The notes under the pieces: model-generated
What the model saw: only the letters and a program-made list of their open reading frames with translations
Database searches by the model: none
Told to the model about the DNA's origin: nothing
Part shown: in pieces, positions 1-64,000 of the stretch
How the letters are laid out: each line of letters starts with the position of its first letter
How positions within the stretch are numbered: the first letter of the stretch is position 1
Program-made: the position numbers and the translations under genes
From: an uncultured virus (IMG/VR IMGVR_UViG_3300020403_000008)
Lineage: Duplodnaviria > Heunggongvirae > Uroviricota > Caudoviricetes > Crassvirales
Virus record (IMG/VR): IMGVR_UViG_3300020403_000008
DNA: 64,000 nt
Strand: one strand, 5' to 3'

Positions 1-1
1 A

Positions 2-616
2 AACGTAAACGCATTGATGAAAGGAGAAATGCTAGAACTACAAGGTATATCTAAAAAACAATACGATAGAGAAATAGCAATGCTAGAAGATAGACCTGAT
101 TTAGCTGCTAACATGGCTAAAAACTTAGACATGTATAACTTCTTTGTTAATGAAAAGAATTATGATTCTAGGGTAAGAAAAGACTTGTATAGAATGATGA
201 GAGAAAATGCTTCAGATGAAGATGTTTTAGAGTTAATTAAAAAGTCTAGCATAGATATTTACAAAAGAACACTTCAAAGTCCAGTTAGCAAAGACTTAAA
301 ATATAATCAGGAAGATGTAAGAAAAGCAGAGGTTAAATCTTTTAAAAGATACAAAGCCATATATCAAGGCTACAAAGCTTTACATGACCAGCCTAATTAT
401 CAAGGGACTGCTCTAGATAGTAAGTCTGTTGTTGACATGCTGTATGAGACTGACCCTGAAATGAAGTCATTGCTTCTTTATAAGTATTTAGATGGCAACC
501 ACGACAACAACTCTATAAACAAACTTAACAATCTACACTCTTCTATAACTGGCAAGAACATACCAAAGTCTGTTTTAGAAATGTTACAGTACAGAATACT
601 TTATTATGGTAAATAA
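2..616 (+). CDS. C-terminal fragment of a large protein entering from the left edge (possibly a large virion/ejection protein)
   Basis: Frame is open from base 2 to TAA 614-616; helical, charged sequence; converges on the leftward arm. Confidence 0.6.
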   Translation, partial: NVNALMKGEMLELQGISKKQYDREIAMLEDRPDLAANMAKNLDMYNFFVNEKNYDSRVRKDLYRMMRENASDEDVLELIKKSSIDIYKRTLQSPVSKDLKYNQEDVRKAEVKSFKRYKAIYQGYKALHDQPNYQGTALDSKSVVDMLYETDPEMKSLLLYKYLDGNHDNNSINKLNNLHSSITGKNIPKSVLEMLQYRILYYGK

Positions 617-647
617 AAAAAGCGCCTGGGTGTTACGACAGACGCTT
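615..647 (-). terminator. Rho-independent terminator of the leftward arm
   Basis: Minus strand AAGCGUCUG-10nt loop-CAGGCGCUU then a U-run; the stem has a U-G wobble on the minus strand but a C-A mismatch on the plus strand. Confidence 0.8.
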
Positions 648-690
648 ATTTACACTATAAGTAAAGGTTGAGAACCTTTAACAAGTTAAT
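615..690 (-). ncRNA. Candidate small regulatory RNA (two hairpins flanking a UUAUAGUGUAAAU linker)
   Basis: TAGCTTTG -7 box at 703-696; perfect 8-bp hairpin 662-680; linker complementary to four start-codon regions; terminator 615-647. Confidence 0.45.
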
Positions 691-695
691 CGGTA

Positions 696-703
696 CAAAG
701 CTA
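696..703 (-). promoter_or_regulatory. Bacteroidota -7 promoter element TAGCTTTG
   Basis: Matches TAnnTTTG; overlaps the stop codon of 701..1153; only non-coding DNA lies downstream; no clear -33 box. Confidence 0.45.
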
Positions 704-1153
704 CAAAATTTCTTTCAATAATTCACCCACCTTTTCACAATCTTTTTGATTCCGTGGCATAAATAGTTTGGCGTCAATATCACTATCATTCAAAAACTTT
801 TTAAACAGCTTCCATCTTATTGGAAACGATTCGTTTGGATTACCCTTACATTCTATAATAAATCGTGGAGGATACTCTTTATCTACAAAATCAGGAGTAT
901 ATTTTATTGGTAGTATTTTTTTATTACCCCTGTTATGTAATTGTTTCTTTGCTCTCGTTTTTTCAAATGAGTCGTTGTCAGAATGAAAACCATCTACAAT
1001 AACATAAGTTTGACCTTCGTAAGTAAATGGCACTTTCATCTTCTTTAGAATCCTGTACATGTGTAATTCTAACTTACTTGCAAACTCTATATTATCTTCT
1101 TTTACTTTTTTTGAGCGGGTGATTTGTCTTTTTGCTCTTCTTCTTCTAGTCAT
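701..1153 (-). CDS. PD-(D/E)XK endonuclease (T7 endonuclease I / Holliday junction resolvase-like)
   Basis: FASKLE, YTPDF and IIECKG motifs. Confidence 0.75.
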   Translation of the reverse strand: MTRRRRAKRQITRSKKVKEDNIEFASKLELHMYRILKKMKVPFTYEGQTYVIVDGFHSDNDSFEKTRAKKQLHNRGNKKILPIKYTPDFVDKEYPPRFIIECKGNPNESFPIRWKLFKKFLNDSDIDAKLFMPRNQKDCEKVGELLKEIL

Positions 1154-1589
1154 CTACATTACTTATCTCAGTCACAACAAAGCCCTGAGACACTAATTCT
1201 TGTTCTGCTTCCTCTATAGACTTTGAATAAACAACAGTTTCATTTAGAATCTGTTCTTCTTGTTTATTAAAATGCATTGTTGTGACATTGTATTTATTTA
1301 TTCCATTTAAATCGTTCCAGTACATCATTTCTTTTAGTTCTTTTAAAAACCCTGGGTGATTTGCAAAACAATATAAGGCTTCTAAATGAGAACACTCTAA
1401 CTCATCGCTTAAAAATTCTACGGAAGCTGTTGGAAATGTTGTAATTTCAATTCCTTGGTTTGAATCTAAGTCTATAAAAAAGAAAAGCTTATCCATAGGA
1501 ACTTTTTTTTTGCGCATCTCTTCCACGTATTCTGATAATACTTGTGCTTCGTAAACGTCAGGGTTCCTATTAAAAAGTATTCTTCGCAT
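1146..1589 (-). CDS. hypothetical protein
   Basis: ORF; ATG at 1589 lies 3 nt after TATATTTG (1600-1593). Confidence 0.65.
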   Translation of the reverse strand: MRRILFNRNPDVYEAQVLSEYVEEMRKKKVPMDKLFFFIDLDSNQGIEITTFPTASVEFLSDELECSHLEALYCFANHPGFLKELKEMMYWNDLNGINKYNVTTMHFNKQEEQILNETVVYSKSIEEAEQELVSQGFVVTEISNVDD

Positions 1590-1606
1590 ATACAAATATA
1601 CGAAGA

Positions 1607-1999
1607 CTATAGGCTCTCTTTTAGCTTGGTAATTTCGTACTTGTCGGCAAGTGTCATTAAAAAATCACGAACAGGAGCTTCGTGCTTATGTATTACAGCA
1701 TCTCTATAAACATACTTTACGTAACAGTTTTCCATGTCTATAATATCTGTTGTTTCTGTAGTGTGGAAACAGTAAACAACCCATGCTGGTCCATTTGTTT
1801 TTTCCCAACAATCTGCTAATCTTTCGAATAAAAGCTTTTGCCCTATCGGAACTTTCATCCCCTCCTTCTTTACTTCGAATATTATAAGATGTTTTTCATT
1901 AAATTCTAGTATGGCATCTATATCTGTAGGATGTATCTTGCTGTTGCCGATACCTTTGAAGTTTAAAACTTGCTTTATTCTCTCAGGAAACTTAATCAT
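1607..1999 (-). CDS. PD-(D/E)XK-like nuclease-fold protein
   Basis: PTDIDAILE...IIFEVK...GQ; start moved to ATG 1999, which is preceded by TTTACACT. Confidence 0.6.
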   Translation of the reverse strand: MIKFPERIKQVLNFKGIGNSKIHPTDIDAILEFNEKHLIIFEVKKEGMKVPIGQKLLFERLADCWEKTNGPAWVVYCFHTTETTDIIDMENCYVKYVYRDAVIHKHEAPVRDFLMTLADKYEITKLKESL

Positions 2000-2039
2000 A
2001 GTGTAAAAATATTGACTAAGATAACAATAAAAATGTTTT

Positions 2040-3203
2040 CTAAGCAAAAATATGTGTTAATCTTGCTATTTGTCCGTGCTGAGTGTGATGTAAGAAACCT
2101 TCTATAGCTCTGACGGCATGTTGATACCCATTTCTGTGATGCCAAGAGTCTGAACCACTAGGTGACCTCAAACTTTCTACAGTAACTCCAGGAAAATCTT
2201 TTGATGTTTTGTGGTGGACATGATGCGTATAATAATATCTGTGTATTGTTTCGGACCAGAGCTTTTTAGCTTCTTGTGCCATTAGTAAAGGCAGGTCCTG
2301 TGGTTTTGCTCCGTCTCCATGCGTTGTTCCTATTAAATTGTTGTGGTATTGAAAATACTTTCTGTGTGCTATACTAACATCAAACGTTATGTTTTTGCAT
2401 TTAGAGAAACAAGCAAGAATAACTTGAGCTAGAAAGAAACCATTGGTGTAGTCGTGATTGCTAGGATTAAACATAAAATGAACGTCAGCTGTCTGTAACA
2501 ACCTATCAATCACAGTTATGTACATGTCTCTAGCTTTCAGGAAATTTTCATACCACATTCCATCAGTATCTTGTGGTGTTCCAGATGTAGTTAATCTTTT
2601 TGGTGTGTCAATATGAAGAACATCATTCCCAGCTATAAATAATATCTTTTCTATTTTAAATCCTTCTGCTTTTTTAAGTATGCCAGCTACTCCTTCATGG
2701 ACTCTTTTGATAGCAATATCGCTATTGTATTCTTCGCCAGTCTCATAAGCACGTGCAAGTTTTCCGATGTGAATATCAGCAGGGTCAACAACAAGAAGGT
2801 ATTTATCATCTTTAACACGAATTGGCTTGCGATTGATTTCATATTTTATAGGGTATTTTTTAATTGCATCTACATGGTCTCTGAGCATTTGCTCAAATGA
2901 AGGTCCTTCGGCACTTGGTCTAAATTGTATTGACCAGTGTTTACCTTTGTACCACGCCTGTCTTACTGTTGAAGGGTCTATACCTACTTTTTCTGTTTCT
3001 TCAACTAGAGCAGGATTTTCTTGTTTTATTGCATGCTTTTGTAGATAGGAAGAAAACATTCTTCTGCCTTTTTCTATTGTCATGTCCATCTCTAAGGTTT
3101 CTATAGCTACCTCAGCAATTCTTGTCTTGTTGTTGGTTACACCTTTGTCCCAAAGGTCCATACATTTATCAAGAAATATTTGATGTTCAGATTTCCGTTT
3201 CAT
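2040..3203 (-). CDS. Calcineurin-like metallophosphoesterase
   Basis: DIHIG, GNDVLH, SNHD, HGD and HVHH motifs. Confidence 0.85.
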   Translation of the reverse strand: MKRKSEHQIFLDKCMDLWDKGVTNNKTRIAEVAIETLEMDMTIEKGRRMFSSYLQKHAIKQENPALVEETEKVGIDPSTVRQAWYKGKHWSIQFRPSAEGPSFEQMLRDHVDAIKKYPIKYEINRKPIRVKDDKYLLVVDPADIHIGKLARAYETGEEYNSDIAIKRVHEGVAGILKKAEGFKIEKILFIAGNDVLHIDTPKRLTTSGTPQDTDGMWYENFLKARDMYITVIDRLLQTADVHFMFNPSNHDYTNGFFLAQVILACFSKCKNITFDVSIAHRKYFQYHNNLIGTTHGDGAKPQDLPLLMAQEAKKLWSETIHRYYYTHHVHHKTSKDFPGVTVESLRSPSGSDSWHHRNGYQHAVRAIEGFLHHTQHGQIARLTHIFA

Positions 3204-3372
3204 CGTCTTCCTTTATTAAGTTTTGGAGGATGTCAACGGCGCCAACTAATCTTCTTACCGAAGACTTAGCCTGTTGTTTGTCTATGTCAAGTAGAGAGTC
3301 GCATGTATCTGCCACATCATCGTGTAGCTCCTCACATACTTTTATTATAAATTTTTCTCTTGGTGTAAACAT
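3187..3372 (-). CDS. hypothetical protein
   Basis: ORF tightly packed in the operon. Confidence 0.6.
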   Translation of the reverse strand: MFTPREKFIIKVCEELHDDVADTCDSLLDIDKQQAKSSVRRLVGAVDILQNLIKEDDETEI

Positions 3373-3374
3373 TC

Positions 3375-3665
3375 TTAAACATCATCTTGATGCCGAAGAA
3401 ATACGTTTCCTAAGTTAGTGTCAATTTTCTTGATTCCTCTGTAGATAATTTTAGACTTACTGATTACAGCTTTCTTGTCTTTTTTTAAATTCGTGCAATC
3501 AAGATGCCCGTGCAATGTGTGGTCGTAAAATAATAGTTTATCAATTTTGGCTCTATCACTCCACGAAACTCTTGACAAAACTTTAGAAACTAATTCCTCC
3601 AACTGAACCCTTTCAGATTCTAACTCTAAGGCATTCCTCTCTTTTTTGTTCAATTCGTATTTCAT
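3375..3665 (-). CDS. hypothetical protein
   Basis: ORF downstream of TAGATTTG (3694-3687). Confidence 0.7.
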   Translation of the reverse strand: MKYELNKKERNALELESERVQLEELVSKVLSRVSWSDRAKIDKLLFYDHTLHGHLDCTNLKKDKKAVISKSKIIYRGIKKIDTNLGNVFLRHQDDV

Positions 3666-3701
3666 GGATTTGATTTAATTTTTTTACAAATCTAATCTAA
3701 G

Positions 3702-3962
3702 TTAAACACTTTTTTTGTATTTATCGTATAGTTTTATGTATAAATCCCACATTTCTTGTTGCATTTCGCATTGTGTGTAGTCTTTTGGTGACATTGTTAT
3801 ACGGTTTTTTGCTAGTGGATTTTCTATTTCTACATGTAGTTTTTTGTTTTTCCAAACTGGATATGTCTTAATACCAAGTCTATGACACCAAAGCATTTTT
3901 TTATAATGTTCAGGCGTTACCCTTACATCACAAGGTTTTATTTTTTTAGGTTTTTTAAACAT
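3702..3962 (-). CDS. hypothetical protein
   Basis: ORF coupled to the primase-helicase stop codon. Confidence 0.65.
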   Translation of the reverse strand: MFKKPKKIKPCDVRVTPEHYKKMLWCHRLGIKTYPVWKNKKLHVEIENPLAKNRITMSPKDYTQCEMQQEMWDLYIKLYDKYKKSV

Positions 3963-5758
3963 TAAAACAAGTCGTCATCGTTTTGATGTATTTTTTCTCT
4001 GTCTATTCCTGCCCATGGATTATCAGGCTTCATTCTTGGTTCTATGTAATACTTGTCACTTATCATGCTATTAGTGTTTGGTTCAACATTGACAGCATTA
4101 TATCTACCGCTAGGCAGGTCATATCTAAAAACTTGTTCCTCCAGGGTCTCTCCTTGGAACTTCATCTTTTGTTTTAGTGACTTAACAACAACGTCATCTT
4201 TTCTATAATCATTATAGTCTCTAAAATATCTATAAACAAGCATTCCATCATGACATATATTTTTAAAGTCAGCACTTCCGCTTACACTGTAAAGGTCAGG
4301 CTGTTTGTAATATCCTAAATCATCCTTTTGCATTTTAGTTGGATGAGCCACAAGAAATATCATGACATCATACTGTTGTGCAAAATTTGTAAGTTTAGTT
4401 AGTGTTGTTCTAATCTGAGACAGCTCATTGTTTTTACCGCTCATTTCTACTTTATTAAAGGCATCAATCACAAAAATATCTACACCATAAGAATAAACTT
4501 GTTCCTTAAATCTTTCTAACAACCAAGTCCATGTCGGTCTTTCGTTTTCAGGATATGTTATATAAACCTTTTCTTTGGACCACTTTATGTATGATTCTAT
4601 GTCTTGTTCTGATACTTTTTCTCTGTCAGGATTTGTCATGAAAAAGTTTTTAGCAAACACCTTTTCTATAAAAGTCGATTGATGTAATGCCATAGGATGA
4701 TGTTCAGGAGAATAAAATGAAGCTTTCATGTTATAATCCTTAACTAAATTAAGAACGTACCACTCTACAAAATTAGATTTACCGTGTGAGGGTATTCCTG
4801 TAACTACAGTCAAGTGACCTCGCATAGTTGTAAATGCGTCTTTTAGTCCACCGAAGCTATAACATTTAGGGTATATGGTCTTTGGTTTTCCGTGCTTGTG
4901 TAAAGTGTAGATGTCATCAGAAATATCATCAGCGGTGAACGTTCCGCTTGCTGGATACTTTTGGCTTGATGATAGTGAATTTTGTAGACCAATTTTTCCC
5001 CCATCTATGAGGTCTCCGTTCGCATCTTTGTTTTGAAATAAAATTCTTTCGCATCTGTATCTTCCTAATCTGTGTGCTATTCTGTCTGCAAGAGCTTCTC
5101 CCTTGTCGTCATTGTCGGTGCAAATATAAAACTTCTTTACATCTGATAAATATTTCTCTGAGTGTTTCCAGTAATTATCATTGTCATTAGCTCCGTTAGG
5201 AACAGAAATAGCATTCTTTACTCCTACTTCCCACATTGCTAAAACATCAAACTCTCCCTCCATAATGTAAACCTCATCCTTTCCTATAATATTATTTATG
5301 TTATAAAAAATAGGTTTTCCATCTTTTGATTGAGTAAAATTTTTACCTGAGTCTCTAAACTTTTTATTTACAATTTTATCTCCTTCAAAATAATTAAAGA
5401 CAAAACAATTCATCTCTTTATTTTTTTGTGGGATATAACATTTTTCTTGTGTAATTTTCATGTCAATCAATGTCTGCTGAGATATTCTTCTTGACTCTGC
5501 AAACTTGACAAACTGGTCGCTAAATTTAGTGTGATTTTCCCACTGCTGTGGAGGTAAAGTAAACTCAATCTTATCGTCTTCTCTGATAGATATAGCTTCA
5601 CAATAATGGCACTTAGCAACACCCTTAGCTACATTGACACTTAAACTTCTGTCTGATTTGTTTGTTCGCCTATCAATACAAGACGGGCATTTAACTTTAA
5701 CTTGTCCTGATTTACCGCTGATTAACTGGCTAACTTGTTCCCAATCTATTTTATCCAT
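3962..5758 (-). CDS. Twinkle/T7 gp4-like DNA primase-helicase
   Basis: Zn domain CPSC..CHYC; TOPRIM EGEFD and DNDDKG; Walker A GIPSHGKS; VAHP; SGSADF. Confidence 0.92.
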   Translation of the reverse strand: MDKIDWEQVSQLISGKSGQVKVKCPSCIDRRTNKSDRSLSVNVAKGVAKCHYCEAISIREDDKIEFTLPPQQWENHTKFSDQFVKFAESRRISQQTLIDMKITQEKCYIPQKNKEMNCFVFNYFEGDKIVNKKFRDSGKNFTQSKDGKPIFYNINNIIGKDEVYIMEGEFDVLAMWEVGVKNAISVPNGANDNDNYWKHSEKYLSDVKKFYICTDNDDKGEALADRIAHRLGRYRCERILFQNKDANGDLIDGGKIGLQNSLSSSQKYPASGTFTADDISDDIYTLHKHGKPKTIYPKCYSFGGLKDAFTTMRGHLTVVTGIPSHGKSNFVEWYVLNLVKDYNMKASFYSPEHHPMALHQSTFIEKVFAKNFFMTNPDREKVSEQDIESYIKWSKEKVYITYPENERPTWTWLLERFKEQVYSYGVDIFVIDAFNKVEMSGKNNELSQIRTTLTKLTNFAQQYDVMIFLVAHPTKMQKDDLGYYKQPDLYSVSGSADFKNICHDGMLVYRYFRDYNDYRKDDVVVKSLKQKMKFQGETLEEQVFRYDLPSGRYNAVNVEPNTNSMISDKYYIEPRMKPDNPWAGIDREKIHQNDDDLF

Positions 5759-5760
5759 AC

Positions 5761-6405
5761 TTACATTGTTATGTTATCATGTCTGTTTTGCTCACTCTTC
5801 CTGAGGAAGCCAGCAAAGGTCTTTTTAAAACTTTGCAAAGTTATCTGATATTGTCCTTTACCGTGTAGAAAATCTCTAAAAGTTTCCATTCTCCTTTTTA
5901 CTATGTATGGTTTTTTACTGTTTTTCATACATAAATGCTCTATGTACAATGCATCCTCAGAAACCTTTTTAATAATGATGTTGATGTCTTCTGCAACATT
6001 ATTTACATTATTAACCTTATTAACATTATTAGTAGTGGTTATCGGTTGGTTAATAGCTGGTTGTTGGTTGGTTAACGGTTGGTTATCCCCTTCCTTGATT
6101 TGGTACTCATCGTACTTATTTACAGTGATTAACGTGTGCATTGGGTTGGTTGAAACCTTAATCTCTTTTGTTTCAGTTAGGTGTCGAAGTGCTGTTCGTA
6201 TTTTCTGCCTACTCAACCCTAGCTCAACCGCTAATTTATCTGCACTTGTGATAAAGGTGCCACGTTTTATTTTTATTCCTTCCCACTCTTTATCTTTAAA
6301 ATTAGCTTTGAGTAGAATATGAATAAACAAACGAAAAGTGTTTGGTCTTTTATACCACTTCCAGTCTTTAATCTTTCTGTTAAGAGATATAAAATTAGAT
6401 TTCAT
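5761..6405 (-). CDS. Phage replication initiator / replisome organiser (N-terminal winged HTH)
   Basis: FISLNRKIKDWKWY..FIHILLKAN..KRGTFITS..LAVELGLS pattern, followed by a low-complexity N/Q linker. Confidence 0.7.
   Translation of the reverse strand: MKSNFISLNRKIKDWKWYKRPNTFRLFIHILLKANFKDKEWEGIKIKRGTFITSADKLAVELGLSRQKIRTALRHLTETKEIKVSTNPMHTLITVNKYDEYQIKEGDNQPLTNQQPAINQPITTTNNVNKVNNVNNVAEDINIIIKKVSEDALYIEHLCMKNSKKPYIVKRRMETFRDFLHGKGQYQITLQSFKKTFAGFLRKSEQNRHDNITM
5995..6083. repeat. Iteron-like repeats inside the initiator gene
   Basis: 9-bp AACATTATT-type tandem units (5995-6030) and repeated GGTTGGTT (6044-6083). Confidence 0.55.
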
Positions 6406-6901
6406 TTACATCAAACTTCTTAAGTTTCTCTTCTAGTTTTTTTGTGTAGTCACGATAGAATTTGATTTTCACTTTAGCTTGATGAAATTTTCTTATATAC
6501 TTTTTTTGTATTTGATTCAACGTAACACCTTCCTCAACTGGAGTTTCTCTGTCTTTTAATTTTGATAAAAGAAATGGAAACATGTCGAGTATTTCCTGTT
6601 CAGCTCTGAGATAACATCTGTAAGCTTTTTTATTGTTCAGAACAAAGACCTCAAAATTCTTTTTGTAGTGACAAATTGTGCTGTGGTCCCTGCCCATGTA
6701 TTGAGCAATTTTCTCGAAGCTTTCTTCTGCATAATCAAGGCATAACTTAACAAAGAATGCTCTGACATCAACTGTGCTTCTTTTTCTGTTGTCTGCTAAA
6801 TAATCTACATCAGTGTACCTTTTGTAAATTGTATCTATATCCGATAACGTTGGATATAATCCAAGGGAAGTTTCTTCCATACCTGTTTTGTATTGTTTCA
6901 T
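6395..6901 (-). CDS. DnaA domain IV-like HTH protein
   Basis: FEKIAQYMGRDHSTICH resembles the DnaA C-terminal RDHTTV signature. Confidence 0.7.
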   Translation of the reverse strand: MKQYKTGMEETSLGLYPTLSDIDTIYKRYTDVDYLADNRKRSTVDVRAFFVKLCLDYAEESFEKIAQYMGRDHSTICHYKKNFEVFVLNNKKAYRCYLRAEQEILDMFPFLLSKLKDRETPVEEGVTLNQIQKKYIRKFHQAKVKIKFYRDYTKKLEEKLKKFDVNEI

Positions 6902-6920
6902 TTAAATTAAATAATGGTTC

Positions 6921-6950
6921 AAAAAAAAAGGGGAGGGGTTACCTCCCCCG
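6921..6950 (-). terminator. Rho-independent terminator after SSB
   Basis: GGGGAGG-loop-CCTCCCC followed by a T-run on the minus strand. Confidence 0.85.
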
Positions 6951-6963
6951 AATTAACTAATCA

Positions 6964-7293
6964 CTAACCAAATAAATCATCGTCATCCGATGAAGTGCTA
7001 TTTGTAGTAGTTCCTGCTGGCTCACATCCAAATGTATCTACCTTCATGTACCCTTCAGGTTTATCAGGTGTACCGTTTAGGTTGCTTATGTTTACATCTA
7101 GCCTTACCTGAGGCTCTCCTTTGTATAAGCTATGCCTTGTAGGGTCTTTCAAAGCCTCCTGTAACCAGTCAACAAAATACTTGTTTACTACTACTTTTCC
7201 TTTTGCCCAATCGGGCTGTGTTGGTCTTGACGGAAAAAATATCATTCCATCAGGTCTCATTGGGTCTTTTTTCTTTTCTTCTTGTTGTTGCAT
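6964..7293 (-). CDS. putative single-stranded DNA-binding protein
   Basis: Small beta-rich protein with acidic tail SDDDDLFG, next to SSAP and exonuclease. Confidence 0.65.
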   Translation of the reverse strand: MQQQEEKKKDPMRPDGMIFFPSRPTQPDWAKGKVVVNKYFVDWLQEALKDPTRHSLYKGEPQVRLDVNISNLNGTPDKPEGYMKVDTFGCEPAGTTTNSTSSDDDDLFG

Positions 7294-8063
7294 TATATTA
7301 AAAATTTAATTACGTGTTGTGAAGCATCTTCCCCTGCTCCCTTAGGGTCTACATATTTGTAGTATTGTTCTTCTGCTTGTCTTACAAGCTCCTGACCTTT
7401 TTCAATAGCATAATCTGATATTTCAGGCATGGCTATTTGAAAAGTGTTTTTATCTATGACTACAAGCTGATAGTTTGCATCAAATAACTGAGAATAAATG
7501 TAAGCTTGACTGTGGTAGTTGTAAGAATAAAAACTGTTTTTAAAATTTTTCATGCTTGCTGTAGTTTTCAAGTCTACAACAAGATTTCTTTCTCTATTAA
7601 ATACATCAGCTTTTCCCTTCCAGAGGTATCTGCTTCCATCCAGAACCATACCCACCTCAGGGACTTCTTTATCTGATTGAGTTATGTCAATCATGTCAAA
7701 TACCTCTTTAACATTCATTAGCCTGTCTGCCATTCTTTTTGCCTGTTCAACCTCAACATCGAGCAAGAAGTCAGAATTAGACTCAGCTTTTTTAGTTTGA
7801 TAGGCTTTTGTGTTTCTGCTTTTAACATTTACAGTTTCCCACTCTGATGTTTTTTCAGGCTCTAAAATTTCTTGATGAAAATATCTACCAAAAAGCATTT
7901 CAGGACTAGGTGCTTCTCTTTCTCCTGATTCTTTTTGTATCTTAAATTTTTGTGGATTCTTCATGAGCTCAAGAATATCTGAATTTGACAGATAGCTTTG
8001 CCCTAGCTTTCCATAATAATTATCATCATCTTGGAGCTGTTCAATTAGCTTAGACTTATCCAT
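7293..8063 (-). CDS. PD-(D/E)XK exonuclease (RecE/DUF3799-like)
   Basis: LSNSDI, FGRYFH, KGKAD, VDLKTT and YHSQAYIY motifs. Confidence 0.85.
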   Translation of the reverse strand: MDKSKLIEQLQDDDNYYGKLGQSYLSNSDILELMKNPQKFKIQKESGEREAPSPEMLFGRYFHQEILEPEKTSEWETVNVKSRNTKAYQTKKAESNSDFLLDVEVEQAKRMADRLMNVKEVFDMIDITQSDKEVPEVGMVLDGSRYLWKGKADVFNRERNLVVDLKTTASMKNFKNSFYSYNYHSQAYIYSQLFDANYQLVVIDKNTFQIAMPEISDYAIEKGQELVRQAEEQYYKYVDPKGAGEDASQHVIKFLI

Positions 8064-8688
8064 TGACCTCTTTTGTTAAAGTTTTTAAATCCTCCTTAGA
8101 AAGCCTGTGTGTTTTTAATAGACCATCTATGCTACCTTTACCACTTTTGATGCCGTCTACAGCCTTCTTAAATAGCTCTGTGCCTGCTTTAATTTCTTTT
8201 CTAGTGTCGGTATTAGTTGATTGCTTTTCAGTTTCAGGCAAATCTTCTCCAGCATATATATATAATCCTAATCCAAACATTGCAAGATTTTTGGTCAAAC
8301 ACCTCATCAATGTAGAGTTGATTTCAAACATGGTTGCGGCTTGAACATTTAGTTTTTTGCCCCATGAAGTTACATACGTGTAGGGCTCAAGCTTCATCGC
8401 TGTATTGTTATTATCCATAACAGGTAACCACATTGTTTTTTTAGGCTCATTAGGGGATGTACGCACCCAAGTTTCACACATGAGCCCAGCTGATGATAGT
8501 GAATAGGGTTGCCACACGCCGTCCTTATCTCTTGTCTTAATTATGCCGTAAGTTGATTCAGGATAATGCTTCATGAATTGAGCCCAAGCCCAAGACCATG
8601 AGAGGTAAGTTAGTTTTCCTTTTTTCTCTGTGTTTTCATTTACGTTGAGAGAGAACAACGTTTCAAATGTAGATTTTTGTTTTGTCAT
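8056..8688 (-). CDS. Sak3-type single-strand annealing protein (DUF1071)
   Basis: LTYLSWSWAW, MWLPVMD and RCLTKNLAMFGLGLYIYAGEDLP motifs. Confidence 0.9.
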   Translation of the reverse strand: MTKQKSTFETLFSLNVNENTEKKGKLTYLSWSWAWAQFMKHYPESTYGIIKTRDKDGVWQPYSLSSAGLMCETWVRTSPNEPKKTMWLPVMDNNNTAMKLEPYTYVTSWGKKLNVQAATMFEINSTLMRCLTKNLAMFGLGLYIYAGEDLPETEKQSTNTDTRKEIKAGTELFKKAVDGIKSGKGSIDGLLKTHRLSKEDLKTLTKEVNG

Positions 8689-9143
8689 TTTATTAAATTT
8701 AAATTTATTGTTTTACCACTTAAGTAAATTGAGTCTATTTTTTTTGATAGAGACTCTACTATCTCTTCATAATTTTCAGGTCTATTTTTTGTTTTTAATA
8801 TTTTTTTAATTGCCTTTTTCTTAGAGGAAATTCTAAGAGTTCTGCTGTACACAGCCAGCCCATGCTCCATGCATAATTCAATATGCTCGTCACTGACTGG
8901 TGTATACATGTCAGAATTTGTATTGTAGAGGTCGTATTTAACAAACGAGTTTTTCGTGTAACGCTCCAATAATATTTTGGGGTAGTAAAATTTTTCAATA
9001 CATGTAACTTCACTACTTGTTTCTGTTTTGTGAACGTGTTTCTTTGCCCCGTTGTTTTGGTCCTCCCTCTCGAATAGATACTTTAGTTTCCCCTGACGTG
9101 TTTTGACGTCCTGCTGAAACAGTTCCTGCTGTTCTTCTTGCAT
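8685..9143 (-). CDS. hypothetical protein
   Basis: ORF overlaps the SSAP start (ATGA). Confidence 0.7.
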   Translation of the reverse strand: MQEEQQELFQQDVKTRQGKLKYLFEREDQNNGAKKHVHKTETSSEVTCIEKFYYPKILLERYTKNSFVKYDLYNTNSDMYTPVSDEHIELCMEHGLAVYSRTLRISSKKKAIKKILKTKNRPENYEEIVESLSKKIDSIYLSGKTINLNLIK

Positions 9144-9309
9144 GTCTCTCTAATTTAGCTTTGGCATCTTGTGTCATTACCTCTAAGAGAGCGCATTTAA
9201 TTTTCAGCTTACTGATTTCCTTTTTCAGGACCTCAACGTGAGTCAGTAAAAATCCTCTGTCATCGTAAGGTGTGTTATCAATTATAATCCTACCTTTTTT
9301 GCCAGCCAT
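9013..9309 (-). CDS. hypothetical coiled-coil protein
   Basis: ATG 9309 just after the upstream stop; 3' end overlaps the next gene by ~130 nt. Confidence 0.55.
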   Translation of the reverse strand: MAGKKGRIIIDNTPYDDRGFLLTHVEVLKKEISKLKIKCALLEVMTQDAKAKLERHARRTAGTVSAGRQNTSGETKVSIREGGPKQRGKETRSQNRNK

Positions 9310-9310
9310 C

Positions 9311-9655
9311 TTAGAAAATGTTAAAAAACCATTTACCCAAGTTACTAACATTTTTTGGATTTTGTCTAATAACTAGATTAAAACCTTCTAGTGTCGGCTG
9401 TATGTAGTGTACTCGAAAGCTTCCTACACGTATTATGCCTTCATACTCATTTTCCTTTATTGTATCTAGAACCTTATCAAGTTTCAAGTCTCCATACTCT
9501 GAAGCATGAAAAACAAGGTCCTCGTCCAAAAAGTTTGCACTGCCAATATTATAAATTGACGGCGCTCTGTCACTCCAAAACTTTTTTAGTTTAACTTTTG
9601 AGCTACGTGTTAAATCTAGCTCTTCAATCTTACTTAGAAATTCTGTTGTTGTCAT
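9311..9655 (-). CDS. hypothetical protein
   Basis: ORF downstream of TAACTTTG (9688-9681). Confidence 0.7.
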   Translation of the reverse strand: MTTTEFLSKIEELDLTRSSKVKLKKFWSDRAPSIYNIGSANFLDEDLVFHASEYGDLKLDKVLDTIKENEYEGIIRVGSFRVHYIQPTLEGFNLVIRQNPKNVSNLGKWFFNIF

Positions 9656-9685
9656 ATCGGTTTTATATTTTTATAGGTGTCAAAG

Positions 9686-10294
9686 TTATACATTTCCTTT
9701 TACGCTGGCATTCAGATTGTTAAACGCTCCGAAAACCTTTTCGTAATGCTCAGGTTGTAAATTTACGTCAGCTTCATGAAGTTGAAGCTTCAAATCTTTT
9801 TCTGAATTACACAAAGGAAACAAGTCAAACAAACACTCTACATCCCCATTTACCTCGTAATGATAAGCTAAATATGTGTAGTTCTTTGTAGATTCCAGAT
9901 ACCCAGATATAAAATGCATTTGTGACGCTTTATCTTTGATTGGGTCCGAATATTCAAACTTAACGCTCACATCAAAAGCTTTTGAAACCCCCTCAGCCAA
10001 AGCCTTCGGGGGATTCCAACTACTGTCAAATTCAATAGTAAGCATTGCGCTTGTTGACTCTATATTTACAACGTCAATCCATGAGCTCCCAAACATGTAA
10101 AGCTTGTCTTTATCTGATAAGTTTTCTGTTTCTTCAACAAAAGTTAATTCAGATAAATTGGATTCGTTTAATATCTCAGATAAAGTCCATTCAGTGAAAG
10201 TGTCGTACTCAGATACTCTCGTGAATTTATCATCAATCTTATGAAGAACAGCTTGTTCTCCATAGATTTTTAGTTTATTTGAAACAACGCTCAT
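9686..10294 (-). CDS. YubB/DUF1281-like ferredoxin-fold protein
   Basis: FDSSWNPP...VSKAF..V.FEY pattern. Confidence 0.5.
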   Translation of the reverse strand: MSVVSNKLKIYGEQAVLHKIDDKFTRVSEYDTFTEWTLSEILNESNLSELTFVEETENLSDKDKLYMFGSSWIDVVNIESTSAMLTIEFDSSWNPPKALAEGVSKAFDVSVKFEYSDPIKDKASQMHFISGYLESTKNYTYLAYHYEVNGDVECLFDLFPLCNSEKDLKLQLHEADVNLQPEHYEKVFGAFNNLNASVKGNV

Positions 10295-10935
10295 TATAAC
10301 GATTCTATGTGTCCTGTTAAAGTTTTTAAAAGCTTGTCTGCGTTGCTGAAATATTTACTGTTAGGATTGTCTTTAAACTTCTCCTCAGAATTAAAATCAG
10401 GTCTCGCATTTTCATAGTAAATTTTCATCAGGAAGTTTTTCATGTTATCATAATCTCCCTGATATAAAACTCTACCAAAAACAAACTTGCCGTCAATGTC
10501 ATTGTAGAAAGTTTCTATGACTAAAGTCTTGCCATTTACTTTTTTATCGTAAATGTACCTGACTAAAAATACGTGTTTCTCTACGCCGTACTGTTCGTCA
10601 TACCATCTTTTCCACACGTCCTCGCTTTTAAGTTGATAGAAGCCTTCTATCTGAGCCATGTTATAGCCAAAGGCTACCTTATCTCCTTCACGGTGCATGT
10701 CCATTAAACTGCTGAGGTTCCCGCAAAACAACAAGTCACATGATTCTTCCTTGGTCGATTCACTATCAACAGTTGTCTGACCAGCCGTTGTTGAAACGAC
10801 TGGAGGTTGTGGTCCTGGGCTTACTTCAAGCCCGTCTTGTGTATTAATATACAGACTGTCTAAGTCTGAAAGGTCCGTTGCAAAGCATCCGCTAGTAAGG
10901 ACCGCTAGGGTTATATACAATGTCATTTTTTTCAT
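10294..10935 (-). CDS. lipoprotein
   Basis: MKKMTLYITLAVLTSG-C: basic N-terminus, hydrophobic core and lipobox. Confidence 0.7.
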   Translation of the reverse strand: MKKMTLYITLAVLTSGCFATDLSDLDSLYINTQDGLEVSPGPQPPVVSTTAGQTTVDSESTKEESCDLLFCGNLSSLMDMHREGDKVAFGYNMAQIEGFYQLKSEDVWKRWYDEQYGVEKHVFLVRYIYDKKVNGKTLVIETFYNDIDGKFVFGRVLYQGDYDNMKNFLMKIYYENARPDFNSEEKFKDNPNSKYFSNADKLLKTLTGHIESL

Positions 10936-11182
10936 TAGATTTAATTTTAGATTGATTTTTGTTTTGTAACTCATTGTTTACGAAGAGAATTATGGCTTCG
11001 TCATAGTCCATTTTTTGTTTGTCCCACTTAATGTTATGCTTGGCATTTTTATGATACCATTTTTGTGCAAGTTCATAAGCTCGGTCAAATGTTGACCATA
11101 TAGTTCCACCCAACATATCCTCTTGAATTATTATTGAAGTTATCAAAGCTAACTCCTTGGCTTGTTCATTATCTATTTTCAT
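10892..11182 (-). CDS. hypothetical protein
   Basis: ORF in the early operon. Confidence 0.6.
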   Translation of the reverse strand: MKIDNEQAKELALITSIIIQEDMLGGTIWSTFDRAYELAQKWYHKNAKHNIKWDKQKMDYDEAIILFVNNELQNKNQSKIKSNEKNDIVYNPSGPY

Positions 11183-11205
11183 TTTATTATTATTTATATT
11201 AATAT

Positions 11206-11805
11206 TTATTTTAATCCTGTTTGTAAGTCGTTTATTTCCCAGCCAAAAACTGCCTTGAGATATTTCTCAAGCTTAGGCTTGTCTTCTGTTCTGAACAGTA
11301 TATCGCAAGCAGTAGAAAAAACGTTGCTGGTCCTGACTGTTATAACCCAAAGAGGGAAGTTAGGATGCGTACTTTCGTCTTCAGCTAGGCTTTGAAGAAA
11401 GTCATTTATTTTTTGCTTGTGAGACATGTGGTCGTCTAGCCATCCAGTTATCCAGCCGTCTATTGTTTCCCAGCCTTCTTTGAAGTCGTAGTCAAAATAT
11501 CCACGCCAGCCGTCAGTTGACTTCCAGTACATTTTTTCTATTGGAAATTTCTCTGAGTCTGTGGTGTAGTTTATGTCTTCGTAATATTCGTTCATCAGTT
11601 TGTAATGTTGTGTATAATAATACTTTTCAGAGTCTGCCCACTCCACCCCGTAAGGGATGCAGTGAGCGGCATCTTCAAGTTCACTATTGTCACAAGATTC
11701 ACAAAAAGTAATTTCGTCTCCTTCGTGGTTCTCCCCTATTCTGTAACTTTCGTCTTCAGGGTTTATATCTTCTCCACAAATGTCGCATTTGATTAACTCG
11801 CTCAT
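11206..11805 (-). CDS. hypothetical protein with N-terminal Zn finger
   Basis: CDIC...CESC. Confidence 0.7.
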   Translation of the reverse strand: MSELIKCDICGEDINPEDESYRIGENHEGDEITFCESCDNSELEDAAHCIPYGVEWADSEKYYYTQHYKLMNEYYEDINYTTDSEKFPIEKMYWKSTDGWRGYFDYDFKEGWETIDGWITGWLDDHMSHKQKINDFLQSLAEDESTHPNFPLWVITVRTSNVFSTACDILFRTEDKPKLEKYLKAVFGWEINDLQTGLK

Positions 11806-11811
11806 AATGTT

Positions 11812-12060
11812 TTATTTAATAAGTTCTTCTATAAATTCTGATTGTACTCCATTCCCTGAGGGAAGTTTTTCGACAAGGTGTCTGATTGCGTAAACCTTCA
11901 GTGAGGATTTTCTGCCTATTTCAGCTCTTGCCTGTTTCTCGGTGTTGAACATTTTAGCTTTATGAAAAGCCTTAGTTACTCTCCCGTCTTCTCCTAGCGT
12001 CCTGTCCTTACTGTCCTTCAGGATGTACGCATGAATTTGATTAAATATTAGTTCTTTCAT
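11812..12060 (-). CDS. hypothetical protein
   Basis: Packed ORF. Confidence 0.6.
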   Translation of the reverse strand: MKELIFNQIHAYILKDSKDRTLGEDGRVTKAFHKAKMFNTEKQARAEIGRKSSLKVYAIRHLVEKLPSGNGVQSEFIEELIK

Positions 12061-12257
12061 TCCTCTCGTGGTTCTATGTAGTCTAAAATCTCGTTAAATA
12101 TTTTAGGATAGTCATTGAAAAGAATATCCACAATTTGCTTGTCTCTTGCTCCGTTAGATTTTAATTCTCTAGCTCTTTTCTTAAACTTGTCTTTGATTTC
12201 TGTCAGACGTCCAACCTCCCATTGTAAGTCTGTTACTTTATCTTTTGCAAAGCTCAT
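12057..12257 (-). CDS. hypothetical protein
   Basis: Packed ORF. Confidence 0.6.
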   Translation of the reverse strand: MSFAKDKVTDLQWEVGRLTEIKDKFKKRARELKSNGARDKQIVDILFNDYPKIFNEILDYIEPREE

Positions 12258-12259
12258 AA

Positions 12260-12748
12260 TTAAAATGCTGAATAAGGTTTAAGTTGATTGTTCTCGTAAG
12301 TCTCCCACTCCCATTCATCATCATGTACAGTCAGTTCATGGAAGTATTTTTTAAGCTTCTCAGAAATAGCGATTAAACGCTTGTCGTCTGTCCAGTTTTT
12401 TATGGTGCAGTCGCTACCAATTCTTGCGAGCATTCCGCCACCTAAATAGTTTTGATATGCGCACATTTTTTCCCCTTGAAAACCGAAGTTGTCAAGGGAA
12501 ATTTCTATACCACCTCCTCTATGAGATATTTCCTGTCTCAATACTAAAAAGGTAGATGCGATGTAACCTCCAACAGAGTCGAAAGCTTCAGGGTTAGTGC
12601 CCATCTCGTAAAAGATTCTAAGTAGTCCTAAGCCTACTATGGCTCCGCCTGTTGTTTTAATTGCCATGACTAAATAGTCAGGTGCAGTGTCTTGGTCAGC
12701 CCAATTCTTGAGCGCCGTCTTTAAAAAATTGATTAATTTAATTAACAT
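12260..12748 (-). CDS. hypothetical protein with a hydrophobic N-terminal segment
   Basis: First gene after the promoter at 12784-12777. Confidence 0.7.
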   Translation of the reverse strand: MLIKLINFLKTALKNWADQDTAPDYLVMAIKTTGGAIVGLGLLRIFYEMGTNPEAFDSVGGYIASTFLVLRQEISHRGGGIEISLDNFGFQGEKMCAYQNYLGGGMLARIGSDCTIKNWTDDKRLIAISEKLKKYFHELTVHDDEWEWETYENNQLKPYSAF

Positions 12749-12776
12749 AGTGTAAATTTTTAATGATTAACTGATT

Positions 12777-12808
12777 CAAACTTACAACACTTTTTTTTAC
12801 TGTGCAAG
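12777..12808 (-). promoter_or_regulatory. Early promoter (-7 TAAGTTTG; -33 CTTG)
   Basis: TAnnTTTG at 12784-12777; leader shares GATTAACTG and CATAGTGTAAA with the ardC leader. Confidence 0.7.
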
Positions 12809-12825
12809 TTTTTGTGAATAAAATT

Positions 12826-13017
12826 TTAAATTCTTCTTAATAATTTCTCTATAATATCATAAGTCTCCTGTCCTGAAGAACTCATTCTGTCATAGTCAAA
12901 GCCTAAAAGATTAATATTTCTTTTTAGCTCTCGGATATTATCTTCACGTTCCCGCTCGATAGCTCCGTTCTTTTGTGCGGTCTTAACCGCTTTGTCAAAT
13001 CTTGTTTGTGCACTCAT
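12826..13017 (-). CDS. hypothetical protein
   Basis: Packed ORF. Confidence 0.6.
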   Translation of the reverse strand: MSAQTRFDKAVKTAQKNGAIEREREDNIRELKRNINLLGFDYDRMSSSGQETYDIIEKLLRRI

Positions 13018-13183
13018 TGTTTTTAATTTTAGTTGTGTTAAAAAATTGATTAATAATTAAGTTGTCAAATGTCTTCTCAGGGACCTTCCCAAAGCCTGTC
13101 TTTGATATTCTATTACAGAAAGCTCTAGCTTCTAAAATTTGGTCCGCTATACCTTCCAGCTGTTCTTCAGTATATTTAGGCAT
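12995..13183 (-). CDS. hypothetical protein
   Basis: Likely start ATG 13183 (MPKYT). Confidence 0.5.
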   Translation of the reverse strand: MPKYTEEQLEGIADQILEARAFCNRISKTGFGKVPEKTFDNLIINQFFNTTKIKNNECTNKI

Positions 13184-13556
13184 GTCTCTTGAAATTAAAT
13201 TTGACGTCATGAAGTAGTTTTCCTACCCTGATATTTTCATCGTGAGCCTGAGCCAGTCGTTCACTATCATCAGTGTACTCCTCATAGACTTGTTTACTCT
13301 CTTTGAAAAAACCTTCCGAAGCTTCAGGACCTAGCCACATTTTAGATTTAAAATCTACTATGTATCCAGCCCACTCAATCCACATGTGAGGGATTCGCTT
13401 CTCTCCTAATTCTACGTGCCCTGTAACAATTCTAAACTCCTCTTGTTCCTGTGCCAGTAGATAGGCAATAACTCGTGACGTACCGTCACACTCGTAATTT
13501 TTACACACCGCCGAAACTCTGTCGGCGATGTATAGTTTAAATAAATTATTATTCAT
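13176..13556 (-). CDS. transglutaminase/papain-like fold protein
   Basis: Cys (ECDGTSR), His (PHMWIE) and Asp (IVDF) triad spacing. Confidence 0.55.
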   Translation of the reverse strand: MNNNLFKLYIADRVSAVCKNYECDGTSRVIAYLLAQEQEEFRIVTGHVELGEKRIPHMWIEWAGYIVDFKSKMWLGPEASEGFFKESKQVYEEYTDDSERLAQAHDENIRVGKLLHDVKFNFKRHA

Positions 13557-13559
13557 GAT

Positions 13560-13835
13560 TTAATATGTTAAATGTTTTTCTAGATTCATGTCGTATAAAA
13601 TTTGCCTTCCGATTTCAAAAACCTTTTTGTCTGTGGTAGTTGTCGGACCATAAAATTCATAACCATCATCATCTTCATCTTCATCAGCTGTGAACACTTC
13701 TATGTCGGTTATTCTGTCGCCGTTATAGTAAACGCCCTGCGCCCAATAAGTTATATTATTATATATAAACTTAGCTTTGAATTGTATTGTGGAAGCGTAA
13801 GCTTCCTGCTCGATTACTTCTATATTATTTTTCAT
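13560..13835 (-). CDS. hypothetical acidic protein
   Basis: ORF with a DEDEDDD tract. Confidence 0.65.
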   Translation of the reverse strand: MKNNIEVIEQEAYASTIQFKAKFIYNNITYWAQGVYYNGDRITDIEVFTADEDEDDDGYEFYGPTTTTDKKVFEIGRQILYDMNLEKHLTY

Positions 13836-16269
13836 TGTTCTCTTTTTTTGATTCTTCTACTTTTTTGTCTGTTGCTTTCTTGCAAGAAATTATAAACCCT
13901 TTTAAAGCTTCTCTGTCACAATTAAAGTCTTCCTCCCAAAAGTTTCGTTTACCCTCTTGGTAGGTGTAACAGTCTTTAGTTATTTCAAACTTTGTTGTAA
14001 GCTTTGCCTTTGCCTTCTTCTCGTTCCAGTTGTCAATCCTGAAACTTATAATTCTTCCGTGTTGTTCTCTCACACGGGGCAAGGTGTCACTGCATCCTTT
14101 AACCTTGTTTTCAATCCAGTAGTGGTCAGTAGTAAAGTTGCTGTCGTCTATCGTTGCGCCGTTCTCTAAAAAGTTATTAAAGAAGTCTTCGCTTTTCTTC
14201 TCGCTAATCTCTCTAGCTAATCTCTCTATGTTTCTTCTAAGCTTCCAGCTTGCCTGCTGTGTTAAACACAAATCAACGTAAGCATCCAGCATTCCCCAGT
14301 CTTCGTTGACTACTGGAATAGATATATTAATAACTTTTTCAAACAGCTTGTAGGCTTTTGTTCCTAGCTCAGTTATTAACTGTTGCTCTTCCTGTTCTTT
14401 TGTGTCTTGCTCAATCACGTTGCCAGCAAACACTTGAAACGTGGAGCCTGTCGTTGCGTAGTTGTCAATCTTAGTTGACAGCCCGAACTCATAGGTTTTG
14501 TTAGGCTCTACGTCCCAGCCTTGGCTGTATCTCCCCTCAGGGGTATTGCTTGTATATATTTTAACAAGCTCAAGCTCCACGGCGATGTAGCTTTTATATT
14601 CTTTACCTCCAACGTTGTAGTATATAATATAATTAGCTGTTCCTGTGCCTTGTTTTAGCTCTACCTTTTCGAAGTATACTTCTTTGGTAATTTCGCTCTG
14701 TAACTGTCTTAAAATGCGCTGGAAAACGTCATCTCTCATTTTTAAGTAGGCATGATTTTTTGTTTGCTCACTCCAGCTTTTCTTGATAGCTTCTAAGCCC
14801 TGCTTCCCTGATATGTTTGCACTATCTGAAAGCTCTGCAATAGCCACCTTGTCGTTGTCGTAGTCATAGACTTTGCCGTTGATTGTAAACGTCCTGCTGT
14901 GAAGCTGTTCTTCAATCTGAAACGGTAGGTTTCCCTCACGGTATCTGTACTGGACCTCTTCAATAGCGTCATCAATGTTTTCTATCTCTTGTGAATTTAG
15001 CCCAGTATCAAGAAGCTTTCCAGTATCTAAGTCAAACAGCCTTACGCTATAACCCATGAGGTTATCGTCCCAGTAGCTCGGAGCATGTATTATATATATA
15101 TTACCTCCCACGTGGTCCACGCTGAAGCTGTCCACTGTCTGATTAAAAAATCTAAGCGTTGACTCCTCGAAGTAGTTAGGCGCTGTTTCTTTGGTAGCTT
15201 CTACCACGTCCTGAATAGTTATGTTCTGAGGCTTTACGTTGACCTGCTTTGAAGATAAAACAGCTTGCTTTTTAGCCTTAGGCTTTGACGGGGTTTTGTC
15301 CCCGCCTTTGCCTAGTATATATTCTACTGCTTTTTGAGCCTGTCCCATTGCGTAAACTGCTTCTCGCTCTTTGTTCTCTAGATGCTTAATCCAGCCGTTG
15401 ATATAGGCTTGGCTGTTAAGCTCGCTGTCCTTTGGCTCTAGTCCACAAATACCTGTCAAGTACCATGCGCCAATCTCTGCCACTAGCTCCTCTTTGCTGT
15501 ATAGCTCATTTCCAAAGCTAGCCTTTGGCGATGTCACGCCCTCTCTCTTGAGTCTGTTCTTGTGACCTGTACTGTGAATTAGCTCATGAAATAAAGTTTT
15601 GTAATAGCTCGCTGTGTCCACGAAATTCTCAGGATTTGGCATTTGCACCTTGTCGATAGATGGGCTGTAATAAGCCTGATTTCCGCCGTGTCTCAGTTGA
15701 GGTGCTTTAGTATAATTATTATATATATCATCCGCTGACGGGATAGCTACATGGTCAGGGTTTTGTGGTGTATCGTCAACCTTGCTTTCAAGTCCTGTTG
15801 TTTGCTCGATGTTGTAAACTACATGATAAATCAAGCTCCAGCACTCAGTCAAAGTCTTGTTTTGCACGTCCTGAGGAAGTTTAAAACCTGCCTTGATAAC
15901 GGCTCTTTCATTGGGGTAATATTTGCCTGTTTCTGTAACTTTAAATGAGCGGTTCCAAAATACAATACCTGTACCCTTTTCGTCTTTCTTAACACGCCCT
16001 CCAGCGTTGTTGATAGCTTTGAAAGTTGCCCATTCGCCCGAACTGTAATTTTCAGCTCTTGCAATAGCACTTAAAAGCATTCTGTTAACGCCTGTATAAT
16101 TTCTACGGCTGTTGTAATTTAGCGGAGCGTACAATGTGCCGTCAGCCATGCGCCACGGTTTGAACCATTCTAAACCCTCCTCTTTTAAGCCCTTTAAAAC
16201 GGCTTGATTAACTTTGTTAAAAGCGTTGTTTTTACTGTTCTTTTTTGTAGTGTTAACTTGTGTTTTCAT
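13825..16269 (-). CDS. ardC: ArdC-family antirestriction/polyvalent protein (ArdC-N ssDNA-binding + zincin MPTase + extra domains)
   Basis: WFKPW, YTGVN, WATFK, GGRVKKDEKG; AYYSP..D.V.MP; HELIHSTGH..RLKR; YSKEELVAE; ~480 extra C-terminal residues. Confidence 0.88.
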   Translation of the reverse strand: MKTQVNTTKKNSKNNAFNKVNQAVLKGLKEEGLEWFKPWRMADGTLYAPLNYNSRRNYTGVNRMLLSAIARAENYSSGEWATFKAINNAGGRVKKDEKGTGIVFWNRSFKVTETGKYYPNERAVIKAGFKLPQDVQNKTLTECWSLIYHVVYNIEQTTGLESKVDDTPQNPDHVAIPSADDIYNNYTKAPQLRHGGNQAYYSPSIDKVQMPNPENFVDTASYYKTLFHELIHSTGHKNRLKREGVTSPKASFGNELYSKEELVAEIGAWYLTGICGLEPKDSELNSQAYINGWIKHLENKEREAVYAMGQAQKAVEYILGKGGDKTPSKPKAKKQAVLSSKQVNVKPQNITIQDVVEATKETAPNYFEESTLRFFNQTVDSFSVDHVGGNIYIIHAPSYWDDNLMGYSVRLFDLDTGKLLDTGLNSQEIENIDDAIEEVQYRYREGNLPFQIEEQLHSRTFTINGKVYDYDNDKVAIAELSDSANISGKQGLEAIKKSWSEQTKNHAYLKMRDDVFQRILRQLQSEITKEVYFEKVELKQGTGTANYIIYYNVGGKEYKSYIAVELELVKIYTSNTPEGRYSQGWDVEPNKTYEFGLSTKIDNYATTGSTFQVFAGNVIEQDTKEQEEQQLITELGTKAYKLFEKVINISIPVVNEDWGMLDAYVDLCLTQQASWKLRRNIERLAREISEKKSEDFFNNFLENGATIDDSNFTTDHYWIENKVKGCSDTLPRVREQHGRIISFRIDNWNEKKAKAKLTTKFEITKDCYTYQEGKRNFWEEDFNCDREALKGFIISCKKATDKKVEESKKENNEK

Positions 16270-16307
16270 AGTGTAAATATTAAATTAAAATTTTTGATTA
16301 ACTGGGG

Positions 16308-16338
16308 CTAAATTACAATTATTAACCAAACTACCAAA
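16308..16338 (-). promoter_or_regulatory. Early promoter for ardC (-7 TAATTTAG, -33 TTTG)
   Basis: Near-consensus -7 box at 16315-16308, with TTTG 19 nt upstream. Confidence 0.6.
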
Positions 16339-16762
16339 CTTTATTAACAAATATTTTTATTTCACTGGACCCAAATACCTTGGCAACCCGCACCAGTGTT
16401 AACCTTTGGGAGCATAAATTTTTTTTCAAATTTGTATGATTTACTAATATAATTAGATGCGCAAAGAGAGGTTATTTCGTGTCCCTATGCGTCTAAACGT
16501 GAAATTTTAGAGATAGGGGACAGAAAAAGGTAAATTTTAGCTGTGGTCCCGCATAAACACTGGGAAAAAAAGGTAAAAAGTTGGGCTGGATTGACCAAAA
16601 AGTCGACCCCGTGGACCAATCCAAAACGTTTTCCAAAATCGGCGTCTGTCGTCAACTTGATACATAACCCGTTGGTTCTCGATAACTGATGTGTAACCAA
16701 AAATGGACATTAACTATGTTGTATATATTGTACACCCTTATTTGTCCAGCTTCGGTAACACA

Positions 16763-16781
16763 TATATTTGTTGTATATTTG
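16763..16781 (+). promoter_or_regulatory. Two tandem TATATTTG -7 boxes starting the rightward arm
   Basis: TATATTTG at 16763-16770 and 16774-16781. Confidence 0.6.
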
Positions 16782-16805
16782 ATATAAATAATTAAATATT
16801 ATATA

Positions 16806-17012
16806 ATGGACGGTATAGAAAACACTATTAGAGAAAAACTATTAAAACAAATTGATGAGGAGTTGTCTGCTGACGCAGTAGTTAACGTTGAGGTCTTTAA
16901 AGTATTAACTAAATTCTATATAGACTTCATGCATTTAAAGAACAATGAGAAGGTTATGAGAGACGCTCAGAAAGCAGCTATGCAACCCCCAGGTAATCCT
17001 TTGAAAAAATAA
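16806..17012 (+). CDS. hypothetical protein
   Basis: First rightward ORF. Confidence 0.65.
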   Translation: MDGIENTIREKLLKQIDEELSADAVVNVEVFKVLTKFYIDFMHLKNNEKVMRDAQKAAMQPPGNPLKK

Positions 17013-17013
17013 C

Positions 17014-17157
17014 ATGGAAGCTACCATAACATTCATGCCTCCCTATCAACTTATGGCAGGGGTGTCTTTTTTCCCAGAAGAATTTAAAGATGGTAAACAT
17101 TATTGGAATGAATTTACAGTGTATATATTTATTTTTAGCATAAAGTTAGAATGGTAA
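17014..17157 (+). CDS. small hypothetical protein (47 aa)
   Basis: MEATITFMPP...IFSIKLEW, read manually; fills the gap. Confidence 0.55.
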   Translation: MEATITFMPPYQLMAGVSFFPEEFKDGKHYWNEFTVYIFIFSIKLEW

Positions 17158-17205
17158 AACATTTTTTCTTATGTTTGTATCATTAAAATTTAATTCAATT
17201 ACACT

Positions 17206-17280
17206 ATGAAACTATTTAACTTCTTTTTAGGACTATCAATCGGACTATCTGTATCTCTTATACTAATAGTAAACTCATGA
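17206..17280 (+). CDS. 24-aa hydrophobic peptide coupled to groEL
   Basis: MKLFNFFLGLSIGLSVSLILIVNS; ATGA overlap with groEL; follows TATGTTTG 17170-17177. Confidence 0.55.
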   Translation: MKLFNFFLGLSIGLSVSLILIVNS

Positions 17281-18866
17281 TAGAAAAGGACATTACATTA
17301 GAACCTAAGGATTCTTTATTAGAAGGCGTTAGGGTTCTTAAGGACGCTGTGGGCTCAACTCTTGGACCAAACGGTTCTACCGTATTACTAGAGGACGAGC
17401 TTGGAAAACCACACACCACAAAAGATGGTGTTACGGTAGCTAAATCAATTAACTTATCGGACCCAGTACAACACTTGGGTATGTCTGTAGTAAGACAAGC
17501 TTCTATGAAAACAGCTGATGAAGCAGGTGACGGTACTACTACTTCTGTGGTTGTAGCGCATGAACTTATCTCTGTAGCGAGTGAAGAGCTGAAAAAAGAC
17601 AAAACTCTTAATATTTATGAGTTATGTGCACACCTCAGCTCAGAAATGAATGAAGCTGTAGAATACATAAAACGTAAAGCTATAGACGCTGACAAGGAAT
17701 TATTATCTAATGTAGCTAGAATATCAGCTAACAACGATAAAGAAATAGGGGACCTCATCTCTAATGCTTATGAAACACTAGGTAAGAATACTATTTTTAC
17801 TATAGAAGAAGCTATGAGTGACAAAACATGGGTAGAAGAAATAGAGGGTACTCGTATAAAGAAAGGATATGCCAGTAGTTATCTAATTAACGATAAGGAG
17901 AAGGGTAGGGTTATGTACGAACACGGGGTAATATTGGTTTCTGATAAAAAAATCGAAACTATAGAGAGTATTATGACTCTACTCAAGTTCTCCGTCACAA
18001 ACGCAAAACCTCTTGTTATTGTGTCAGAAGTTAGTGAACAAGTACAAAACGCATTAAACGTAAACAAAGCTAGTGGTAAACTAAATGTAAATGTAGTTTC
18101 TCCAGAAGGAGTAGGTACATCTAGGTTTGAGTTATTAGAGGATTTATGTATTATGACTGGTGCAACACTGGTAAGTGATGAGACTGGAGACAATCTAGCT
18201 CATATAACCCCAGATATGTTAGGTAAATTCAAGAAGATTATATCCACATCTTCAGAAACAACCATAGTTTTACCCAGCGAAACGGCTGACGCCGTTAGTA
18301 ATAGACGAGAGGAAGTAGAAAACATACTTTCAAAAAACACAGACAAATATATAACGTACCATATAAAAGACCGCCTCTCCAGGTTGTACGGGGGTGTAGC
18401 TGCTTTGCATGTTGGGGCTTTTACAGAAGTTGAGATGAAGGAGAAAAAAGACCGAGTTGATGACGCTGTACAAGCAGCAAGAGCAGCATTAGACACGGGA
18501 GTGGTTCCTGGTGGAGGTGTGTCTTATTTAAATGCAGCTAAAAGAGCTGAGAGAAAAATAAAATCATCGAAAAACAAATATGCTAAGGTGGCAAATAAAA
18601 TTATACACCTAAGCTTACAAGAACCTATTTATAAAATATTAAGCAATAGTAACTGTAATCACGAAAAGGTAATGACTTCGGTATACAAGTCTCCTAGATT
18701 CAATTATGGATATGATGCAAAAAACAATAAATACGGTGATTTAATATCTATGGGTATAGTTGACCCATTTAAAGTAGTAAAAAATGTGTTACAAAACTCA
18801 GTTTCTGTAGCAACGAACATTTTAACAACGGACGTCTGTGTAACAAACAGAAGAGCTGATGGCTAA
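17277..18866 (+). CDS. groEL: Chaperonin GroEL
   Basis: TLGPNG, TKDGVTVAK, AGDGTTT, EKKDRVDDA, GVVPGGG and GIVDP motifs. Confidence 0.97.
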   Translation: MIEKDITLEPKDSLLEGVRVLKDAVGSTLGPNGSTVLLEDELGKPHTTKDGVTVAKSINLSDPVQHLGMSVVRQASMKTADEAGDGTTTSVVVAHELISVASEELKKDKTLNIYELCAHLSSEMNEAVEYIKRKAIDADKELLSNVARISANNDKEIGDLISNAYETLGKNTIFTIEEAMSDKTWVEEIEGTRIKKGYASSYLINDKEKGRVMYEHGVILVSDKKIETIESIMTLLKFSVTNAKPLVIVSEVSEQVQNALNVNKASGKLNVNVVSPEGVGTSRFELLEDLCIMTGATLVSDETGDNLAHITPDMLGKFKKIISTSSETTIVLPSETADAVSNRREEVENILSKNTDKYITYHIKDRLSRLYGGVAALHVGAFTEVEMKEKKDRVDDAVQAARAALDTGVVPGGGVSYLNAAKRAERKIKSSKNKYAKVANKIIHLSLQEPIYKILSNSNCNHEKVMTSVYKSPRFNYGYDAKNNKYGDLISMGIVDPFKVVKNVLQNSVSVATNILTTDVCVTNRRADG

Positions 18867-19098
18867 TGGAAATCAATTTATAAGCAGTAACTGGCAGATA
18901 CTCGCATCTTTTGCTTTGGCTGTATTTACGGCAGGAGGAATATTTGCCGAGTTTACTGCTCTTAAGAACGAGTTGACTTTAGTCCATGATAGACTAGATG
19001 AAAAAGTCCTATTAATAGATAGACTAGAAACTAGGATTTTAGACATTGAAAAAGAACTAGAATACGAAAAAGGGTTTATAGACGGAAGAAAAAAATAA
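18859..19098 (+). CDS. membrane protein with coiled coil
   Basis: One TM segment followed by heptad repeats. Confidence 0.65.
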   Translation: MANGNQFISSNWQILASFALAVFTAGGIFAEFTALKNELTLVHDRLDEKVLLIDRLETRILDIEKELEYEKGFIDGRKK

Positions 19099-19231
19099 AT
19101 GAAACACAAACTGCAAAAAACTATATTCGGAACATACAGGGTCTTATGGAAGGCTAACGATGGTATAAGGGCAGGTCATGAAGATTTTAATACAGAAAGC
19201 GAAGCAAATATTTTTGTAAAAAAATTAAAAG

Positions 19232-20038
19232 ATGACAGGAACTATACTGTATGACATGAAAAAAGGTACTCCTGCTTATCAAGAACAGGAGGACGGTTCT
19301 GCAAAGCCCACTATAATACCTTACGAGAAGCCTATGCCTGAAATAGATATTAATACTATTTTGGTTCCTGCAAAAAAAATGTTACCAAATTGGTATAAAA
19401 AACTAGATAAAGGAGAGCATTTTGAATACGACCAAACTTTGACGGTAAAAACCTGTACCTCTTTTATAACGCTTTTTCAAAACTCTTATTGCTTTGTAAC
19501 TCCTATAGATTTTAAAATAAATGTAGAAAGATTAGGTTGGGATGTAGAATATGATAAAAAAGACTACCACGCACAATACATCAACTTTACATCACATACA
19601 AATTCAAAAATGAAAGAAGCTATTGAGATGGGTGGTATGCAGGAGAATCAATTAGGTCCATATTGGGATAAAAACTACATAAACATAAAAATGGAGACTG
19701 CAATCAATATAAAATCTAAGAAAGGTAGAGTAGATTTTGTTATGATGGATGCTTTTTGGTGGATACCAGATTCACCTCTGCAAGCGATGCAAGGCGTGTT
19801 ACCTGTACTGGACAATTACGATACGTCACTCAATATAAACTTGTGGATTAGAAAAGACAAAACCAAAACTGTTACTATAAAAAAGGGGACTCCACTAGGT
19901 GTTCTTTACTCCCCTACAGGTAAGGTAGAGTTTAAAAAAACAAACATTGATTCGGTACTAACAAAAATAGGCATGTATCCTGTTGAAGCTAGGAAATGTC
20001 CTTATGCATATACATTAAAAGATGAAAGTAATAGGTAA
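19232..20038 (+). CDS. hypothetical protein (beta-clip/dUTPase-like, common in aquatic phages)
   Basis: LPNWYK, TVKTC..F, TPID and IKKGTPL motifs. Confidence 0.55.
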   Translation: MTGTILYDMKKGTPAYQEQEDGSAKPTIIPYEKPMPEIDINTILVPAKKMLPNWYKKLDKGEHFEYDQTLTVKTCTSFITLFQNSYCFVTPIDFKINVERLGWDVEYDKKDYHAQYINFTSHTNSKMKEAIEMGGMQENQLGPYWDKNYINIKMETAINIKSKKGRVDFVMMDAFWWIPDSPLQAMQGVLPVLDNYDTSLNINLWIRKDKTKTVTIKKGTPLGVLYSPTGKVEFKKTNIDSVLTKIGMYPVEARKCPYAYTLKDESNR

Positions 20039-20279
20039 AAATATATTATTAAAAAAAATAGAAGAACAGATAACTAACGATGTTGGTATAATTTATACTA
20101 AGTCTTTGGATAAAAACATAAGATATGCCAAAGCTGAGGTAATACAAGCAGGAGAAAGTGTTGATGTTTGCAAAAACAAAGACATTATATATTTTGACGT
20201 AGCTCAATCCAGTGAGATTAGGATTGAAGAGAAAAAATACACAGTGATAGACGAAAAAGCAATAGTAGCAATAGTATGA
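20022..20279 (+). CDS. groES: Co-chaperonin GroES
   Basis: MKVIGKNILLK..GII..AEVIQAG..DIIYF..VIDEKAIVAIV; near groEL. Confidence 0.85.
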   Translation: MKVIGKNILLKKIEEQITNDVGIIYTKSLDKNIRYAKAEVIQAGESVDVCKNKDIIYFDVAQSSEIRIEEKKYTVIDEKAIVAIV

Positions 20280-20890
20280 AAGTAGGAGAGATACCACAGC
20301 CTTATTTTGTTCTTCCTTATGAAAATCACGAGAAAAGGAAAAGAGACACGATAAATCTGATAAAAACTGCTGAAGGTCGCTCTGTAGAAGACGCTTGGAC
20401 TAAGGTTAGTATGACTGATTTAGGTGTAAATGCAAGAAGAACATATTATGACACTGACTTAGAAAAGGATTTTAACCCAATGTTCGATAAATTCAACGAA
20501 TGGATGAATGACAGAATAGGCGCTCCTCATTGGCAAAGAACAATTATAGACTTATGGTACATGGAGTATGAGCAAGGGGACTGGGTTAAATGGCACACAC
20601 ATCCTTTAGCGACATATTCTGCTGTTTACTTTTTACACATGCCAGAACCGAAAGATGCAATATCATTTCGAACTTTTGATAAGCAACATTATATTCCTAA
20701 AGTTGAAGAAGGAGATATTATATTTTTTAATTCGATGATACCTCATTCTACAATCTGTACATCTGAGCTTGGCAAAATATCTATTAATTTTAACATAAAA
20801 GCAGGTTTTGACGACAAGTATGCTGAAGCAGTCAGAACTCAGCTAGAGATAGTAGACAAAGGAGAGGATGCAACAGTGGAGGTTATTTGA
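20276..20890 (+). CDS. 2OG-Fe(II) oxygenase-like protein
   Basis: WYMEY..GD..WHTHP..YSAVYF..EEGDIIFFNSMIPH. Confidence 0.8.
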   Translation: MKVGEIPQPYFVLPYENHEKRKRDTINLIKTAEGRSVEDAWTKVSMTDLGVNARRTYYDTDLEKDFNPMFDKFNEWMNDRIGAPHWQRTIIDLWYMEYEQGDWVKWHTHPLATYSAVYFLHMPEPKDAISFRTFDKQHYIPKVEEGDIIFFNSMIPHSTICTSELGKISINFNIKAGFDDKYAEAVRTQLEIVDKGEDATVEVI

Positions 20891-21620
20891 TGAAGACTTT
20901 AGTCCAACATACAACCTAAAACTGGATTTTGAGTATGGTGAGTATGATTTCTTGTTTTTTGATGAACCAATCTGTAATTACGATTTAACAAGCGTAAGAA
21001 GTAAAATAAATTCTTTTGACCAACTAAGATACTTTGCTGAAGTCTTTTTTTACTTAAATCCTGATGTTGAGCTTAAAATGCTCCAAGGCATATTCCAAAC
21101 ACTTGGTAATAGAGAATTTGGTAAGACTATAAGAACTTACGGAAAGAAAAGAGTCGTTAGTATGTGTGAAGACGTATACAGAGATAGAAAAGTGCCATAT
21201 TGTAATCAGTGGAGAAAAATACTTTTTAATCCACGTAAAATAATCAGCTCAGAAGAAAAAATGGCTATTGCTGGTATTTTATTCAAAAAACACATAAGCA
21301 TAACAAAAGATGACGTCTGGAAGACTGTTCAAGAAATAATTGCAAGGAACGAAGTAATTACTGATGTAAAAATTGCTTCTAATTTAAGAATTAGCCAAAA
21401 AACCATACAAAGGACAATGACTAAAGATATGAGAAGGCAAATTAAAATATCTAATGCTTTCATAAAGAGAAACAACAAAGTTAACGAAATTATAGAGTAC
21501 ATAGATTTGTTGTCTGAAGGCGGTAATGATGTTAAGATTAGAGAGCTGAGAAAATTTGTTGCCGTAAAAGATTATAGTCTGATAAAAGAAGCTTTTTCTA
21601 AGTATAAAGAGTCTCTTTAG
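20868..21620 (+). CDS. hypothetical protein with HTH
   Basis: IASNLRISQKTIQR HTH-like segment. Confidence 0.65.
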   Translation: MQQWRLFDEDFSPTYNLKLDFEYGEYDFLFFDEPICNYDLTSVRSKINSFDQLRYFAEVFFYLNPDVELKMLQGIFQTLGNREFGKTIRTYGKKRVVSMCEDVYRDRKVPYCNQWRKILFNPRKIISSEEKMAIAGILFKKHISITKDDVWKTVQEIIARNEVITDVKIASNLRISQKTIQRTMTKDMRRQIKISNAFIKRNNKVNEIIEYIDLLSEGGNDVKIRELRKFVAVKDYSLIKEAFSKYKESL

Positions 21621-22083
21621 TTTTTTTATTCATTTGTTTTATTAGCTGACGATATATTTTATCTTGAAAGTTAGCTCCTTTGAATAATTCATTTTGATAA
21701 GGGTCTTCTGATATAACCTCCTCGCCTGTAAGTTTTTTGTAGGTTTGATTGCAAATTAGCTTTGCTTTTTTAGTAAGCTCATATAATGCTGCTTCATGAC
21801 CTTGTTTTTCTCTCCACATTTTTATGTATCCAGACTCACACATTTCTTTAAACTTTGACCTTTGCCAGTTTATTGTATGTGCTATTTTAACAAACTCTTT
21901 TTTTGTAAATAAATCGCTGTCGTATAAATAAAGAAGAACTTCTAATTCTGTTGAAGATAGGTCGTATTTTCTCTTTATGTAATATCTGACTATTCTCCAG
22001 TTTTTAAGAAAATTATGCTTTTTTTCTCTTGAAAAATACTTTTTTTTGCCTCTCTTATATATTTTTGGCTTGTCTCTACTCAT
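21598..22083 (-). CDS. winged-helix (MarR-like) DNA-binding protein
   Basis: LSSTELEVLLYL...GYI....ALYELTKKA; lone inverted gene. Confidence 0.65.
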   Translation of the reverse strand: MSRDKPKIYKRGKKKYFSREKKHNFLKNWRIVRYYIKRKYDLSSTELEVLLYLYDSDLFTKKEFVKIAHTINWQRSKFKEMCESGYIKMWREKQGHEAALYELTKKAKLICNQTYKKLTGEEVISEDPYQNELFKGANFQDKIYRQLIKQMNKKTKETLYT

Positions 22084-22142
22084 GAATTAGATTGAAATAC
22101 CACATAAAATTAACCTTTTTTTTATTATTATCTTTGTCGAGT

Positions 22143-22427
22143 ATGGCAAGTAAAGTAGACAAAAGTAAAATGGCTTGTAACAAGCCTAGAAAAAGTACGA
22201 GACCAGGAAAGAAAAAAATGGTAAAAGCTTGTGCAAACGGACAAGAAAAACTCATACATTTTGGAGCTACTGGATACGGACACAACTACTCAGATGCTGC
22301 TAGAAAGTCATTCAAGGCTAGACACAAGTGTGGCGAAGCAAAAAATAAATTAAGTGCTAGATACTGGGCGTGTAAAACATTATGGGCTGGTTCTGGCGGA
22401 AGTGTAAAATCAAACCCTAGAGACTGA
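22143..22427 (+). CDS. conserved basic phage protein
   Basis: KLIHFG..GY..ARKSFKARHKC..SARYWAC..LW; ATG 6 nt after TATCTTTG (22129-22136). Confidence 0.75.
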   Translation: MASKVDKSKMACNKPRKSTRPGKKKMVKACANGQEKLIHFGATGYGHNYSDAARKSFKARHKCGEAKNKLSARYWACKTLWAGSGGSVKSNPRD

Positions 22428-22555
22428 TGCCTTTAAAATGTGGAAAATCTCAGACAGTAATTAATTCAAATATTCGTACTTTGAAGAAAGATGGATATAA
22501 GCACAAACGTGCTGTAGCCATTTCTATAGCAAAGTCGAACTCAAAAAATTGTTAA
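22427..22555 (+). CDS. small basic phage protein (42 aa)
   Basis: MPLKCGKSQTVINSNIRTL..GY..KRAVAI, read manually. Confidence 0.65.
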   Translation: MPLKCGKSQTVINSNIRTLKKDGYKHKRAVAISIAKSNSKNC

Positions 22556-22584
22556 CTTTATAAATAAACTTAAAAATTAATATC

Positions 22585-22971
22585 ATGCCAGGAAAGAAAG
22601 CAAATAAAAAAACGACAGGAGTTCAAGTAGATGAGTTTGGTACTCCAATCCCTAAGGGCTTTAAATCTAGCACTGGGAAGGATTATCAGATAACCTCAAC
22701 TTCAGGTACTCTTGAAAGCACAATATCTCCTTCAGGGGCTAAATCAGGAATGGGGAGTAATTATAACTTTTCACAAAACACTATGGGAAGTAAAACAACA
22801 GATGCTAAAGGCGTAACATCACAAACTATGTATAAGCCTACACAGACTACAAAAAACTTTGATAAATCTGTAAATAAAAAAACCGATTACACAACAACAA
22901 GCTATCAAGCTGTAGATTACAATGCGATAGGATTTAAAAACAAAACAATAGATAAACTCAATAAAGCATAA
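22585..22971 (+). CDS. hypothetical low-complexity protein
   Basis: ORF with an A-rich leader. Confidence 0.7.
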   Translation: MPGKKANKKTTGVQVDEFGTPIPKGFKSSTGKDYQITSTSGTLESTISPSGAKSGMGSNYNFSQNTMGSKTTDAKGVTSQTMYKPTQTTKNFDKSVNKKTDYTTTSYQAVDYNAIGFKNKTIDKLNKA

Positions 22972-22973
22972 CT

Positions 22974-23054
22974 ATGAAAAATATTAAACCTTGTGAATGC
23001 GGAAACACACAACACCCTCAGGGGAATTGTGATGGTTCTCATCTAAATAAATAA
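22974..23054 (+). CDS. 26-aa minimal CDGSH iron-sulfur protein
   Basis: MKNIKPCECGNTQHPQGNCDGSHLNK; C-x-C-x2-T...C-D-G-S-H. Confidence 0.75.
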   Translation: MKNIKPCECGNTQHPQGNCDGSHLNK

Positions 23055-23056
23055 AA

Positions 23057-23230
23057 ATGGCTGTAGTTAAAAACCCAAAGGGTCTTGGAGACTCAATACA
23101 CAATTTGACTGTAAGAACAGGCATAAAAAAAGCTGTAGATACAGTTAGTCAGGCGTTGAACACCGATTGCGGGTGCAATCATCGCCGCAAGACTCTCAAT
23201 GAGTTATTCCCTTATAATAAAAAAACTTAA
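23057..23230 (+). CDS. small conserved phage protein (57 aa)
   Basis: GLGD..TGIKK..DCGC..R..LNELFPY, read manually. Confidence 0.7.
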   Translation: MAVVKNPKGLGDSIHNLTVRTGIKKAVDTVSQALNTDCGCNHRRKTLNELFPYNKKT

Positions 23231-23233
23231 ACC

Positions 23234-24091
23234 ATGGAAGACGAAGAATTAGACTACAATTCGATTGGAATGAAAAATTCCGCTATCGACAAATTAAAGG
23301 GGAATACACCAACTCCTATACCACTTAAGCCAGTTGGAGAAAGACAATACGGACAATCTGTTGTTAGCTCTGAAATAGTTGATGGAAGAAGAAAAATAAC
23401 TACTACAACTCCATGGTCACAAAATTTAGCTGGACAAGGACTAACTTACAAACAAGCAGGAGTAGACCCAGCAGCAGCAAAACAGTATTGGCAAGCAAAT
23501 CCTGACAAATACAAAGAGTATTTGAAAAGTAAAACAGGAATGCAAACAGGAAAAGACGTAAGCGTTAGATTCGAAGATATTCCCACACCTGCCCCCACCC
23601 CCACACCATCACCACCTAAAACCCCACCAAGAAGAGCTACGTCTTACAAATATAGAGCTGGAGGTATGGGTTCAGAGTCTGTAGGGGGTGCTAAATCTTT
23701 AGCAGGTGCAAAATATGCTGCGCAAAAATTTGGAAACTTAAATCAGACTGTTATTGATAAAGTTTATGACGAAAAAGCTTACGGACCAAATGCAATGGGA
23801 AGATTAATTCAGTCTTCTGAAGCTATGAAAGCTAATGAAATTAGAGAAGGTCAAAAATCAAATCCTAATTGGAAAAAAGATTTGATGGCAAACAAACAGA
23901 TGTATTCTCAAATGAGAAAAGATGTTGCAGCTTGGAGAAAAGCAGGAAGTGACCCAAATAAAGTACCTAAGTCAGTGCAAGAGTTTCAGAAAAGAATTGA
24001 CAATTCATACGAAAGAGTGTTTGATGGAGGTGCTAATACTAGAAGTAATAGTTCAGCAGCAGCTTATAAGTTTCAAAAATTTAACAATTAA
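23234..24091 (+). CDS. hypothetical protein with a Pro/Thr tract
   Basis: 285-aa ORF containing [12 protein letters not shown]. Confidence 0.75.
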   Translation: MEDEELDYNSIGMKNSAIDKLKGNTPTPIPLKPVGERQYGQSVVSSEIVDGRRKITTTTPWSQNLAGQGLTYKQAGVDPAAAKQYWQANPDKYKEYLKSKTGMQTGKDVSVRFEDIPTPAPTPTPSPPKTPPRRATSYKYRAGGMGSESVGGAKSLAGAKYAAQKFGNLNQTVIDKVYDEKAYGPNAMGRLIQSSEAMKANEIREGQKSNPNWKKDLMANKQMYSQMRKDVAAWRKAGSDPNKVPKSVQEFQKRIDNSYERVFDGGANTRSNSSAAAYKFQKFNN

Positions 24092-24096
24092 TAATT

Positions 24097-24219
24097 ATGG
24101 CAAAGAAAACAAAAATGAGCAACAGAAAAAACCCTTGCTGGAAAGGCTATGAAATGATTGGCATGAAACCAGGAAAGGGTGGAGGTAAAGTGCCTAACTG
24201 TGTGCCAAAAAAGAAATAA
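24097..24219 (+). CDS. small basic protein (40 aa)
   Basis: PCWKGYEMIGMK..VPNCVP motif, read manually. Confidence 0.7.
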   Translation: MAKKTKMSNRKNPCWKGYEMIGMKPGKGGGKVPNCVPKKK

Positions 24220-24412
24220 TAGTGGGAGACTGGGATATAAATGATGAAAAAGGCAAGTTCATTTACGAACGATGCGATGATATTATTACAAGAAGACCTT
24301 TTTTGTCTGATGACCCATGTGAAAAAATTATAATTGAAAAAAATGGAGTAACCGTACCAGAAGGAGAAAGAGAGCCTTTTTACAGATGGTGCAAAAAATA
24401 AATTAAATCAAA

Positions 24413-24739
24413 ATGGAAAGTGCATTAATTATTATAGGTGGAGCTATAGCCTTTTTTATAGCTGTTTATTTTACAGCAATGTTTTTAAGCAAAAAAGGAT
24501 TGCTAAAAGATGAAGACAATGACTGGATTCCAGATGTTGTTGAAGATAAAGTTTCTGCTGTAAAAGCGGACTTAGCAGAATTGAAAGCTGATTTAAAAGC
24601 TACACAAGAAAGACTATCAAAAGAACTGTCTGATGTGGGTTCTGCAATAAAAGAAGTTGGAAATCAATTAGGAGACGTCCCAAAGGCGTTTTCTGGTAAA
24701 AAAAGACCAGGGAGAAAAAAGAATAATGGCTCTAAGTAA
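24413..24739 (+). CDS. membrane-anchored coiled-coil protein
   Basis: N-terminal TM, DEDNDWIPD, coiled coil, basic tail. Confidence 0.7.
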   Translation: MESALIIIGGAIAFFIAVYFTAMFLSKKGLLKDEDNDWIPDVVEDKVSAVKADLAELKADLKATQERLSKELSDVGSAIKEVGNQLGDVPKAFSGKKRPGRKKNNGSK

Positions 24740-24977
24740 AAGCGCAAAATATTATAGAGATAACCCTGAGGCTAGGGAAAAAAAGAATAATTATAATCTT
24801 ATTTTCCAGAGAAGAAAAAAGCAGGTTAAAAAACGTGTAGAATGTAATAAATATAATAGAGACAAAGGAACTTATGGGAACGGAGATAATAAAGACTGTT
24901 CACATCAATCTGATGGCTCTTTGAAAACAGAAAATCAATCAACAAACAGAGCAAGAGGTGGCGGTCAAAGACGATGA
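24726..24977 (+). CDS. small HNH-like protein
   Basis: KDCSH...LKTE..STNRAR. Confidence 0.55.
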   Translation: MALSKSAKYYRDNPEAREKKNNYNLIFQRRKKQVKKRVECNKYNRDKGTYGNGDNKDCSHQSDGSLKTENQSTNRARGGGQRR

Positions 24978-24981
24978 CATA

Positions 24982-25155
24982 ATGAAAAATTTCATGAATT
25001 TAACAGACTTAAAAATTTGGGGACTGAGTTCATTTGCTTTAACCATGAATTTGATGGATGTCAAAGCTGGTTTAAGTGTAATATTGACTCTCACTGCAAT
25101 AGGATATACACTACATAAGTGGTATATAATGTATAAAAAAAATAAAAGTAAATGA
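24982..25155 (+). CDS. small 2-TM membrane protein (holin-like)
   Basis: Two hydrophobic segments and a basic C-terminus; upstream of the endolysin; start uncertain. Confidence 0.55.
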   Translation: MKNFMNLTDLKIWGLSSFALTMNLMDVKAGLSVILTLTAIGYTLHKWYIMYKKNKSK

Positions 25156-25301
25156 AAGTAAAAGCACCTGAAGGTTATCACTGGATGAAGTCTGGCAAAG
25201 GAGCGCCAAAGCTTATGAAGAATCCAAAAGGCGGATACAAACCACACAAAGGAGGTAGCCAGTCTTTTAATTTTGAAATACAAAAAGTGCATAAATCTTA
25301 A
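25152..25301 (+). CDS. small basic protein (49 aa)
   Basis: MKVKAPEGYHWMK..LMK..GYKPH, read manually; overlaps both neighbours. Confidence 0.65.
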   Translation: MKVKAPEGYHWMKSGKGAPKLMKNPKGGYKPHKGGSQSFNFEIQKVHKS

Positions 25302-25762
25302 TGGATAGAATAAGCAAACATATTACATATAAGGAAGGTATCCGTTCAAATACAGCTCTTAGAAGGGGTATAGACAATACTCCTGGAGACTATGAGCTTT
25401 CTAATATGAATAATATTGCAGTTAATTTATTTGAGCCATTAAGAGAATGGGTTGGAGGACCTATTAAAATAACAAGTTTCTTCAGATGTGAAGAATTGAA
25501 CAAAGCCATTGGAGGAAGTAGTCGGTCACAGCACTGTCAAGGCAGAGCGATGGATTTAGATGATACTTTTGGACATAAAACCAATGCAGAAATGTTTGAA
25601 TACATAAAATCAAATCTGAGCTATGACCAGTTAATCTGGGAGTTTGGAGATGATGAGAACCCAGATTGGATACATGTAAGTTTTGTATCAGAGATGGAGA
25701 ATAGAGGTCGCTCTATGCGAGCTCAAAAAGTGAACGGAAGAACTAACTATAGTATAATATAA
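25301..25762 (+). CDS. Endolysin, peptidase M15 family
   Basis: ITSFFRCEELN.AIGG..SQHCQGRAMD and WIHVS motifs. Confidence 0.9.
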   Translation: MDRISKHITYKEGIRSNTALRRGIDNTPGDYELSNMNNIAVNLFEPLREWVGGPIKITSFFRCEELNKAIGGSSRSQHCQGRAMDLDDTFGHKTNAEMFEYIKSNLSYDQLIWEFGDDENPDWIHVSFVSEMENRGRSMRAQKVNGRTNYSII

Positions 25763-26163
25763 TGAAAACCCTAGAAAAGAGACCAGAAAGTAAAAAAGTA
25801 ACACCCCAAACAAGAATGACAAAAAAAGAATTAAGACACTATTTAGGAGCAGCTGGAGTTTTTATCCTTGTCATAGGACTATTACTCTTTTTAGCGTATA
25901 ACGATATTCCACAATCAAATAAAGACATATTCGTATCTATAATTGGTATGATAGTCGGGAGTTTGTCTGTGGTCATATATACCATCATTGGCAAGAACCC
26001 AGACGAAGTGAATGCTTTACAGAAAAAAGTAGAATCACTTCAGGCTTTAGCTGATACAATGGAAAAAAGAAACGACCAACTTGAAGCGATGATTATTGAA
26101 CTACAAAGAAGTATTATAGAAAAACTATCTGTTGTTGGAGCAAGGTTTGAGCTAAAAAAATAA
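25762..26163 (+). CDS. 2-TM membrane protein with coiled coil (lysis accessory?)
   Basis: Two TM helices; lies between endolysin and holin. Confidence 0.65.
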   Translation: MKTLEKRPESKKVTPQTRMTKKELRHYLGAAGVFILVIGLLLFLAYNDIPQSNKDIFVSIIGMIVGSLSVVIYTIIGKNPDEVNALQKKVESLQALADTMEKRNDQLEAMIIELQRSIIEKLSVVGARFELKK

Positions 26164-26196
26164 GTTAGGCTCGTAGTATAATTAAATTAAAATAAA

Positions 26197-26574
26197 ATGC
26201 TTAAAATGTTATTATCTCTACTCGGAAGAGGAGAGGGTGGAAGAAGTAAAATAGGAGGGTTAGCACTTGATTTAAGAGAAGCTATAAAAGGCAAAGAGCT
26301 AGACCCCAATCAAATATTAGAGCTGCAAACAAAAATAAATGAAGTTGAAGCTCAACACAGGAGTATGTTTGTTGCGGGTTGGCGCCCGTTTATAGGCTGG
26401 ATTTGTGGATTAGCTTTTGCTTATCATTTTGTGGCTTTCCCTATAGTGAGAACAATATATCCAGAAGTAGAGTTTCCAGTTTTAAATACTGAACCTTTAT
26501 TTACTGTTTTGATGGGTATGTTAGGTCTCGGCGGACTTAGAACATTTGAAAAGTTGAAGAACAAAACTAAGTAG
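26197..26574 (+). CDS. 3TM (GTA-type) holin
   Basis: FVAGWRPFIGWICG...GMLGLGGLRTFEK. Confidence 0.85.
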   Translation: MLKMLLSLLGRGEGGRSKIGGLALDLREAIKGKELDPNQILELQTKINEVEAQHRSMFVAGWRPFIGWICGLAFAYHFVAFPIVRTIYPEVEFPVLNTEPLFTVLMGMLGLGGLRTFEKLKNKTK

Positions 26575-26575
26575 A

Positions 26576-26710
26576 ATGGCTAAATTAATTTTAGGTAATT
26601 ACAATGTACGAACTAAAGTAAAACGCAAAGGTGTACACGCAAAAACTAAAACTTCGAAAAACAAAAACTCAAAGTTATATATTAAGCCATACAGAGGGCA
26701 GGGTAAATAA
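26576..26710 (+). CDS. small basic protein (44 aa)
   Basis: KRKGVHAK...KPYRGQGK, read manually. Confidence 0.65.
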   Translation: MAKLILGNYNVRTKVKRKGVHAKTKTSKNKNSKLYIKPYRGQGK

Positions 26711-26727
26711 TGTGTTTTTATTTTGAG

Positions 26728-26735
26728 TAAATTTG
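26728..26735 (+). promoter_or_regulatory. -7 promoter element TAAATTTG
   Basis: Consensus match upstream of 26752. Confidence 0.65.
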
Positions 26736-26751
26736 CATAAAGTATATAATT

Positions 26752-29196
26752 ATGGCAAGGTTATCTCAGTATCCAAAAGACACAACACCGCATAAGCAGG
26801 ACAGCTTTCTTACGCTAGATAGCACATCAGGAAACACTACAAGATTAGATATTCAAGATATTGCTGGTGTTTTAGCGGAAAGTGACCTTTTAGATACTTC
26901 AGATTCTGCCTTATTTGAATATCAGACACCAAACGACCTCAACTATACTACAAAACAAGACGGTCTTATAGTTTTAAATCCAGTAGGAACAAACGCTACA
27001 AGATTATTTAGCACAATAACACAAATTTATGTTTCTAAATCTGGATTTAACGGAAAAAACATTAGCACATACCTTTCAGACCTCAACGGCTATCAAATAA
27101 AAGTAAGTAAGCTAGGAGATTTAAATGTTTTTGGAATATTTGAAGTTACTAGCGCTACAGACTACACAGACCACTACATAAGATTAGCTGTAATTTATAG
27201 AGACAGAGGAAGTGGTTCTCTTGAATATGGAGAAAAATACTACATCAGTCACCATCAAACATCTTTTGACAATGACTTTAGTGATAATTCTGTTACTGAG
27301 TTTGGAGATGTATCTGACGCTGGTTCAGGTTATATTATAACTGATGGAGAAAGAGCTAGAGTAGGTGAGGTTACTTCTAAAATATTTTATTCTGATATTG
27401 TAGATAATTTAACATCTAATATTGCAAACAAGCCTCTTTCAGCAAATCAAGGTCTTATATTAAAACAATTTATAGATAATATCAACACTCTTCTGACATC
27501 AGATAATGTGGACCTAAATTCACTACAAGAGGTTGTTGATTTTATTGAGGCTAATAAACAAATATTAGATACCTTAACTATTAGTAATATTGCTGGATTG
27601 CAAACTGCTTTAGATAGTAAAGTAGATAAGGTTGCTGGAAAACAACTGTCAGAAAATGATTTTACAAGTCAACTGCTCGTAAAATTAAACGGAATAGCGA
27701 CAGGGGCGGAAGTTAATGTTCAAGCTAATTATACCGAAACTGACCCAGCTAATGATAGTTTTATACTTAACAAACCTACAGATGTTACAGACCTTTCTAT
27801 TCATTCTGTTACAGAGTTAAACGATATATCATCAACAGGCTCTGGTGCAATTATAACAGATGGGGAAAGAAATTCTATAAACGGGTTAGTTGATACAACT
27901 AGCTCAAGTACAACTGTACAGACTAATGATTTATTAAAGATAGGAACTATTGCTGAGTTTGTAAGCTCACAACCAACAGAGCCATCTATTAATAACGGTA
28001 TATATTATACAACTGAAGATGGTCATGATGTTTTACAATTTAAAAATCATGGTCACAGAATAAGCATGGATTCTATTGTGAGCAATCTTTCTTCAGGTCT
28101 TTTATCTGGAGGAGGCATATCTAGCTCAAGCTCTACAGAATTTACTGTTGCAGCAGGTCATGGTGTAATTCTTGACATGAATAAAGAACAAGCATCAGTA
28201 GACCCACATCCTGAGCTTATCAATATAGCTTGGTCGCAATACACGGCGACTGTAAGTGGATTAGACTCGAATGATTCAAATGACAAACAAACTTGGATTT
28301 ATGTCGACTCTACTGGTACAGTGCAACAACAAAACACACCGTTTACTGACGCACAATATAACAACACTATTCCTTTAGGTGCGGTAATTCACAGAGCTGG
28401 TAATGTTAGATTTGGAAAATCTTTTCCAAGAACAGCTTACGGTCAACAAAATCAATTTGCAGAATTTGCAAGAATATTTGGTCCTCTTAAAAAGAGTGGT
28501 CATGAATTGTCTGGAGTTTCAGGCACACTACAATTAGCAAGAAGTCAAGGTGTTTCTTTTGCATTCGGAAGAAACTATGCGACAGACCCAAACAATCCAT
28601 CTTTTGTTACAGACGCTGGACAAACACCAGCTACAATTCACAGGTATTATCAAGACGGTTCAGGTGGTTTTATAAAAGACACGAACGGTGGCTCAGGTTA
28701 TACTACTTTAGATGTAGATAACTATGATGATGGTTCTGGAACACTTGCTACATTAGGTAACAATAAATTTTCAACACAAAGAGTTTATTACTTCCCAAAC
28801 AATCCTACAAGCATTATTGTTTATTACGGAAGACAAGAATTTGATACATTAGATGCTGCTAACACAAACATACAAGCAGAACCGTTTACAGAAGCAAAAA
28901 ACACGGCAAATCAAGCTATATTTTTAGGATATGTAATTGCGGAAAAAGGAGCTACAGATTTAACTAGCACAACAAACGTTAGAATACTTAATGCTGGTAT
29001 TTTTAGAAGTGTAGCCTTCAGTTCTACAGGAGCAGCAGCTTCTGCGGCGAATTTAGCAGATTTGGCAGACACAACGATACAGGCACCTGCTAATGGACAA
29101 TTATTAGAATACAGTTCAACAACACAAACTTGGAATAACATAACACCAAACTTTAATCAAAATGCTATGGCAATGGCTGTGGCGTTAGGGGGATAA
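26752..29196 (+). CDS. tail fibre / virion structural protein
   Basis: IVDNLTS..PLSANQG, KVDKVAGKQLSENDFT, LADLADT..NGQLLEY..W.N fibre motifs; ends AMAVALGG. Confidence 0.75.
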   Translation: MARLSQYPKDTTPHKQDSFLTLDSTSGNTTRLDIQDIAGVLAESDLLDTSDSALFEYQTPNDLNYTTKQDGLIVLNPVGTNATRLFSTITQIYVSKSGFNGKNISTYLSDLNGYQIKVSKLGDLNVFGIFEVTSATDYTDHYIRLAVIYRDRGSGSLEYGEKYYISHHQTSFDNDFSDNSVTEFGDVSDAGSGYIITDGERARVGEVTSKIFYSDIVDNLTSNIANKPLSANQGLILKQFIDNINTLLTSDNVDLNSLQEVVDFIEANKQILDTLTISNIAGLQTALDSKVDKVAGKQLSENDFTSQLLVKLNGIATGAEVNVQANYTETDPANDSFILNKPTDVTDLSIHSVTELNDISSTGSGAIITDGERNSINGLVDTTSSSTTVQTNDLLKIGTIAEFVSSQPTEPSINNGIYYTTEDGHDVLQFKNHGHRISMDSIVSNLSSGLLSGGGISSSSSTEFTVAAGHGVILDMNKEQASVDPHPELINIAWSQYTATVSGLDSNDSNDKQTWIYVDSTGTVQQQNTPFTDAQYNNTIPLGAVIHRAGNVRFGKSFPRTAYGQQNQFAEFARIFGPLKKSGHELSGVSGTLQLARSQGVSFAFGRNYATDPNNPSFVTDAGQTPATIHRYYQDGSGGFIKDTNGGSGYTTLDVDNYDDGSGTLATLGNNKFSTQRVYYFPNNPTSIIVYYGRQEFDTLDAANTNIQAEPFTEAKNTANQAIFLGYVIAEKGATDLTSTTNVRILNAGIFRSVAFSSTGAAASAANLADLADTTIQAPANGQLLEYSSTTQTWNNITPNFNQNAMAMAVALGG

Positions 29197-29212
29197 ATAA
29201 AAACAATAAAAA

Positions 29213-32200
29213 ATGGCAAAGACGCTCTTACATTCATCGAAATATACTGTTGATAAATCAACAAACTCTATACAGTATAAAGGTAACATTGGGTTAGAAA
29301 GAATACTTCTTATAACAAACGTTACCGCAAATAAAGTTGTATATCAATTTAATGACCCTGCGCTAGGTGGGGAAGTTTTCTATCTAAATCAAGATGACGA
29401 AAGCACCTTACAACTAACTAAAGATTTAAGCACAGATGTTGACATCACCAATAACGATGTTTACCAATTTTTCTACGATGCTAATGAAGTTCATTTCTCC
29501 CCCGATGAGAGCTTATTAGACCCAGTAAGTAAGTTAAGAGTGTCAAACCCTGAAAACTTAGTTGATACAGATTTTGAATATGGATTGCAGTCAACTAAAT
29601 GGGAAACTATTCAAACTGTAAATAATATCCCAACTGTTTATTCTAGCTCAGGTGATTCTCCGCTAGAAGGTGTTTTATCCGTAGAAGCTATTGATGGCTC
29701 AAAACAAGTTAAAGTTGAATGTAACACTCCTCACAACCTAAATATTGGAGACCCTGTTTCAGTACAAGGTGTTATTGATTATCAAGCAGAAGGTTATTTT
29801 GTTGTATCAGGAGTTGCTGATGCCTTAACATTTTTCTTTGAAATAGATGTTGTTGCGTCAACTACAGGTGATATATCTGGCTCATATACTTCTATTGTTC
29901 CAGCTAAATTTTTTGAAGGTGCTCCTTTAAACATAAACACATCTTCTGGGGCAAAAACAGATGAAAAGTCTCCCAGTAAAATAGAGGTCACAACAGATGC
30001 TACACATGGATTTACTGCGGGAACAAAGTTGTATTTGAGAAATACAATAGGACCAAAAAAATTAGTTATAACTGACCCAACCGCAACAGCTCCTGACGGG
30101 AGACCTTTTGTGGATACAGATGCGTTTTTCACAATAGACAATGTAATAGACTCTACCGTTAGCTCGGGTAGACCTAGTTTTCAAGAAAAACCAGTTATTG
30201 CTTATGACTGGGAAAGTACACACACTACATATTTAGAAACTGCTGCTGTAGACGCTGCAAACAACAGAATTACTTGGACAGGGCATCAAATGCAAAGTAA
30301 ATATTGTGTTCTATTTAACACGCCTAGATATGGAGATTCTAATTTAAATACTGTAGATGGTACAATTTTCTTTGTGAAAAGAATTGACGATGATACAATA
30401 GAGTTATATAATGATGAAGCTTTAACATCACAACATACTTTTTCAACTTACACTACAGATTATGGAAAATGTAAGTTAGGATTAGTTTACTTAATCACTA
30501 GGGTTGATGGATATTATACTTTTGATGCTTACACAAGATATTATACAGAGTCAATATTTACGGCAACTACACCATATCTACAAACTCCTTTAAGATACTA
30601 CGGAGCATACTATGATTATTTAAGAGTAGATGACCAGTTAGGTTTTGTACCTGACGAGCTAAATGTATTTAATATACAGTTATATGGACAAGGTATTTAT
30701 TATTACTATTATTATGTTTATCTAAGATTTGATAACGGAAATGCTTATAATGCATTGTATTATAGATGGTCAAGCAACTACTCTTGGGTTAGTGCAGGTG
30801 TTCCAAATCAAACATTAAGAGCTGCTAATGGTGAAATTTATACTGATGGTACAGGTCATTACATTAGATTGTATCACTATTTAGGAAGTGGTTACGGGTA
30901 TCACTACGTAAGAATGCAAGCTACAGGAACATCACAAACAAATCCTGGTAACGAATTTTCTGGTTCAGATTTAATAAGCCAAACTTATGGTCTTGGAACA
31001 ACGGAGCCAGACTTAATATTTGTGGCAAACACGCAGACACCTGACTTGAGCCAGTATCCTAGCTATCCTTACCAAGGTGACGGTATTGCTGACTCTTACG
31101 ACCAAAACTATTCAAGGTTTGCGACTATACACAATAGGAACACAGCCTTCATGCCATCATCCTCATATTATCAACCACAGCAAAATGGTGCGTTTCAGGT
31201 TGAGTCTTACAGCTTCGGAATGGGTGGAGGATACAATAATGAGTCAACTCCACAAGTGTTTTACGGTTTTGGTAGAAATTTAACGAGTGACAAAAACACT
31301 TTCTACAAATCAAGTCACGGGATTCCAAATCAACAAGAGGCGACAGTTACTGTGCAAAACTATGACTCAGTTACACAAACATTTAAAGTTCAAGATTATA
31401 GCGAGCAAATTGTTATGCCGCAGCAATTTGATGTGCAGATAAATGTAGTGAATGATAACGTCTTTAGAATGGAGCTGCTTAACTTTCAGCACCCTCAGTA
31501 TGGATACACTGTTATTACAGATGATTACATTACTTTCCCAGATGACTTTACTGTTACGTATAGAAAAGATAATGAACTATACAACACTGTATATATAAAC
31601 AATCACAAAATTACATCCACTTCAGAAGCGACATATTTAACTGAAGGTATGAATGAAGCCAATCCAGAAATTTATACTGTTACAGAAGAAACGGGAACAT
31701 GGGGAATGTCTGGTACAAGGTTAGGGCGTGACGAAACAAACCCTGATTTAATTTTATATAGAGGAGAAACATATAACTTTAATATAGATGCAGCAGCTAC
31801 TGATAACTTTTATCTAACAACAGCTGACCCATCAGTAACGTGGTCAAGCGGCGGATATGATAGTGAATATACAACTGGAGTTACAGGAAGTCGTGCTACT
31901 GGAAGTGGCACCTTGGCTATAACTGTAGACGCTACTGCACCTAATACTCTTTACTATGCCTCTGGTAGTGTACAAGCAAGAGCAGGAAGTATAACTGTAA
32001 GAGATGTAGGTACACCAATAGGAGGTACTACAAACGCTACTGATTATAACTTGAATAGAGTAAATGACTCTAGACTTTCTTTGCAAGAGACATCTAACAC
32101 GGTTGCTTCTGCAACAACAGCAGATTTCGGAGCAACGAACTCTAATCCTGGAACCACATCAATAAACGCATGGACACCACTAGGTATAACTCCTACAAAC

Positions 32201-35044
32201 GTTACTATAACAGGCGTTGAGTATAGAGGGGATTTTTCTTCAAGGAACGAATATGTAGTTATTACGTTTGACGATGGAGACTCATACTTTATTGGACAGC
32301 AAAACGGACAGGACACTTCTAACTGGAGAGAAGAGCAGTTCTTCGGAACTAAAAACATAACAGCTCTTGTAGATGGTTCAGGTAATTTTAATGTTGCTTA
32401 TGCGCCTACGTCTCAAATAAACTTTGCTCCGTCAGGAATGAGTAATTATTGGGAAATAAGGTTTATCGTTACTGGAGGTACTGGAGTAGTTACCTTGTCT
32501 TCTGGAGGAACTGGAGAACAGGTTTTAAATGTTGCTAGTTTAAAAGGAGCTTATGATGGAGTTTTCGAAATGGTAGAAACTTCTGCACAAAACACTTTTA
32601 AAGTACAGACTGACTTTGAAATACCAGCTAGAGAGTATGAATTTACTAACTCAGATTGTGATTTCTCAAATCACACAATAACCTTTACAGACCCTCACAA
32701 TTTTGTTACAGGGGAGCAGTTAATATATGATAACGGTGGTAATGGAGATATGATTTCTTATGACACATCTAACAACAACGTTACTGTATATGCTGTTGTA
32801 ATAGACGCTACTGTTATAAAAATATCAACAAGTGAATTAGGTGCGGTAGACGGAGTTAGCACTACGCTAATAACGCAGGCAGGAACTCATAAGCTAATAT
32901 CTACAAGTGTTATGAAAGGTGTTCCAGGACCTGGAACTGTAACAGTGCAACAAGGTAAAAAAGAAGTTGTTGGAAGTGGTACTAACTTTTTAACTCAATT
33001 TAAGAAGTTTGACAAAGTATTTATAACACAATCAGACTACACTAAACTTTACACTGTAGATAAAGTTACAGAAAACGAAAAACTATTTGTCTTTGAAGAC
33101 TTTACAGCAAGTGGCACTGCTACTTCTTATTTCTTTATAACAGAAATGGTTTTAAGACCTGATGGATATGGATTGCATTTACCTTTCGATGGTGGTGTAA
33201 ATATAACAGCAGGAACATCTCCTGATAGTAAAATTGTAAGACAGTCAAGAAAGTATTTCCGTTATCAATCTGGTAAGGGTATACAAAACTCTTTTGCTAT
33301 AAACTTTAATCCTCCTAAAATTGTAAGGGACTTAATAAAATCAACAGGAACTACTGCTGCAATTAATACACAAGAAGCTCACAACCTAAGAGTTGGTGAT
33401 ACAATAGTTATTGAGGGTGCTGAAGTTTCTATAGGAACTAACACTTTTAACGGGGAGTTCCAAGTTGCACAAGTCAACAGTCCGTTCCAGTTTACATATA
33501 CTATGTTGGATACTCCAACTCAAGCAAAAGCAGCTGGGTTCCCAACTTATCACAGGAAAAACTGGACAGACTCTTATATAAGAGCAGGAATGTTTGATGA
33601 CCAAAATGGATTTTTCTATGAGTATGATGGTCAGGCGTTATATGCTGTAAGGCGTTCTTCCACAAAACAAATTGCTGGAACCGTTAATGTTAAAAGACAA
33701 TCACAAATTGTTACAGGAAACGATACTTCATTTGTAACACAACTAGAGGTAGGCAACTACGTTGTTATTAGAGGGCAGAGTTATAGAATTGTAGCGATAA
33801 ATTCTGATGCAAACTTTACTATACAGCCAGCTTATAGAGGTGTAGATGCTACTAGAGTAAAAACTACAGTAACAATAGACACGAGAGTTCCTCAAAGTGA
33901 ATGGAACATTGACAAATGTGACGGAACAGGGCTGCATGGTTATTACCTAGACATCAACAGAATACAAATGGCATACGCTGACTACTCTTGGTATGGTGCT
34001 GGTAAAATACGTTTCGGATTTAAAGACCAGAATGGACACGTAAAATATGTACACGAGTTTAAACATAACAATATTCTTAACGAATCTTATTTCCGTTCAG
34101 GTAACTTACCAGGTAGGTATGAAATTTTAAATGGTTCAAACGCATCAACTGCACCTACTTTGTTCCACTTTGGTACATCAATCATCATGGACGGTACGTT
34201 CGATAATGACAAAGCATATTTATTTACGGCTAACTCTAAACCGTTTGCATTTACAAATGGACAGAGTTTTACATTCCAATCAACAGACCAATCTTCATTC
34301 CAGCAAATAACTTTAAATGGAAATAGAGTTTGGGTGTATGCGTTCGAGTGTAGTCAGTCTAATGCAGAAACTGTTTCCACTGGACTTTTAGTTACTGAAA
34401 GCACTAATCTGCCTTCTGACACTTATGTAACTCAGGTACAAATTGCTGGAGCAAATTCTAAGATATTCACATCATATCCAGCAACCTCAACACTGCCTCC
34501 AACAAGTATATATCCGACCATAGCGTCTTCGACTACATTTACTTTTGGTGAAACAGACGGTGTTGATTTAACTAGACCAATTCCATTAATATCTGTCAGA
34601 CTTGCGCCATCTGTAGATTCATCACTTACAGGTGTTGTTGGAGAAAGAGAAATTATTAATAGAATGCAGCTTCAATTAAAACAAGCTGGTGTAACTGCGA
34701 ATCAAGATATAGAAGTGTTCTTAATCTTGAATCCTCAACCTTCTAACATGGACTTTTCTAAAGTAGCATCTCCATCGTTGTCAGAGCTTATTGAGCATGA
34801 CTCAGGAGATACGCTTGAGGGAGGTACTGTAGTATATGCGTTGAAAGTTTCTACTGGTTCAACTGAGATTGATTTAAGTGAGCTGCTAGAACTAGGAAAT
34901 TCAATCCTTGGTGGAGACAGTATATTCCCAGCAGGTCCAGACTTGTTGACTGTTGCTGTTCAGCCACAAAACTCTTCGGGTATTGACCAAAATACACCGT
35001 TTAGAGTTTCAGGAAAAGTTTCCTGGTCTGAATCACAAGCTTAA
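29213..35044 (+). CDS. very large virion structural protein (1943 aa)
   Basis: KLRVSNPENLVDTDFEYGLQ.TKWE, repeated H.L.GD.I modules, RQSRKYFRYQSGKG, YSWYGAGKIRFG. Confidence 0.75.
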   Translation: MAKTLLHSSKYTVDKSTNSIQYKGNIGLERILLITNVTANKVVYQFNDPALGGEVFYLNQDDESTLQLTKDLSTDVDITNNDVYQFFYDANEVHFSPDESLLDPVSKLRVSNPENLVDTDFEYGLQSTKWETIQTVNNIPTVYSSSGDSPLEGVLSVEAIDGSKQVKVECNTPHNLNIGDPVSVQGVIDYQAEGYFVVSGVADALTFFFEIDVVASTTGDISGSYTSIVPAKFFEGAPLNINTSSGAKTDEKSPSKIEVTTDATHGFTAGTKLYLRNTIGPKKLVITDPTATAPDGRPFVDTDAFFTIDNVIDSTVSSGRPSFQEKPVIAYDWESTHTTYLETAAVDAANNRITWTGHQMQSKYCVLFNTPRYGDSNLNTVDGTIFFVKRIDDDTIELYNDEALTSQHTFSTYTTDYGKCKLGLVYLITRVDGYYTFDAYTRYYTESIFTATTPYLQTPLRYYGAYYDYLRVDDQLGFVPDELNVFNIQLYGQGIYYYYYYVYLRFDNGNAYNALYYRWSSNYSWVSAGVPNQTLRAANGEIYTDGTGHYIRLYHYLGSGYGYHYVRMQATGTSQTNPGNEFSGSDLISQTYGLGTTEPDLIFVANTQTPDLSQYPSYPYQGDGIADSYDQNYSRFATIHNRNTAFMPSSSYYQPQQNGAFQVESYSFGMGGGYNNESTPQVFYGFGRNLTSDKNTFYKSSHGIPNQQEATVTVQNYDSVTQTFKVQDYSEQIVMPQQFDVQINVVNDNVFRMELLNFQHPQYGYTVITDDYITFPDDFTVTYRKDNELYNTVYINNHKITSTSEATYLTEGMNEANPEIYTVTEETGTWGMSGTRLGRDETNPDLILYRGETYNFNIDAAATDNFYLTTADPSVTWSSGGYDSEYTTGVTGSRATGSGTLAITVDATAPNTLYYASGSVQARAGSITVRDVGTPIGGTTNATDYNLNRVNDSRLSLQETSNTVASATTADFGATNSNPGTTSINAWTPLGITPTNVTITGVEYRGDFSSRNEYVVITFDDGDSYFIGQQNGQDTSNWREEQFFGTKNITALVDGSGNFNVAYAPTSQINFAPSGMSNYWEIRFIVTGGTGVVTLSSGGTGEQVLNVASLKGAYDGVFEMVETSAQNTFKVQTDFEIPAREYEFTNSDCDFSNHTITFTDPHNFVTGEQLIYDNGGNGDMISYDTSNNNVTVYAVVIDATVIKISTSELGAVDGVSTTLITQAGTHKLISTSVMKGVPGPGTVTVQQGKKEVVGSGTNFLTQFKKFDKVFITQSDYTKLYTVDKVTENEKLFVFEDFTASGTATSYFFITEMVLRPDGYGLHLPFDGGVNITAGTSPDSKIVRQSRKYFRYQSGKGIQNSFAINFNPPKIVRDLIKSTGTTAAINTQEAHNLRVGDTIVIEGAEVSIGTNTFNGEFQVAQVNSPFQFTYTMLDTPTQAKAAGFPTYHRKNWTDSYIRAGMFDDQNGFFYEYDGQALYAVRRSSTKQIAGTVNVKRQSQIVTGNDTSFVTQLEVGNYVVIRGQSYRIVAINSDANFTIQPAYRGVDATRVKTTVTIDTRVPQSEWNIDKCDGTGLHGYYLDINRIQMAYADYSWYGAGKIRFGFKDQNGHVKYVHEFKHNNILNESYFRSGNLPGRYEILNGSNASTAPTLFHFGTSIIMDGTFDNDKAYLFTANSKPFAFTNGQSFTFQSTDQSSFQQITLNGNRVWVYAFECSQSNAETVSTGLLVTESTNLPSDTYVTQVQIAGANSKIFTSYPATSTLPPTSIYPTIASSTTFTFGETDGVDLTRPIPLISVRLAPSVDSSLTGVVGEREIINRMQLQLKQAGVTANQDIEVFLILNPQPSNMDFSKVASPSLSELIEHDSGDTLEGGTVVYALKVSTGSTEIDLSELLELGNSILGGDSIFPAGPDLLTVAVQPQNSSGIDQNTPFRVSGKVSWSESQA

Positions 35045-35045
35045 T

Positions 35046-35267
35046 ATGAATTTAATAAGGAAGATAGCTGTTGGTCCCGACTATAAAAACGCAATGCATT
35101 ATGAGGTCGGGCAAAACGTTATAAAAGGTAAATATAAAATACACTCTATAGAAGAGCAAAGCGAAGGTTATATTGTACGTATAGTGCAGGATAATGTTGT
35201 TGTTGACTGGAAAAAAGTTAACTTGCAGATGCCAGTACATATAGAGTACAATATAATATATGATTAA
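35046..35267 (+). CDS. conserved small protein upstream of the packaging module
   Basis: MNLIRKIAVGPDYKNAMHYEVGQ. Confidence 0.7.
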   Translation: MNLIRKIAVGPDYKNAMHYEVGQNVIKGKYKIHSIEEQSEGYIVRIVQDNVVVDWKKVNLQMPVHIEYNIIYD

Positions 35268-35805
35268 GTCTATAAAACATTATATAGTAGAGCCAATCGG
35301 CGGAGAGTACGTTAATGAAAAAGACGGCATAATTGTTAATGCTGGTATTGAAAATCATAAATATGTAAATAGACTAGGTAAAGTTATTAGTAAACCAGAA
35401 TTTGATAAAAGTGATTTGATGGTGGGCGATACATGTGTTGTCCACCATAATTGTTTTAGAACTTATTATGGAATGAAGGGTGAAGAAAAAAAATCTTCTG
35501 AATATTTTAGAGAAAACACCTACCTGATACCTTTAGAAAAAATTTATCTTTATAAGAGAAATGAAAATTGGAAACCGATACATGATTATTGTTTTGTCAA
35601 ACCTGTTGATTTTGTGCAAGACAATGACATATATGTTCCAAAAAAAGAAGAAGAACATGTGGGAATTGTAGTATATAGCAATTCTAATGAATTTAAAAAA
35701 GGAGATAAAGTTGGATTTAAAAAAAATAGAGAATACGAATTTGAAATAAATGACGAAAAACTCTACAGAATGAAAAATAAAGATATTGTAATAAAATTTA
35801 ATTGA
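35260..35805 (+). CDS. GroES-like (double-domain) protein
   Basis: Two GroES-type segments (GKVISKP..VGD.CVVHHN; GIVVY..KGDKVGF..EF..EKLYRM). Confidence 0.55.
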   Translation: MIKSIKHYIVEPIGGEYVNEKDGIIVNAGIENHKYVNRLGKVISKPEFDKSDLMVGDTCVVHHNCFRTYYGMKGEEKKSSEYFRENTYLIPLEKIYLYKRNENWKPIHDYCFVKPVDFVQDNDIYVPKKEEEHVGIVVYSNSNEFKKGDKVGFKKNREYEFEINDEKLYRMKNKDIVIKFN

Positions 35806-35806
35806 G

Positions 35807-36034
35807 ATGGCAAAAGAAGCTGTAAGCATTAAGTCAAATGGACTTAGAAATGAATTGAAGGAAATACGTAAAAGTATTGACAAACTTACTAACGCTATTA
35901 TAGCACAAACAAACAAACCCGATGAAAGGAATTATTATCCAAGCTTTCATCCTCTTGACGATGGGAGGATGTGGCGTACAAATACGACATGCGAGTGCTG
36001 CTCAGACGAAGACGATGAACACAGAGAAGTTTAA
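35807..36034 (+). CDS. hypothetical protein
   Basis: Packed ORF. Confidence 0.5.
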   Translation: MAKEAVSIKSNGLRNELKEIRKSIDKLTNAIIAQTNKPDERNYYPSFHPLDDGRMWRTNTTCECCSDEDDEHREV

Positions 36035-36094
36035 AGAACTTACAAAAGATGTAGATAGAAATAATCCACATGAAGTTAAGTTAGCACAAGCATT

Positions 36095-36400
36095 ATGGAC
36101 AGAAATGAGAAAGAAGCAATCGAAGACAAAATTAGAAGAGTAATTTCAGCTGGTGAAAAAGCTGTAGACGAACTAATTAAGGTTGCTGAAGAAAAAATAA
36201 TAACAGGAGATAAAGATGATGATTTAGCGGCAGACAGATTAAAAAATGCAGCTGCCACTAAAAGATTAGCTATAGAGGATGCTTTTGTTATATTGAATCG
36301 TATAGAAAACGAAAGAGAAAAGCTAGATGGCGAAGAAAAAGACGACAAAAAAGATAAAGGATTCCAAAGTTTTGCAGAGTCAAGAGGAAGGAAATCTTAA
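36095..36400 (+). CDS. putative terminase small subunit
   Basis: Helical protein (DRLKNAAATKRLAI) directly before terL. Confidence 0.55.
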   Translation: MDRNEKEAIEDKIRRVISAGEKAVDELIKVAEEKIITGDKDDDLAADRLKNAAATKRLAIEDAFVILNRIENEREKLDGEEKDDKKDKGFQSFAESRGRKS

Positions 36401-38618
36401 TCTAGCAAACGTTGTTTCATTTAGCGACAAGATAATAGTTGCAAAAAACAAAACTAAATCTTGGAAATACGGATATAACGATAAGTATGACTTTATTGTA
36501 ATATCTAAAACAGGACAGATTGGAGAAATACTTGATATTCAAGGATTGAAAATTGCATTACCTTTGCAGCCAAAAAAGGTTTACAAAAGAAGTGCAAACA
36601 AAAAAGAACAATACTGGGAAGCAAAAGAATACCCAAAAGAGCTTCAAAGAATTAAGACCGTATTCCAGTGGAATGAATATTCGTCTACATTCAAAGAGAC
36701 ATGGGTTGACTACATTGAAAATGAGTTTGAAAGAAGAGAAAATGGTTTTTGGTTTAAGAATAACGGTATTCCTACTTATATCACTGGTACTCACTATATG
36801 TACTTGCAGTGGACCAAGATTGATGTTGGGCTCCCAGAGTTCAGAGAATCTAATAGAATATTCTTTATCTTCTGGGAAGCGTGTAAAGCCGACAACAGGT
36901 CTTATGGAATGTGCTATCTTAAAAACAGAAGGTCTGGCTTCAGCTTTATGTCTTCATCTGAAACCGTCAATCAAGCAACAATTAGTTTCGACTCACGGTT
37001 CGGGATATTGTCCAAATCTGGTGCTGATGCTAAAAAAATGTTCACAGATAAAGTTGTCCCCATATCTACAAACTACCCCTTCTTCTTCAAGCCAATCCAA
37101 GACGGGATGGATAAACCGAAGACGGAGCTCGCCTATAGAGTCCCCGCCTCCAAGCTTACCAGACGGAGTATCGAGGAAACAGAACAAGTTGAAGAACTCG
37201 CAGGTCTCGACACAACTATTGACTGGAAAAACACTGGAGATAATTCCTATGACGGTGAGAAACTTAGACTCCTTGTGCATGATGAATCTGGAAAATGGGA
37301 GCGTCCCGATAATATCCTCAACAACTGGCGTGTCACTAAAACTACCCTCAGGCTTGGACGTAGAATAGTTGGCAAGTGTATGATGGGCTCAACATCTAAT
37401 GCGCTTGACAAGGGAGGTGATAATTTTAAAAAACTTTACGAAGACTCTAATGTTAATGACCGAAACTCAAACGGTCAAACAAAAAGTGGGCTATATAGTC
37501 TATTTATTCCTATGGAATGGAACTTCGAAGGTTTTATAGACCAATACGGACAACCAGTATTTAGAACTCCAAAAGACACAACTTTCGATATGTATGGAGA
37601 TGTTATAAATCAAGGTGTTATAGATTATTGGGAGAATGAAGTAGATGCATTGAAAGGCGACCCAGATAGTTTGAATGAATTTTACAGACAGTTTCCTAGG
37701 ACAGAAAACCACGCTTTTAGGGATGAAGCGCAGAATAGCATATTTAATCTTACAAAAATATATCAGCAGATAGATTATAATGACAATACAAAAAACAAAC
37801 AATCTGTTAGAACTGGAAACTTTGTTTGGAAGGATGGAATGAGAGATACAGAAGTTGTATGGGTTCCTAGTGTTAAGGGAGCTTTTCATGTAACATGGCT
37901 TCCAGAACAAGGTTTAAGAAACAATGTAGAAAAAAGAAACGGAAAGTTTTATCCTGGCAATGCACACATAGGCGCATTTGGATGTGACTCTTATGATATA
38001 TCAGGAACTGTTGGGGGTCAAGGGTCAAAGGGAAGTTTACATGGTCTTACATGTTTAAATTTTGACAACGCTCCATCAAATCAATTCTTTTTAGAATACA
38101 TTGCCAGACCGCAAACTGCTGAAATGTTTTATGAGAATGTTTTAATGGCTATGCATTTTTATGGCATGCCTGTTTTAGTTGAAAACAACAAACCTCGTCT
38201 TTTATATTATTTAAAAAATAGAGGATACAGAGGGTTTTCTGTGAATAGACCCGATAAACATAAAAATGAATTATCTAAAGCAGAAAAAGAAATAGGAGGA
38301 ATACCTTCTTCAACTTCAGTTATTGCAATACATGCTGAAGCAATAGAATCCTATATTGAAAGATATGTAGGTTATGATTATGTAGGTGAGTTTAGAGATG
38401 CTGATGTGCCAGGGAAAATGTTCTTTAACAGGACATTACTGGACTGGGCGAACTATGATATTACCAAAAGAACTAAGTTTGATGCAACGGTTAGTTCAGG
38501 TTTTGCTATCATGGCTACAAATAAGTATGTCGTGAAACCCCAAAATAATCGTAAGGAAATAAGTGTTAAATTTGCAAGGTATAGTAATAAAGGCGTACTA
38601 AGCTCAATCTTAAAGTAA
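36327..38618 (+). CDS. terL: Terminase large subunit
   Basis: KNRRSGFS Walker A, LVHDESGKW Walker B, GSTSN, and nuclease GCDSYD...ENN...D motifs; start uncertain. Confidence 0.92.
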   Translation: MAKKKTTKKIKDSKVLQSQEEGNLNLANVVSFSDKIIVAKNKTKSWKYGYNDKYDFIVISKTGQIGEILDIQGLKIALPLQPKKVYKRSANKKEQYWEAKEYPKELQRIKTVFQWNEYSSTFKETWVDYIENEFERRENGFWFKNNGIPTYITGTHYMYLQWTKIDVGLPEFRESNRIFFIFWEACKADNRSYGMCYLKNRRSGFSFMSSSETVNQATISFDSRFGILSKSGADAKKMFTDKVVPISTNYPFFFKPIQDGMDKPKTELAYRVPASKLTRRSIEETEQVEELAGLDTTIDWKNTGDNSYDGEKLRLLVHDESGKWERPDNILNNWRVTKTTLRLGRRIVGKCMMGSTSNALDKGGDNFKKLYEDSNVNDRNSNGQTKSGLYSLFIPMEWNFEGFIDQYGQPVFRTPKDTTFDMYGDVINQGVIDYWENEVDALKGDPDSLNEFYRQFPRTENHAFRDEAQNSIFNLTKIYQQIDYNDNTKNKQSVRTGNFVWKDGMRDTEVVWVPSVKGAFHVTWLPEQGLRNNVEKRNGKFYPGNAHIGAFGCDSYDISGTVGGQGSKGSLHGLTCLNFDNAPSNQFFLEYIARPQTAEMFYENVLMAMHFYGMPVLVENNKPRLLYYLKNRGYRGFSVNRPDKHKNELSKAEKEIGGIPSSTSVIAIHAEAIESYIERYVGYDYVGEFRDADVPGKMFFNRTLLDWANYDITKRTKFDATVSSGFAIMATNKYVVKPQNNRKEISVKFARYSNKGVLSSILK

Positions 38619-38621
38619 TAT

Positions 38622-41024
38622 ATGAACGGTCAACCATATTCACACGTTACAGGATTTCCTGACCAAATGGCTCTTGATGAGGTAAAAATAACAACAGAGT
38701 ATGGTCTTAACGTAGGAAAAGCAATAGAAGCCGAATGGTTTCGTAAAGAAGGAGGTACATCTAGGTACTATAACAACAGAGACACATACCACAAACTACG
38801 CACCTACGCCTTAGGTGAACAATCAGTTCAAAAATACAAAGACGAACTAGCAATTAATGGAGACATCTCTTATCTAAATTTAGATTGGACTCCTGTTCCT
38901 ATCATTCCTAAAATGGTAGATATTGTAGTTAATGGAATGTCAAACAGACTATTTAATGTAAAAGCCGAAGCAGTAGATGCTGTTTCATCAAGCAAAAAAG
39001 CTCTCTATAGGAACACTGTAGAGACCCAGATGCGCAATAAAGCTGCATACGAAGAAATCGAAACTATGTTTGGTAAACCCATGTTTAGCATGGATAAGGA
39101 TGATTTACCAGAAAACGATGATGAATTGAACCTACACATGTCTATTAGTTATAAAGACGAAATAGAAATAGCTACAGAAAAAGCTATTACTAATGTTTTT
39201 AAAATTAATGATTATGAGCTCATCAAGAAACAAGCTGATGAAGATGCAACTGTTTTAGGTATTTCAGCTATCAAACATACTTTTAATAATCACGATGGCA
39301 TAAAAATAGAATATGTTGACCCAGCTAATCTAATACATAGTCCTACTGAGGACCCTCAGTTTAAGGATTGTTATTATTATGGTGAGGTTAAAAATGTAAA
39401 TATTACAGAACTAAAAAAAATTAACCCAAGTCTAACTCAAGAGGATATAACAGATATATCAAAGCTCTCTAGTAAATGGGATGCGTACCAAGGAATCCGT
39501 GGAGGTTACAGGACTGATAATTTTGACAAGAATACTGCTACACTTTTATATTTCTGTTACAAGACAGATATGGAAATTGTGTACAAAAAGAAAAAAAATG
39601 CTTTTGGAGGAGATAAGGTTCTTAAAAAAGACGGAACATTTAATCCACCAAAAACAGAATCAGCAAGATTTGAAAAACTCTCCAAAAGAATTGATGTATG
39701 GTACGAAGGTGTACTTGTTCTAGGAACAAATCACATGTTAAAGTGGAACCTAATGAAGAATATGGTTCGACCCAAATCAGCAATACAGAAAGTATTTGCC
39801 CCGTTTATTGTCAGTGCTCCAAAAATGTACAGAGGACAGATAGACTCTCTAGTAAAAAGAATGGTTCCGTTTGCGGACCAAATACAACTAATACATCTTA
39901 AGTTACAGCAGATTACATCTAGAATGATACCTGACGGTGTTTATTTAGATATGGATGGATTGTCTGCTATTAATTTAGGAAATGGAAATAGTTATGACCC
40001 TCAAGAAGCATTGAATTTATATTTTCAAACAGGGTCTGTTATAGGTAGAAGTTTTACAGAAGACGGAGAATTTAATCACGGCAAAACACCAGTACAAGAA
40101 TTAACTTCATCTGGTGCTAACGCTAAAATATCTTCTCTTATAAATATGTACAACTACAACCTAAACATGTTAAGAGCCGCAACTGGTCTTAATGAATCAA
40201 GAGATGGTACAACGCCAGACGAGCGTGCTTTGGTTGGAGTGCAAAAACTAGCAGCGTTAAATTCTAATACTGCAACAAGACACGTTTTAAACTCAGGTCT
40301 TTATTTAACTAAAACGATTGCTGAATCAATTTATTATAGACTGTCAGATGTTTTAGAATATTCAGATATGGCAGAAGATTTAGCTAAAGGTATTGGTAGA
40401 TTCTCTGTAGATATTTTAAATGAGATAAAAAATATACATCTACATGATTTTGCAATATTTATTGAGCTTCATCCAGACGAAGAGCAAAAGGGAGTTTTAG
40501 AAAACAATATACAAGCATCTTTGGCTTCTGGAAAAATAGATATTGATGATGCTATTGATGTAAGAAGTGTTGATAATATCAAGATTGCTTCACAACTTTT
40601 AAAAGTTAGAAAAAAGAGAAAAGAAAAGCTTGACATGAAGAAGCAGCAAATGATTGCTGAACAACAAGCTCAAGCTAACGCTCAAGCAGCTCAAGCGGCA
40701 GAACAAGCGAAACAACAAACTATCTCTACTGAAGCTCAAGCAGATTCTCAACTTGAACAACTCAAAGCACAACTAGAGTTGCAAAGAATGGAAAAAGAGT
40801 TTGAGTTAAAACAAAAACTAATACAAATGCAATCTTCTATGGAGATGCAAAACAAACAAGAGCAACGTGCTTTTGAAATGCTTAAAGAAACAAACAGAGA
40901 AGATAGAAAAGATAAGAGAACTGAGAAACAAGCATCTCAGCAATCTGTTTTAATAAAACAAAGACAACAGGATTTAGACCCTGTTGATTTTGATGGTCAA
41001 GATTCTTTAGGGTCTGGACTTTAA
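38622..41024 (+). CDS. Portal protein
   Basis: Follows terL; ISYLNLDWTPVPIIPK.VDIVVNG; C-terminal Gln-rich coiled coil; promoter TAAATTTG 38567-38574. Confidence 0.88.
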   Translation: MNGQPYSHVTGFPDQMALDEVKITTEYGLNVGKAIEAEWFRKEGGTSRYYNNRDTYHKLRTYALGEQSVQKYKDELAINGDISYLNLDWTPVPIIPKMVDIVVNGMSNRLFNVKAEAVDAVSSSKKALYRNTVETQMRNKAAYEEIETMFGKPMFSMDKDDLPENDDELNLHMSISYKDEIEIATEKAITNVFKINDYELIKKQADEDATVLGISAIKHTFNNHDGIKIEYVDPANLIHSPTEDPQFKDCYYYGEVKNVNITELKKINPSLTQEDITDISKLSSKWDAYQGIRGGYRTDNFDKNTATLLYFCYKTDMEIVYKKKKNAFGGDKVLKKDGTFNPPKTESARFEKLSKRIDVWYEGVLVLGTNHMLKWNLMKNMVRPKSAIQKVFAPFIVSAPKMYRGQIDSLVKRMVPFADQIQLIHLKLQQITSRMIPDGVYLDMDGLSAINLGNGNSYDPQEALNLYFQTGSVIGRSFTEDGEFNHGKTPVQELTSSGANAKISSLINMYNYNLNMLRAATGLNESRDGTTPDERALVGVQKLAALNSNTATRHVLNSGLYLTKTIAESIYYRLSDVLEYSDMAEDLAKGIGRFSVDILNEIKNIHLHDFAIFIELHPDEEQKGVLENNIQASLASGKIDIDDAIDVRSVDNIKIASQLLKVRKKRKEKLDMKKQQMIAEQQAQANAQAAQAAEQAKQQTISTEAQADSQLEQLKAQLELQRMEKEFELKQKLIQMQSSMEMQNKQEQRAFEMLKETNREDRKDKRTEKQASQQSVLIKQRQQDLDPVDFDGQDSLGSGL

Positions 41025-41053
41025 TATAAATAATGTAAATTAAATTTAATAAA

Positions 41054-42262
41054 ATGGCAGAATTGAAATTTAGGGTCATGAATGACGAAGGAGACTTTGT
41101 TGACCCGCAAAAAAAAGAAAATGTTGCTGACGGCAAGGAAGAAGCTGCAAAAGCTGAAGCGAAAGATAAAGCAGAAGTACAAGCAGAAGTACAAACAGAA
41201 GTACAAGAACAAGTACAAGAACAAGTACAGGAAGAAGATAAAAATAAAATAGAAGAAAATGGGATACAAAAAGAGCAAGGCGAAGCCGAAACCAAAGCCG
41301 AAGCCGAAACCAAAATACTAGAAAAACCTGCTCCTGAGGAGCTAGATGAATCTAGAATATTACAACATCTGAAAGAAAGATACAACGCACAGTTTGAATC
41401 TATAGATGAAGTAATAAATAAAAATAAAACAGAAGAAGTTCAACTTCCAGAAGCTGTAGAAAAATATATGGCTTACAACAAAGAGACTGGAAGAGGGTTA
41501 GAGGACTTTATGAGAGCTCAGAAGAGTTTTGATGATGTGGATGAAAGCACATTACTATCTGAGTATTACAAGGAAACTAAACCCTACTTAGAAGCAAAAG
41601 ACGTATCTAAGTACATTGACCAAAATTTTGGTGTTGATGAAGATACAGAAGATGCTGAAAAAAGTAAAAGAGAGCTTCTCTATAAAGAAGAATTATATAA
41701 TGCAAGAAAGCATTTTAATGCAATGAAGGAAAAATATAGTGCGCCGCTTGAGTCAAGTAACGCTACTATTCCCGATGAGTATAAGAAAGCCTACGATGCA
41801 TATAATAATTATATTGAGGAGTCTGAAAAGACTAATAAGCTGACTGCTGAAAGGCAGAACGTTTTTAGCGATAAAACGGAACGTCTGTTCTCTGATAATT
41901 TCGAAGGTTTCGAATATAACGTTGGAGAAAAGAAAGTTGTTTTTAAACCAAAAGACGTACAAAGCGTTAAAAAAACTCAGTCTAATCTAAATAATTATAT
42001 AGATAAATTTTTAGATAAAGACGGATATTTAGATGACGCTGCGGGCTTCCACCGTTCTTTGAACATGGCATTGAATCCAGATTCAGTCGCTAAGTTTTTT
42101 TATGAGCAAGGTGTTGCAGATGCAACAGAAGGTCTTGTAAAACAAACAAAGAATATCGACATGAGTGTTAGAGACAATAAAACTGTAGAAGATAAAGGTG
42201 GTTTCAAGTATAGAATATTAGACAATTCGGATTCTGTGGATTTTAAAATAAGAAAACGATAA
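41054..42262 (+). CDS. putative scaffolding protein
   Basis: Acidic, repeat-rich N-terminus; lies between portal and capsid. Confidence 0.7.
   Translation: MAELKFRVMNDEGDFVDPQKKENVADGKEEAAKAEAKDKAEVQAEVQTEVQEQVQEQVQEEDKNKIEENGIQKEQGEAETKAEAETKILEKPAPEELDESRILQHLKERYNAQFESIDEVINKNKTEEVQLPEAVEKYMAYNKETGRGLEDFMRAQKSFDDVDESTLLSEYYKETKPYLEAKDVSKYIDQNFGVDEDTEDAEKSKRELLYKEELYNARKHFNAMKEKYSAPLESSNATIPDEYKKAYDAYNNYIEESEKTNKLTAERQNVFSDKTERLFSDNFEGFEYNVGEKKVVFKPKDVQSVKKTQSNLNNYIDKFLDKDGYLDDAAGFHRSLNMALNPDSVAKFFYEQGVADATEGLVKQTKNIDMSVRDNKTVEDKGGFKYRILDNSDSVDFKIRKR
41171..41314 (+). repeat. In-frame 12-bp (EVQA/EQVQ) and 18-bp (AEAETK) tandem repeats
   Basis: GAAGTACAA/CAAGTACAA units, and GAAGCCGAAACCAAA twice. 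Confidence 0.7.
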
Positions 42263-42279
42263 TTTAAAAATTAAAAGAA

Positions 42280-43617
42280 ATGGCTGTAACTATGTCTGGA
42301 GTACAAGGTGCATTAACACCCGCTCCATCGAAACAAACGTTGTCGACCAATTATCTTGGTTCGGACATCGAATTTACTTCACAATACCTTCCTGAGGTAT
42401 ATGAAGCTGAGTTTGAAAAGTACGGTAACAGAACTGTTTCATCTTTTTTGCGAATGGTAGGCGCTGAAATTCCTTTTGCCTCTGATTTAATTCAGTGGTC
42501 GGAACAAGGTAGACTACACATCGCAGTAACTGGTGCAACTCGTTCTGGAGATACTGTAACTTCAACTGCACACGGATTCCGTGTAAATCAAACTGTTATC
42601 ATCTCTGATGGTACTAATCAAGACAAAGCAATCGTATCCGCTGTAACTGCGGACACTTTTGACCTAGGTTCTTATACTGGAGCAAACTTAAATGCTTCTC
42701 TTGGAACAACTGGTCTTAAAGTGTTTGTTTACGGTTCTGAATTTGCTAAAGGAACTGCTGGAATGGCAGGAAGCTTAGAAGCTCCTAAAGACATTCAATC
42801 ATGTAGCCCAATCATTATCAAAGACAAATATGAAGTTAATGGTTCTGATATGGCTCAAATTGGTTGGATTGAAGTAACAACTGAAAACGGAGCAACTGGT
42901 TACCTTTGGTATTTAAAATCAGAGCATGAAACTAGATTAAGATTCGAAGACTACTTAGAATTATCTTTAATTGAAGGTAAGCCTGCTGCTTCAGGTTCTG
43001 GAGCTGAGAGTGCTGGAGCTAAAGGTACTGACGGTATGTTCCACGCAATCGAAACTAGAGGAAACATTGCTACTGGTTCTATTGCTACTAGAGATGACAT
43101 TGAAGAGCTTATCCTTACATTAGATAAAGAAGGAGCTATTCAAGAAAACGTTATGTTTGTAAATCGTGCTAAGTCATTTGAAATTGACACTGTATTAGCT
43201 AGCCAAAGTACATACGGTACTGCTGGTGCTGCTTCTTACGGTCTTTTTGATAATGATACTGACATGGCATTAAATCTTGGATTCACAGGATTTAACCTTG
43301 GGTATGATTTCTACAAAACTGACTGGAAATACTTAAATGATGCGTCAACAGGAGGATTAACTTCTGATGTTGATGGTGTAATAGTACCTGCTGGTACAAT
43401 GACTGTCTATGACCAAGTGCTAGGTAAAAACGCAAAGCGTCCTTTCCTACACGTGAGATTCAGAAAGTCTGAAGCTGAAGACCGAAGATATAAGTCTTGG
43501 GTTATCGGTTCTGCTGGCGGAGCTGCTAATAGCGACCTTGATGCAATGCAAGTTCACTTCTTAAGTGAAAGAGCTCTATGTGTTATGGGAGCAAACAACT
43601 TCATCATTATGAAGTAA
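42280..43617 (+). CDS. Major capsid protein
   Basis: Position; QYLPE.YE.E.EKYGNRT, WSEQGRLH, GYDFYKTDWKYLND, DAMQVHFLSER; followed by a strong terminator. Confidence 0.88.
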   Translation: MAVTMSGVQGALTPAPSKQTLSTNYLGSDIEFTSQYLPEVYEAEFEKYGNRTVSSFLRMVGAEIPFASDLIQWSEQGRLHIAVTGATRSGDTVTSTAHGFRVNQTVIISDGTNQDKAIVSAVTADTFDLGSYTGANLNASLGTTGLKVFVYGSEFAKGTAGMAGSLEAPKDIQSCSPIIIKDKYEVNGSDMAQIGWIEVTTENGATGYLWYLKSEHETRLRFEDYLELSLIEGKPAASGSGAESAGAKGTDGMFHAIETRGNIATGSIATRDDIEELILTLDKEGAIQENVMFVNRAKSFEIDTVLASQSTYGTAGAASYGLFDNDTDMALNLGFTGFNLGYDFYKTDWKYLNDASTGGLTSDVDGVIVPAGTMTVYDQVLGKNAKRPFLHVRFRKSEAEDRRYKSWVIGSAGGAANSDLDAMQVHFLSERALCVMGANNFIIMK

Positions 43618-43625
43618 TATTTATT

Positions 43626-43658
43626 AAGGGGATGGGTTATCCTGTCCCCTTTTTTTTT
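43626..43658 (+). terminator. Rho-independent terminator after the capsid gene
   Basis: AAGGGGATGGG-TTAT-CCTGTCCCCTT followed by a T-run. Confidence 0.9.
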
Positions 43659-43679
43659 AATTAAATAAAATTATATAAA

Positions 43680-44480
43680 ATGTCAACAAAAATTTCAACC
43701 CAAACAAAAAAGCCTAGCCCTAAGGCTAAAACAAAAGTAGTAGAAGATAAACCTGCTTTTGAATTTAAAGACAGGGTATATGTGTGGAAAGCGGGAAGTC
43801 CTGTAAACGTCTTATTGAGGACTCAACACACACCAAGAAAGCCCATGCAATACTTTGATGGGACTAAAACAAGAGCTATAAGATATTGTCAAAACCACGA
43901 AAGCCCATTTATAGATGAGCAAAAAGGTGAAGTACACTTAGGTAGAATAAGAATGATTAATGGAACACTTGTAGTTCCTAAAGAAGATGTAACGCTACAA
44001 AAATTCTTATCAATATATCATCCAGACAAAGATAAACTTTACTATGAATTAGACGTAGAAAAAGATGCTATGGATGATTTAGATTTTATAAGAATGGAAT
44101 CAGAAGCTACAACTTTAGCTTTACAGATGGATATAAATGATTTAGAGGCTATTGCTAGAGCTGTGTTTAGAAGCGCTGTAAACAATATGCGCTCGTCAGA
44201 AATAAGACGGGACATGGTTATATATGCTAAAGATAACCCAGGAGAGTTTATAAAGTTAGCGAACGATGAAAACGTAAAGAATAGAAATATTGCAATTCGT
44301 TCTGTAGAAATGGGAATTTTAACTATATTGTCTGATAATCAAACAGTATGTTGGAACGATAAAGATAAAACAAAAATTATGTCAGCGCCTTTTGGAGAAA
44401 ATGTATACTCTGCGTTGGCTAAGTTTTTTAAGACTGATGAAGGAGTGGAAGTCCTTCAAGGAATATCCAATAAATTGTAA
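43680..44480 (+). CDS. conserved virion-module protein
   Basis: 266-aa ORF after the capsid gene. Confidence 0.75.
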   Translation: MSTKISTQTKKPSPKAKTKVVEDKPAFEFKDRVYVWKAGSPVNVLLRTQHTPRKPMQYFDGTKTRAIRYCQNHESPFIDEQKGEVHLGRIRMINGTLVVPKEDVTLQKFLSIYHPDKDKLYYELDVEKDAMDDLDFIRMESEATTLALQMDINDLEAIARAVFRSAVNNMRSSEIRRDMVIYAKDNPGEFIKLANDENVKNRNIAIRSVEMGILTILSDNQTVCWNDKDKTKIMSAPFGENVYSALAKFFKTDEGVEVLQGISNKL

Positions 44481-44514
44481 GTTTTTTTTCATATTTTTTT
44501 TGTTTTGTTAGATG

Positions 44515-44546
44515 AAGCCCCCGTAAAAAAGGGGCTTTTCTTTTTT
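44515..44546 (+). terminator. Rho-independent terminator
   Basis: AAGCCCC-loop-GGGGCTT followed by a T-rich run; promoter TATTTTTG follows at 44548-44555. Confidence 0.8.
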
Positions 44547-44570
44547 GTATTTTTGTGTAAAAGATACGCA

Positions 44571-45263
44571 ATGATAAATTTCATTAGAAATGTTGTGATG
44601 TTTATTCTAAACAAAGAGAATAGAGGGTACTTAACTCCTATTCAATTCAACTCTTACGCAAAGCTTGCACAGCAAACGGTATTCGATGGAATGTTTAAGC
44701 AATACAGAAAATTTTCTGTAAACAAGAACAACAGAATGGCTGCCATGGACTTTGGCGATGATAAGAAAAAACTTAGAGAAGACATTGACAGGTTTGTTAA
44801 AGAGGAACAGTTACAAGAGTTAGATGGTTATTTTATGATGCCAGTAGACTGCTATTATACTTTACAACTTATTTACGACAACAACATAGAAATAGAAGAA
44901 GCGGAAAAACATAAAATGCTTACATACTTAACTAAGTCTACCCTTGCATCTCCAAGCAGATGTTATCCTATGTATGCAAAGTATTATGACAAATATTTAA
45001 TAAAGCCTGAAACTATTATAGATTGTGTAACTGCTGTATACGTTAGGAAATTAAAAGACCCAAAATGGACGTATCAGACTATAGCAAGAAATCCTGTTTT
45101 CAATCCTTCTGATGTTTCATATCAAGACATTGAATTACAAGAAGACTATGCAAACGATATAATCGCTGAGATTTTAAAGTTAGCTGGATTACAACTACAA
45201 GATAACCAAATACTGCAAGCTTCACTTGCTTACGAACAAAACACAATGGCAAAAGAAAACTAA
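44571..45263 (+). CDS. tail ring / tubular protein
   Basis: ILNKENRGYLTP.QFN..A..AQ and YVRK..DPKWTY; start moved to ATG 44571. Confidence 0.7.
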   Translation: MINFIRNVVMFILNKENRGYLTPIQFNSYAKLAQQTVFDGMFKQYRKFSVNKNNRMAAMDFGDDKKKLREDIDRFVKEEQLQELDGYFMMPVDCYYTLQLIYDNNIEIEEAEKHKMLTYLTKSTLASPSRCYPMYAKYYDKYLIKPETIIDCVTAVYVRKLKDPKWTYQTIARNPVFNPSDVSYQDIELQEDYANDIIAEILKLAGLQLQDNQILQASLAYEQNTMAKEN

Positions 45264-45269
45264 TGTATA

Positions 45270-46130
45270 ATGGCAATCACACAACAACAATATTACGCAA
45301 ATGACGCTCTATGGGGCGGAACACAATACACTAAGCTGGAAGATATAATAAATAACTTCTATGCATTCTATGTTGGTGATGGCAAAATTATAGATACTGC
45401 TAAAAGGTATGATGTTGTATTTCATGCAAAGCGAGCTCTCCAAGAGCTACATTATGATGCACTAAAAGAAATAAGAGCTGTAGAAATAGAGGTGCCCCCT
45501 CAACTACAAATGATTTTGCCAAAAGATTTCGTAAGTCTAGTAAGGCTTTCTTGGATTGACACTAAGGGGAGATTTCATCCTATTACAGAAAACAGAGATA
45601 CAGCTATTGGTGTAGCTTACCTTCAAAATGATGATGCTACATATTCATATCAGTTTGACGCTGAAGGCAACATAGAGGTAGGTAGCACTATAAGCCGTGA
45701 ACGTGCAAAAACTGTACAACCAGAAGACCAAGACTCGACATCTTTATTAGACGAAATGTATGGTGGTCGTTTTGGTATGATAACAAATAAGGCAAACATA
45801 AATGGAACTTACAACATCAGTAAACACCTTGGCACAATAGAATTTAGTACAGAGCTTACAGACAAGCTCATAATGATTGAATATGTTACTGACGGGCTCA
45901 CAGACCTTGATGATAGTGAAATACAGGTCCATAAGTTTGCAGAAAACTATGTTTTCAAACAAATTGCTTACTCTATATTATCCACTAAGTTCGGGGTTCA
46001 AGAATACATTGTCAGAAGATTTCAAAAAGAAGCGTTTGCTGCATTAAAAAACGCAAGAATAAGATTGAACGATGTCAACCCTGTTGACCTTGTAAAAGCA
46101 ATGAAAGGTCGAAACAAGTGGATTAAATAA
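45270..46130 (+). CDS. tail ring / structural protein
   Basis: FHAKRALQEL.YD, LPKDFV, EYVTDGL, MKGRNKWIK. Confidence 0.7.
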   Translation: MAITQQQYYANDALWGGTQYTKLEDIINNFYAFYVGDGKIIDTAKRYDVVFHAKRALQELHYDALKEIRAVEIEVPPQLQMILPKDFVSLVRLSWIDTKGRFHPITENRDTAIGVAYLQNDDATYSYQFDAEGNIEVGSTISRERAKTVQPEDQDSTSLLDEMYGGRFGMITNKANINGTYNISKHLGTIEFSTELTDKLIMIEYVTDGLTDLDDSEIQVHKFAENYVFKQIAYSILSTKFGVQEYIVRRFQKEAFAALKNARIRLNDVNPVDLVKAMKGRNKWIK

Positions 46131-49100
46131 TGAGATTAAGAAATACTTTTATTGGCGGCAAAATGAACAAAGACGTAGACGAGCGTCTTGTTCCAGATGG
46201 TGAGTACAGAGATGCTGAAAACATCAAAGTTGCTATGTCTAATAGTTCTGACGTAGGTGCTCTAGAAAATGTGCTGTCTAATAAACAAAAATCTTTTTTA
46301 GATACAGGTAATAATGCTGAGACCATAGGTAGCGCAGCTGTTGAATATACTAATTGTGTTTATTGGTTTGTAAAATCTGATACTTCAAGTGCTGTTTATG
46401 AATACAACATCACTACTGATTTACAAAGAATAATATTATTAGACACTAGAACGGGCTCAGACAATGTATTAAATTTTAGCAAAGAAAATAGAATAAACAA
46501 TGTTGACACTGTAGTTGATACTGACAATGGTAAAATATTTATATTCTGGACAGACGGATTAAATCCTCCTAGAAAAATAGAAATAGATAGGGCTGCTGAA
46601 TACGGAGAAAATAATTTTACAGATGAAGACATTAGTGTTATAGTAAAACCTCCTCTACATAGACCTACGTTTACATTATCAGCTACAAACACAGCTGACG
46701 AAAATTATATTAAAGATAAGTTTCTACAGTTTTCATATAGATATAAATATGTAGACAACCAATATTCAGCTATATCTCCTTTTAGCAATCCCGCTTTTGA
46801 ACCGTATCCTTTTAAATACAACTACGGATTAAATAGTAACGAGTCTTTTGTTAACAGATACAATGTTGTAAACCTAACAGTAAACTCAGGAAGTCATCTA
46901 GTAAAAGAGGTTGAGGTTTTATATAAAGAAGCTGGCAAACAAAATCTGTATGTTGTAGAATCCTACAACAAAGAGAAAAAAACATGGGATGATAATACTG
47001 AATATGTAGTTACATTTCAAAACAAAAAAATAAGCAAGATACTGCCAGAGAGTCAAATTAAAAGAATATTTGATGCTGTACCAAGAAAAGCTTTTGCACA
47101 AACATTTATTGGAAACAGATTGCTTTACGCTAACTACACGGAGAACTGGAATCTGATTGACGAGTTGGGGGGTGAAATAAAACCTGATTTTACTGCTTCT
47201 GTTCTTACAAATGAATTTGCTACCGCTCCATACACAACCATGAAGGCTGGTAGAGACTACGAAGTTGGTATAGTTTATTTAGATGAATATGGCAGAACTA
47301 CGACAGTTCTTACATCTGATGGAAACAGTGTTTTTGTACCAAACGAAAATGCATTATATCAGTCTAAACTACAAGTTGAGATAAGAAGCAAAGCTCCTGT
47401 ATGGGCAAAGTATTTTAGATTTTTTATCAAAGAAAGTAAAATGCCATACGACATAGTTATTCCTACAAGATTTTATGTTGATGGAGCTTATGTATGGATA
47501 GAGCTGACTGGTAGTGACGTTAACAAAATAGAAAAAGGAACACGCTTAGTCGTCAAGGCAGATACCTCTGGACCTGTAAAAGGATACGTAGAAACAGAAG
47601 TGTTAGACCTACAAACGCAAACTGTAAACTTTTTAGAGCCTGACCCAACAGTAGCAGAACTAGAGCAAAAAGCAGGATTATATTATAAAATAAGACCAAA
47701 AGGGTTTACTTTCAATAATAATGCAGTAGAATTATATGAGTTCGAATCAAATCACAGCACAAGGGATAGAAGGGAAAATATGATAGATAGGGGTGATAAG
47801 CTCCAATATTTTGGCGAACCAATCCCTTATTTATCAGAATCAACTTCACTTGCTGGAAACTCACTATCTAGGTCAGGAACTAATATAGCCCCAAGAGATA
47901 TTAGATATAAAATAATAATAGATGCTGTAGGGGATGGTATTACAACCTACGATGAGTTTAGAGTTGAATATACTGACAACGGGGTTGCTTATGCTCAACC
48001 AGCCGTAACAATTACAGGGAGTAGTCAAACTATAACCAACGGGCTTAGTGTAAGCTTTAGCTCTCGTTCTGGTCATACTGTAGGTGATTATTGGGTGGTT
48101 AGTGGTTACGGTAAAGAACCTTTAAACTTTGGAAATCGTGACAGGTCTCATGCTTTATTTAGAGGAGAACCTGGCAATGAAGTTATTGAGGCAGGCTCAA
48201 TAGTAGAAATAGAATATATTGAATCACAAAAAGCTGGTGACGGATATAGCAACAGTTTTACAGAATCATACACTTCAAGTAGCAGATATGCAAATTTAGA
48301 AGAATGGTATTACGGAGAAAACCTTTCTGGATTTGGTCCAGGAGTTACAGATGCACAAGTATTTTTTAGACATGTTAACTTGACTGACGACCATGGAGGT
48401 GAAGGAAAAACCGCCTTCAAAGTACAAGTACAGCAAAACGGTACCATGTGTATGATAATCCAAAGTAAACAAAGACAATGGAATGAAAGAAATGCAAATG
48501 CAAGAGTTTACACAACAGGATTATTAGAAATAAAATCATCAGACAGCCTGCCTATATTTGAAACTAAAGCAATAGAAAAAGATTCAGATATATTTTATGA
48601 AGTAGGAGACACTTATGAGTTATCAGACGATAACACTTTCCACATTGGTAAAGCTGGTGACGTCCCTCAGTCTTTTACTTCTCCTGCTACAATTACAATA
48701 GACGCCCACAATGCATGGGCTTGGGGGAATGGATATGAGTCAATAAAGATAAAAGACCTATTTAATAATCCAACATTTGTTTTTGACACAAGACCAAGCA
48801 CCTTTATAGAAAGTTATAGAGAAAATAACAGAGTAGCTTCTTTAACATATTCTGGAGTTTATGAGCAAAGCACAAATTTCAATGCCTTAAATGAATTTAA
48901 TTTATCTACGGCAAACTTTAAAGATATAGATGACGCTTTAGGCAGCATACAAAAAATAGTATCAAGAGATAATGATATTGTAGTATTCCAAGAAAACAAA
49001 ATATCTAAACTCTTGTTTAATAAAAACATCATATTTAACACTGACGGCTCAGGAAATATATCACAAACTAAAAATGTATTAGGAACTATAACTCCTTATA

Positions 49101-50038
49101 CAGGTGAGTTTGGTGTTGGATTGAACCCTGAAAGTGTTTGTAAATATGGAAACGTAATATATTTTGCAGACACAAGTAGAGGTTTTGTGTTCAGACTGTC
49201 TAACGATGGACTGACTCAAATATCACAGTATGGTATGGCAAACTTCTTTAGAAGTGAATTACCAGTGCGTGATTTAAATAAAACTTTAGGTGGATACAAT
49301 CCTAGAGACGGAGAGTATATTTTATCTTTACAAGGAGGAACAGAATCTACAGACACTTTGTTGTGGGTTGGAGATGAATATTTCTGTGAACAAACATTTG
49401 TTGATGATGTAGTAGAATGGAGAGGTACAGAAGCTGTATGTCTTGTTTCTTGTTATGGAGATTGGAAACCTTCTGACATAGTAAGCGATGGTCAAGATTG
49501 GAGAATTGACGAGTATTATTGTGAGCAAGAAGAGCAAAGACCAACACCAATACCAATTCCTACACCATCACCAGTGCCTACACCAGTACCCGTGGCTGTG
49601 CCGTCTCCATCTCCAGTGCCAGTACCTGTACCAGTGCCAGTTGTTGCTCCTAACCCAACGCCTGCACCAGCACCTACACCAGCGCCTGTAGCGGATTTAC
49701 CACCAGTACCAGCACCAACACCTACCCCGTCACCAACACCTGCCCCAGTACCAGCGCCAACACCTGCGCCTACACCTACTCCTACGCCAGCGCCTGCACC
49801 AACGCCTGTACCAACTCCAGCTCCAGCAGCGCCAACAGCGATGAGACTAAACCCATGTAACCCATTTGGTGTTTACAACAAAGTAATACCTTATGACTCT
49901 AATCTGTCAGTTGGAACCGTGGTTACAATAGAAGACGGAAACTGTTATGCAGTTAGTGCTGCTATCACTGATACAGCGAACTCTACAGTGTCACAAGTTT
50001 TCTTAAATTGTTATAATTGTACTAATGGAATATTTTAA
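46130..50038 (+). CDS. Tail stabilisation (muzzle) protein, N-terminal part, with appended W-x6-C motifs, Pro-rich stalk and Cys domain
   Basis: F.GGKMNKDVDERLVP.GEYRDA.N, WTDGLNPPRKI, GNRLLYANY, GEFGVGLNPES, GGYNP..EYILS; then (XP)n. Confidence 0.8.
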   Translation: MRLRNTFIGGKMNKDVDERLVPDGEYRDAENIKVAMSNSSDVGALENVLSNKQKSFLDTGNNAETIGSAAVEYTNCVYWFVKSDTSSAVYEYNITTDLQRIILLDTRTGSDNVLNFSKENRINNVDTVVDTDNGKIFIFWTDGLNPPRKIEIDRAAEYGENNFTDEDISVIVKPPLHRPTFTLSATNTADENYIKDKFLQFSYRYKYVDNQYSAISPFSNPAFEPYPFKYNYGLNSNESFVNRYNVVNLTVNSGSHLVKEVEVLYKEAGKQNLYVVESYNKEKKTWDDNTEYVVTFQNKKISKILPESQIKRIFDAVPRKAFAQTFIGNRLLYANYTENWNLIDELGGEIKPDFTASVLTNEFATAPYTTMKAGRDYEVGIVYLDEYGRTTTVLTSDGNSVFVPNENALYQSKLQVEIRSKAPVWAKYFRFFIKESKMPYDIVIPTRFYVDGAYVWIELTGSDVNKIEKGTRLVVKADTSGPVKGYVETEVLDLQTQTVNFLEPDPTVAELEQKAGLYYKIRPKGFTFNNNAVELYEFESNHSTRDRRENMIDRGDKLQYFGEPIPYLSESTSLAGNSLSRSGTNIAPRDIRYKIIIDAVGDGITTYDEFRVEYTDNGVAYAQPAVTITGSSQTITNGLSVSFSSRSGHTVGDYWVVSGYGKEPLNFGNRDRSHALFRGEPGNEVIEAGSIVEIEYIESQKAGDGYSNSFTESYTSSSRYANLEEWYYGENLSGFGPGVTDAQVFFRHVNLTDDHGGEGKTAFKVQVQQNGTMCMIIQSKQRQWNERNANARVYTTGLLEIKSSDSLPIFETKAIEKDSDIFYEVGDTYELSDDNTFHIGKAGDVPQSFTSPATITIDAHNAWAWGNGYESIKIKDLFNNPTFVFDTRPSTFIESYRENNRVASLTYSGVYEQSTNFNALNEFNLSTANFKDIDDALGSIQKIVSRDNDIVVFQENKISKLLFNKNIIFNTDGSGNISQTKNVLGTITPYTGEFGVGLNPESVCKYGNVIYFADTSRGFVFRLSNDGLTQISQYGMANFFRSELPVRDLNKTLGGYNPRDGEYILSLQGGTESTDTLLWVGDEYFCEQTFVDDVVEWRGTEAVCLVSCYGDWKPSDIVSDGQDWRIDEYYCEQEEQRPTPIPIPTPSPVPTPVPVAVPSPSPVPVPVPVPVVAPNPTPAPAPTPAPVADLPPVPAPTPTPSPTPAPVPAPTPAPTPTPTPAPAPTPVPTPAPAAPTAMRLNPCNPFGVYNKVIPYDSNLSVGTVVTIEDGNCYAVSAAITDTANSTVSQVFLNCYNCTNGIF

Positions 50039-51823
50039 ATGAGCAATACAGGGAAAAAAATAGTAACAAGGTTAAGACTGTTCAAGGACGGTTTAGCAAC
50101 TAGCAAGACAAAACCAAATGTCGAGGGAGATAAATATTATGTTGCTCCATTCGAAGATTTGGTAGATTGCAACCCTCTTGGACCACCAGCTCCTATACCT
50201 ACTCCTACACCTGCGCCAGTTGCTGTGCCAGCTACACCACCTGTGCCTACACCTATTCCTGTAGCGGTGCCTACGCCTTCGCCTACGCCTACGCCTAGCC
50301 CATCGCCTATTCCTGCACCTGTGCCTAATCCTTCACCAAGTCCAACGCCAGCTCCAGTAGTTGTGCCTGTACCTGTGCCTAATCCTATTCCAACCCCTGC
50401 ACCTGTACCAAGCCCTGTACCTACCCCTGCACCTGCTGTAGCACCAACCCCTGCACCAGTAATGCCTACACCTGCTCCTGTACCTGCTGCACCAACACCT
50501 GTACCAACTCCAGCTCCTTCTCCAGTAAGCTCTACTTATCATGTTTGGTCAGCAAATGCAATAAGTATTAGTCAAGGAATTTATAGTGGAGATGTTTCCA
50601 TAAGTGATGCGGAGCAAACAATATTTGGTCCTATAGGTAGCGGATATGATTCAACGTTAGCTTTATATTTAAGTGACGATAATGGAAGCTTAGATTCAGT
50701 ACAAGCTCTTATCGCTTCAGCTGATGCTGGCGGAACTATAACTGCGTACTTAAGCTTTAACGAGATTCTTCCAATACAAGTAAATCAGTCAGCTCCTTAC
50801 TTTGCTATAAACGAAGTAGGCGCAGGCACACAAGCGAACATAAGAAGCGCACAGCTTGTAATTAAAATAGGTACAGACAGCACTTTACAAGTTATAAACG
50901 GTTCTGATATATATTATGAAGTAGACCCTCTTAACCCTGTACCTTCTCCAGTTGCAGCTCCAGTAGCATCAGATGTATGTTTGACTAATCCTGCTGCTGT
51001 AACAATACAAAGCATTGGAGGTGGCAATAAATATGTATTTGGAGGCACATACGGAAATTATAAAACATCAGTTGGAACTTATGTCTTAACAGGCGTTCCT
51101 TCAAGTCATCCTATTGCAATACTTAATGACGGAAAACAAGCCTTCATAAGTTATACAGGAACTGTAATGGCAGGTTCAAAAGGCATAAATAATGTTTATC
51201 ACGACTACTATTATGGCGATATAACGATAACTGTAAACGGAGATTATGGAACAGTAAGTTATGATTGCTTGAATCATGGATACATGGGAGGACAAGATAA
51301 CTTAACATACGATAATGTTACATGTTCAGCTCCTTCTCCAGTGCCAGTTGCACCTACGCCAATCCCTGTAGGAGCACCTATAGCAGCTCCAGTAGTAGCA
51401 CCAACACCAGCACCTACTCCTGCTCCAACACCAGCTCCAGCACCTGTTCCTGCTCCAGCTAGCCAAACTTATAGTTTACCACAAGGCTCAACTATTAATG
51501 TTCAAGGCATGTTTATGAACGGAACGCTTTGGTATTATTTTGGAACTTATGGTAGCGATAGCTATACGTTTACCGCAACCTCAGGAACATATACATTCAA
51601 CGTTCCTCAATCACACCCTATTGCTTTCTATACAGCGGGAACAACAAACAGCTACAGTGGAGGTACGGTGCAAGGAACTAAGAACGGACAAGACGGAAAT
51701 AGCTATGATTATAGATATGGAACAGTAACATTAACAATAAATGATACAAGCGCAACACCAGTGACTTATGAGTGTTATTTCCATGGTTACATGGGAGGAT
51801 TAAACAATCTCATATTGGTATAA
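50039..51823 (+). CDS. Pro-rich virion appendage protein 1 (NTG head, XP stalks, two cupredoxin-like domains)
   Basis: Shared head; (P-T/A/V/S/N/I)n; HPIA...C..HGYMGG twice. Confidence 0.75.
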   Translation: MSNTGKKIVTRLRLFKDGLATSKTKPNVEGDKYYVAPFEDLVDCNPLGPPAPIPTPTPAPVAVPATPPVPTPIPVAVPTPSPTPTPSPSPIPAPVPNPSPSPTPAPVVVPVPVPNPIPTPAPVPSPVPTPAPAVAPTPAPVMPTPAPVPAAPTPVPTPAPSPVSSTYHVWSANAISISQGIYSGDVSISDAEQTIFGPIGSGYDSTLALYLSDDNGSLDSVQALIASADAGGTITAYLSFNEILPIQVNQSAPYFAINEVGAGTQANIRSAQLVIKIGTDSTLQVINGSDIYYEVDPLNPVPSPVAAPVASDVCLTNPAAVTIQSIGGGNKYVFGGTYGNYKTSVGTYVLTGVPSSHPIAILNDGKQAFISYTGTVMAGSKGINNVYHDYYYGDITITVNGDYGTVSYDCLNHGYMGGQDNLTYDNVTCSAPSPVPVAPTPIPVGAPIAAPVVAPTPAPTPAPTPAPAPVPAPASQTYSLPQGSTINVQGMFMNGTLWYYFGTYGSDSYTFTATSGTYTFNVPQSHPIAFYTAGTTNSYSGGTVQGTKNGQDGNSYDYRYGTVTLTINDTSATPVTYECYFHGYMGGLNNLILV

Positions 51824-51827
51824 CAAC

Positions 51828-51835
51828 TATCTTTG
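51828..51835 (+). promoter_or_regulatory. -7 promoter element TATCTTTG inside the cassette
   Basis: Consensus match in the 23-nt gap before 51847. Confidence 0.55.
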
Positions 51836-51846
51836 TATGATATAAT

Positions 51847-52836
51847 ATGGCAAATACAGGAAGAAAAATATTCACAACGATACGTCAATATGTAAATGGC
51901 GTTTGGAATGGTAACGAGAAGTTCAATAGCACTGACGACCCCGATTACCAATACCCTGTTTATGATGAAGCTGAGTGCCCACTACCAGCTCCTCCTGTAC
52001 CTAGCCCTATACCAACCCCTAGCCCAATACCAACACCTAGTCCAGTGCCTGTTCCAGTGCCAGCAGTAGTGGAAGTAGCCCCTAATCCAGTGCCAAATCC
52101 AGCGCCAACTCCAACTCCTGCGCCTGTGCCTGTTGTTATTCCTACACCTGCACCAGTTCCGAATCCAACACCAGCGCCACAACCAGCGCCGACACCCGCT
52201 CCTGCCCCAGTACCAGCGCCTGTTCCTGCTCCTACTTCAAACCAGTATGTGGTTCTAGGACATGGAAACACTCCAGAATCTGCATGTAACGATACTTTAA
52301 ATGATTTATTTTATATTGATGGAGGACAATTAGCTACATCAACAAATGTATATTACGATGAATGGGGTAATACAAAATCGCAACCACAATATTTTGCTCA
52401 AGCTGGAGTTGTAAGATATTGGAATGGACAACAGTTTACATCTTACGCAAGTTGTAACCAACCAACACCAGCACCGAATGCACCTACGCCAATACCAGTA
52501 GCAGCACCAACAGCTAATTGCGGAAGCAATACATATTACCTAAGCGAAGGTAAATTCTATGGTTCTTATTTCTGCCAATCACCTTTTGGAGGAATGGTTG
52601 GAGGAGGAGCGGCAACGACTTACCCAATAACTATGGCGGTTACATCGAACTATCCTGGAAGCGTAAATGCTCAACTAGGAGCTCAACTATGTTACAATGG
52701 ACAACCTTTTTCTGGAAACGGCTTCCATTATTTAATGAGTACCTTCCCTAGTAGTTTTAATGGAACAGGAAGTCATTCGATGGTAGTAATTAATGATGAC
52801 GGTATAGTTACCTCAGTTAAATATATGACTTGTTAA
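51847..52836 (+). CDS. Pro-rich virion appendage protein 2
   Basis: NTG head; XP stalks; two Cys-bounded beta domains. Confidence 0.75.
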   Translation: MANTGRKIFTTIRQYVNGVWNGNEKFNSTDDPDYQYPVYDEAECPLPAPPVPSPIPTPSPIPTPSPVPVPVPAVVEVAPNPVPNPAPTPTPAPVPVVIPTPAPVPNPTPAPQPAPTPAPAPVPAPVPAPTSNQYVVLGHGNTPESACNDTLNDLFYIDGGQLATSTNVYYDEWGNTKSQPQYFAQAGVVRYWNGQQFTSYASCNQPTPAPNAPTPIPVAAPTANCGSNTYYLSEGKFYGSYFCQSPFGGMVGGGAATTYPITMAVTSNYPGSVNAQLGAQLCYNGQPFSGNGFHYLMSTFPSSFNGTGSHSMVVINDDGIVTSVKYMTC

Positions 52837-52837
52837 T

Positions 52838-53572
52838 ATGGCAAATACAGGAAGTAAAATATATAGAACACTAAGGCTCATAAAAAATGGAGTTAGGACT
52901 GTGCACGTAAAACCAAACGTGCCAGAAGACCCTGACTTTATTCCTCCTTTTACAGACTTAGCAGATTGCTATACTAATGCTCCTGCACCTGCGCCTGTTC
53001 CTGTTCCTACTCCTGCTCCAGTACCTAACCCCGTGCCAACTCCAGGACCTGCACCTTCGCCAGTTCCTGCTCCAAGTGCAATACCTCCAACCCCAGCACC
53101 AACTCCTGCGCCAGTCGCAGATGTTGTACCAACTCCTTCACCGACACCTGCGCCAGTAGTAAAAGTTCCTTCGCCAGTTGGAGGAGGTTCTACTTTCTAC
53201 TTGAGTGCACCAAGACAAACATCTGGAGAGCTTTGTACAGCTGCATTCTCAATAGTTATGAGTGTACAAGTTACAGCTGCTACGGTTGCAACATCGTTAG
53301 GAGCACAAGTAACTAAAGGTGGAGCTAAGTTCCGTGGTAATAACAAATATTACGCAATGGACAATTCAAATAATTATACAACACACTCAGGAACAACATG
53401 GTTGGCTGTGTTAATTAATAATGATGGTATTATACAAGATATAGTTTACGTAAAATGTGGAGATTATGATGTAATGGATGGCACAGGATGGGATGCCCCA
53501 GACCCTTATAGCACGACACCACAAGATGACGGTGAGCTTGTTTATTATTATAAAGATACAATGAATTTATAG
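52838..53572 (+). CDS. Pro-rich virion appendage protein 3
   Basis: NTG head; XP stalk; domain paralogous to the C-terminus of protein 2. Confidence 0.75.
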   Translation: MANTGSKIYRTLRLIKNGVRTVHVKPNVPEDPDFIPPFTDLADCYTNAPAPAPVPVPTPAPVPNPVPTPGPAPSPVPAPSAIPPTPAPTPAPVADVVPTPSPTPAPVVKVPSPVGGGSTFYLSAPRQTSGELCTAAFSIVMSVQVTAATVATSLGAQVTKGGAKFRGNNKYYAMDNSNNYTTHSGTTWLAVLINNDGIIQDIVYVKCGDYDVMDGTGWDAPDPYSTTPQDDGELVYYYKDTMNL

Positions 53573-53574
53573 AT

Positions 53575-53757
53575 ATGAATTTTACAGGGAAAAAATATTA
53601 TACAAAATTAAGAAAGTTCGTAAATGGAAAACCAACACAAGATGTGAAGGAAAACATAATTACGGACCCAGATTATATAAAACCTTATGATGATATAAAT
53701 GGATGCCCAAAAGGCACGTCTTCGCCTGCACCAGTTGCAGCGCCAACGACATATTAA
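53575..53757 (+). CDS. Head-only appendage protein 4 (60 aa)
   Basis: Head motif plus a short SPAPVAAPT tail. Confidence 0.75.
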   Translation: MNFTGKKYYTKLRKFVNGKPTQDVKENIITDPDYIKPYDDINGCPKGTSSPAPVAAPTTY

Positions 53758-53763
53758 TTAATT

Positions 53764-55554
53764 ATGGGAGAGAAGTACAGTAAAATAAGAAAATATGTAA
53801 ATGGCTTTCCAAGAAAAGATGAAGCCGTCAATAGCCCTAACGAGCCTGGGTACATTCCACCTGTATATGATGCAGGTCCATGTACTACATGTGAGCCAGA
53901 GGAAGATGGTGACATTATTGAATGGAGAGGTCATTCTTTTTACTGTGAGCAAGAAGATGCTCCCACGCCCACTCCTAGCCCAACTCCTAGTCCTACGCCT
54001 AGTCCGACACCTAGTCCTACGCCTACGCCAACACCTACCCCTACACCGACTCCAACACCTAGTCCTAGTCCAGTCCCTGTACCAGCACCTAGTCCAATAC
54101 CTGCCCCAGCGCCAATACCAGCTCCTTCTGTAGGATATGTATATTATACTGTTAACGATTGTGCAAACACTTTTAATGATATTGTAAGAAGCACTTTTTC
54201 TCTTTCAACAGGAACTGTTGTAAAAGCCACAGGATTAAGTGGTTGTTTAGAAATAGGAAATTTAACACAGCCATCAGGCACAAACACTGTATATGAGGAA
54301 TATACTGATTGTACTGATTGTGGCGCAACAACTCCTACTCCAACACCTAGCCCAACACCTACACCAACACCAGCGCCAGCTCCAATTCCAACGCCAGCGC
54401 CTGTGCCTAACCCAACCCCTGCGCCTACACCAGCACCTACTGTTACACCTGTAGTGCCTACTCCTGTACCTCAACCAACTCCAACGCCTGCGCCTACGCC
54501 AGCTCCAACACCTGCGCCAATACCAACGCCAGCACCTACACCAATTCCTAATCCGTCTCCAACTCCTGCTCCAGCAGCAACACCTTGCTATGAGTTTACT
54601 ATTGGAAATGATGGAGACCCATTAGAAGACGATTCGTTCACATACAGATTATGTGGCGGAGGAAATTCATCAGGTTCAATACCATTTGGAGACCAAATCA
54701 CTGTTTGTGCCGAGTCTTTCTCTCACATAGGAACTTCTCTAACTGTAACAAACACATTAGTCCCTTGTTCTGGAAGCCCTGTACCTAGTCCAGTAGCACC
54801 TAATCCTGTGCCAACACCAGCACCCACACCAGCACCAGCTGCTACACTTTACTATGTTGCTTTAGGTAACGGAAACAGCGCTTCATCTGCTTGTAACGAT
54901 ACCTTAAACGACTACTTCTACATAGATAGTGGACAATTAGCTACTGCTAGCGGAATATATTATGATGCTGCGGGTCAGAACCCTGCGCAAGACACGCACT
55001 ATACGGATGGAAATGGATTCTATGTTGTTTGGAATGGTTCGTCTATCACAAACCTACAGTCTTGTCCTTCAGGACCTGCTCCAACAGCTCCTAATCCAGT
55101 ATATACACCACCTACACCTAACCCTGTATATACACCACCTTCTCCATCACCTGTAGCGCCTACACCTAATCCTGTAGCACCTACGCCTAATCCTGTAGCA
55201 CCTACACCTAATCCTGTAGCGCCAACACCTAACCCTGTAGCGCCAACACCTAATCCTGTGGCTCCCACGCCTACACCAGCGCCAGCACCAACTCCTACAC
55301 CTGCACCGCAGCCAGTAGCTCCGCAGCCTGTACCGACACCAGCACCATCTTCTACGCCTGCATACAGAGTTGAAGTTCAAAAGCAAAGTGGAGTCACTTA
55401 CATGATATTCACATATACTGATTCGTACGGAAACTCTCAGTACAAAAACAGTATGAACTCTTATGAATATGTTTGTGCTCAAAACGGTAATATTCAACCT
55501 CAGTCAGGAGTACAAGGGTACCAGAACCTATACACAAGTTGTGTTGGTTCGTAA
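53764..55554 (+). CDS. Pro-rich virion appendage protein 5
   Basis: Head, [10 protein letters not shown] motif, four XP stalks, four Cys-containing domains. Confidence 0.75.
55153..55272 (+). repeat. 21-bp tandem repeat encoding VAPTPNP (5+ copies)
   Basis: GTAGC(G/A)CC(T/A)AC(A/G)CCTAA(T/C)CCT units with synonymous variation. Confidence 0.85.
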
Positions 55555-55598
55555 AAAAATTATTAACTTAGTATGATATTAAAATATAATACAATCAA

Positions 55599-56864
55599 AT
55601 GTTCTCAGAAATACCAAATTTTCTCACTCATGATGAGTGCGATTTATTTATACAATTAATAGAAAAACAAAACACCCGTTCACAAGTTGCTGGAAGCGGA
55701 AGTGATAATTCAAAAATAGAAGATAGTAGGACTTCTTACACTTCTAATTTTGGCGAAGAAATGTTACTTCCAAAAGCTCTAAAAGAAAGAATTGCAGCTC
55801 ATTTAGACTTAGATGTTGTAAGAGGTGAAACCTTGCAAGGTCAAAAATACGAAGTAGGTCAATATTTTAGACCACATCTAGATTGGTTTCAAGGTGATGC
55901 ATATAACAACCATTGTTTGCATTCTGGAAACAGAACTCACACTTTCATGTTATATCTAAATGATGATTTTGAAGGTGGAGGTACTGATTTTCCAAACTTA
56001 GGTAAAACTGTAAAGCCAGAGAAAGGAAAAGCTGTATTCTGGCGTAACATGGATGATAACGGAAACGGTATATCTGATGTTATGCATGAAGGTATGGATG
56101 TGACGAAAGGAACTAAATATATAGTTACAAGTTGGTGGAGAGAAAAAGAATTTAATGGCGCTGAGAACACAAGGCTTGCAAATGAATTTCATGAAGCACA
56201 AAGAAAAGAAAAAGAGTCTAAGGTTGTAAATATTAATTCAGGCACACAAACATTTAAAACTGTAGATGAGATACCTAGATTTACAGAAAATGGATTTATG
56301 AAGGCTAAGGTTCCTCAAGATGTGTGGGGCTTAATTCAGGACTCATACCACTTATTAAAAGATAAGGAGGTTGCAGAAAAATTTTCAGGAAAAGAAGGCA
56401 TTATAGATACAATAGTTACTGATGCCGAAAGCAGCACTATTTTAAGTTTTGAGCATATACCAAACATTAGAACTCAAATACATAAAATGTTAATGCCACT
56501 ACATGAGGAGTGGGCAAAAACAAGGCTAGAACCATCTTTTGTGTATGGTATAAGGTCTTATCAAAGAGGAGCTACGTTAGCGAAACACGTTGACAGGATA
56601 GCGACTCATCACATATCTACTATTATTATTGTAGACAAAGATTTAAAGTGTGGTTGTCAAACAAAAGAGTTTGGTGATGATTGGGCTTTAGATATACAGG
56701 GTCATGACGGAGAGTGGTATGAAGTTTTTGCAGAACCAGGAGAAATGATTTTATATGAATCTGCTGTCTGTGAACATGGTAGAAGTAAACCTTTTCAAGG
56801 AACAAGCTTCAAGAACTTTTATACACACTACAAGTTAGTTGATTACCAGTATGCGGGACAATAA
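55599..56864 (+). CDS. Prolyl 4-hydroxylase with two tandem 2OG-Fe(II) domains
   Basis: Domain 1: ETLQGQKYEVGQYFRPHLD, RTHTFMLYLND, GGGTDFP, MHEG, KGTKY..TSW. Domain 2: YGIRSY..KHVD, PGEMILYES..EHGR. Confidence 0.88.
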   Translation: MFSEIPNFLTHDECDLFIQLIEKQNTRSQVAGSGSDNSKIEDSRTSYTSNFGEEMLLPKALKERIAAHLDLDVVRGETLQGQKYEVGQYFRPHLDWFQGDAYNNHCLHSGNRTHTFMLYLNDDFEGGGTDFPNLGKTVKPEKGKAVFWRNMDDNGNGISDVMHEGMDVTKGTKYIVTSWWREKEFNGAENTRLANEFHEAQRKEKESKVVNINSGTQTFKTVDEIPRFTENGFMKAKVPQDVWGLIQDSYHLLKDKEVAEKFSGKEGIIDTIVTDAESSTILSFEHIPNIRTQIHKMLMPLHEEWAKTRLEPSFVYGIRSYQRGATLAKHVDRIATHHISTIIIVDKDLKCGCQTKEFGDDWALDIQGHDGEWYEVFAEPGEMILYESAVCEHGRSKPFQGTSFKNFYTHYKLVDYQYAGQ

Positions 56865-59421
56865 ATATATTTCTTTTGACCCGTGGTGGGGTGGTTTCTC
56901 TAACATAAGAATGACGTATGAATTAGTAGGAGCTTTATCTGTTATAACTGGTAGAACAATAATTTTACCTCACAGAATATATTGTTTGTTTTTATCAGAA
57001 TGGCAAGATAAAAAAACATGGTTTGACATGTTTGATGCTTTAGATAAAAAAAAATTCAGAAAGCATTTTGATTGTATAGAATATTATGACATTCCAGAAT
57101 ATGAAAATCTTGAAAACGATGCGCAATATTTCGAAAATGTTTCGTCTATTGCGAAAGTTATTACTTTTGGCGACAAAGACGGAAAACTAGGTCCTATGAA
57201 AGGTCCTGATAATGATTATGTCTTAACATGTGGCATAGAGGACCAAAGCGAGTTTGATGTTTTTAAAGGCGACAGACAAGTTATAGACTTAGAGTGTGAT
57301 GATAAATTTATACACTTCCCTAGAAACTTGTTTGGTCATTTTTATTACCATGTTTATGGTAAAACACCTATTATTAGAAACAGGATTAAAGAAAAAGTAA
57401 ACTTAGGTATACAATACAAACCTGATATTTTTGATAAAGCCAAACAAATAACAGACAAATTAGGAACATTTAATGCTATTCATGTTAGAAGAAATGATTT
57501 TCTGCAAGTAAGAAAAGATATTGCAGAAGCTCAAACTAATAATCTTTTAGATGACATTTCTGACAGAGTGCCTAACGACAAACCACTATTTATAGCAACA
57601 GACGAAAAAGACAAGTCTGTGTTTTTGCCATTAAAAAAAAGATACAATGTATTATACCTTACTGATTTTCCACAATCAGGAGTAAATGATACAGATGATT
57701 TGCTTTTAGACCAAGTTGTATGCTCTCAAGCAGATATATTTTTAGGCAGTCATTTATCTACTTTTTCTGACTATGTAAACATTATTAGAGGTCAGCAAAA
57801 CAAAAAAGATTTTCATAGAGAAGGCACTAATTTTAACAGACCCAAGTTATCATATAATAGGTTTCCATGGGAAGTGGAAGAATATGGATGGGATAAAACC
57901 TGGAGCTTTCACTGGGAATATGAGCAATCATACTTTAACATAGCCGTATATGGGTCTCACAACGCTTCTGTTGCATTATCTTATAAAGCTGATGTTCTTG
58001 AGGTGGTAGAGCTAGAAAGGTTTGTAAACAAAAAAAATGCAGCGTTTTATTTCCATTTTCCAGAAGAAAATCCAGATGAATTAACCCTACAGATACATAA
58101 TTATTTTGTAAAAAAATATGGTAGCTACGTGTATGATAATTGCTTATATAATAGCTGTGTAACTAACATAAATGTTTTGCCTGCTAAAAACTTTGAGTGG
58201 GTAGGTCATCACCTTGCTCATGTCAATAATGTTATATTTCAATCTCCAGCAACAAAAAGCTTGAATATATCTTTTGATGGGGGTTCTGATGAAGGACATT
58301 TTAATATATATAGGACTGAATCAGATAAGTTGCCGCAAAAAATATTTTCTACAAAACAAGATATATGCGTTCCTTATGCTGCCGTAGCGCACTACCTATC
58401 TCCAATAAAACAAGAAGAAAACTGGTGGTGGGGCAACTTAGTGTACGCAGGAAAACTTATGGGGTTATCTGCCTACGGTACAGTTAATCAGGATGATTAC
58501 GACAAAATGTATCGTTATTTTAAGATGCAACAAACAGACAACGTAAACACAGCACATGAAAACTTTCAAAGAGTATTTAATGTAACTCCTGAAAAAAGAT
58601 TTAACGAAAAAGAATCTTATGATTTAGCTGCTGCTACACAAAAAGTTTTTGAAGATATATTTAAAGAAATTGTAGAGCCTTTTGTAGAAACACATAAAGA
58701 TTATGAATTACAATTTAGTGGAGGTGGCGCTCTAAACGTAATAAACAATGCTAAGTGGGATGCTTTTGTTAGTCCTAATCCTGATGACAGGGGACTGTCT
58801 GTTGGCATGTTGTTCCATAAAATAAAACCTGGTCACGTTGTTGACACAAAGTATTTAGGTTCAGATATGTTTGGCTTATATACTCAATATAAACCTTACA
58901 GTATTGATGAAATGTGTGAGGATTTAGTAGAAGGTAAAATTATTGGTTTGTGCCAAGGACGTGGAGAGCACGGAGCAAGAGCGTTATGTAACAGAAGTAT
59001 TTTATGTTTACCTAAAGAGGGTTTCAAAGAAAAACTTAATGACCAAGTAAAACATAGAGAGGCTTTCAGACCTTTCGCACCTGTATGTCGAAAGGAGGAC
59101 GCTAACACGTGGTTTGATTTTGGAAAGTACACCGAATATATGAGTCACAACGCTATAGTTAAAAATGTAAATAAAAGTATACAATCTATAATTCACAAAG
59201 ATTATACCGCTAGGCTGCAAACAGTCACCTCGTCATCAAATCCTTTTATTTATTTACTCTTGACTAGAATGAAGGAATTAGGTCATGACCCAATACTAAT
59301 TAATACATCATTTAATGTAATGGGAAAACCTATAATAAACCAGTGGGAAGAAGCTATAAGTATGCTAAATGACACTGGATTAGATGTATTAACGGACGGT
59401 AAAAACAAAATATATGGATAG
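56851..59421 (+). CDS. Fusion: GDP-fucose O-fucosyltransferase-like (O-FucT, GT-B) + NodU/CmcH-family O-carbamoyltransferase
   Basis: GGFSNIR, GRTIILP, AIHVRRNDF, FIATDE, DQVVC..FLGS..STFS; then GSHNAS, ELERF, HHLAH, GKLMGLSAYG, GGGALN, GARALCNRSIL, KHREAFRPFAP, NTSFN. Confidence 0.88.
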   Translation: MRDNKYISFDPWWGGFSNIRMTYELVGALSVITGRTIILPHRIYCLFLSEWQDKKTWFDMFDALDKKKFRKHFDCIEYYDIPEYENLENDAQYFENVSSIAKVITFGDKDGKLGPMKGPDNDYVLTCGIEDQSEFDVFKGDRQVIDLECDDKFIHFPRNLFGHFYYHVYGKTPIIRNRIKEKVNLGIQYKPDIFDKAKQITDKLGTFNAIHVRRNDFLQVRKDIAEAQTNNLLDDISDRVPNDKPLFIATDEKDKSVFLPLKKRYNVLYLTDFPQSGVNDTDDLLLDQVVCSQADIFLGSHLSTFSDYVNIIRGQQNKKDFHREGTNFNRPKLSYNRFPWEVEEYGWDKTWSFHWEYEQSYFNIAVYGSHNASVALSYKADVLEVVELERFVNKKNAAFYFHFPEENPDELTLQIHNYFVKKYGSYVYDNCLYNSCVTNINVLPAKNFEWVGHHLAHVNNVIFQSPATKSLNISFDGGSDEGHFNIYRTESDKLPQKIFSTKQDICVPYAAVAHYLSPIKQEENWWWGNLVYAGKLMGLSAYGTVNQDDYDKMYRYFKMQQTDNVNTAHENFQRVFNVTPEKRFNEKESYDLAAATQKVFEDIFKEIVEPFVETHKDYELQFSGGGALNVINNAKWDAFVSPNPDDRGLSVGMLFHKIKPGHVVDTKYLGSDMFGLYTQYKPYSIDEMCEDLVEGKIIGLCQGRGEHGARALCNRSILCLPKEGFKEKLNDQVKHREAFRPFAPVCRKEDANTWFDFGKYTEYMSHNAIVKNVNKSIQSIIHKDYTARLQTVTSSSNPFIYLLLTRMKELGHDPILINTSFNVMGKPIINQWEEAISMLNDTGLDVLTDGKNKIYG

Positions 59422-60268
59422 AATATTTTTAAGCATAGCATCATACAGAGACCCAGACTTAATAAACACAATAAAAGACGCACACAAAAGAGCTGACAAC
59501 CCTGACAGAGTAACATTTGGAATATTGTTTCAAGGCACTAAAGAAGAGATTAACAATTTTCTTTCACAAGCTGTAGGAAAAATCAACATTAAGTTTGTAC
59601 ATCATAAAGAAACAAAAGGAACGGGGTGGGCAAGAAACATTCTTACAAGAGATATGTTGCAAGATGAAGAGTATTGGTTACAAATAGATTCACACACAAG
59701 ATTTATAAATGGATGGGACACGAAGCTTATCGACTTCTACAACAAGATAGGAGAAGATTGTTTGGTTTCAGCATATCCCCCACACTTTGGAATGAATGAG
59801 TCTTATGATGTATACACAACTAAAACAGTGAATAACAGAGCATTAGTAGAGGGATTTACTGATGTCTTTAGCTTTGAAAACACAGTAGGAAAAGTTCCTG
59901 TAGAAGAATATGAAGATTCAATAACAGCCGCTGGAGCTTTTCAATTTGCAAAAAGACATGTAGCTAAGGCGCTGACATTTGATGCGTACTTTAATCCTTG
60001 GATGGACCAAGAAATATCTTCTTGCCTAGCGTGGATGAATGGATATAATATTTATGCGCCTAGAGATGCTGTTTTGTGGCACTGCTATGAAGATAATCAT
60101 ATAGGCTCTGATGAAAAATGGAGAGGTTTAGTTGCTGACGAAGTAAAAGTAACTGGTTATGAAGACAAGCCATTTGACATTATAAAGCACTGGCACACAA
60201 AAAGGAATTGGAACCAATGGAAGGATAGGGTTCTTGTAGATATTAATGATTTAAAAAACGAACAATGA
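59414..60268 (+). CDS. GT60-like GlcNAc transferase (Skp1-hydroxyproline Gnt1-like)
   Basis: IFLSIASYRDP, GWAR, LQIDSHTRF..GWD, AYPP, AGAFQF, GYNIYAP....WH. Confidence 0.82.
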   Translation: MDRIFLSIASYRDPDLINTIKDAHKRADNPDRVTFGILFQGTKEEINNFLSQAVGKINIKFVHHKETKGTGWARNILTRDMLQDEEYWLQIDSHTRFINGWDTKLIDFYNKIGEDCLVSAYPPHFGMNESYDVYTTKTVNNRALVEGFTDVFSFENTVGKVPVEEYEDSITAAGAFQFAKRHVAKALTFDAYFNPWMDQEISSCLAWMNGYNIYAPRDAVLWHCYEDNHIGSDEKWRGLVADEVKVTGYEDKPFDIIKHWHTKRNWNQWKDRVLVDINDLKNEQ

Positions 60269-61248
60269 AGACAGCTTTAGTTTTAGGTGGTGGAGGTTTT
60301 ATAGGCTCACACCTTGTTAAAAGATTAAAAGAAGAAGGCTACTATGTTAGAGCAGTAGACTTAAAAAAACCTGAATTTTGGAAAACAGCAGCAGACGACT
60401 TTATTATAGGAGATTTGAGGTGGAGTCATATATGCTCTGCCGCATTTAGACCTTTAGAAGACAAAAGAAGGTTTGATGAAGTTTATCAGCTTGCTGCTGA
60501 TATGGGTGGCGCTGGTTATCTGTTTACTGGTGATAGTGATGCAGATATTATGCACAACTCTGCCTTAATAAACCTGAATGTGTTAAGAGAGTGTGTTCTT
60601 GAAGAGCATGCTCCTAAAAAAATATTCTATGCAAGTAGCGCCTGTGTGTATCCAGAGTACAATCAACTGGACCCAGAAAGCCCAAAATGTACAGAAGACA
60701 GTGTATATCCTGCTGAACCTGACTCTGAATATGGATGGGAAAAATTGTTTAGTGAGAGAATGTATATGGCTTTTGCAAGAAATAAAAACTTAAATGTAAG
60801 GATAGGGAGATTTCATGGAATCTTTGGACCATACGGAACATGGAATGACGGAAAAGAAAAAGCCCCTGCTGCAATATGCAGAAAGGTTGCGGAGTCAAAC
60901 GATAGCATAGATATATGGGGAGACGGAGAGCAAACAAGGTCTTTTATGTATATAGACGATGCTATTGACACAGTGCGTAAATTTATGATGAATGAAGGAT
61001 TTCAAGGACCAATGAATATAGGTTCTGAAGAAATGGTGTCTATAAATAACTATGCACGCATAGTAATGGAAGTTGCAAAAAAAGATTTGGATATTGTGCA
61101 CATAGAAGGTCCTCAAGGTGTGAGAGGAAGAAACTCAGACAACACATTAATGGAGCAAGAATTGAACTGGACTCCAGGGGGTAGTCTTAGAGATGGTGTA
61201 CAAAAAACGTACAAGTGGATTGAAGAGCAGGTGCAAAAACTGTCTTAG
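60265..61248 (+). CDS. gme: GDP-mannose 3,5-epimerase (extended SDR)
   Basis: GGGGFIG, LAADMGGAG, ASSACVYP, YGWEK, GKEKAPAAICRK, WGDGEQTRSF, GVRGRNSDN. Confidence 0.88.
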   Translation: MKTALVLGGGGFIGSHLVKRLKEEGYYVRAVDLKKPEFWKTAADDFIIGDLRWSHICSAAFRPLEDKRRFDEVYQLAADMGGAGYLFTGDSDADIMHNSALINLNVLRECVLEEHAPKKIFYASSACVYPEYNQLDPESPKCTEDSVYPAEPDSEYGWEKLFSERMYMAFARNKNLNVRIGRFHGIFGPYGTWNDGKEKAPAAICRKVAESNDSIDIWGDGEQTRSFMYIDDAIDTVRKFMMNEGFQGPMNIGSEEMVSINNYARIVMEVAKKDLDIVHIEGPQGVRGRNSDNTLMEQELNWTPGGSLRDGVQKTYKWIEEQVQKLS

Positions 61249-61257
61249 ATAAATTAG

Positions 61258-61265
61258 TAAATTTG
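61258..61265 (+). promoter_or_regulatory. -7 promoter element TAAATTTG
   Basis: Consensus match 4 nt before ATG 61270. Confidence 0.6.
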
Positions 61266-61269
61266 TGCT

Positions 61270-62010
61270 ATGGCAAACTACGAGAACAAGACAGTTGGGT
61301 TTAGTGAAATAAATAAAGGCTGGACGTCATTTTATTCTTACATTCCTGAAGATATGGTCTACATGAAGTCAGACTTTTATACTTTTAAGGGCGGTAATAT
61401 ATACAAACACAACATTGATGAGAGTTCTCGTAACAAATTTTACGATAAATTTTATCCTAGTAAGGTTGAAACCATCATAAACGATGACCCAGAAGCTGTC
61501 AAAAATTTTAGAACTCTCAACATGGAAGGCTCTTCTGCTTTCTGGAGAGTAGAAATAAACACAGACTTAGATAAAGGCGGAGCGACTTATGATGATTTTG
61601 AAGAAAGAGAGCGATTGTTTAAGGCTCACATAAGAACCGACAGAGACGACAATCTTAACTTGGAAAGACTTACCGTGCAAGGATTAGGTACATTAATATC
61701 TACAAACGGCACGTCAATGTATTTTAGATTTATAGATAACGCCATTGAGTATGGTGACTTCGTTTATAAAATATATGGTAACTCGTATACGTATTTAGGT
61801 AAAATTATTGCTGTATTTGAAGATTATATTATGTTAGACTCTATAGCGGACCCAGTAGAACTTGGTCAATTTTGCTTTGCAACAAAAGACCCAGTGATAG
61901 AAAGCTATGGACTAAAAGGATATTTTGGTAGCTTTACGTGTACAAGTTATGAATCAACTCCAATAGAATTGTTTGCAGTTGGTACAGAAGTAACGCAAAG
62001 CAGTAAATAA
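61270..62010 (+). CDS. Tail stabilisation (muzzle) protein, C-terminal part
   Basis: TVGFSE..KGWTSFYSY.PE.M..FYTFKGG.IYKHN, KNF.TL..EG, GLKGYF..ELFAV; recalled as the usual C-terminus of the 46130-type protein. Confidence 0.7.
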   Translation: MANYENKTVGFSEINKGWTSFYSYIPEDMVYMKSDFYTFKGGNIYKHNIDESSRNKFYDKFYPSKVETIINDDPEAVKNFRTLNMEGSSAFWRVEINTDLDKGGATYDDFEERERLFKAHIRTDRDDNLNLERLTVQGLGTLISTNGTSMYFRFIDNAIEYGDFVYKIYGNSYTYLGKIIAVFEDYIMLDSIADPVELGQFCFATKDPVIESYGLKGYFGSFTCTSYESTPIELFAVGTEVTQSSK

Positions 62011-62014
62011 TTTA

Positions 62015-62434
62015 ATGAAATTTAAATTAAGAAGGCTAGTAGAATCAGATTACGATACTCTAGTAAAATGGTGGAAAGATTGGAAGTGGGAACCTGCTCC
62101 AAGAGATTTTCTGCCTGAAAATGGAACAGGTGGCTTTATGGTCACCAAAGATAAAAAAGAGATATGTGCAGGTTTTATATACCTGACTAACTCTAAAGTT
62201 GCTTGGATTGAATTTGTAATATCAAACAAGCAATATAAAGAAAAGGATAGAAAAGATGCTATCCAATTTTTAATAAACAGCTTATCTGCTGTAGCTCAAG
62301 AAACAGGAGCAAAATATGGATACGCTGTATTAAAACATAAGGGACTGAAGTTTTATTATGAAAACTCAGGTTTTTTTGAAAGTGATAAGAACATAACAGA
62401 AATGATAACAGTATGGCAGCAGCAACAACAGTAG
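62015..62434 (+). CDS. GNAT acetyltransferase-like protein
   Basis: LVKWW..W, GGFMV, AGFIY.TNS.VAWIE..ISN; typical position before the ejection proteins. Confidence 0.65.
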   Translation: MKFKLRRLVESDYDTLVKWWKDWKWEPAPRDFLPENGTGGFMVTKDKKEICAGFIYLTNSKVAWIEFVISNKQYKEKDRKDAIQFLINSLSAVAQETGAKYGYAVLKHKGLKFYYENSGFFESDKNITEMITVWQQQQQ

Positions 62435-62982
62435 CAATAGTCGGAGCATCAGTAGCAGCCGCAGCGGGTGGTGCACAAGCTATTAGCGGTGCAGTACGAG
62501 CTAAAAGAGCTAAAAGGGATTTAGAAAATTACGAAAGGCAAGAGGTTACAGACTTAGCTAATGAGATGAGAGTATCAGACATCGGCGAGCAAAGGAACGT
62601 GGAAAACATAATGCAAAGCGAAGCTAACCAAACAGAAGCGGCACAAATGGGTGGTGCTAGAGCAGTAATAGGAGCTACATCAGGTATTCAAGCTAATACT
62701 GCAAATGCTTTAGCGGCATCTGCTGTTAGAACTGATGAAAAGCTTGCTGCACTTCAAAACGCAAAATATCAAGAGAAAGTTCGTAGGTTTAATACCGTAG
62801 AAGCTAGACAAAACCAAGATATAGCTGGAATGGCTGCTGAGATGCAAGCTGGAAGACAAGCTGTACAGCAAGGGCTAGGCACTATAGCTGGAGGTGTAGC
62901 TTCAGGAGCTACAGCTTACGCAACAGCTGCGGGAGCGCCTGGAGCAGCAATACCATTTTCGGGAGGAAAACCACTAACATAA
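62413..62982 (+). CDS. putative internal virion / ejection protein
   Basis: Ala/Gly-rich hydrophobic termini and a helical core. Confidence 0.65.
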   Translation: MAAATTVAIVGASVAAAAGGAQAISGAVRAKRAKRDLENYERQEVTDLANEMRVSDIGEQRNVENIMQSEANQTEAAQMGGARAVIGATSGIQANTANALAASAVRTDEKLAALQNAKYQEKVRRFNTVEARQNQDIAGMAAEMQAGRQAVQQGLGTIAGGVASGATAYATAAGAPGAAIPFSGGKPLT

Positions 62983-62988
62983 AACATC

Positions 62989-64000
62989 ATGAGTAAGGGA
63001 GCATATTACGCAGGAATGGCAACGGCACCACAGGTAAAGCCAGCAGACTTTTTAACACCCTTCGCAAACATGGCGGAAAGGATTAGTCAGCAAGCAATAG
63101 AACAAAGAAAGCAAGAGCAAGCTGAACAAGCGGCTAACGAAAAGTTTGCTTTAAGCAGACAAGATAAACTACAAGACACCATAAACTCTTCAGGTTACAA
63201 AGGGATTGGTATAAACAATCTTGATATGGCTGTCAATGAATATATGACATACCTACAATCTGACTTTGAAAAAGCTAACGAAGAATTTAATATTACAAAA
63301 GATAAAAAAGCCTTAAGTGCAAAAACATCTGCCTTACAGTATAGCGCCAAACAAGTGCAAAACTTAGGAAACAGAATAGCTAACTTTGTAAAGAATGATA
63401 GCACTTTAGAAGCAAACGGAAAAGCTTCCATGTATAATGACGTTGTTATGGCTATGATACAGGATTTAGGTGAAAACATAGGTTTTGAAACAGAGTCTAG
63501 CGGGGTGCAAAGAATATATACAGTAGGAGAAGATGGTAACAGGAAAACAATAAACGCAAAAACTTGGGACACTTTGTTTACTGCAAAACAATCTACTGAT
63601 TTAAATGGTGTGCTGGAAGATATTGTAGAGATGACACAGCCAAGACAAATAAAAGGTAAAAACAATACTTTTACACGCTATTTAGATTACACCAAAGACC
63701 CTAACGGAACGCTAACACAATCTCAAGCAGACATATTAACTAGAAGATTACAAAACTTTGAACCGCATGAAGTTTATGATGCTGCTGTTAGAGCTGGTAT
63801 TGTGGGTGATGGAGAAAATCAAATTCCTCTAAGAACAGATTTTAGTGACGAAGGAATAATTGCTAACATAGACCAGATGAGAGAAGCTCTGGCTATGAAA
63901 TCTATTGGCGACCTGCAAAACATGTACAGAAATAAGGAAGGAAGTAAGCCTAACACTGGAGGCTCAAGGACTTCATCAAGCAGCTTTATAAATTATGACC
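62989..64000 (+). CDS. putative ejection protein, truncated at the right edge
   Basis: ATG 62989 (MSKGAYYAGM..), open reading towards the window end; helical and Gln-rich. Confidence 0.6.
   Translation, partial: MSKGAYYAGMATAPQVKPADFLTPFANMAERISQQAIEQRKQEQAEQAANEKFALSRQDKLQDTINSSGYKGIGINNLDMAVNEYMTYLQSDFEKANEEFNITKDKKALSAKTSALQYSAKQVQNLGNRIANFVKNDSTLEANGKASMYNDVVMAMIQDLGENIGFETESSGVQRIYTVGEDGNRKTINAKTWDTLFTAKQSTDLNGVLEDIVEMTQPRQIKGKNNTFTRYLDYTKDPNGTLTQSQADILTRRLQNFEPHEVYDAAVRAGIVGDGENQIPLRTDFSDEGIIANIDQMREALAMKSIGDLQNMYRNKEGSKPNTGGSRTSSSSFINYD

Follow-up and report, generated by a model that had tools for sequence, protein, structure and literature searches.

Small antisense RNAs of phages can recognise repeated short words at more than one site of a transcript, as do the c4 RNA of P1/P7 and the CI RNA of P4, whose targets lie in their own operon and which serve lysogeny or immunity functions of temperate enterobacterial elements. 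In T4, the protein repressor RegA shuts off many early mRNAs via a common start-codon word, and RegA and RegB are the precedent for a translational repressor or a nuclease that reads start words.

Two short phage RNAs, OOP of lambda and sar of P22, have their own promoter and terminator and are directed against a converging or overlapping phage gene, and pairing of sar is described as blocking the initiation of ant translation (PMC12197685). In Bacteroides thetaiotaomicron, the sRNA GibS is described as pairing across the start codons of mRNAs that lack a Shine-Dalgarno (SD) sequence and as repressing them without Hfq or ProQ (PMC7366714). Moreover, abundant intergenic non-coding RNAs, present from the earliest time point and of unknown function, were reported for the Cellulophaga crAss-like phage phi14:2 (10.1101/2020.03.07.982082). 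Among the papers listed in literature searches, judged by title and abstract opening, none described an sRNA of a Flavobacterium-infecting or other Bacteroidota phage, and little is understood of how these phages, abundant in the sea and the gut, time their gene expression.

Here we analyzed a gap of 84 nt at which two gene arms of an uncultured marine Flavobacteriia podophage converge (positions 615-703 of the window, i.e., of the whole 64,000-nt stretch of DNA under analysis), which may encode a small RNA that pairs with the starts of four phage genes. The phage is apparently lytic, unlike the temperate enterobacterial elements that carry c4 and CI RNAs, and the proposed outcome is the same as that of RegA, although RegA is a protein. 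The candidate RNA resembles GibS as described, i.e., a Bacteroidota trans-acting sRNA with a single-stranded AU-rich seed and start-codon pairing (PMC7366714). However, GibS is chromosomal and has its seed in the 5' 30-50 nt, while the candidate is phage-encoded with its seed in an internal 14-nt linker; the two have no sequence likeness, and GibS has been experimentally tested whereas the gap RNA is predicted from sequence. OOP and sar are cis-acting, each on the gene that it overlaps; the targets proposed here lie at distances of 1.3 to 16.6 kb, and locally no more than a 3' UTR is overlapped. With phi14:2 the likeness, by description, lies in non-coding transcripts from gaps of a Flavobacteriia phage; those RNAs are described as long, and the gaps that they come from are different ones (g004-g006), in a larger phage that is unrelated.

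Anatomy of the gap

The gap is flanked by the leftward replication arm, whose last gene (701-1153, minus strand) is DUF1064/Holliday-junction-resolvase-like, and by the plus-strand late arm, whose stop codon TAA is at 614-616. At the nucleotide level, the first 6 kb matched none of 50,697 phage records; by protein searches the nearest phage is Elemovirus (53% on the primase-helicase), and DUF1064 homologues are present also in Callevirus and crAss-like phages. Two isolates that were inspected have no equivalent gap because DUF1064 is not the last gene of the arm. The 1943-aa virion protein had no sequence match in PDB, a result that speaks neither for nor against a crAss-type virion RNA polymerase.

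The gap contains no ORF, and its minus strand carries the following elements, in order from TAGCTTTG to a terminator with a U7 tract:

703-696, minus strand: Bacteroidota -7-type promoter box TAGCTTTG
690-691, minus strand: transcription start predicted at G691 or A690, 4-5 nt downstream of the box
680-673/669-662, minus strand: arms of hairpin 1 (UAAAGGUU/AACCUUUA, loop CUC), 8 perfect pairs, -5.9 kcal/mol
661-648, minus strand: linker CUUAUAGUGUAAAU, proposed as the seed and open (unpaired) in the centroid fold
647-639/628-620, minus strand: stem of the intrinsic terminator, 9 pairs including one G.U, 10-nt loop, followed by U7 at 621-615

The first-pass annotation had proposed a -7 box at 703-696, a perfect hairpin at 680-662, an unpaired linker at 661-648 and a terminator at 647-615; sequence inspection (for the box) and folding (for the other three) found each in its place. 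A box-to-start spacing of 4-5 nt is reported for Flavobacterium johnsoniae promoters (PMC6847099), from which the start at 690/691 was derived; an RNA running from there to 615 is predicted to be ~77 nt long. Opening the linker costs 2.2 kcal/mol, i.e., the seed is accessible in silico. Minus-strand folding of the terminator gives -11.5 kcal/mol, in keeping with an intrinsic terminator, while its plus strand is weaker (-9.0 kcal/mol, with a C.A mismatch and the tail UUAUUU); the site thus doubles as a weaker terminator for the plus-strand arm. It was missed by the consensus terminator scan because its loop exceeds 8 nt.

Such anatomy (box, hairpin, open linker, terminator and no ORF) fits an sRNA gene, and an independently promoted small RNA probably arises from the gap. 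Alternatively, the gap may be a mere termination zone of the converging arms, with no regulatory RNA and a leader match due to chance, which we consider somewhat unlikely. Its position between convergent genes and a terminator with A- and U-tracts on both sides are what a termination zone would have; furthermore, in some relatives hairpin 1 itself is followed by a U-run, forming tandem terminators. Yet termination does not account for hairpin 1 in this phage, because no U-tract follows it on either strand, and the hairpin is identical in the relatives G001 and G003.

A search with Rfam 15 (window positions 1-20000, E<=1) found no family at the site, and a search of the loci of nine relatives (E<=0.1) found nothing at the gap. 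A hit to SNORA77, a eukaryotic snoRNA, over 531-653 was rejected as noise (27.4 bits vs a gathering score of 42). In Logan contigs from three metatranscriptomes, the phage pieces were scattered, of low depth and, among those listed, outside 615-703, which is uninformative either way; standard RNA libraries would miss a 77-nt RNA.

A probable promoter box on a stop codon

The first three letters of the box (TAG, 703-701) are the stop codon of ORF 701-1153, and the last codon before the box is TTG. TAGCTTTG matches the TAnnTTTG of the sigma-ABfr promoter (-33 TTTG / -7 TAnnTTTG), a word that by itself is frequent (107 sites in the window). A -33 TTTG was sought ~19-21 nt upstream of the box and was absent, with a TTG 12 nt upstream instead; AT-rich tracts were found upstream of the box, and for F. 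johnsoniae the -33 element is described as weak, with AT-rich tracts at -18 and -28 weighing more (PMC6847099). The refined F. johnsoniae box is given as TAHHTTTG, without G at -10 or -9, and G at -10 is described as almost absent from promoters of that species (PMC6847099); the gap box departs from this consensus by its G at -10. However, G at -10 is also present in gene-proximal boxes of the phage itself (at 12784, 17170 and 3694). A consensus promoter scan was set aside as irrelevant for the gap box, being based on sigma-70.

What follows the box is also shared with promoters of the phage. Among 167 sites of TAnnTT[TA]G in the window, NNNC-R-(N)TTAA comes next at only four: the gap box and the promoters of three of the proposed target units:

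12777-12784, minus strand: promoter box TAAGTTTG of target 2, then AATC-AGTTAATC
16308-16315, minus strand: promoter box TAATTTAG of the ArdC-like gene (target 1), then CCCC-AGTTAATC
17170-17177, plus strand: promoter box TATGTTTG of the peptide/GroEL unit (target 4), then TATC-ATTAAAAT

The likeness of the gap site to these three promoters is left without explanation if the gap is only a termination zone. G003 has T in place of the C that precedes the presumed start, which counts against the sRNA reading.

Conservation of the box was assessed in 57 distinct contexts downstream of DUF1064 homologues: 13 had a gap of at least 69 nt, and 44 had an abutting convergent gene. TA[AG]nTTTG lay exactly on the stop codon in 11 of the 13 gap contexts vs none of the 44 with an abutting gene (in the remaining two gap contexts, one box was at +19 and one was a single base off). 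Similarly, the last codon was TTG in 14/14 gap-type contexts vs 1/50 others. Box position 4 may be C, A or G, whereas TTTG never changes, and the downstream DNA is unalignable. Placed on a DUF1064 tree of 66 rows, the gap type requires four changes, of which supported branches force at least three. Judged from these sequences, the promoter box appears to be conserved under selection. As box and TTG are kept across lineages while the rest of the gap is unalignable, they point to a real promoter that would feed a short RNA; were the gap a mere termination zone, the invariant TTG-TA[AG]n-TTTG at the stop codon of deep lineages would be left without explanation.

Complementarity of the linker to four start codons

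The linker had been proposed to be complementary to the starts of four genes:

16266-16279, minus strand: target 1, the ArdC-like anti-restriction gene at its leader and start codon (ATG 16269-16267), 14 bp, net energy -12.4 kcal/mol after opening costs
12746-12757, minus strand: target 2, ORF 12260-12748 (162 aa, no family) at its leader and start codon, 12 bp, net energy -9.1 kcal/mol after opening costs
1997-2008, minus strand: target 3, ORF 1607-1999 (130 aa, no family) at its leader and start codon, 12 bp, net energy -8.3 kcal/mol after opening costs
17198-17208, plus strand: target 4, leader and start codon of the ORF of a 24-aa hydrophobic peptide (17206-17280), 11 bp, net energy -7.9 kcal/mol after opening costs

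The pairing lengths of 14, 12, 12 and 11 bp at the ArdC-like gene, ORF12748, ORF1999 and the groEL leader peptide were reproduced, as was the claimed G-U pair at the G of AUG (G pairs with U). The stop of the peptide ORF overlaps the GroEL ATG at 17277. When the linker alone was paired by RNAduplex with 74 start regions, the four targets ranked 1-4, at -15.5 (14 bp), -12.9, -12.7 and -12.2 kcal/mol vs a mean of -5.2 kcal/mol (sd 2.8) for all 74. When the RNA was taken at full length and accessibility was left out, the best energy was -23.2 vs a shuffle mean of -23.5, and the targets were not outstanding; RNAduplex on the full-length RNA with mononucleotide shuffles was discarded as a test, being non-discriminating in all five genomes.

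The target starts have in common the word (A/U)UUACACUAUG, which directly precedes and includes the start codon; because one leader word is common to all, the four matches are non-independent. A count of the kind called for by the first-pass annotation found TTACACTAT five times in the window vs 1.05 +/- 1.02 expected, with at least five in 0/100 shuffles. Four of the copies form TTACACTATG at the ATGs 1999(-), 12748(-), 16269(-) and 17206(+), and the fifth is in the gap. A looser 14-mer with up to three mismatches was not enriched in the window (22 vs 16.7 expected; 13/100 shuffles reached 22). Since 1.05 copies of the 9-mer are expected per window by chance, one extra copy is unremarkable unless its location counts, which fits a gap that is no more than a termination zone. 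Shuffling gave the 9-mer core a probability of 0.0011 for this gap and of 0.056 for any of the 20 gaps; with the 10-mer, the figure for any gap was 0.023. The chance probability of the match is modest, not negligible.

Also in line with a chance match, another start word, TATGGCAAA (three genes), has two antisense copies, both in coding DNA, and the gap shares meaningless 10-11-mers with other places. Moreover, part of the match may have another reason, because the 3' part of the seed, AAAUAA, complements the tail UUAUUU of the plus-strand terminator. On the other side, at k=10 the gap is the window's only G/C-containing site complementary to at least three start regions; by start-region ranks, k=10 uniqueness and shuffles, the complementarity goes beyond background at a functional site. 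We hold an antisense action of the RNA on the four leaders to be plausible but unproven.

Under the mechanism that we propose, i) a host-type promoter (sigma-ABfr, -7 box), fused to the last stop codon of the leftward replication arm, would start an RNA at ~691; ii) this ~77-nt RNA would contain the hairpin near its 5' end, then the open linker of 14 nt, and end at the U7 terminator (615-621); iii) the linker would pair with (A/U)UUACACUAUG at the starts of four promoter-proximal genes (ArdC, ORF12748, ORF1999 and the peptide); iv) pairing would hide the start codon from the ribosome, and translation of the four genes would fall as the RNA accumulates. The sequences show the elements, their folding, a complementarity unique in the window and a box conserved in relatives; that the RNA is made, pairs in the cell and represses, and when it does so, is what we infer; the timing in the "early-to-late switch" of the first-pass annotation is pure inference.

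The word itself may instead be what is read, either by a protein (a RegA/RegB-like repressor or a nuclease) or as a translation-tuning leader, in which case the fifth copy, in the 3' UTR of the late arm, would be a chance copy or a decoy site. All four promoter-proximal genes have the word right at the ATG, it is conserved in G001 and G003, and the gap copy is in plus-strand sense, as in the leaders. In addition, the word has A at -3, described as a positive determinant in Flavobacterium (PMC6847099). However, no candidate RNA-binding protein was identified, and the flanking ORFs belong to no family. We regard such reading of the word as quite improbable; it is compatible with the sRNA, and the two are not mutually exclusive.

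Linkers in related lineages and the proposed circuit

The seed could be compared in only three lineages in the collections searched. A metagenome scan with a 17-nt word of the hairpin was unspecific, returning at least 121 stretches; among the 80 examined only one, L134, was related, and it is G003. In G001 the seed is identical. In G003 (91% nt identity) the linker reads UUUUUAGUGUAAAU: two of the five substitutions in the gap fall inside the 14-nt linker, one of which breaks the pair with the U of AUG. The 10-nt linker core is kept, and two flanking seed bases are changed. Within the G003 gap, the linker is thereby the part that varies most, which again favors a termination zone. All three retrievable targets of G003 keep TTACACTATG. 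Pairing energies drop to -12.5 (ArdC) and -9.2 (peptide), while that of ORF1999 holds (-12.6 vs -13.2) because a U-to-A change at -9 in the leader lengthens the duplex; the ORF1999 change may be taken as a weak hint only. For covariation of seed and targets, which the first-pass annotation had named as a check, G003, the single diverged relative, showed no compensatory change.

Eight other lineages of the same architecture (G004-G011) were searched for complementarity to multiple starts, and none had any comparable to that seen here. Their best linker/start matches were single 8-12-mers, A-rich or at background level. One of these, TGTCAAACAAA, is found at one gene start in G004/G005, but of its three sense copies in G004 two lie away from gene starts. 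None of the other genomes has a recurrent start-codon word that its gap RNA complements, except for one 7-mer in G004. Furthermore, one clade keeps the linker word GGGGYGA without a start-region complement, and the word is not enriched vs control.

These observations bear on another possibility, that the stop-codon promoter does make an RNA but one of different action, in cis as an antisense to the 3' end or terminator of the late arm (cf. lambda OOP/cII) or on host targets, and that the leader match is due to chance. A conserved promoter, linkers that differ by lineage, other lineages without start-region targeting and a clade that keeps GGGGYGA are all consistent with it. The 3' UTR of the plus-strand arm (617 to ~655) is also complemented in full by the RNA, whose U-tract would reach 2 nt into the stop codon of that arm. 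However, overlap with the convergent gene is confined to its 3' UTR: an OOP-type overlap of a coding 3' end is absent, as the RNA would end at 615 and the plus-strand stop is at 614-616, i.e., the overlap is the 3' UTR plus 2 nt. Nor does such action explain why the window's only complex multi-start complement is the open linker of this very RNA. We consider it unlikely.

For the proposal of an sRNA that shuts off early genes, the sRNA gene thus gains support from the conserved box, while the start-codon shut-off draws on complementarity in one lineage only. A joint reading, which we regard as doubtful, is that a marine Flavobacteriia podophage group keeps a small-RNA locus where the replication and late arms meet. 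At this locus a TTG-TA[AG]n-TTTG promoter would produce an 80-140-nt RNA of hairpin, linker and terminator, and the linker would be re-written per lineage. In the present phage the linker would be antisense to the start word of ArdC and three other promoter-proximal genes, with a promoter of the same class as those of the targets, forming a self-limiting circuit that switches off the first-expressed genes; it would be the first base-pairing regulator described in a Bacteroidota phage.

If this holds true, the locus would offer a simple and testable RNA-based shut-off of anti-restriction and other lead genes in hosts lacking SD sequences and Hfq, and the compact repressor-leader pair would be a genetic tool for Flavobacteria. 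If not, it is a warning that a leader word and one chance antisense copy can mimic an sRNA regulon. The stop-codon promoter, if real, would provide a sequence rule for finding such loci in metagenomic phages. In this same phage, a second box on a stop codon is present at 9688, with a real gene 33 nt downstream.

The convergent gap and its place in the genome

The leftward and rightward gene runs (the leftward arm from ~16.3 kb down to 701, the rightward arm from ~16.8 kb round to 616) end at 701 and 616, and the gap at window 615-703, flanked by two convergent genes, is therefore the meeting point of both arms. The features concerned are:

614-616, plus strand: stop codon TAA of an ORF of no known family, left flank of the gap
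701-1153, minus strand: DUF1064 / Holliday-junction-resolvase-like ORF (150 aa), stop codon TAG at 703-701, right flank of the gap
703-696, minus strand: -7-type box TAGCTTTG
between box and hairpin 1, minus strand: spacer of 15 nt
680-673 / 669-662, minus strand: arms of hairpin 1, perfect 8 bp, loop CUC, -5.9 kcal/mol
661-648, minus strand: linker CUUAUAGUGUAAAU
647-639 / 628-620, minus strand: terminator stem, 10-nt loop, U7 at 621-615, -11.5 kcal/mol
13825-16269, minus strand: ArdC-like protein
17206-17280, plus strand: 24-aa hydrophobic ORF (MKLF...VNS), MKLFNFFLGLSIGLSVSLILIVNS, its TGA overlapping the GroEL ATG (ATGA, 17277-17280)
17277-18866, plus strand: GroEL

Re-reading of the sequence confirmed the positions that the first-pass annotation had assigned to box, hairpin, linker and terminator. 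Read on the plus strand, the terminator stem carries a C.A mismatch and a UUAUUU tail (-9.0 kcal/mol), thus it mainly serves the leftward arm; hairpin 1 is followed by a U-tract on neither strand.

The window also codes for a primase-helicase, an exonuclease, a terminase, a portal and large virion proteins. Its first 6 kb, used as query, had no nucleotide match among deposited phages; the primase-helicase is 53% identical to that of Flavobacterium Elemovirus phages, and DUF1064 homologues are present in Elemovirus, Callevirus and crAss-like phages. A Bacteroidota host is a reasonable inference, and with it the promoter type TAnnTTTG is expected (PMC6847099, available text). The closest phage genome record is G001 (69,291 bp; 97% identity across a compared stretch of 1,001 bases). 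The sequences marked in G001 as 'direct terminal repeats' correspond to ~4975-5106 of the window, inside its primase-helicase gene, and seem to be an overlap from the assembly of a circular molecule, not physical genome ends.

A probable promoter box on the DUF1064 stop codon

The survey of relatives began with 80 loci carrying DUF1064 homologues, three of them without a stop inside the locus; after loci with <200 nt downstream and those duplicating the first 120 nt were left out, 57 distinct downstream contexts remained. In 13 of them the convergent ORF was preceded by a gap of 69 nt or more, and in 11 of these 13 TA[AG]nTTTG lay exactly on the stop codon (the exceptions being locus L017, with a box at +19, and L006, with TAAGTTTA), as against none of the other 44 (L011 has one at +12). 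Position 4 of the box varies (C, A, G), TTTG is invariant, and the DNA beyond is unalignable. Moreover, the last DUF1064 codon was TTG in 14/14 gap-type contexts versus 1/50 others, where terminal leucines are encoded by CTT, CTC or TTA. Mapped on a 66-protein DUF1064 tree, the gap type requires four changes, at least three forced by well-supported branches. This is the pattern expected if TTG-TA[AG]n-TTTG is a selected element and not leftover similarity. In each relative the gap, 80-145 nt overall, contains a hairpin or two together with a strong terminator, and the stop-codon promoter would have only this short structured RNA to transcribe. In another clade (L046, L051, L054 at 3451-3540 and L074 at 3451-3536), the gap RNA carries a conserved GGGGYGA linker word before the terminator, and between L046 and L051 its first hairpin is retained through compensatory changes.

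Within the window, a second stop-codon-overlapping box, TAACTTTG (9681-9688, minus strand), includes the stop TAA and lies 33 nt ahead of a real gene. Two others are close to gene ends: TATTTTTG (2045-2052, minus strand), 2 nt ahead of the exonuclease stop, and TAGATTTG (3687-3694, minus strand), 8 nt past a gene's stop. Fusing promoters to gene ends seems habitual in this phage. TAnnTTTG alone is common (107 sites), and of the 167 TAnnTT[TA]G sites just 4 continue with NNNC-R-(N)TTAA: the ArdC, ORF12748 and peptide/GroEL promoters and the site at 703, the pattern having been defined post hoc from these four sites; the 91%-identical relative G003 has T in place of its C. F. johnsoniae promoters hardly ever have G at -10 (PMC6847099, available text); the box at 703 has it, as do three boxes that lie close to genes in this phage. 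On balance, the stop-codon promoter probably feeds a short RNA.

A shared start word and its match to the linker

The motif count proposed in the first-pass annotation bore out the enrichment: TTACACTAT occurs five times in the window against 1.05 expected (0/100 shuffles got to five), and four copies lie at real gene starts, reading TTACACTATG at ORF1999, ORF12748, ArdC and the 24-aa ORF. The last resembles a small membrane peptide under translational coupling more than an attenuator-type leader peptide. In three of the four a -7 box stands 28-38 nt upstream and the first transcribed bases are alike; at ORF1999 TATTTTTG stands 45 nt upstream. That these promoter-proximal starts share a leader word is genuine and calls for a reader of some kind under every interpretation; that the reader is a protein is rather improbable in our estimate.

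Linker-only duplexes with the four starts span 14, 12, 12 and 11 bp and rank 1-4 among 74 start regions (-15.5 to -12.2 kcal/mol; all regions, mean -5.2, sd 2.8), leaving -12.4, -9.1, -8.3 and -7.9 kcal/mol once opening costs are counted. Because the four matches share one word, they count as one event, and chance was posed as how often that word recurs once more. One further 9-mer copy anywhere in the window is expected ~1 time; the probability is 0.056 (9-mer) or 0.023 (10-mer) for a copy on either strand of at least one of the 20 gaps that measure 40 nt or more (3,162 nt summed), and 0.0011 for the 9-mer in the 615-703 gap alone. There are 108 9-mer sites complementary to at least three start regions, nearly all pure A/T; at k=10 three remain, the linker being the sole one with G or C. 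As controls, i) a second start word shared between genes, TATGGCAAA, is present twice in antisense, both times within coding DNA; ii) the gap has other 10-11-mers in common with unrelated places; iii) a looser 14-mer search gave no enrichment in the window; iv) in full-length RNA duplex folding without accessibility the four targets do not stand out. The seed segment AAAUAA also mirrors the plus-strand terminator tail. Given the gap probabilities and control searches, the match is suggestive rather than compelling. A mere terminator zone that matches the leaders by chance, though rather unlikely, comes close behind pairing in our estimate.

In G001 the gap is identical and all four target words are present. 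G003 (91% identity over 900 nt; the same phage as metagenome contig L134) has both stems unaltered; its gap differs by five substitutions and an insertion of 3 nt, and the linker, where two of the substitutions lie (CUUAUAG... to UUUUUAG...), varies more than any other part of the gap. TTACACTATG is retained in 3/3 retrievable targets, the fourth lying beyond the contig end, with duplex energies of -12.5 (ArdC), -12.6 (ORF1999) and -9.2 (peptide). One pairing base gained in the ORF1999 leader is a weak hint favouring pairing; across the three targets there was no compensatory covariation overall. The collections searched held no further variants of the lineage.

Gap RNAs of eight more distant records (G004-G011, 43-100% complete) were searched against every predicted start region, using crude gene calls (first ATG, at least 45 aa) on mostly incomplete records. 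Best matches were A-rich words that pair with the U-tract, or isolated 11-12-mers that did not exceed the longest matches in the coding background. One case is intriguing: in G004 and G005 a promoter-proximal gene has TGTCAAACAAA at its ATG, and the gap-RNA linker UUUGUUUGACA is complementary to AUGUCAAACAAA there (L004 3540-3560 with G004 2433; L005 with G005 470). This 11-mer match is at background level; the linker's word GUUUGAC recurs ahead of the L010 terminator. For the GGGGYGA word neither a start-region complement nor an Rfam match was found, and in none of the other genomes compared did the gap RNA mirror a recurrent start-codon word of the same genome. Start-codon targeting thus appears not to generalise, which weakens the wider hypothesis. 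A real RNA with some other role is unlikely in our view. The sequence supports no mechanism more specific than pairing with the four leaders; this reading stands on one lineage, and we regard it as plausible, if less likely than not.

Precedents and a possible divergent control region

Rfam gave no family at the gap or at the gaps of nine relatives. In three marine metatranscriptomes phage contigs were scattered and of low depth; among those listed none spans the gap, and a 77-nt RNA is unexpected there. P1 c4 and P4 CI are phage precedents for the proposed mechanism. Others are the OOP and sar RNAs (PMC12197685) and, within the same phylum, GibS (PMC7366714), both as far as the available text goes. 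The available text on phi14:2 describes abundant non-coding RNAs of unknown role (10.1101/2020.03.07.982082); among titles and abstract openings searched, no sRNA of a Flavobacteriia phage was found.

At 814 aa the ArdC-like protein is a large one, comprising ArdcN, a zincin-like MPTase-PolyVal domain and DUF7447. The divergent-arm gap beside it (window 16270-16806) is unusually long (~540 nt), with few credible ORFs, two neighbouring TATATTTG boxes (16763, 16774) and stretches richer in G+C, and may be an origin or control region. The 11-mer ACGACAGACGC (terminator 3' arm and loop; 635-645, plus strand) recurs there at 16642-16652 (minus strand), which we take as chance.

Follow-up and report, generated by a model that had tools for sequence, protein, structure and literature searches.

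How the variable host-recognition parts of crAss-like and other Bacteroidota phages are attached to the tail is poorly known. ΦcrAss001 is the one solved crassvirus: as reported (Bayfield et al. 2023, PMC10172136), its muzzle gp44 is a hexamer at the tail tip, the tail is stabilised by disulfides, and the trimeric fibre gp22 is held by its N-terminal residues 1–26 in the THA/THB hub collar. Its fibres dock on this collar, which surrounds the barrel, rather than on the muzzle, a site that differs from the muzzle carrier proposed here. We analysed a 64-kb stretch of DNA (the window) from a marine crAss-like phage in which five genes with a common start follow a gene for the tail-tip protein. Judged from sequence comparison, this phage, like many Bacteroidota phages, encodes a tail module as two separate parts: the tail-tip protein has a hairpin, and each appendage protein has a head. 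The heads would dock on the muzzle hairpins, hanging interchangeable appendages on the tail tip, a reading to which we assign a probability of roughly 0.7.

A head-gene cassette within a split muzzle gene

The N-terminal part of the muzzle matches PF25731 (crAss_MUZ; aa 2–220, 68.6 bits against a cut-off of 27) and phrog_14478 (E 1.2e-257), and its aa 1–1069 are 40% identical to a structural protein of Cellulophaga phage phi38:1/Calle. The crAss_MUZ_C domain (46.5 bits against a cut-off of 27) stands on a separate ORF that aligns to aa 1079–1321 of the unsplit phi38:1 gp097 (E 3e-24), and the muzzle gene is thus split. The junction of phi38:1 gp097 has no hairpins. The head-gene cassette lies within it, beside hydroxylase and glycosyltransferase genes (Table 1). 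By homology with ΦcrAss001 gp44, we infer that the muzzle of this phage is also hexameric. The four modification genes encode a 2OG-Fe(II) oxygenase of a prolyl-hydroxylase-type family, an O-FucT and carbamoyltransferase fusion, a GlcNAc transferase (PF11397) and a sugar-nucleotide epimerase; loci L007 and L009 have the same modification genes among their head genes. From this gene context, the Pro/Thr stalks are probably modified by the products of the neighbouring hydroxylase and glycosyltransferase genes.

Table 1 Features of the muzzle locus and its cassette, in window coordinates
Feature	Position	Strand	Details
Muzzle (tail-tip) N-terminal part, crAss-type, 1302 aa	46130..50038	+	Carries three hairpins; Pfam crAss_MUZ, E 4.3e-19
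Hairpin 1, W-x6-C-E-Q	49364..49393	+	Muzzle aa 1079–1088; PSSM score 0.0, weakest of the three
Hairpin 2, W-R-G-x4-C	49418..49441	+	Muzzle aa 1097–1104; PSSM score 12.1
Hairpin 3, W-x6-C-E-Q	49499..49528	+	Muzzle aa 1124–1133, adjoins the Pro/Thr stalk; PSSM score 5.5
Muzzle stalk, Pro/Thr/Ala/Val-rich	49559..49831	+	aa 1144–1234; composition segmentation
Terminal module of this muzzle part, 68 aa, Cys-containing	49832..50035	+	Composition segmentation; without family match
Appendage protein 1, 594 aa	50039..51823	+	Head aa 1–44, Pro-rich stalk, three modules (two paralogous)
Appendage protein 2, 329 aa	51847..52836	+	Head, stalk, two modules
Appendage protein 3, 244 aa	52838..53572	+	Head, stalk, one module
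Head-only micro-protein, 60 aa	53575..53757	+	Possibly a plug without cargo
Appendage protein 5, 596 aa	53764..55554	+	Shortened head aa 1–40, own hairpin, four modules on Pro-rich stalks
ORF 53764 hairpin	53923..53952	+	aa 54–63; PSSM score 10.9
Four modification genes	55599..61248	+	Family matches; context only
Muzzle C-terminal part	61270..62010	+	Pfam PF25729 crAss_MUZ_C, E 5e-12

Five heads and four hairpin elements

The five consecutive ORFs of the cassette (the micro-protein and the four appendage proteins) share an N-terminal head of 44–46 residues that aligns nearly without gaps. M1, G5, K7, R13, G18, N27, P37, D40 and C44 are invariant, identity to the first of the five sequences is 35–46%, and pairwise BLAST E values range from 3e-5 to 2e-14, which bears out the claim of an earlier note on this DNA that five ORFs begin with a paralogous 44-aa head. 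That note had placed Cys44 in four heads; the alignment retains those and adds the fifth. It had also placed (N)TG at every start, which fails for ORF 53764, where the N-terminus is four residues shorter and lacks NTG; the gap-free paralogy stands. All five carry G5, K7, N27, D31-P-D-Y34, P37, D40 and C44, the positions that define a head from column frequencies over 240 unique heads. As the earlier note had read, the heads lack a signal peptide: in the ORF translations the start, M-x-N-T-G-x-K, is hydrophilic and no signal-peptide-like stretch is present. The five ORFs match no family in Pfam, PHROGs or NCBIfam beyond low-complexity noise, and their N-termini have no Pfam or PHROG match to named fibre anchors, including the T7-type tail-fibre N-terminal anchor.

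The second element contains a tryptophan and a cysteine (W-C) and occurs three times just past the conserved muzzle body and once in ORF 53764, exactly where the earlier note had put it. In a six-frame scan of the whole window, W-x6-C-E-Q was found at three sites only (49364, 49499 and 53923) and a slightly looser pattern at one further site only (49418), whereas plain W-x6-C occurs about 100 times. The excess over chance thus lies in the extended motif and its context, not in W-x6-C by itself. Hairpin 3 is identical in the orthologues of L003, L006 and L008; between the window and L006, identity in the hairpin region is about 67% with hairpin 3 unchanged, and the L006 orthologue of the low-scoring hairpin 1 has a PSSM score of 5.8.

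Hairpin and head in a single chain

With only the five heads as its input, a profile retrieved 368 proteins at E<=1e-3. Among the best 150 of these 368 proteins, 137 of 189 head matches begin at the first residues of the protein. Where heads are internal (proteins and loci together), W-x5-10-C stands just before 37 of 53, a positive outcome for the check proposed earlier of looking upstream in cis with a head HMM; the other 16 are accounted for by start-codon artefacts, by a variant element upstream, or by a hairpin that lies further upstream or in the previous ORF. The usual cis form is a hairpin, W-x6-9-C, located 2–10 residues ahead of the head; within-protein arrays open with a hairpin and close with a head, and heads that lack a hairpin are found at residue 1. 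Because internal heads mostly have the W-C element 2–10 residues upstream, hairpin and head read as one module of about 60 aa in which a β-hairpin leads into a small, β-rich head; many phage proteins carry this module in a single piece. None of the five window heads has W-x6-9-C at this distance in the same chain, and all five start at Met1; with the heads at Met1 and the W-C elements in the muzzle and after the ORF 53764 head, the module is split in the window.

The contiguous repeat that the earlier note had ascribed to Bacteroidota proteins does exist (for example in P0008, P0079, P0093 and P0027), mostly in viral and metagenomic rather than cellular proteins. A scan for its pattern through one genome per species in 185,579 species returned 2 loci only, and the family is mainly viral, not cellular. 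With one head as the tblastn query against 50,697 phage records, only Chryseobacterium phage MA9V-3 fell below E 1e-3; among GenBank phages, this one alone showed a head or hairpin motif. A homologue search with the head of ORF 51847 returned 2 unnamed proteins. Neither head nor hairpin corresponds to a family in Pfam, PHROGs or NCBIfam (19 module-bearing proteins at Pfam E<=0.01, plus the window ORFs), PDB sequence searches with the module gave no match, a protein atlas comparison gave scores of at most 0.78, on unnamed clusters, and no description of the motif or joint was found in the literature searched, which covers few subscription journals. The hairpin–head module is undescribed and probably a tail-tip display system.

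Predicted structure of the module

In the AlphaFold2 model of the tandem protein P0008 (pLDDT 87–97 over residues 11–190), the W..C element is a β-hairpin ahead of the first strand of the head. The earlier note had spoken of a W-C strand; its place before the first head strand holds, and its form is modelled as a two-stranded hairpin rather than a single strand. In the heads that follow hairpins, the first strand is fully formed (E75–81 and E142–148). In the N-terminal head, which has no hairpin, that strand is absent, with a bridge only at residues 8–9 and pLDDT 71 over residues 1–10; this head still reaches pLDDT 93–95 over residues 11–50, and most of a head may therefore fold by itself. The pairing of hairpin to strand is read here from secondary structure and confidence only. 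For residues 1–80 of ORF 53764, mean pLDDT is 56.7 and the W-C element is unstructured. Fold searches with the P0008 model gave nothing at E<=1e-3 in the PDB (Foldseek) or in BFVD, and VIA wide gave a best Z of 3.6 on the low-confidence C-terminal part, with Z 2.7–2.8 in the module region.

Most likely, the first strand of each head (M-x-N-T-G-x-K-x-Y) would add to the edge of a hairpin, rebuilding the module between two polypeptides. Heads docked in this way would hang Pro/Thr-stalked appendage modules on the muzzle at the tail tip, in an inferred geometry and stoichiometry. Because ORF 53764 combines a head with a hairpin of its own, it may lengthen the assembly or add a branch to it, and the 60-aa head-only protein may occupy a hairpin without cargo, as a plug.

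The two pieces occur in neighbouring genes

With a hairpin PSSM trained on 28 cis hairpins only and a score threshold of >=5, an orphan hairpin was detected in 25 of the 35 genes that directly precede an N-terminal-head gene. Only 2 of 379 other genes had one, and these two also lie 1–2 genes from a head. As the loci share ancestry, the Fisher p value (7e-30) overstates independence, and it is safer to rely on the number of families. The carriers of orphan hairpins belong to at least 8 BLAST-unrelated families, including crAss-type muzzles and unrelated proteins; since the carriers are mutually unrelated, the hairpin is the only element that they have in common. Held-out loci, found through head similarity only, behaved alike: the hairpin was in the upstream ORF in both of 2 bacterial-genome loci, and in the upstream gene in 14 of 24 metagenome cases (within two upstream genes in 17). 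Of the other 7, 2 have one three-hairpin carrier in common, 3 have a hairpin that can be seen but scores below threshold, and 2, both on short contigs, showed no hairpin.

Homologues exist in fused and split form. The L013 muzzle has hairpin and head in cis, whereas the L033 muzzle, 44% identical over 1,168 aa, has the hairpin only and the head is on the next ORF. The same relation holds between L010 (cis, twice) and both L029 and L001, between L042 (fused) and L069 and L074 (split), and between L036/L040 (cis) and L054. That one domain is split here, as the earlier note had proposed, is established by comparison, through the cis form, the co-occurrence in neighbouring genes and these fused and split homologues.

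The heads might instead be ordinary conserved N-terminal anchors that bind elsewhere on the tail, for instance to the muzzle body or to a hub or ring protein, with the hairpins a separate element of the carrier that makes no contact with them, for example one that caps the chain ahead of a flexible stalk. Phages commonly have several receptor-binding proteins with a conserved N-terminal anchor, the AlphaFold2 model is confident over most of the hairpin-less head, and hairpin and head both stand directly before Pro/Thr or Ser/Thr stalks. The fibre N-terminus of ΦcrAss001 docks in the hub collar (PMC10172136), which would also fit. However, unrelated carriers with the hairpin as their sole common element, its position 2–10 residues ahead of the head in cis, and the switching of close homologues between the fused and the split state at one and the same point all argue against such an anchor, and we consider it unlikely.

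We consider it quite unlikely that the split merely survives from an earlier gene fission or from cassette shuffling at a conserved module, with halves that no longer need one another or interact only transiently during assembly. In MA9V-3 only a stop and one codon separate the last hairpin from the head that follows; the two share a frame and retain the cis spacing, which looks like a recent fission; head-only micro-ORFs (48–77 aa), which recur in L011, L022, L038 and the window, could likewise be remnants. By contrast, both halves are conserved over diverged lineages, as the comparison of the window with L006 illustrates, L003, L006, L008 and L009 retain the micro-ORF (48–60 aa) in the corresponding position, and the arrangement recurs in at least 8 carrier families. 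Read-through or frameshifting was rejected as the cause of the split: the 28 split gene pairs lie between a 4-nt overlap and 19 nt apart, and are in the same frame in 14 and in different frames in the other 14.

A single hairpin is the commonest carrier state. Hairpin and head-gene counts are equal in many loci (1:1 in six lineages, 2:2 in L007 and L022, 3:3 in MA9V-3 and L067) and unequal in others (4:5 in the window, 4:3 in L029, 5:2 in L011, 2:3 in L038); of the three sockets that the earlier note gave the muzzle, the three hairpins are present, but their number does not fit five heads. Phage fibres are usually trimers, and the three muzzle hairpins could co-fold as a self-contained β-sheet domain while the heads form a homo- or hetero-oligomeric knob, as head-less arrays of hairpins 3–7 residues apart (3 in MA9V-3 and L029, 5 in L011) could form a β-meander; this is improbable given that single hairpins prevail and that hairpin number varies (1, 2, 3, 5), often equalling head-gene number and not a fixed oligomer number. 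Three hairpins serving one trimeric fibre were likewise judged unlikely, because hairpin number tracks head-gene number.

Comparison with known systems

In chaperone–usher pili and the type V pili of Bacteroidota, an incomplete fold is completed by strands from another polypeptide, which makes chaining possible. The proposed joint resembles them in working principle only: donor-strand pilins are secreted, Ig-like and dependent on signal peptides and on chaperones or proteolytic activation, whereas virion assembly here would be cytoplasmic, the heads have no signal peptide, and neither the window ORFs nor the 19 module-bearing proteins match a pilin or Ig-like family in Pfam. Cellulosome scaffoldins carry several cohesin sockets and interchangeable cargo, with Pro/Thr-rich linkers and adaptors that have both plug and socket. 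The likeness extends to the multi-socket scaffold, the swappable cargo on Pro/Thr-rich linkers and the plug-plus-socket adaptor; however, cohesin and dockerin are two complete domains and the pieces proposed here are parts of one, and no Pfam match to either was found in the window ORFs or the 19 proteins.

Thrombospondin type-1 repeats, whose elongated fold is three-stranded, and the G5/E repeats of Aap are thin, drawn-out β-sheet modules in which Trp and Cys act as staples. Their likeness to the module in size (about 60 aa), in a first strand that bears Trp, in paired cysteines and in tandem rod-like arrays provides a lead only: the corresponding scores are in the chance range (8oxr_A, Z 2.7, r.m.s.d. 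4.9 over 56 residues; 8deo_B, Z 2.8; a BFVD 'TSP1 repeat' phage protein, E 3.6e-3, probability 0.35), and PF00090, the thrombospondin type-1 repeat, has no Pfam match at E<=0.01 in the 19 module-bearing proteins or the window ORFs. ΦcrAss001 is also a crAss-type podophage in which a dedicated tail protein holds a short N-terminal appendage segment; the holder there is the collar (PMC10172136), whereas the carrier here would be the muzzle and, in other phages, unrelated proteins.

Implications and the cysteine pair

A small joint recognisable in sequence would allow appendage genes and carriers to be paired from metagenome sequence alone, would explain swaps of distal modules that leave the tail core untouched, and would give phage engineers a compact, naturally occurring connector for use in laboratory strains. 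More tentatively, it could be a portable two-piece connector in many unrelated Bacteroidota phages, Cys-locked and subtype-matched, with addressable sockets for exchangeable host-binding display. If so, W-x-x-D-x-Y-x-C hairpins would match short K-Y-V-N-G heads and W-R-G/P-x-x-P-Y-C hairpins the longer heads, and each tail would be an addressable socket set for combinatorial host-binding modules, with cargo-less micro-proteins as blanks. The lock between the hairpin Cys and Cys44 would become covalent once the virion meets an oxidising environment.

That these two cysteines may pair as a disulfide is suggested by one lineage in which both are lost together: among 267 heads, true losses of Cys44 occur only in L036 and L040, and no cis modules other than these have a hairpin without its Cys.

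The hairpin-plus-head unit

Five consecutive ORFs of the window (50039, 51847, 52838, 53575 and 53764) begin, as the earlier note had claimed, with a shared segment of 44–46 residues (hereafter referred to as the head), which has nine invariant columns, including Cys44, and pairwise E-values of 3e-5 to 2e-14. The head of ORF 53764 is four residues shorter and is without the N-T-G. A profile was built from these five heads alone, excluding the W-x6-C element (the hairpin), and searched against 1.84 billion representative proteins, yielding 368 matches at E<=1e-3 and 69 at E<=1e-10. The best 150 of the 368 proteins contained 189 head matches, 137 at the first residues of the protein and 52 internal (12 of these from one spurious repeat protein). 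The check suggested earlier, whether head homologues carry a W-C strand directly upstream, gave a positive answer: with proteins and loci pooled under a broader head model, W-x5-10-C ends 2–10 residues before 37 of 53 internal heads. The other 16 comprise three start-codon artefacts, four C-terminal heads with a variant upstream element (the Cys spaced further away, or present with no Trp), two heads with a W-R-G strand but no Cys, three heads whose hairpin is a long way upstream within the chain or ends the previous ORF, and a remaining few that fit none of these causes. Across a 147-protein set, head plus cargo is found in 123, and arrays within proteins run hairpin first, head last, with a hairpin-less head at residue 1. 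The spacing in cis (both elements in one chain) and this array grammar thus define a unit of hairpin plus head of about 60 residues, for which we found no Pfam family, no sequence relative in the PDB and, in a literature search, no description of the motif.

In the AlphaFold2 model of a tandem protein from the head search (P0008; 13-row alignment), residues 11–190 have a pLDDT of 87–97. The W..C elements are modelled as β-hairpins (strands 56–60 and 65–69; 124–128 and 133–137), and the first head strand after each is a full strand (75–81 and 142–148). For the hairpin-less N-terminal head, the model is confident except at the first strand, which is missing (bridge at 8–9 only; residues 1–10 pLDDT 71). 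We infer from this model that hairpin and head strand may pair. Residues 1–80 of ORF 53764 gave low confidence (mean pLDDT 56.7), with the W-C element unstructured. Fold searches returned chance-range rows only, twice thin β-modules of the thrombospondin or G5/E type.

Six of 267 heads lack Cys44 in the alignment, four of them through alignment shifts. The true losses, in loci L036 and L040 (one lineage), occur in the sole cis units whose hairpin is also Cys-less. This joint loss, a single event in sequence comparison, is consistent with a disulfide, or at least a contact, between the hairpin Cys and Cys44. The tail of ΦcrAss001 is disulfide-stabilized (PMC10172136), so a cysteine lock is plausible in a virion.

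Orphan hairpins adjoin head genes

Forty-three viral loci were assembled by their similarity to the head, together with one phage from GenBank, Chryseobacterium phage MA9V-3. A position matrix trained solely on cis hairpins (28, all taken from the protein matches) was used to scan 235,173 residues of locus ORFs (cut-off score >=5), and nearly all high scores fell in genes adjoining a head gene. Of the 35 genes that directly precede an N-terminal-head gene, 25 carry an orphan hairpin, vs 2 of 379 other genes, both of these within two genes of a head. The Fisher p of 7e-30 overstates independence, as many loci are related; a safer figure is the at least eight BLAST-unconnected families of hairpin carriers. 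These include crAss-type muzzles (the window, L007, the L032 group, L033 and L013) and proteins unrelated to these. Ten upstream genes fell below the cut-off: four lie on truncated contigs (L004, L005, L009 and L034), three have an intervening gene (L007, L019 and L029), L023 has a Trp-to-Cys variant, the L032 hairpin scores 3.1, and L038 has none of these causes. Hairpin and head numbers often agree: six lineages have 1:1, L007 and L022 have 2:2, and MA9V-3 has 3:3. In the window they are unequal (four hairpins, five heads).

Two held-out bacterial-genome loci found by head alone (Flavobacterium sp. and a metagenome-assembled chromosome) both have a hairpin in the upstream ORF. Among 29 held-out metagenome loci, with 24 N-terminal-head genes that have an upstream gene, an orphan hairpin lies in that gene in 14 and within two genes in 17. 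Of the other seven, two belong to L067 (one carrier with three hairpins, three head genes), in three a W-x6-C can be seen whose subtype the matrix under-scores (L048, L069 and L074), and two, both on short contigs, have no hairpin within two upstream genes (L061 and L072).

Fused and split homologues

The unit is fused in some proteins and split in their relatives. Hairpin and head are joined in cis in the muzzle of L013. That of L033, 44% identical to it over 1,168 residues, has its hairpin at the same place, followed by another domain, and the head begins the next ORF. Where L010 has two cis units, its homologues in L029 (37% identity) and MA9V-3 (31%) carry hairpins only, with head genes coming next. 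L042 encodes hairpin, an insert of ~350 residues, and head with cargo in a single chain, and in L069 and L074 this protein is cut immediately ahead of the head. The unit is also cis in L036 and L040; in their relative L054, a hairpin terminates one protein and a head the following one.

In MA9V-3, the last hairpin shares its reading frame with the head after it, with a stop and one codon between them and the cis spacing kept. A read-through artefact as the cause of the split was rejected: 28 carrier–head pairs range from a 4-nt overlap to a 19-nt gap, and only 14 share a frame.

In L018 (6782-8150), L052 (5500-6795) and L054 (139-3324), the carrier terminates in a hairpin and the head is C-terminal in the protein that follows, so a free N terminus is not required. 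Hairpin and head lie 140–350 residues apart in one chain in L042 (6171-8432) and L043 (6588-8507), with a whole domain inserted, which looks like a discontinuous module. Pfam DUF5977 follows head or hairpin in several proteins (L038 7175-7957, L036 6759-8783 and the head-search match P0074) and may be a common cargo module.

The interrupted muzzle gene and a proposed joint

The window region is from a marine podophage of crAss-related kind.

Muzzle and appendage features of the window
Feature	Coordinates	Evidence or content
Muzzle part, 1302 aa	46130-50038	Pfam crAss_MUZ, E 4.3e-19; phrog_14478, E 1.2e-257
Little-more-than-head ORF, 60 aa	53575-53757	
Four modification genes	55599-61248	Amid proteins with long Pro/Thr stalks
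Muzzle C-terminal part	61270-62010	Pfam crAss_MUZ_C; aligned by phi38:1 gp097 aa 1079-1321, E 3e-24

Residues 1–1069 of the larger muzzle part are 40% identical to structural protein gp097 of Cellulophaga phage phi38:1 and to Calle phages. Because the N- and C-terminal regions of gp097, a single unsplit protein of 1324 aa, match two separate ORFs, the muzzle gene is split in this phage, at ~aa 1070 relative to gp097. Between the halves lies an 11-kb cassette of the five head ORFs and four sugar/hydroxylase genes, so the C-terminal domain must rejoin in trans. The four genes encode a prolyl-hydroxylase-type 2OG oxygenase (PF13640), a fusion of O-fucosyltransferase-like and carbamoyltransferase domains, a PF11397 GlcNAc transferase and a sugar-nucleotide epimerase; hydroxylase, O-fucosyltransferase-like and epimerase genes are also interspersed among the L007 head genes. 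The Pro/Thr stalks are possibly hydroxylated and glycosylated by these neighbours.

The hairpin sites reported earlier held up in a six-frame scan of the window, W-x6-C-E-Q having just three occurrences (49364, 49499 and 53923) and a slight relaxation of the pattern adding a single site, 49418. Bare W-x6-C is common in the window, so the signal rests on the extended motif and its context. A Pro/Thr-rich stalk directly follows each head, the third muzzle hairpin (49499) and the ORF 53764 hairpin. The stalks bear small modules, some common to several ORFs (ORF 51847 aa 129–211 and ORF 53764 aa 359–440 are 50% identical), and the five head ORFs have no family in Pfam, PHROG or NCBIfam.

By homology with gp44, the hexameric muzzle homologue of ΦcrAss001 (PMC10172136), each muzzle subunit would present three hairpins after aa 1069; heads of the downstream proteins would complete the module on them, tethering stalked modules at the tail tip. 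We put the probability that heads physically dock on hairpins at roughly two in three, and are far less sure of the exact geometry, stoichiometry or disulfide of the joint. ORF 53764, with both head and hairpin, may extend the assembly. The Cys44-to-Trp linker of head-plus-hairpin proteins is mostly 4–7 residues (10–13 in the ORF 53764 family), and so short a linker argues that the hairpin would usually serve a different head. L003, L006, L008 and L009 all keep, directly ahead of their head-plus-hairpin gene, a head-only ORF of 48–60 aa, which may be a blank plug; similar micro-ORFs occur in L011, L022 and L038.

The proposed joint would work like donor-strand complementation and the cohesin–dockerin scaffold, yet is a member of neither. 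It also differs from the arrangement in ΦcrAss001, the sole solved crassvirus, in which fibres dock on a hub collar rather than on the muzzle (PMC10172136).

ORFs of 60–116 aa rich in Arg/Trp/Cys or Gly/Thr, mostly on the - strand (49328-49691, 50333-50542, 51960-52271 and 54274-55497), were rejected as genes; they overlap Pro/Thr-coding stretches and are by-products of repetitive sequence. From 50039 to 55554 the G+C content is 0.42–0.44 vs 0.33–0.37 elsewhere in the window and the GC skew is negative, both changes arising because stalk coding is rich in CCN and ACN codons.
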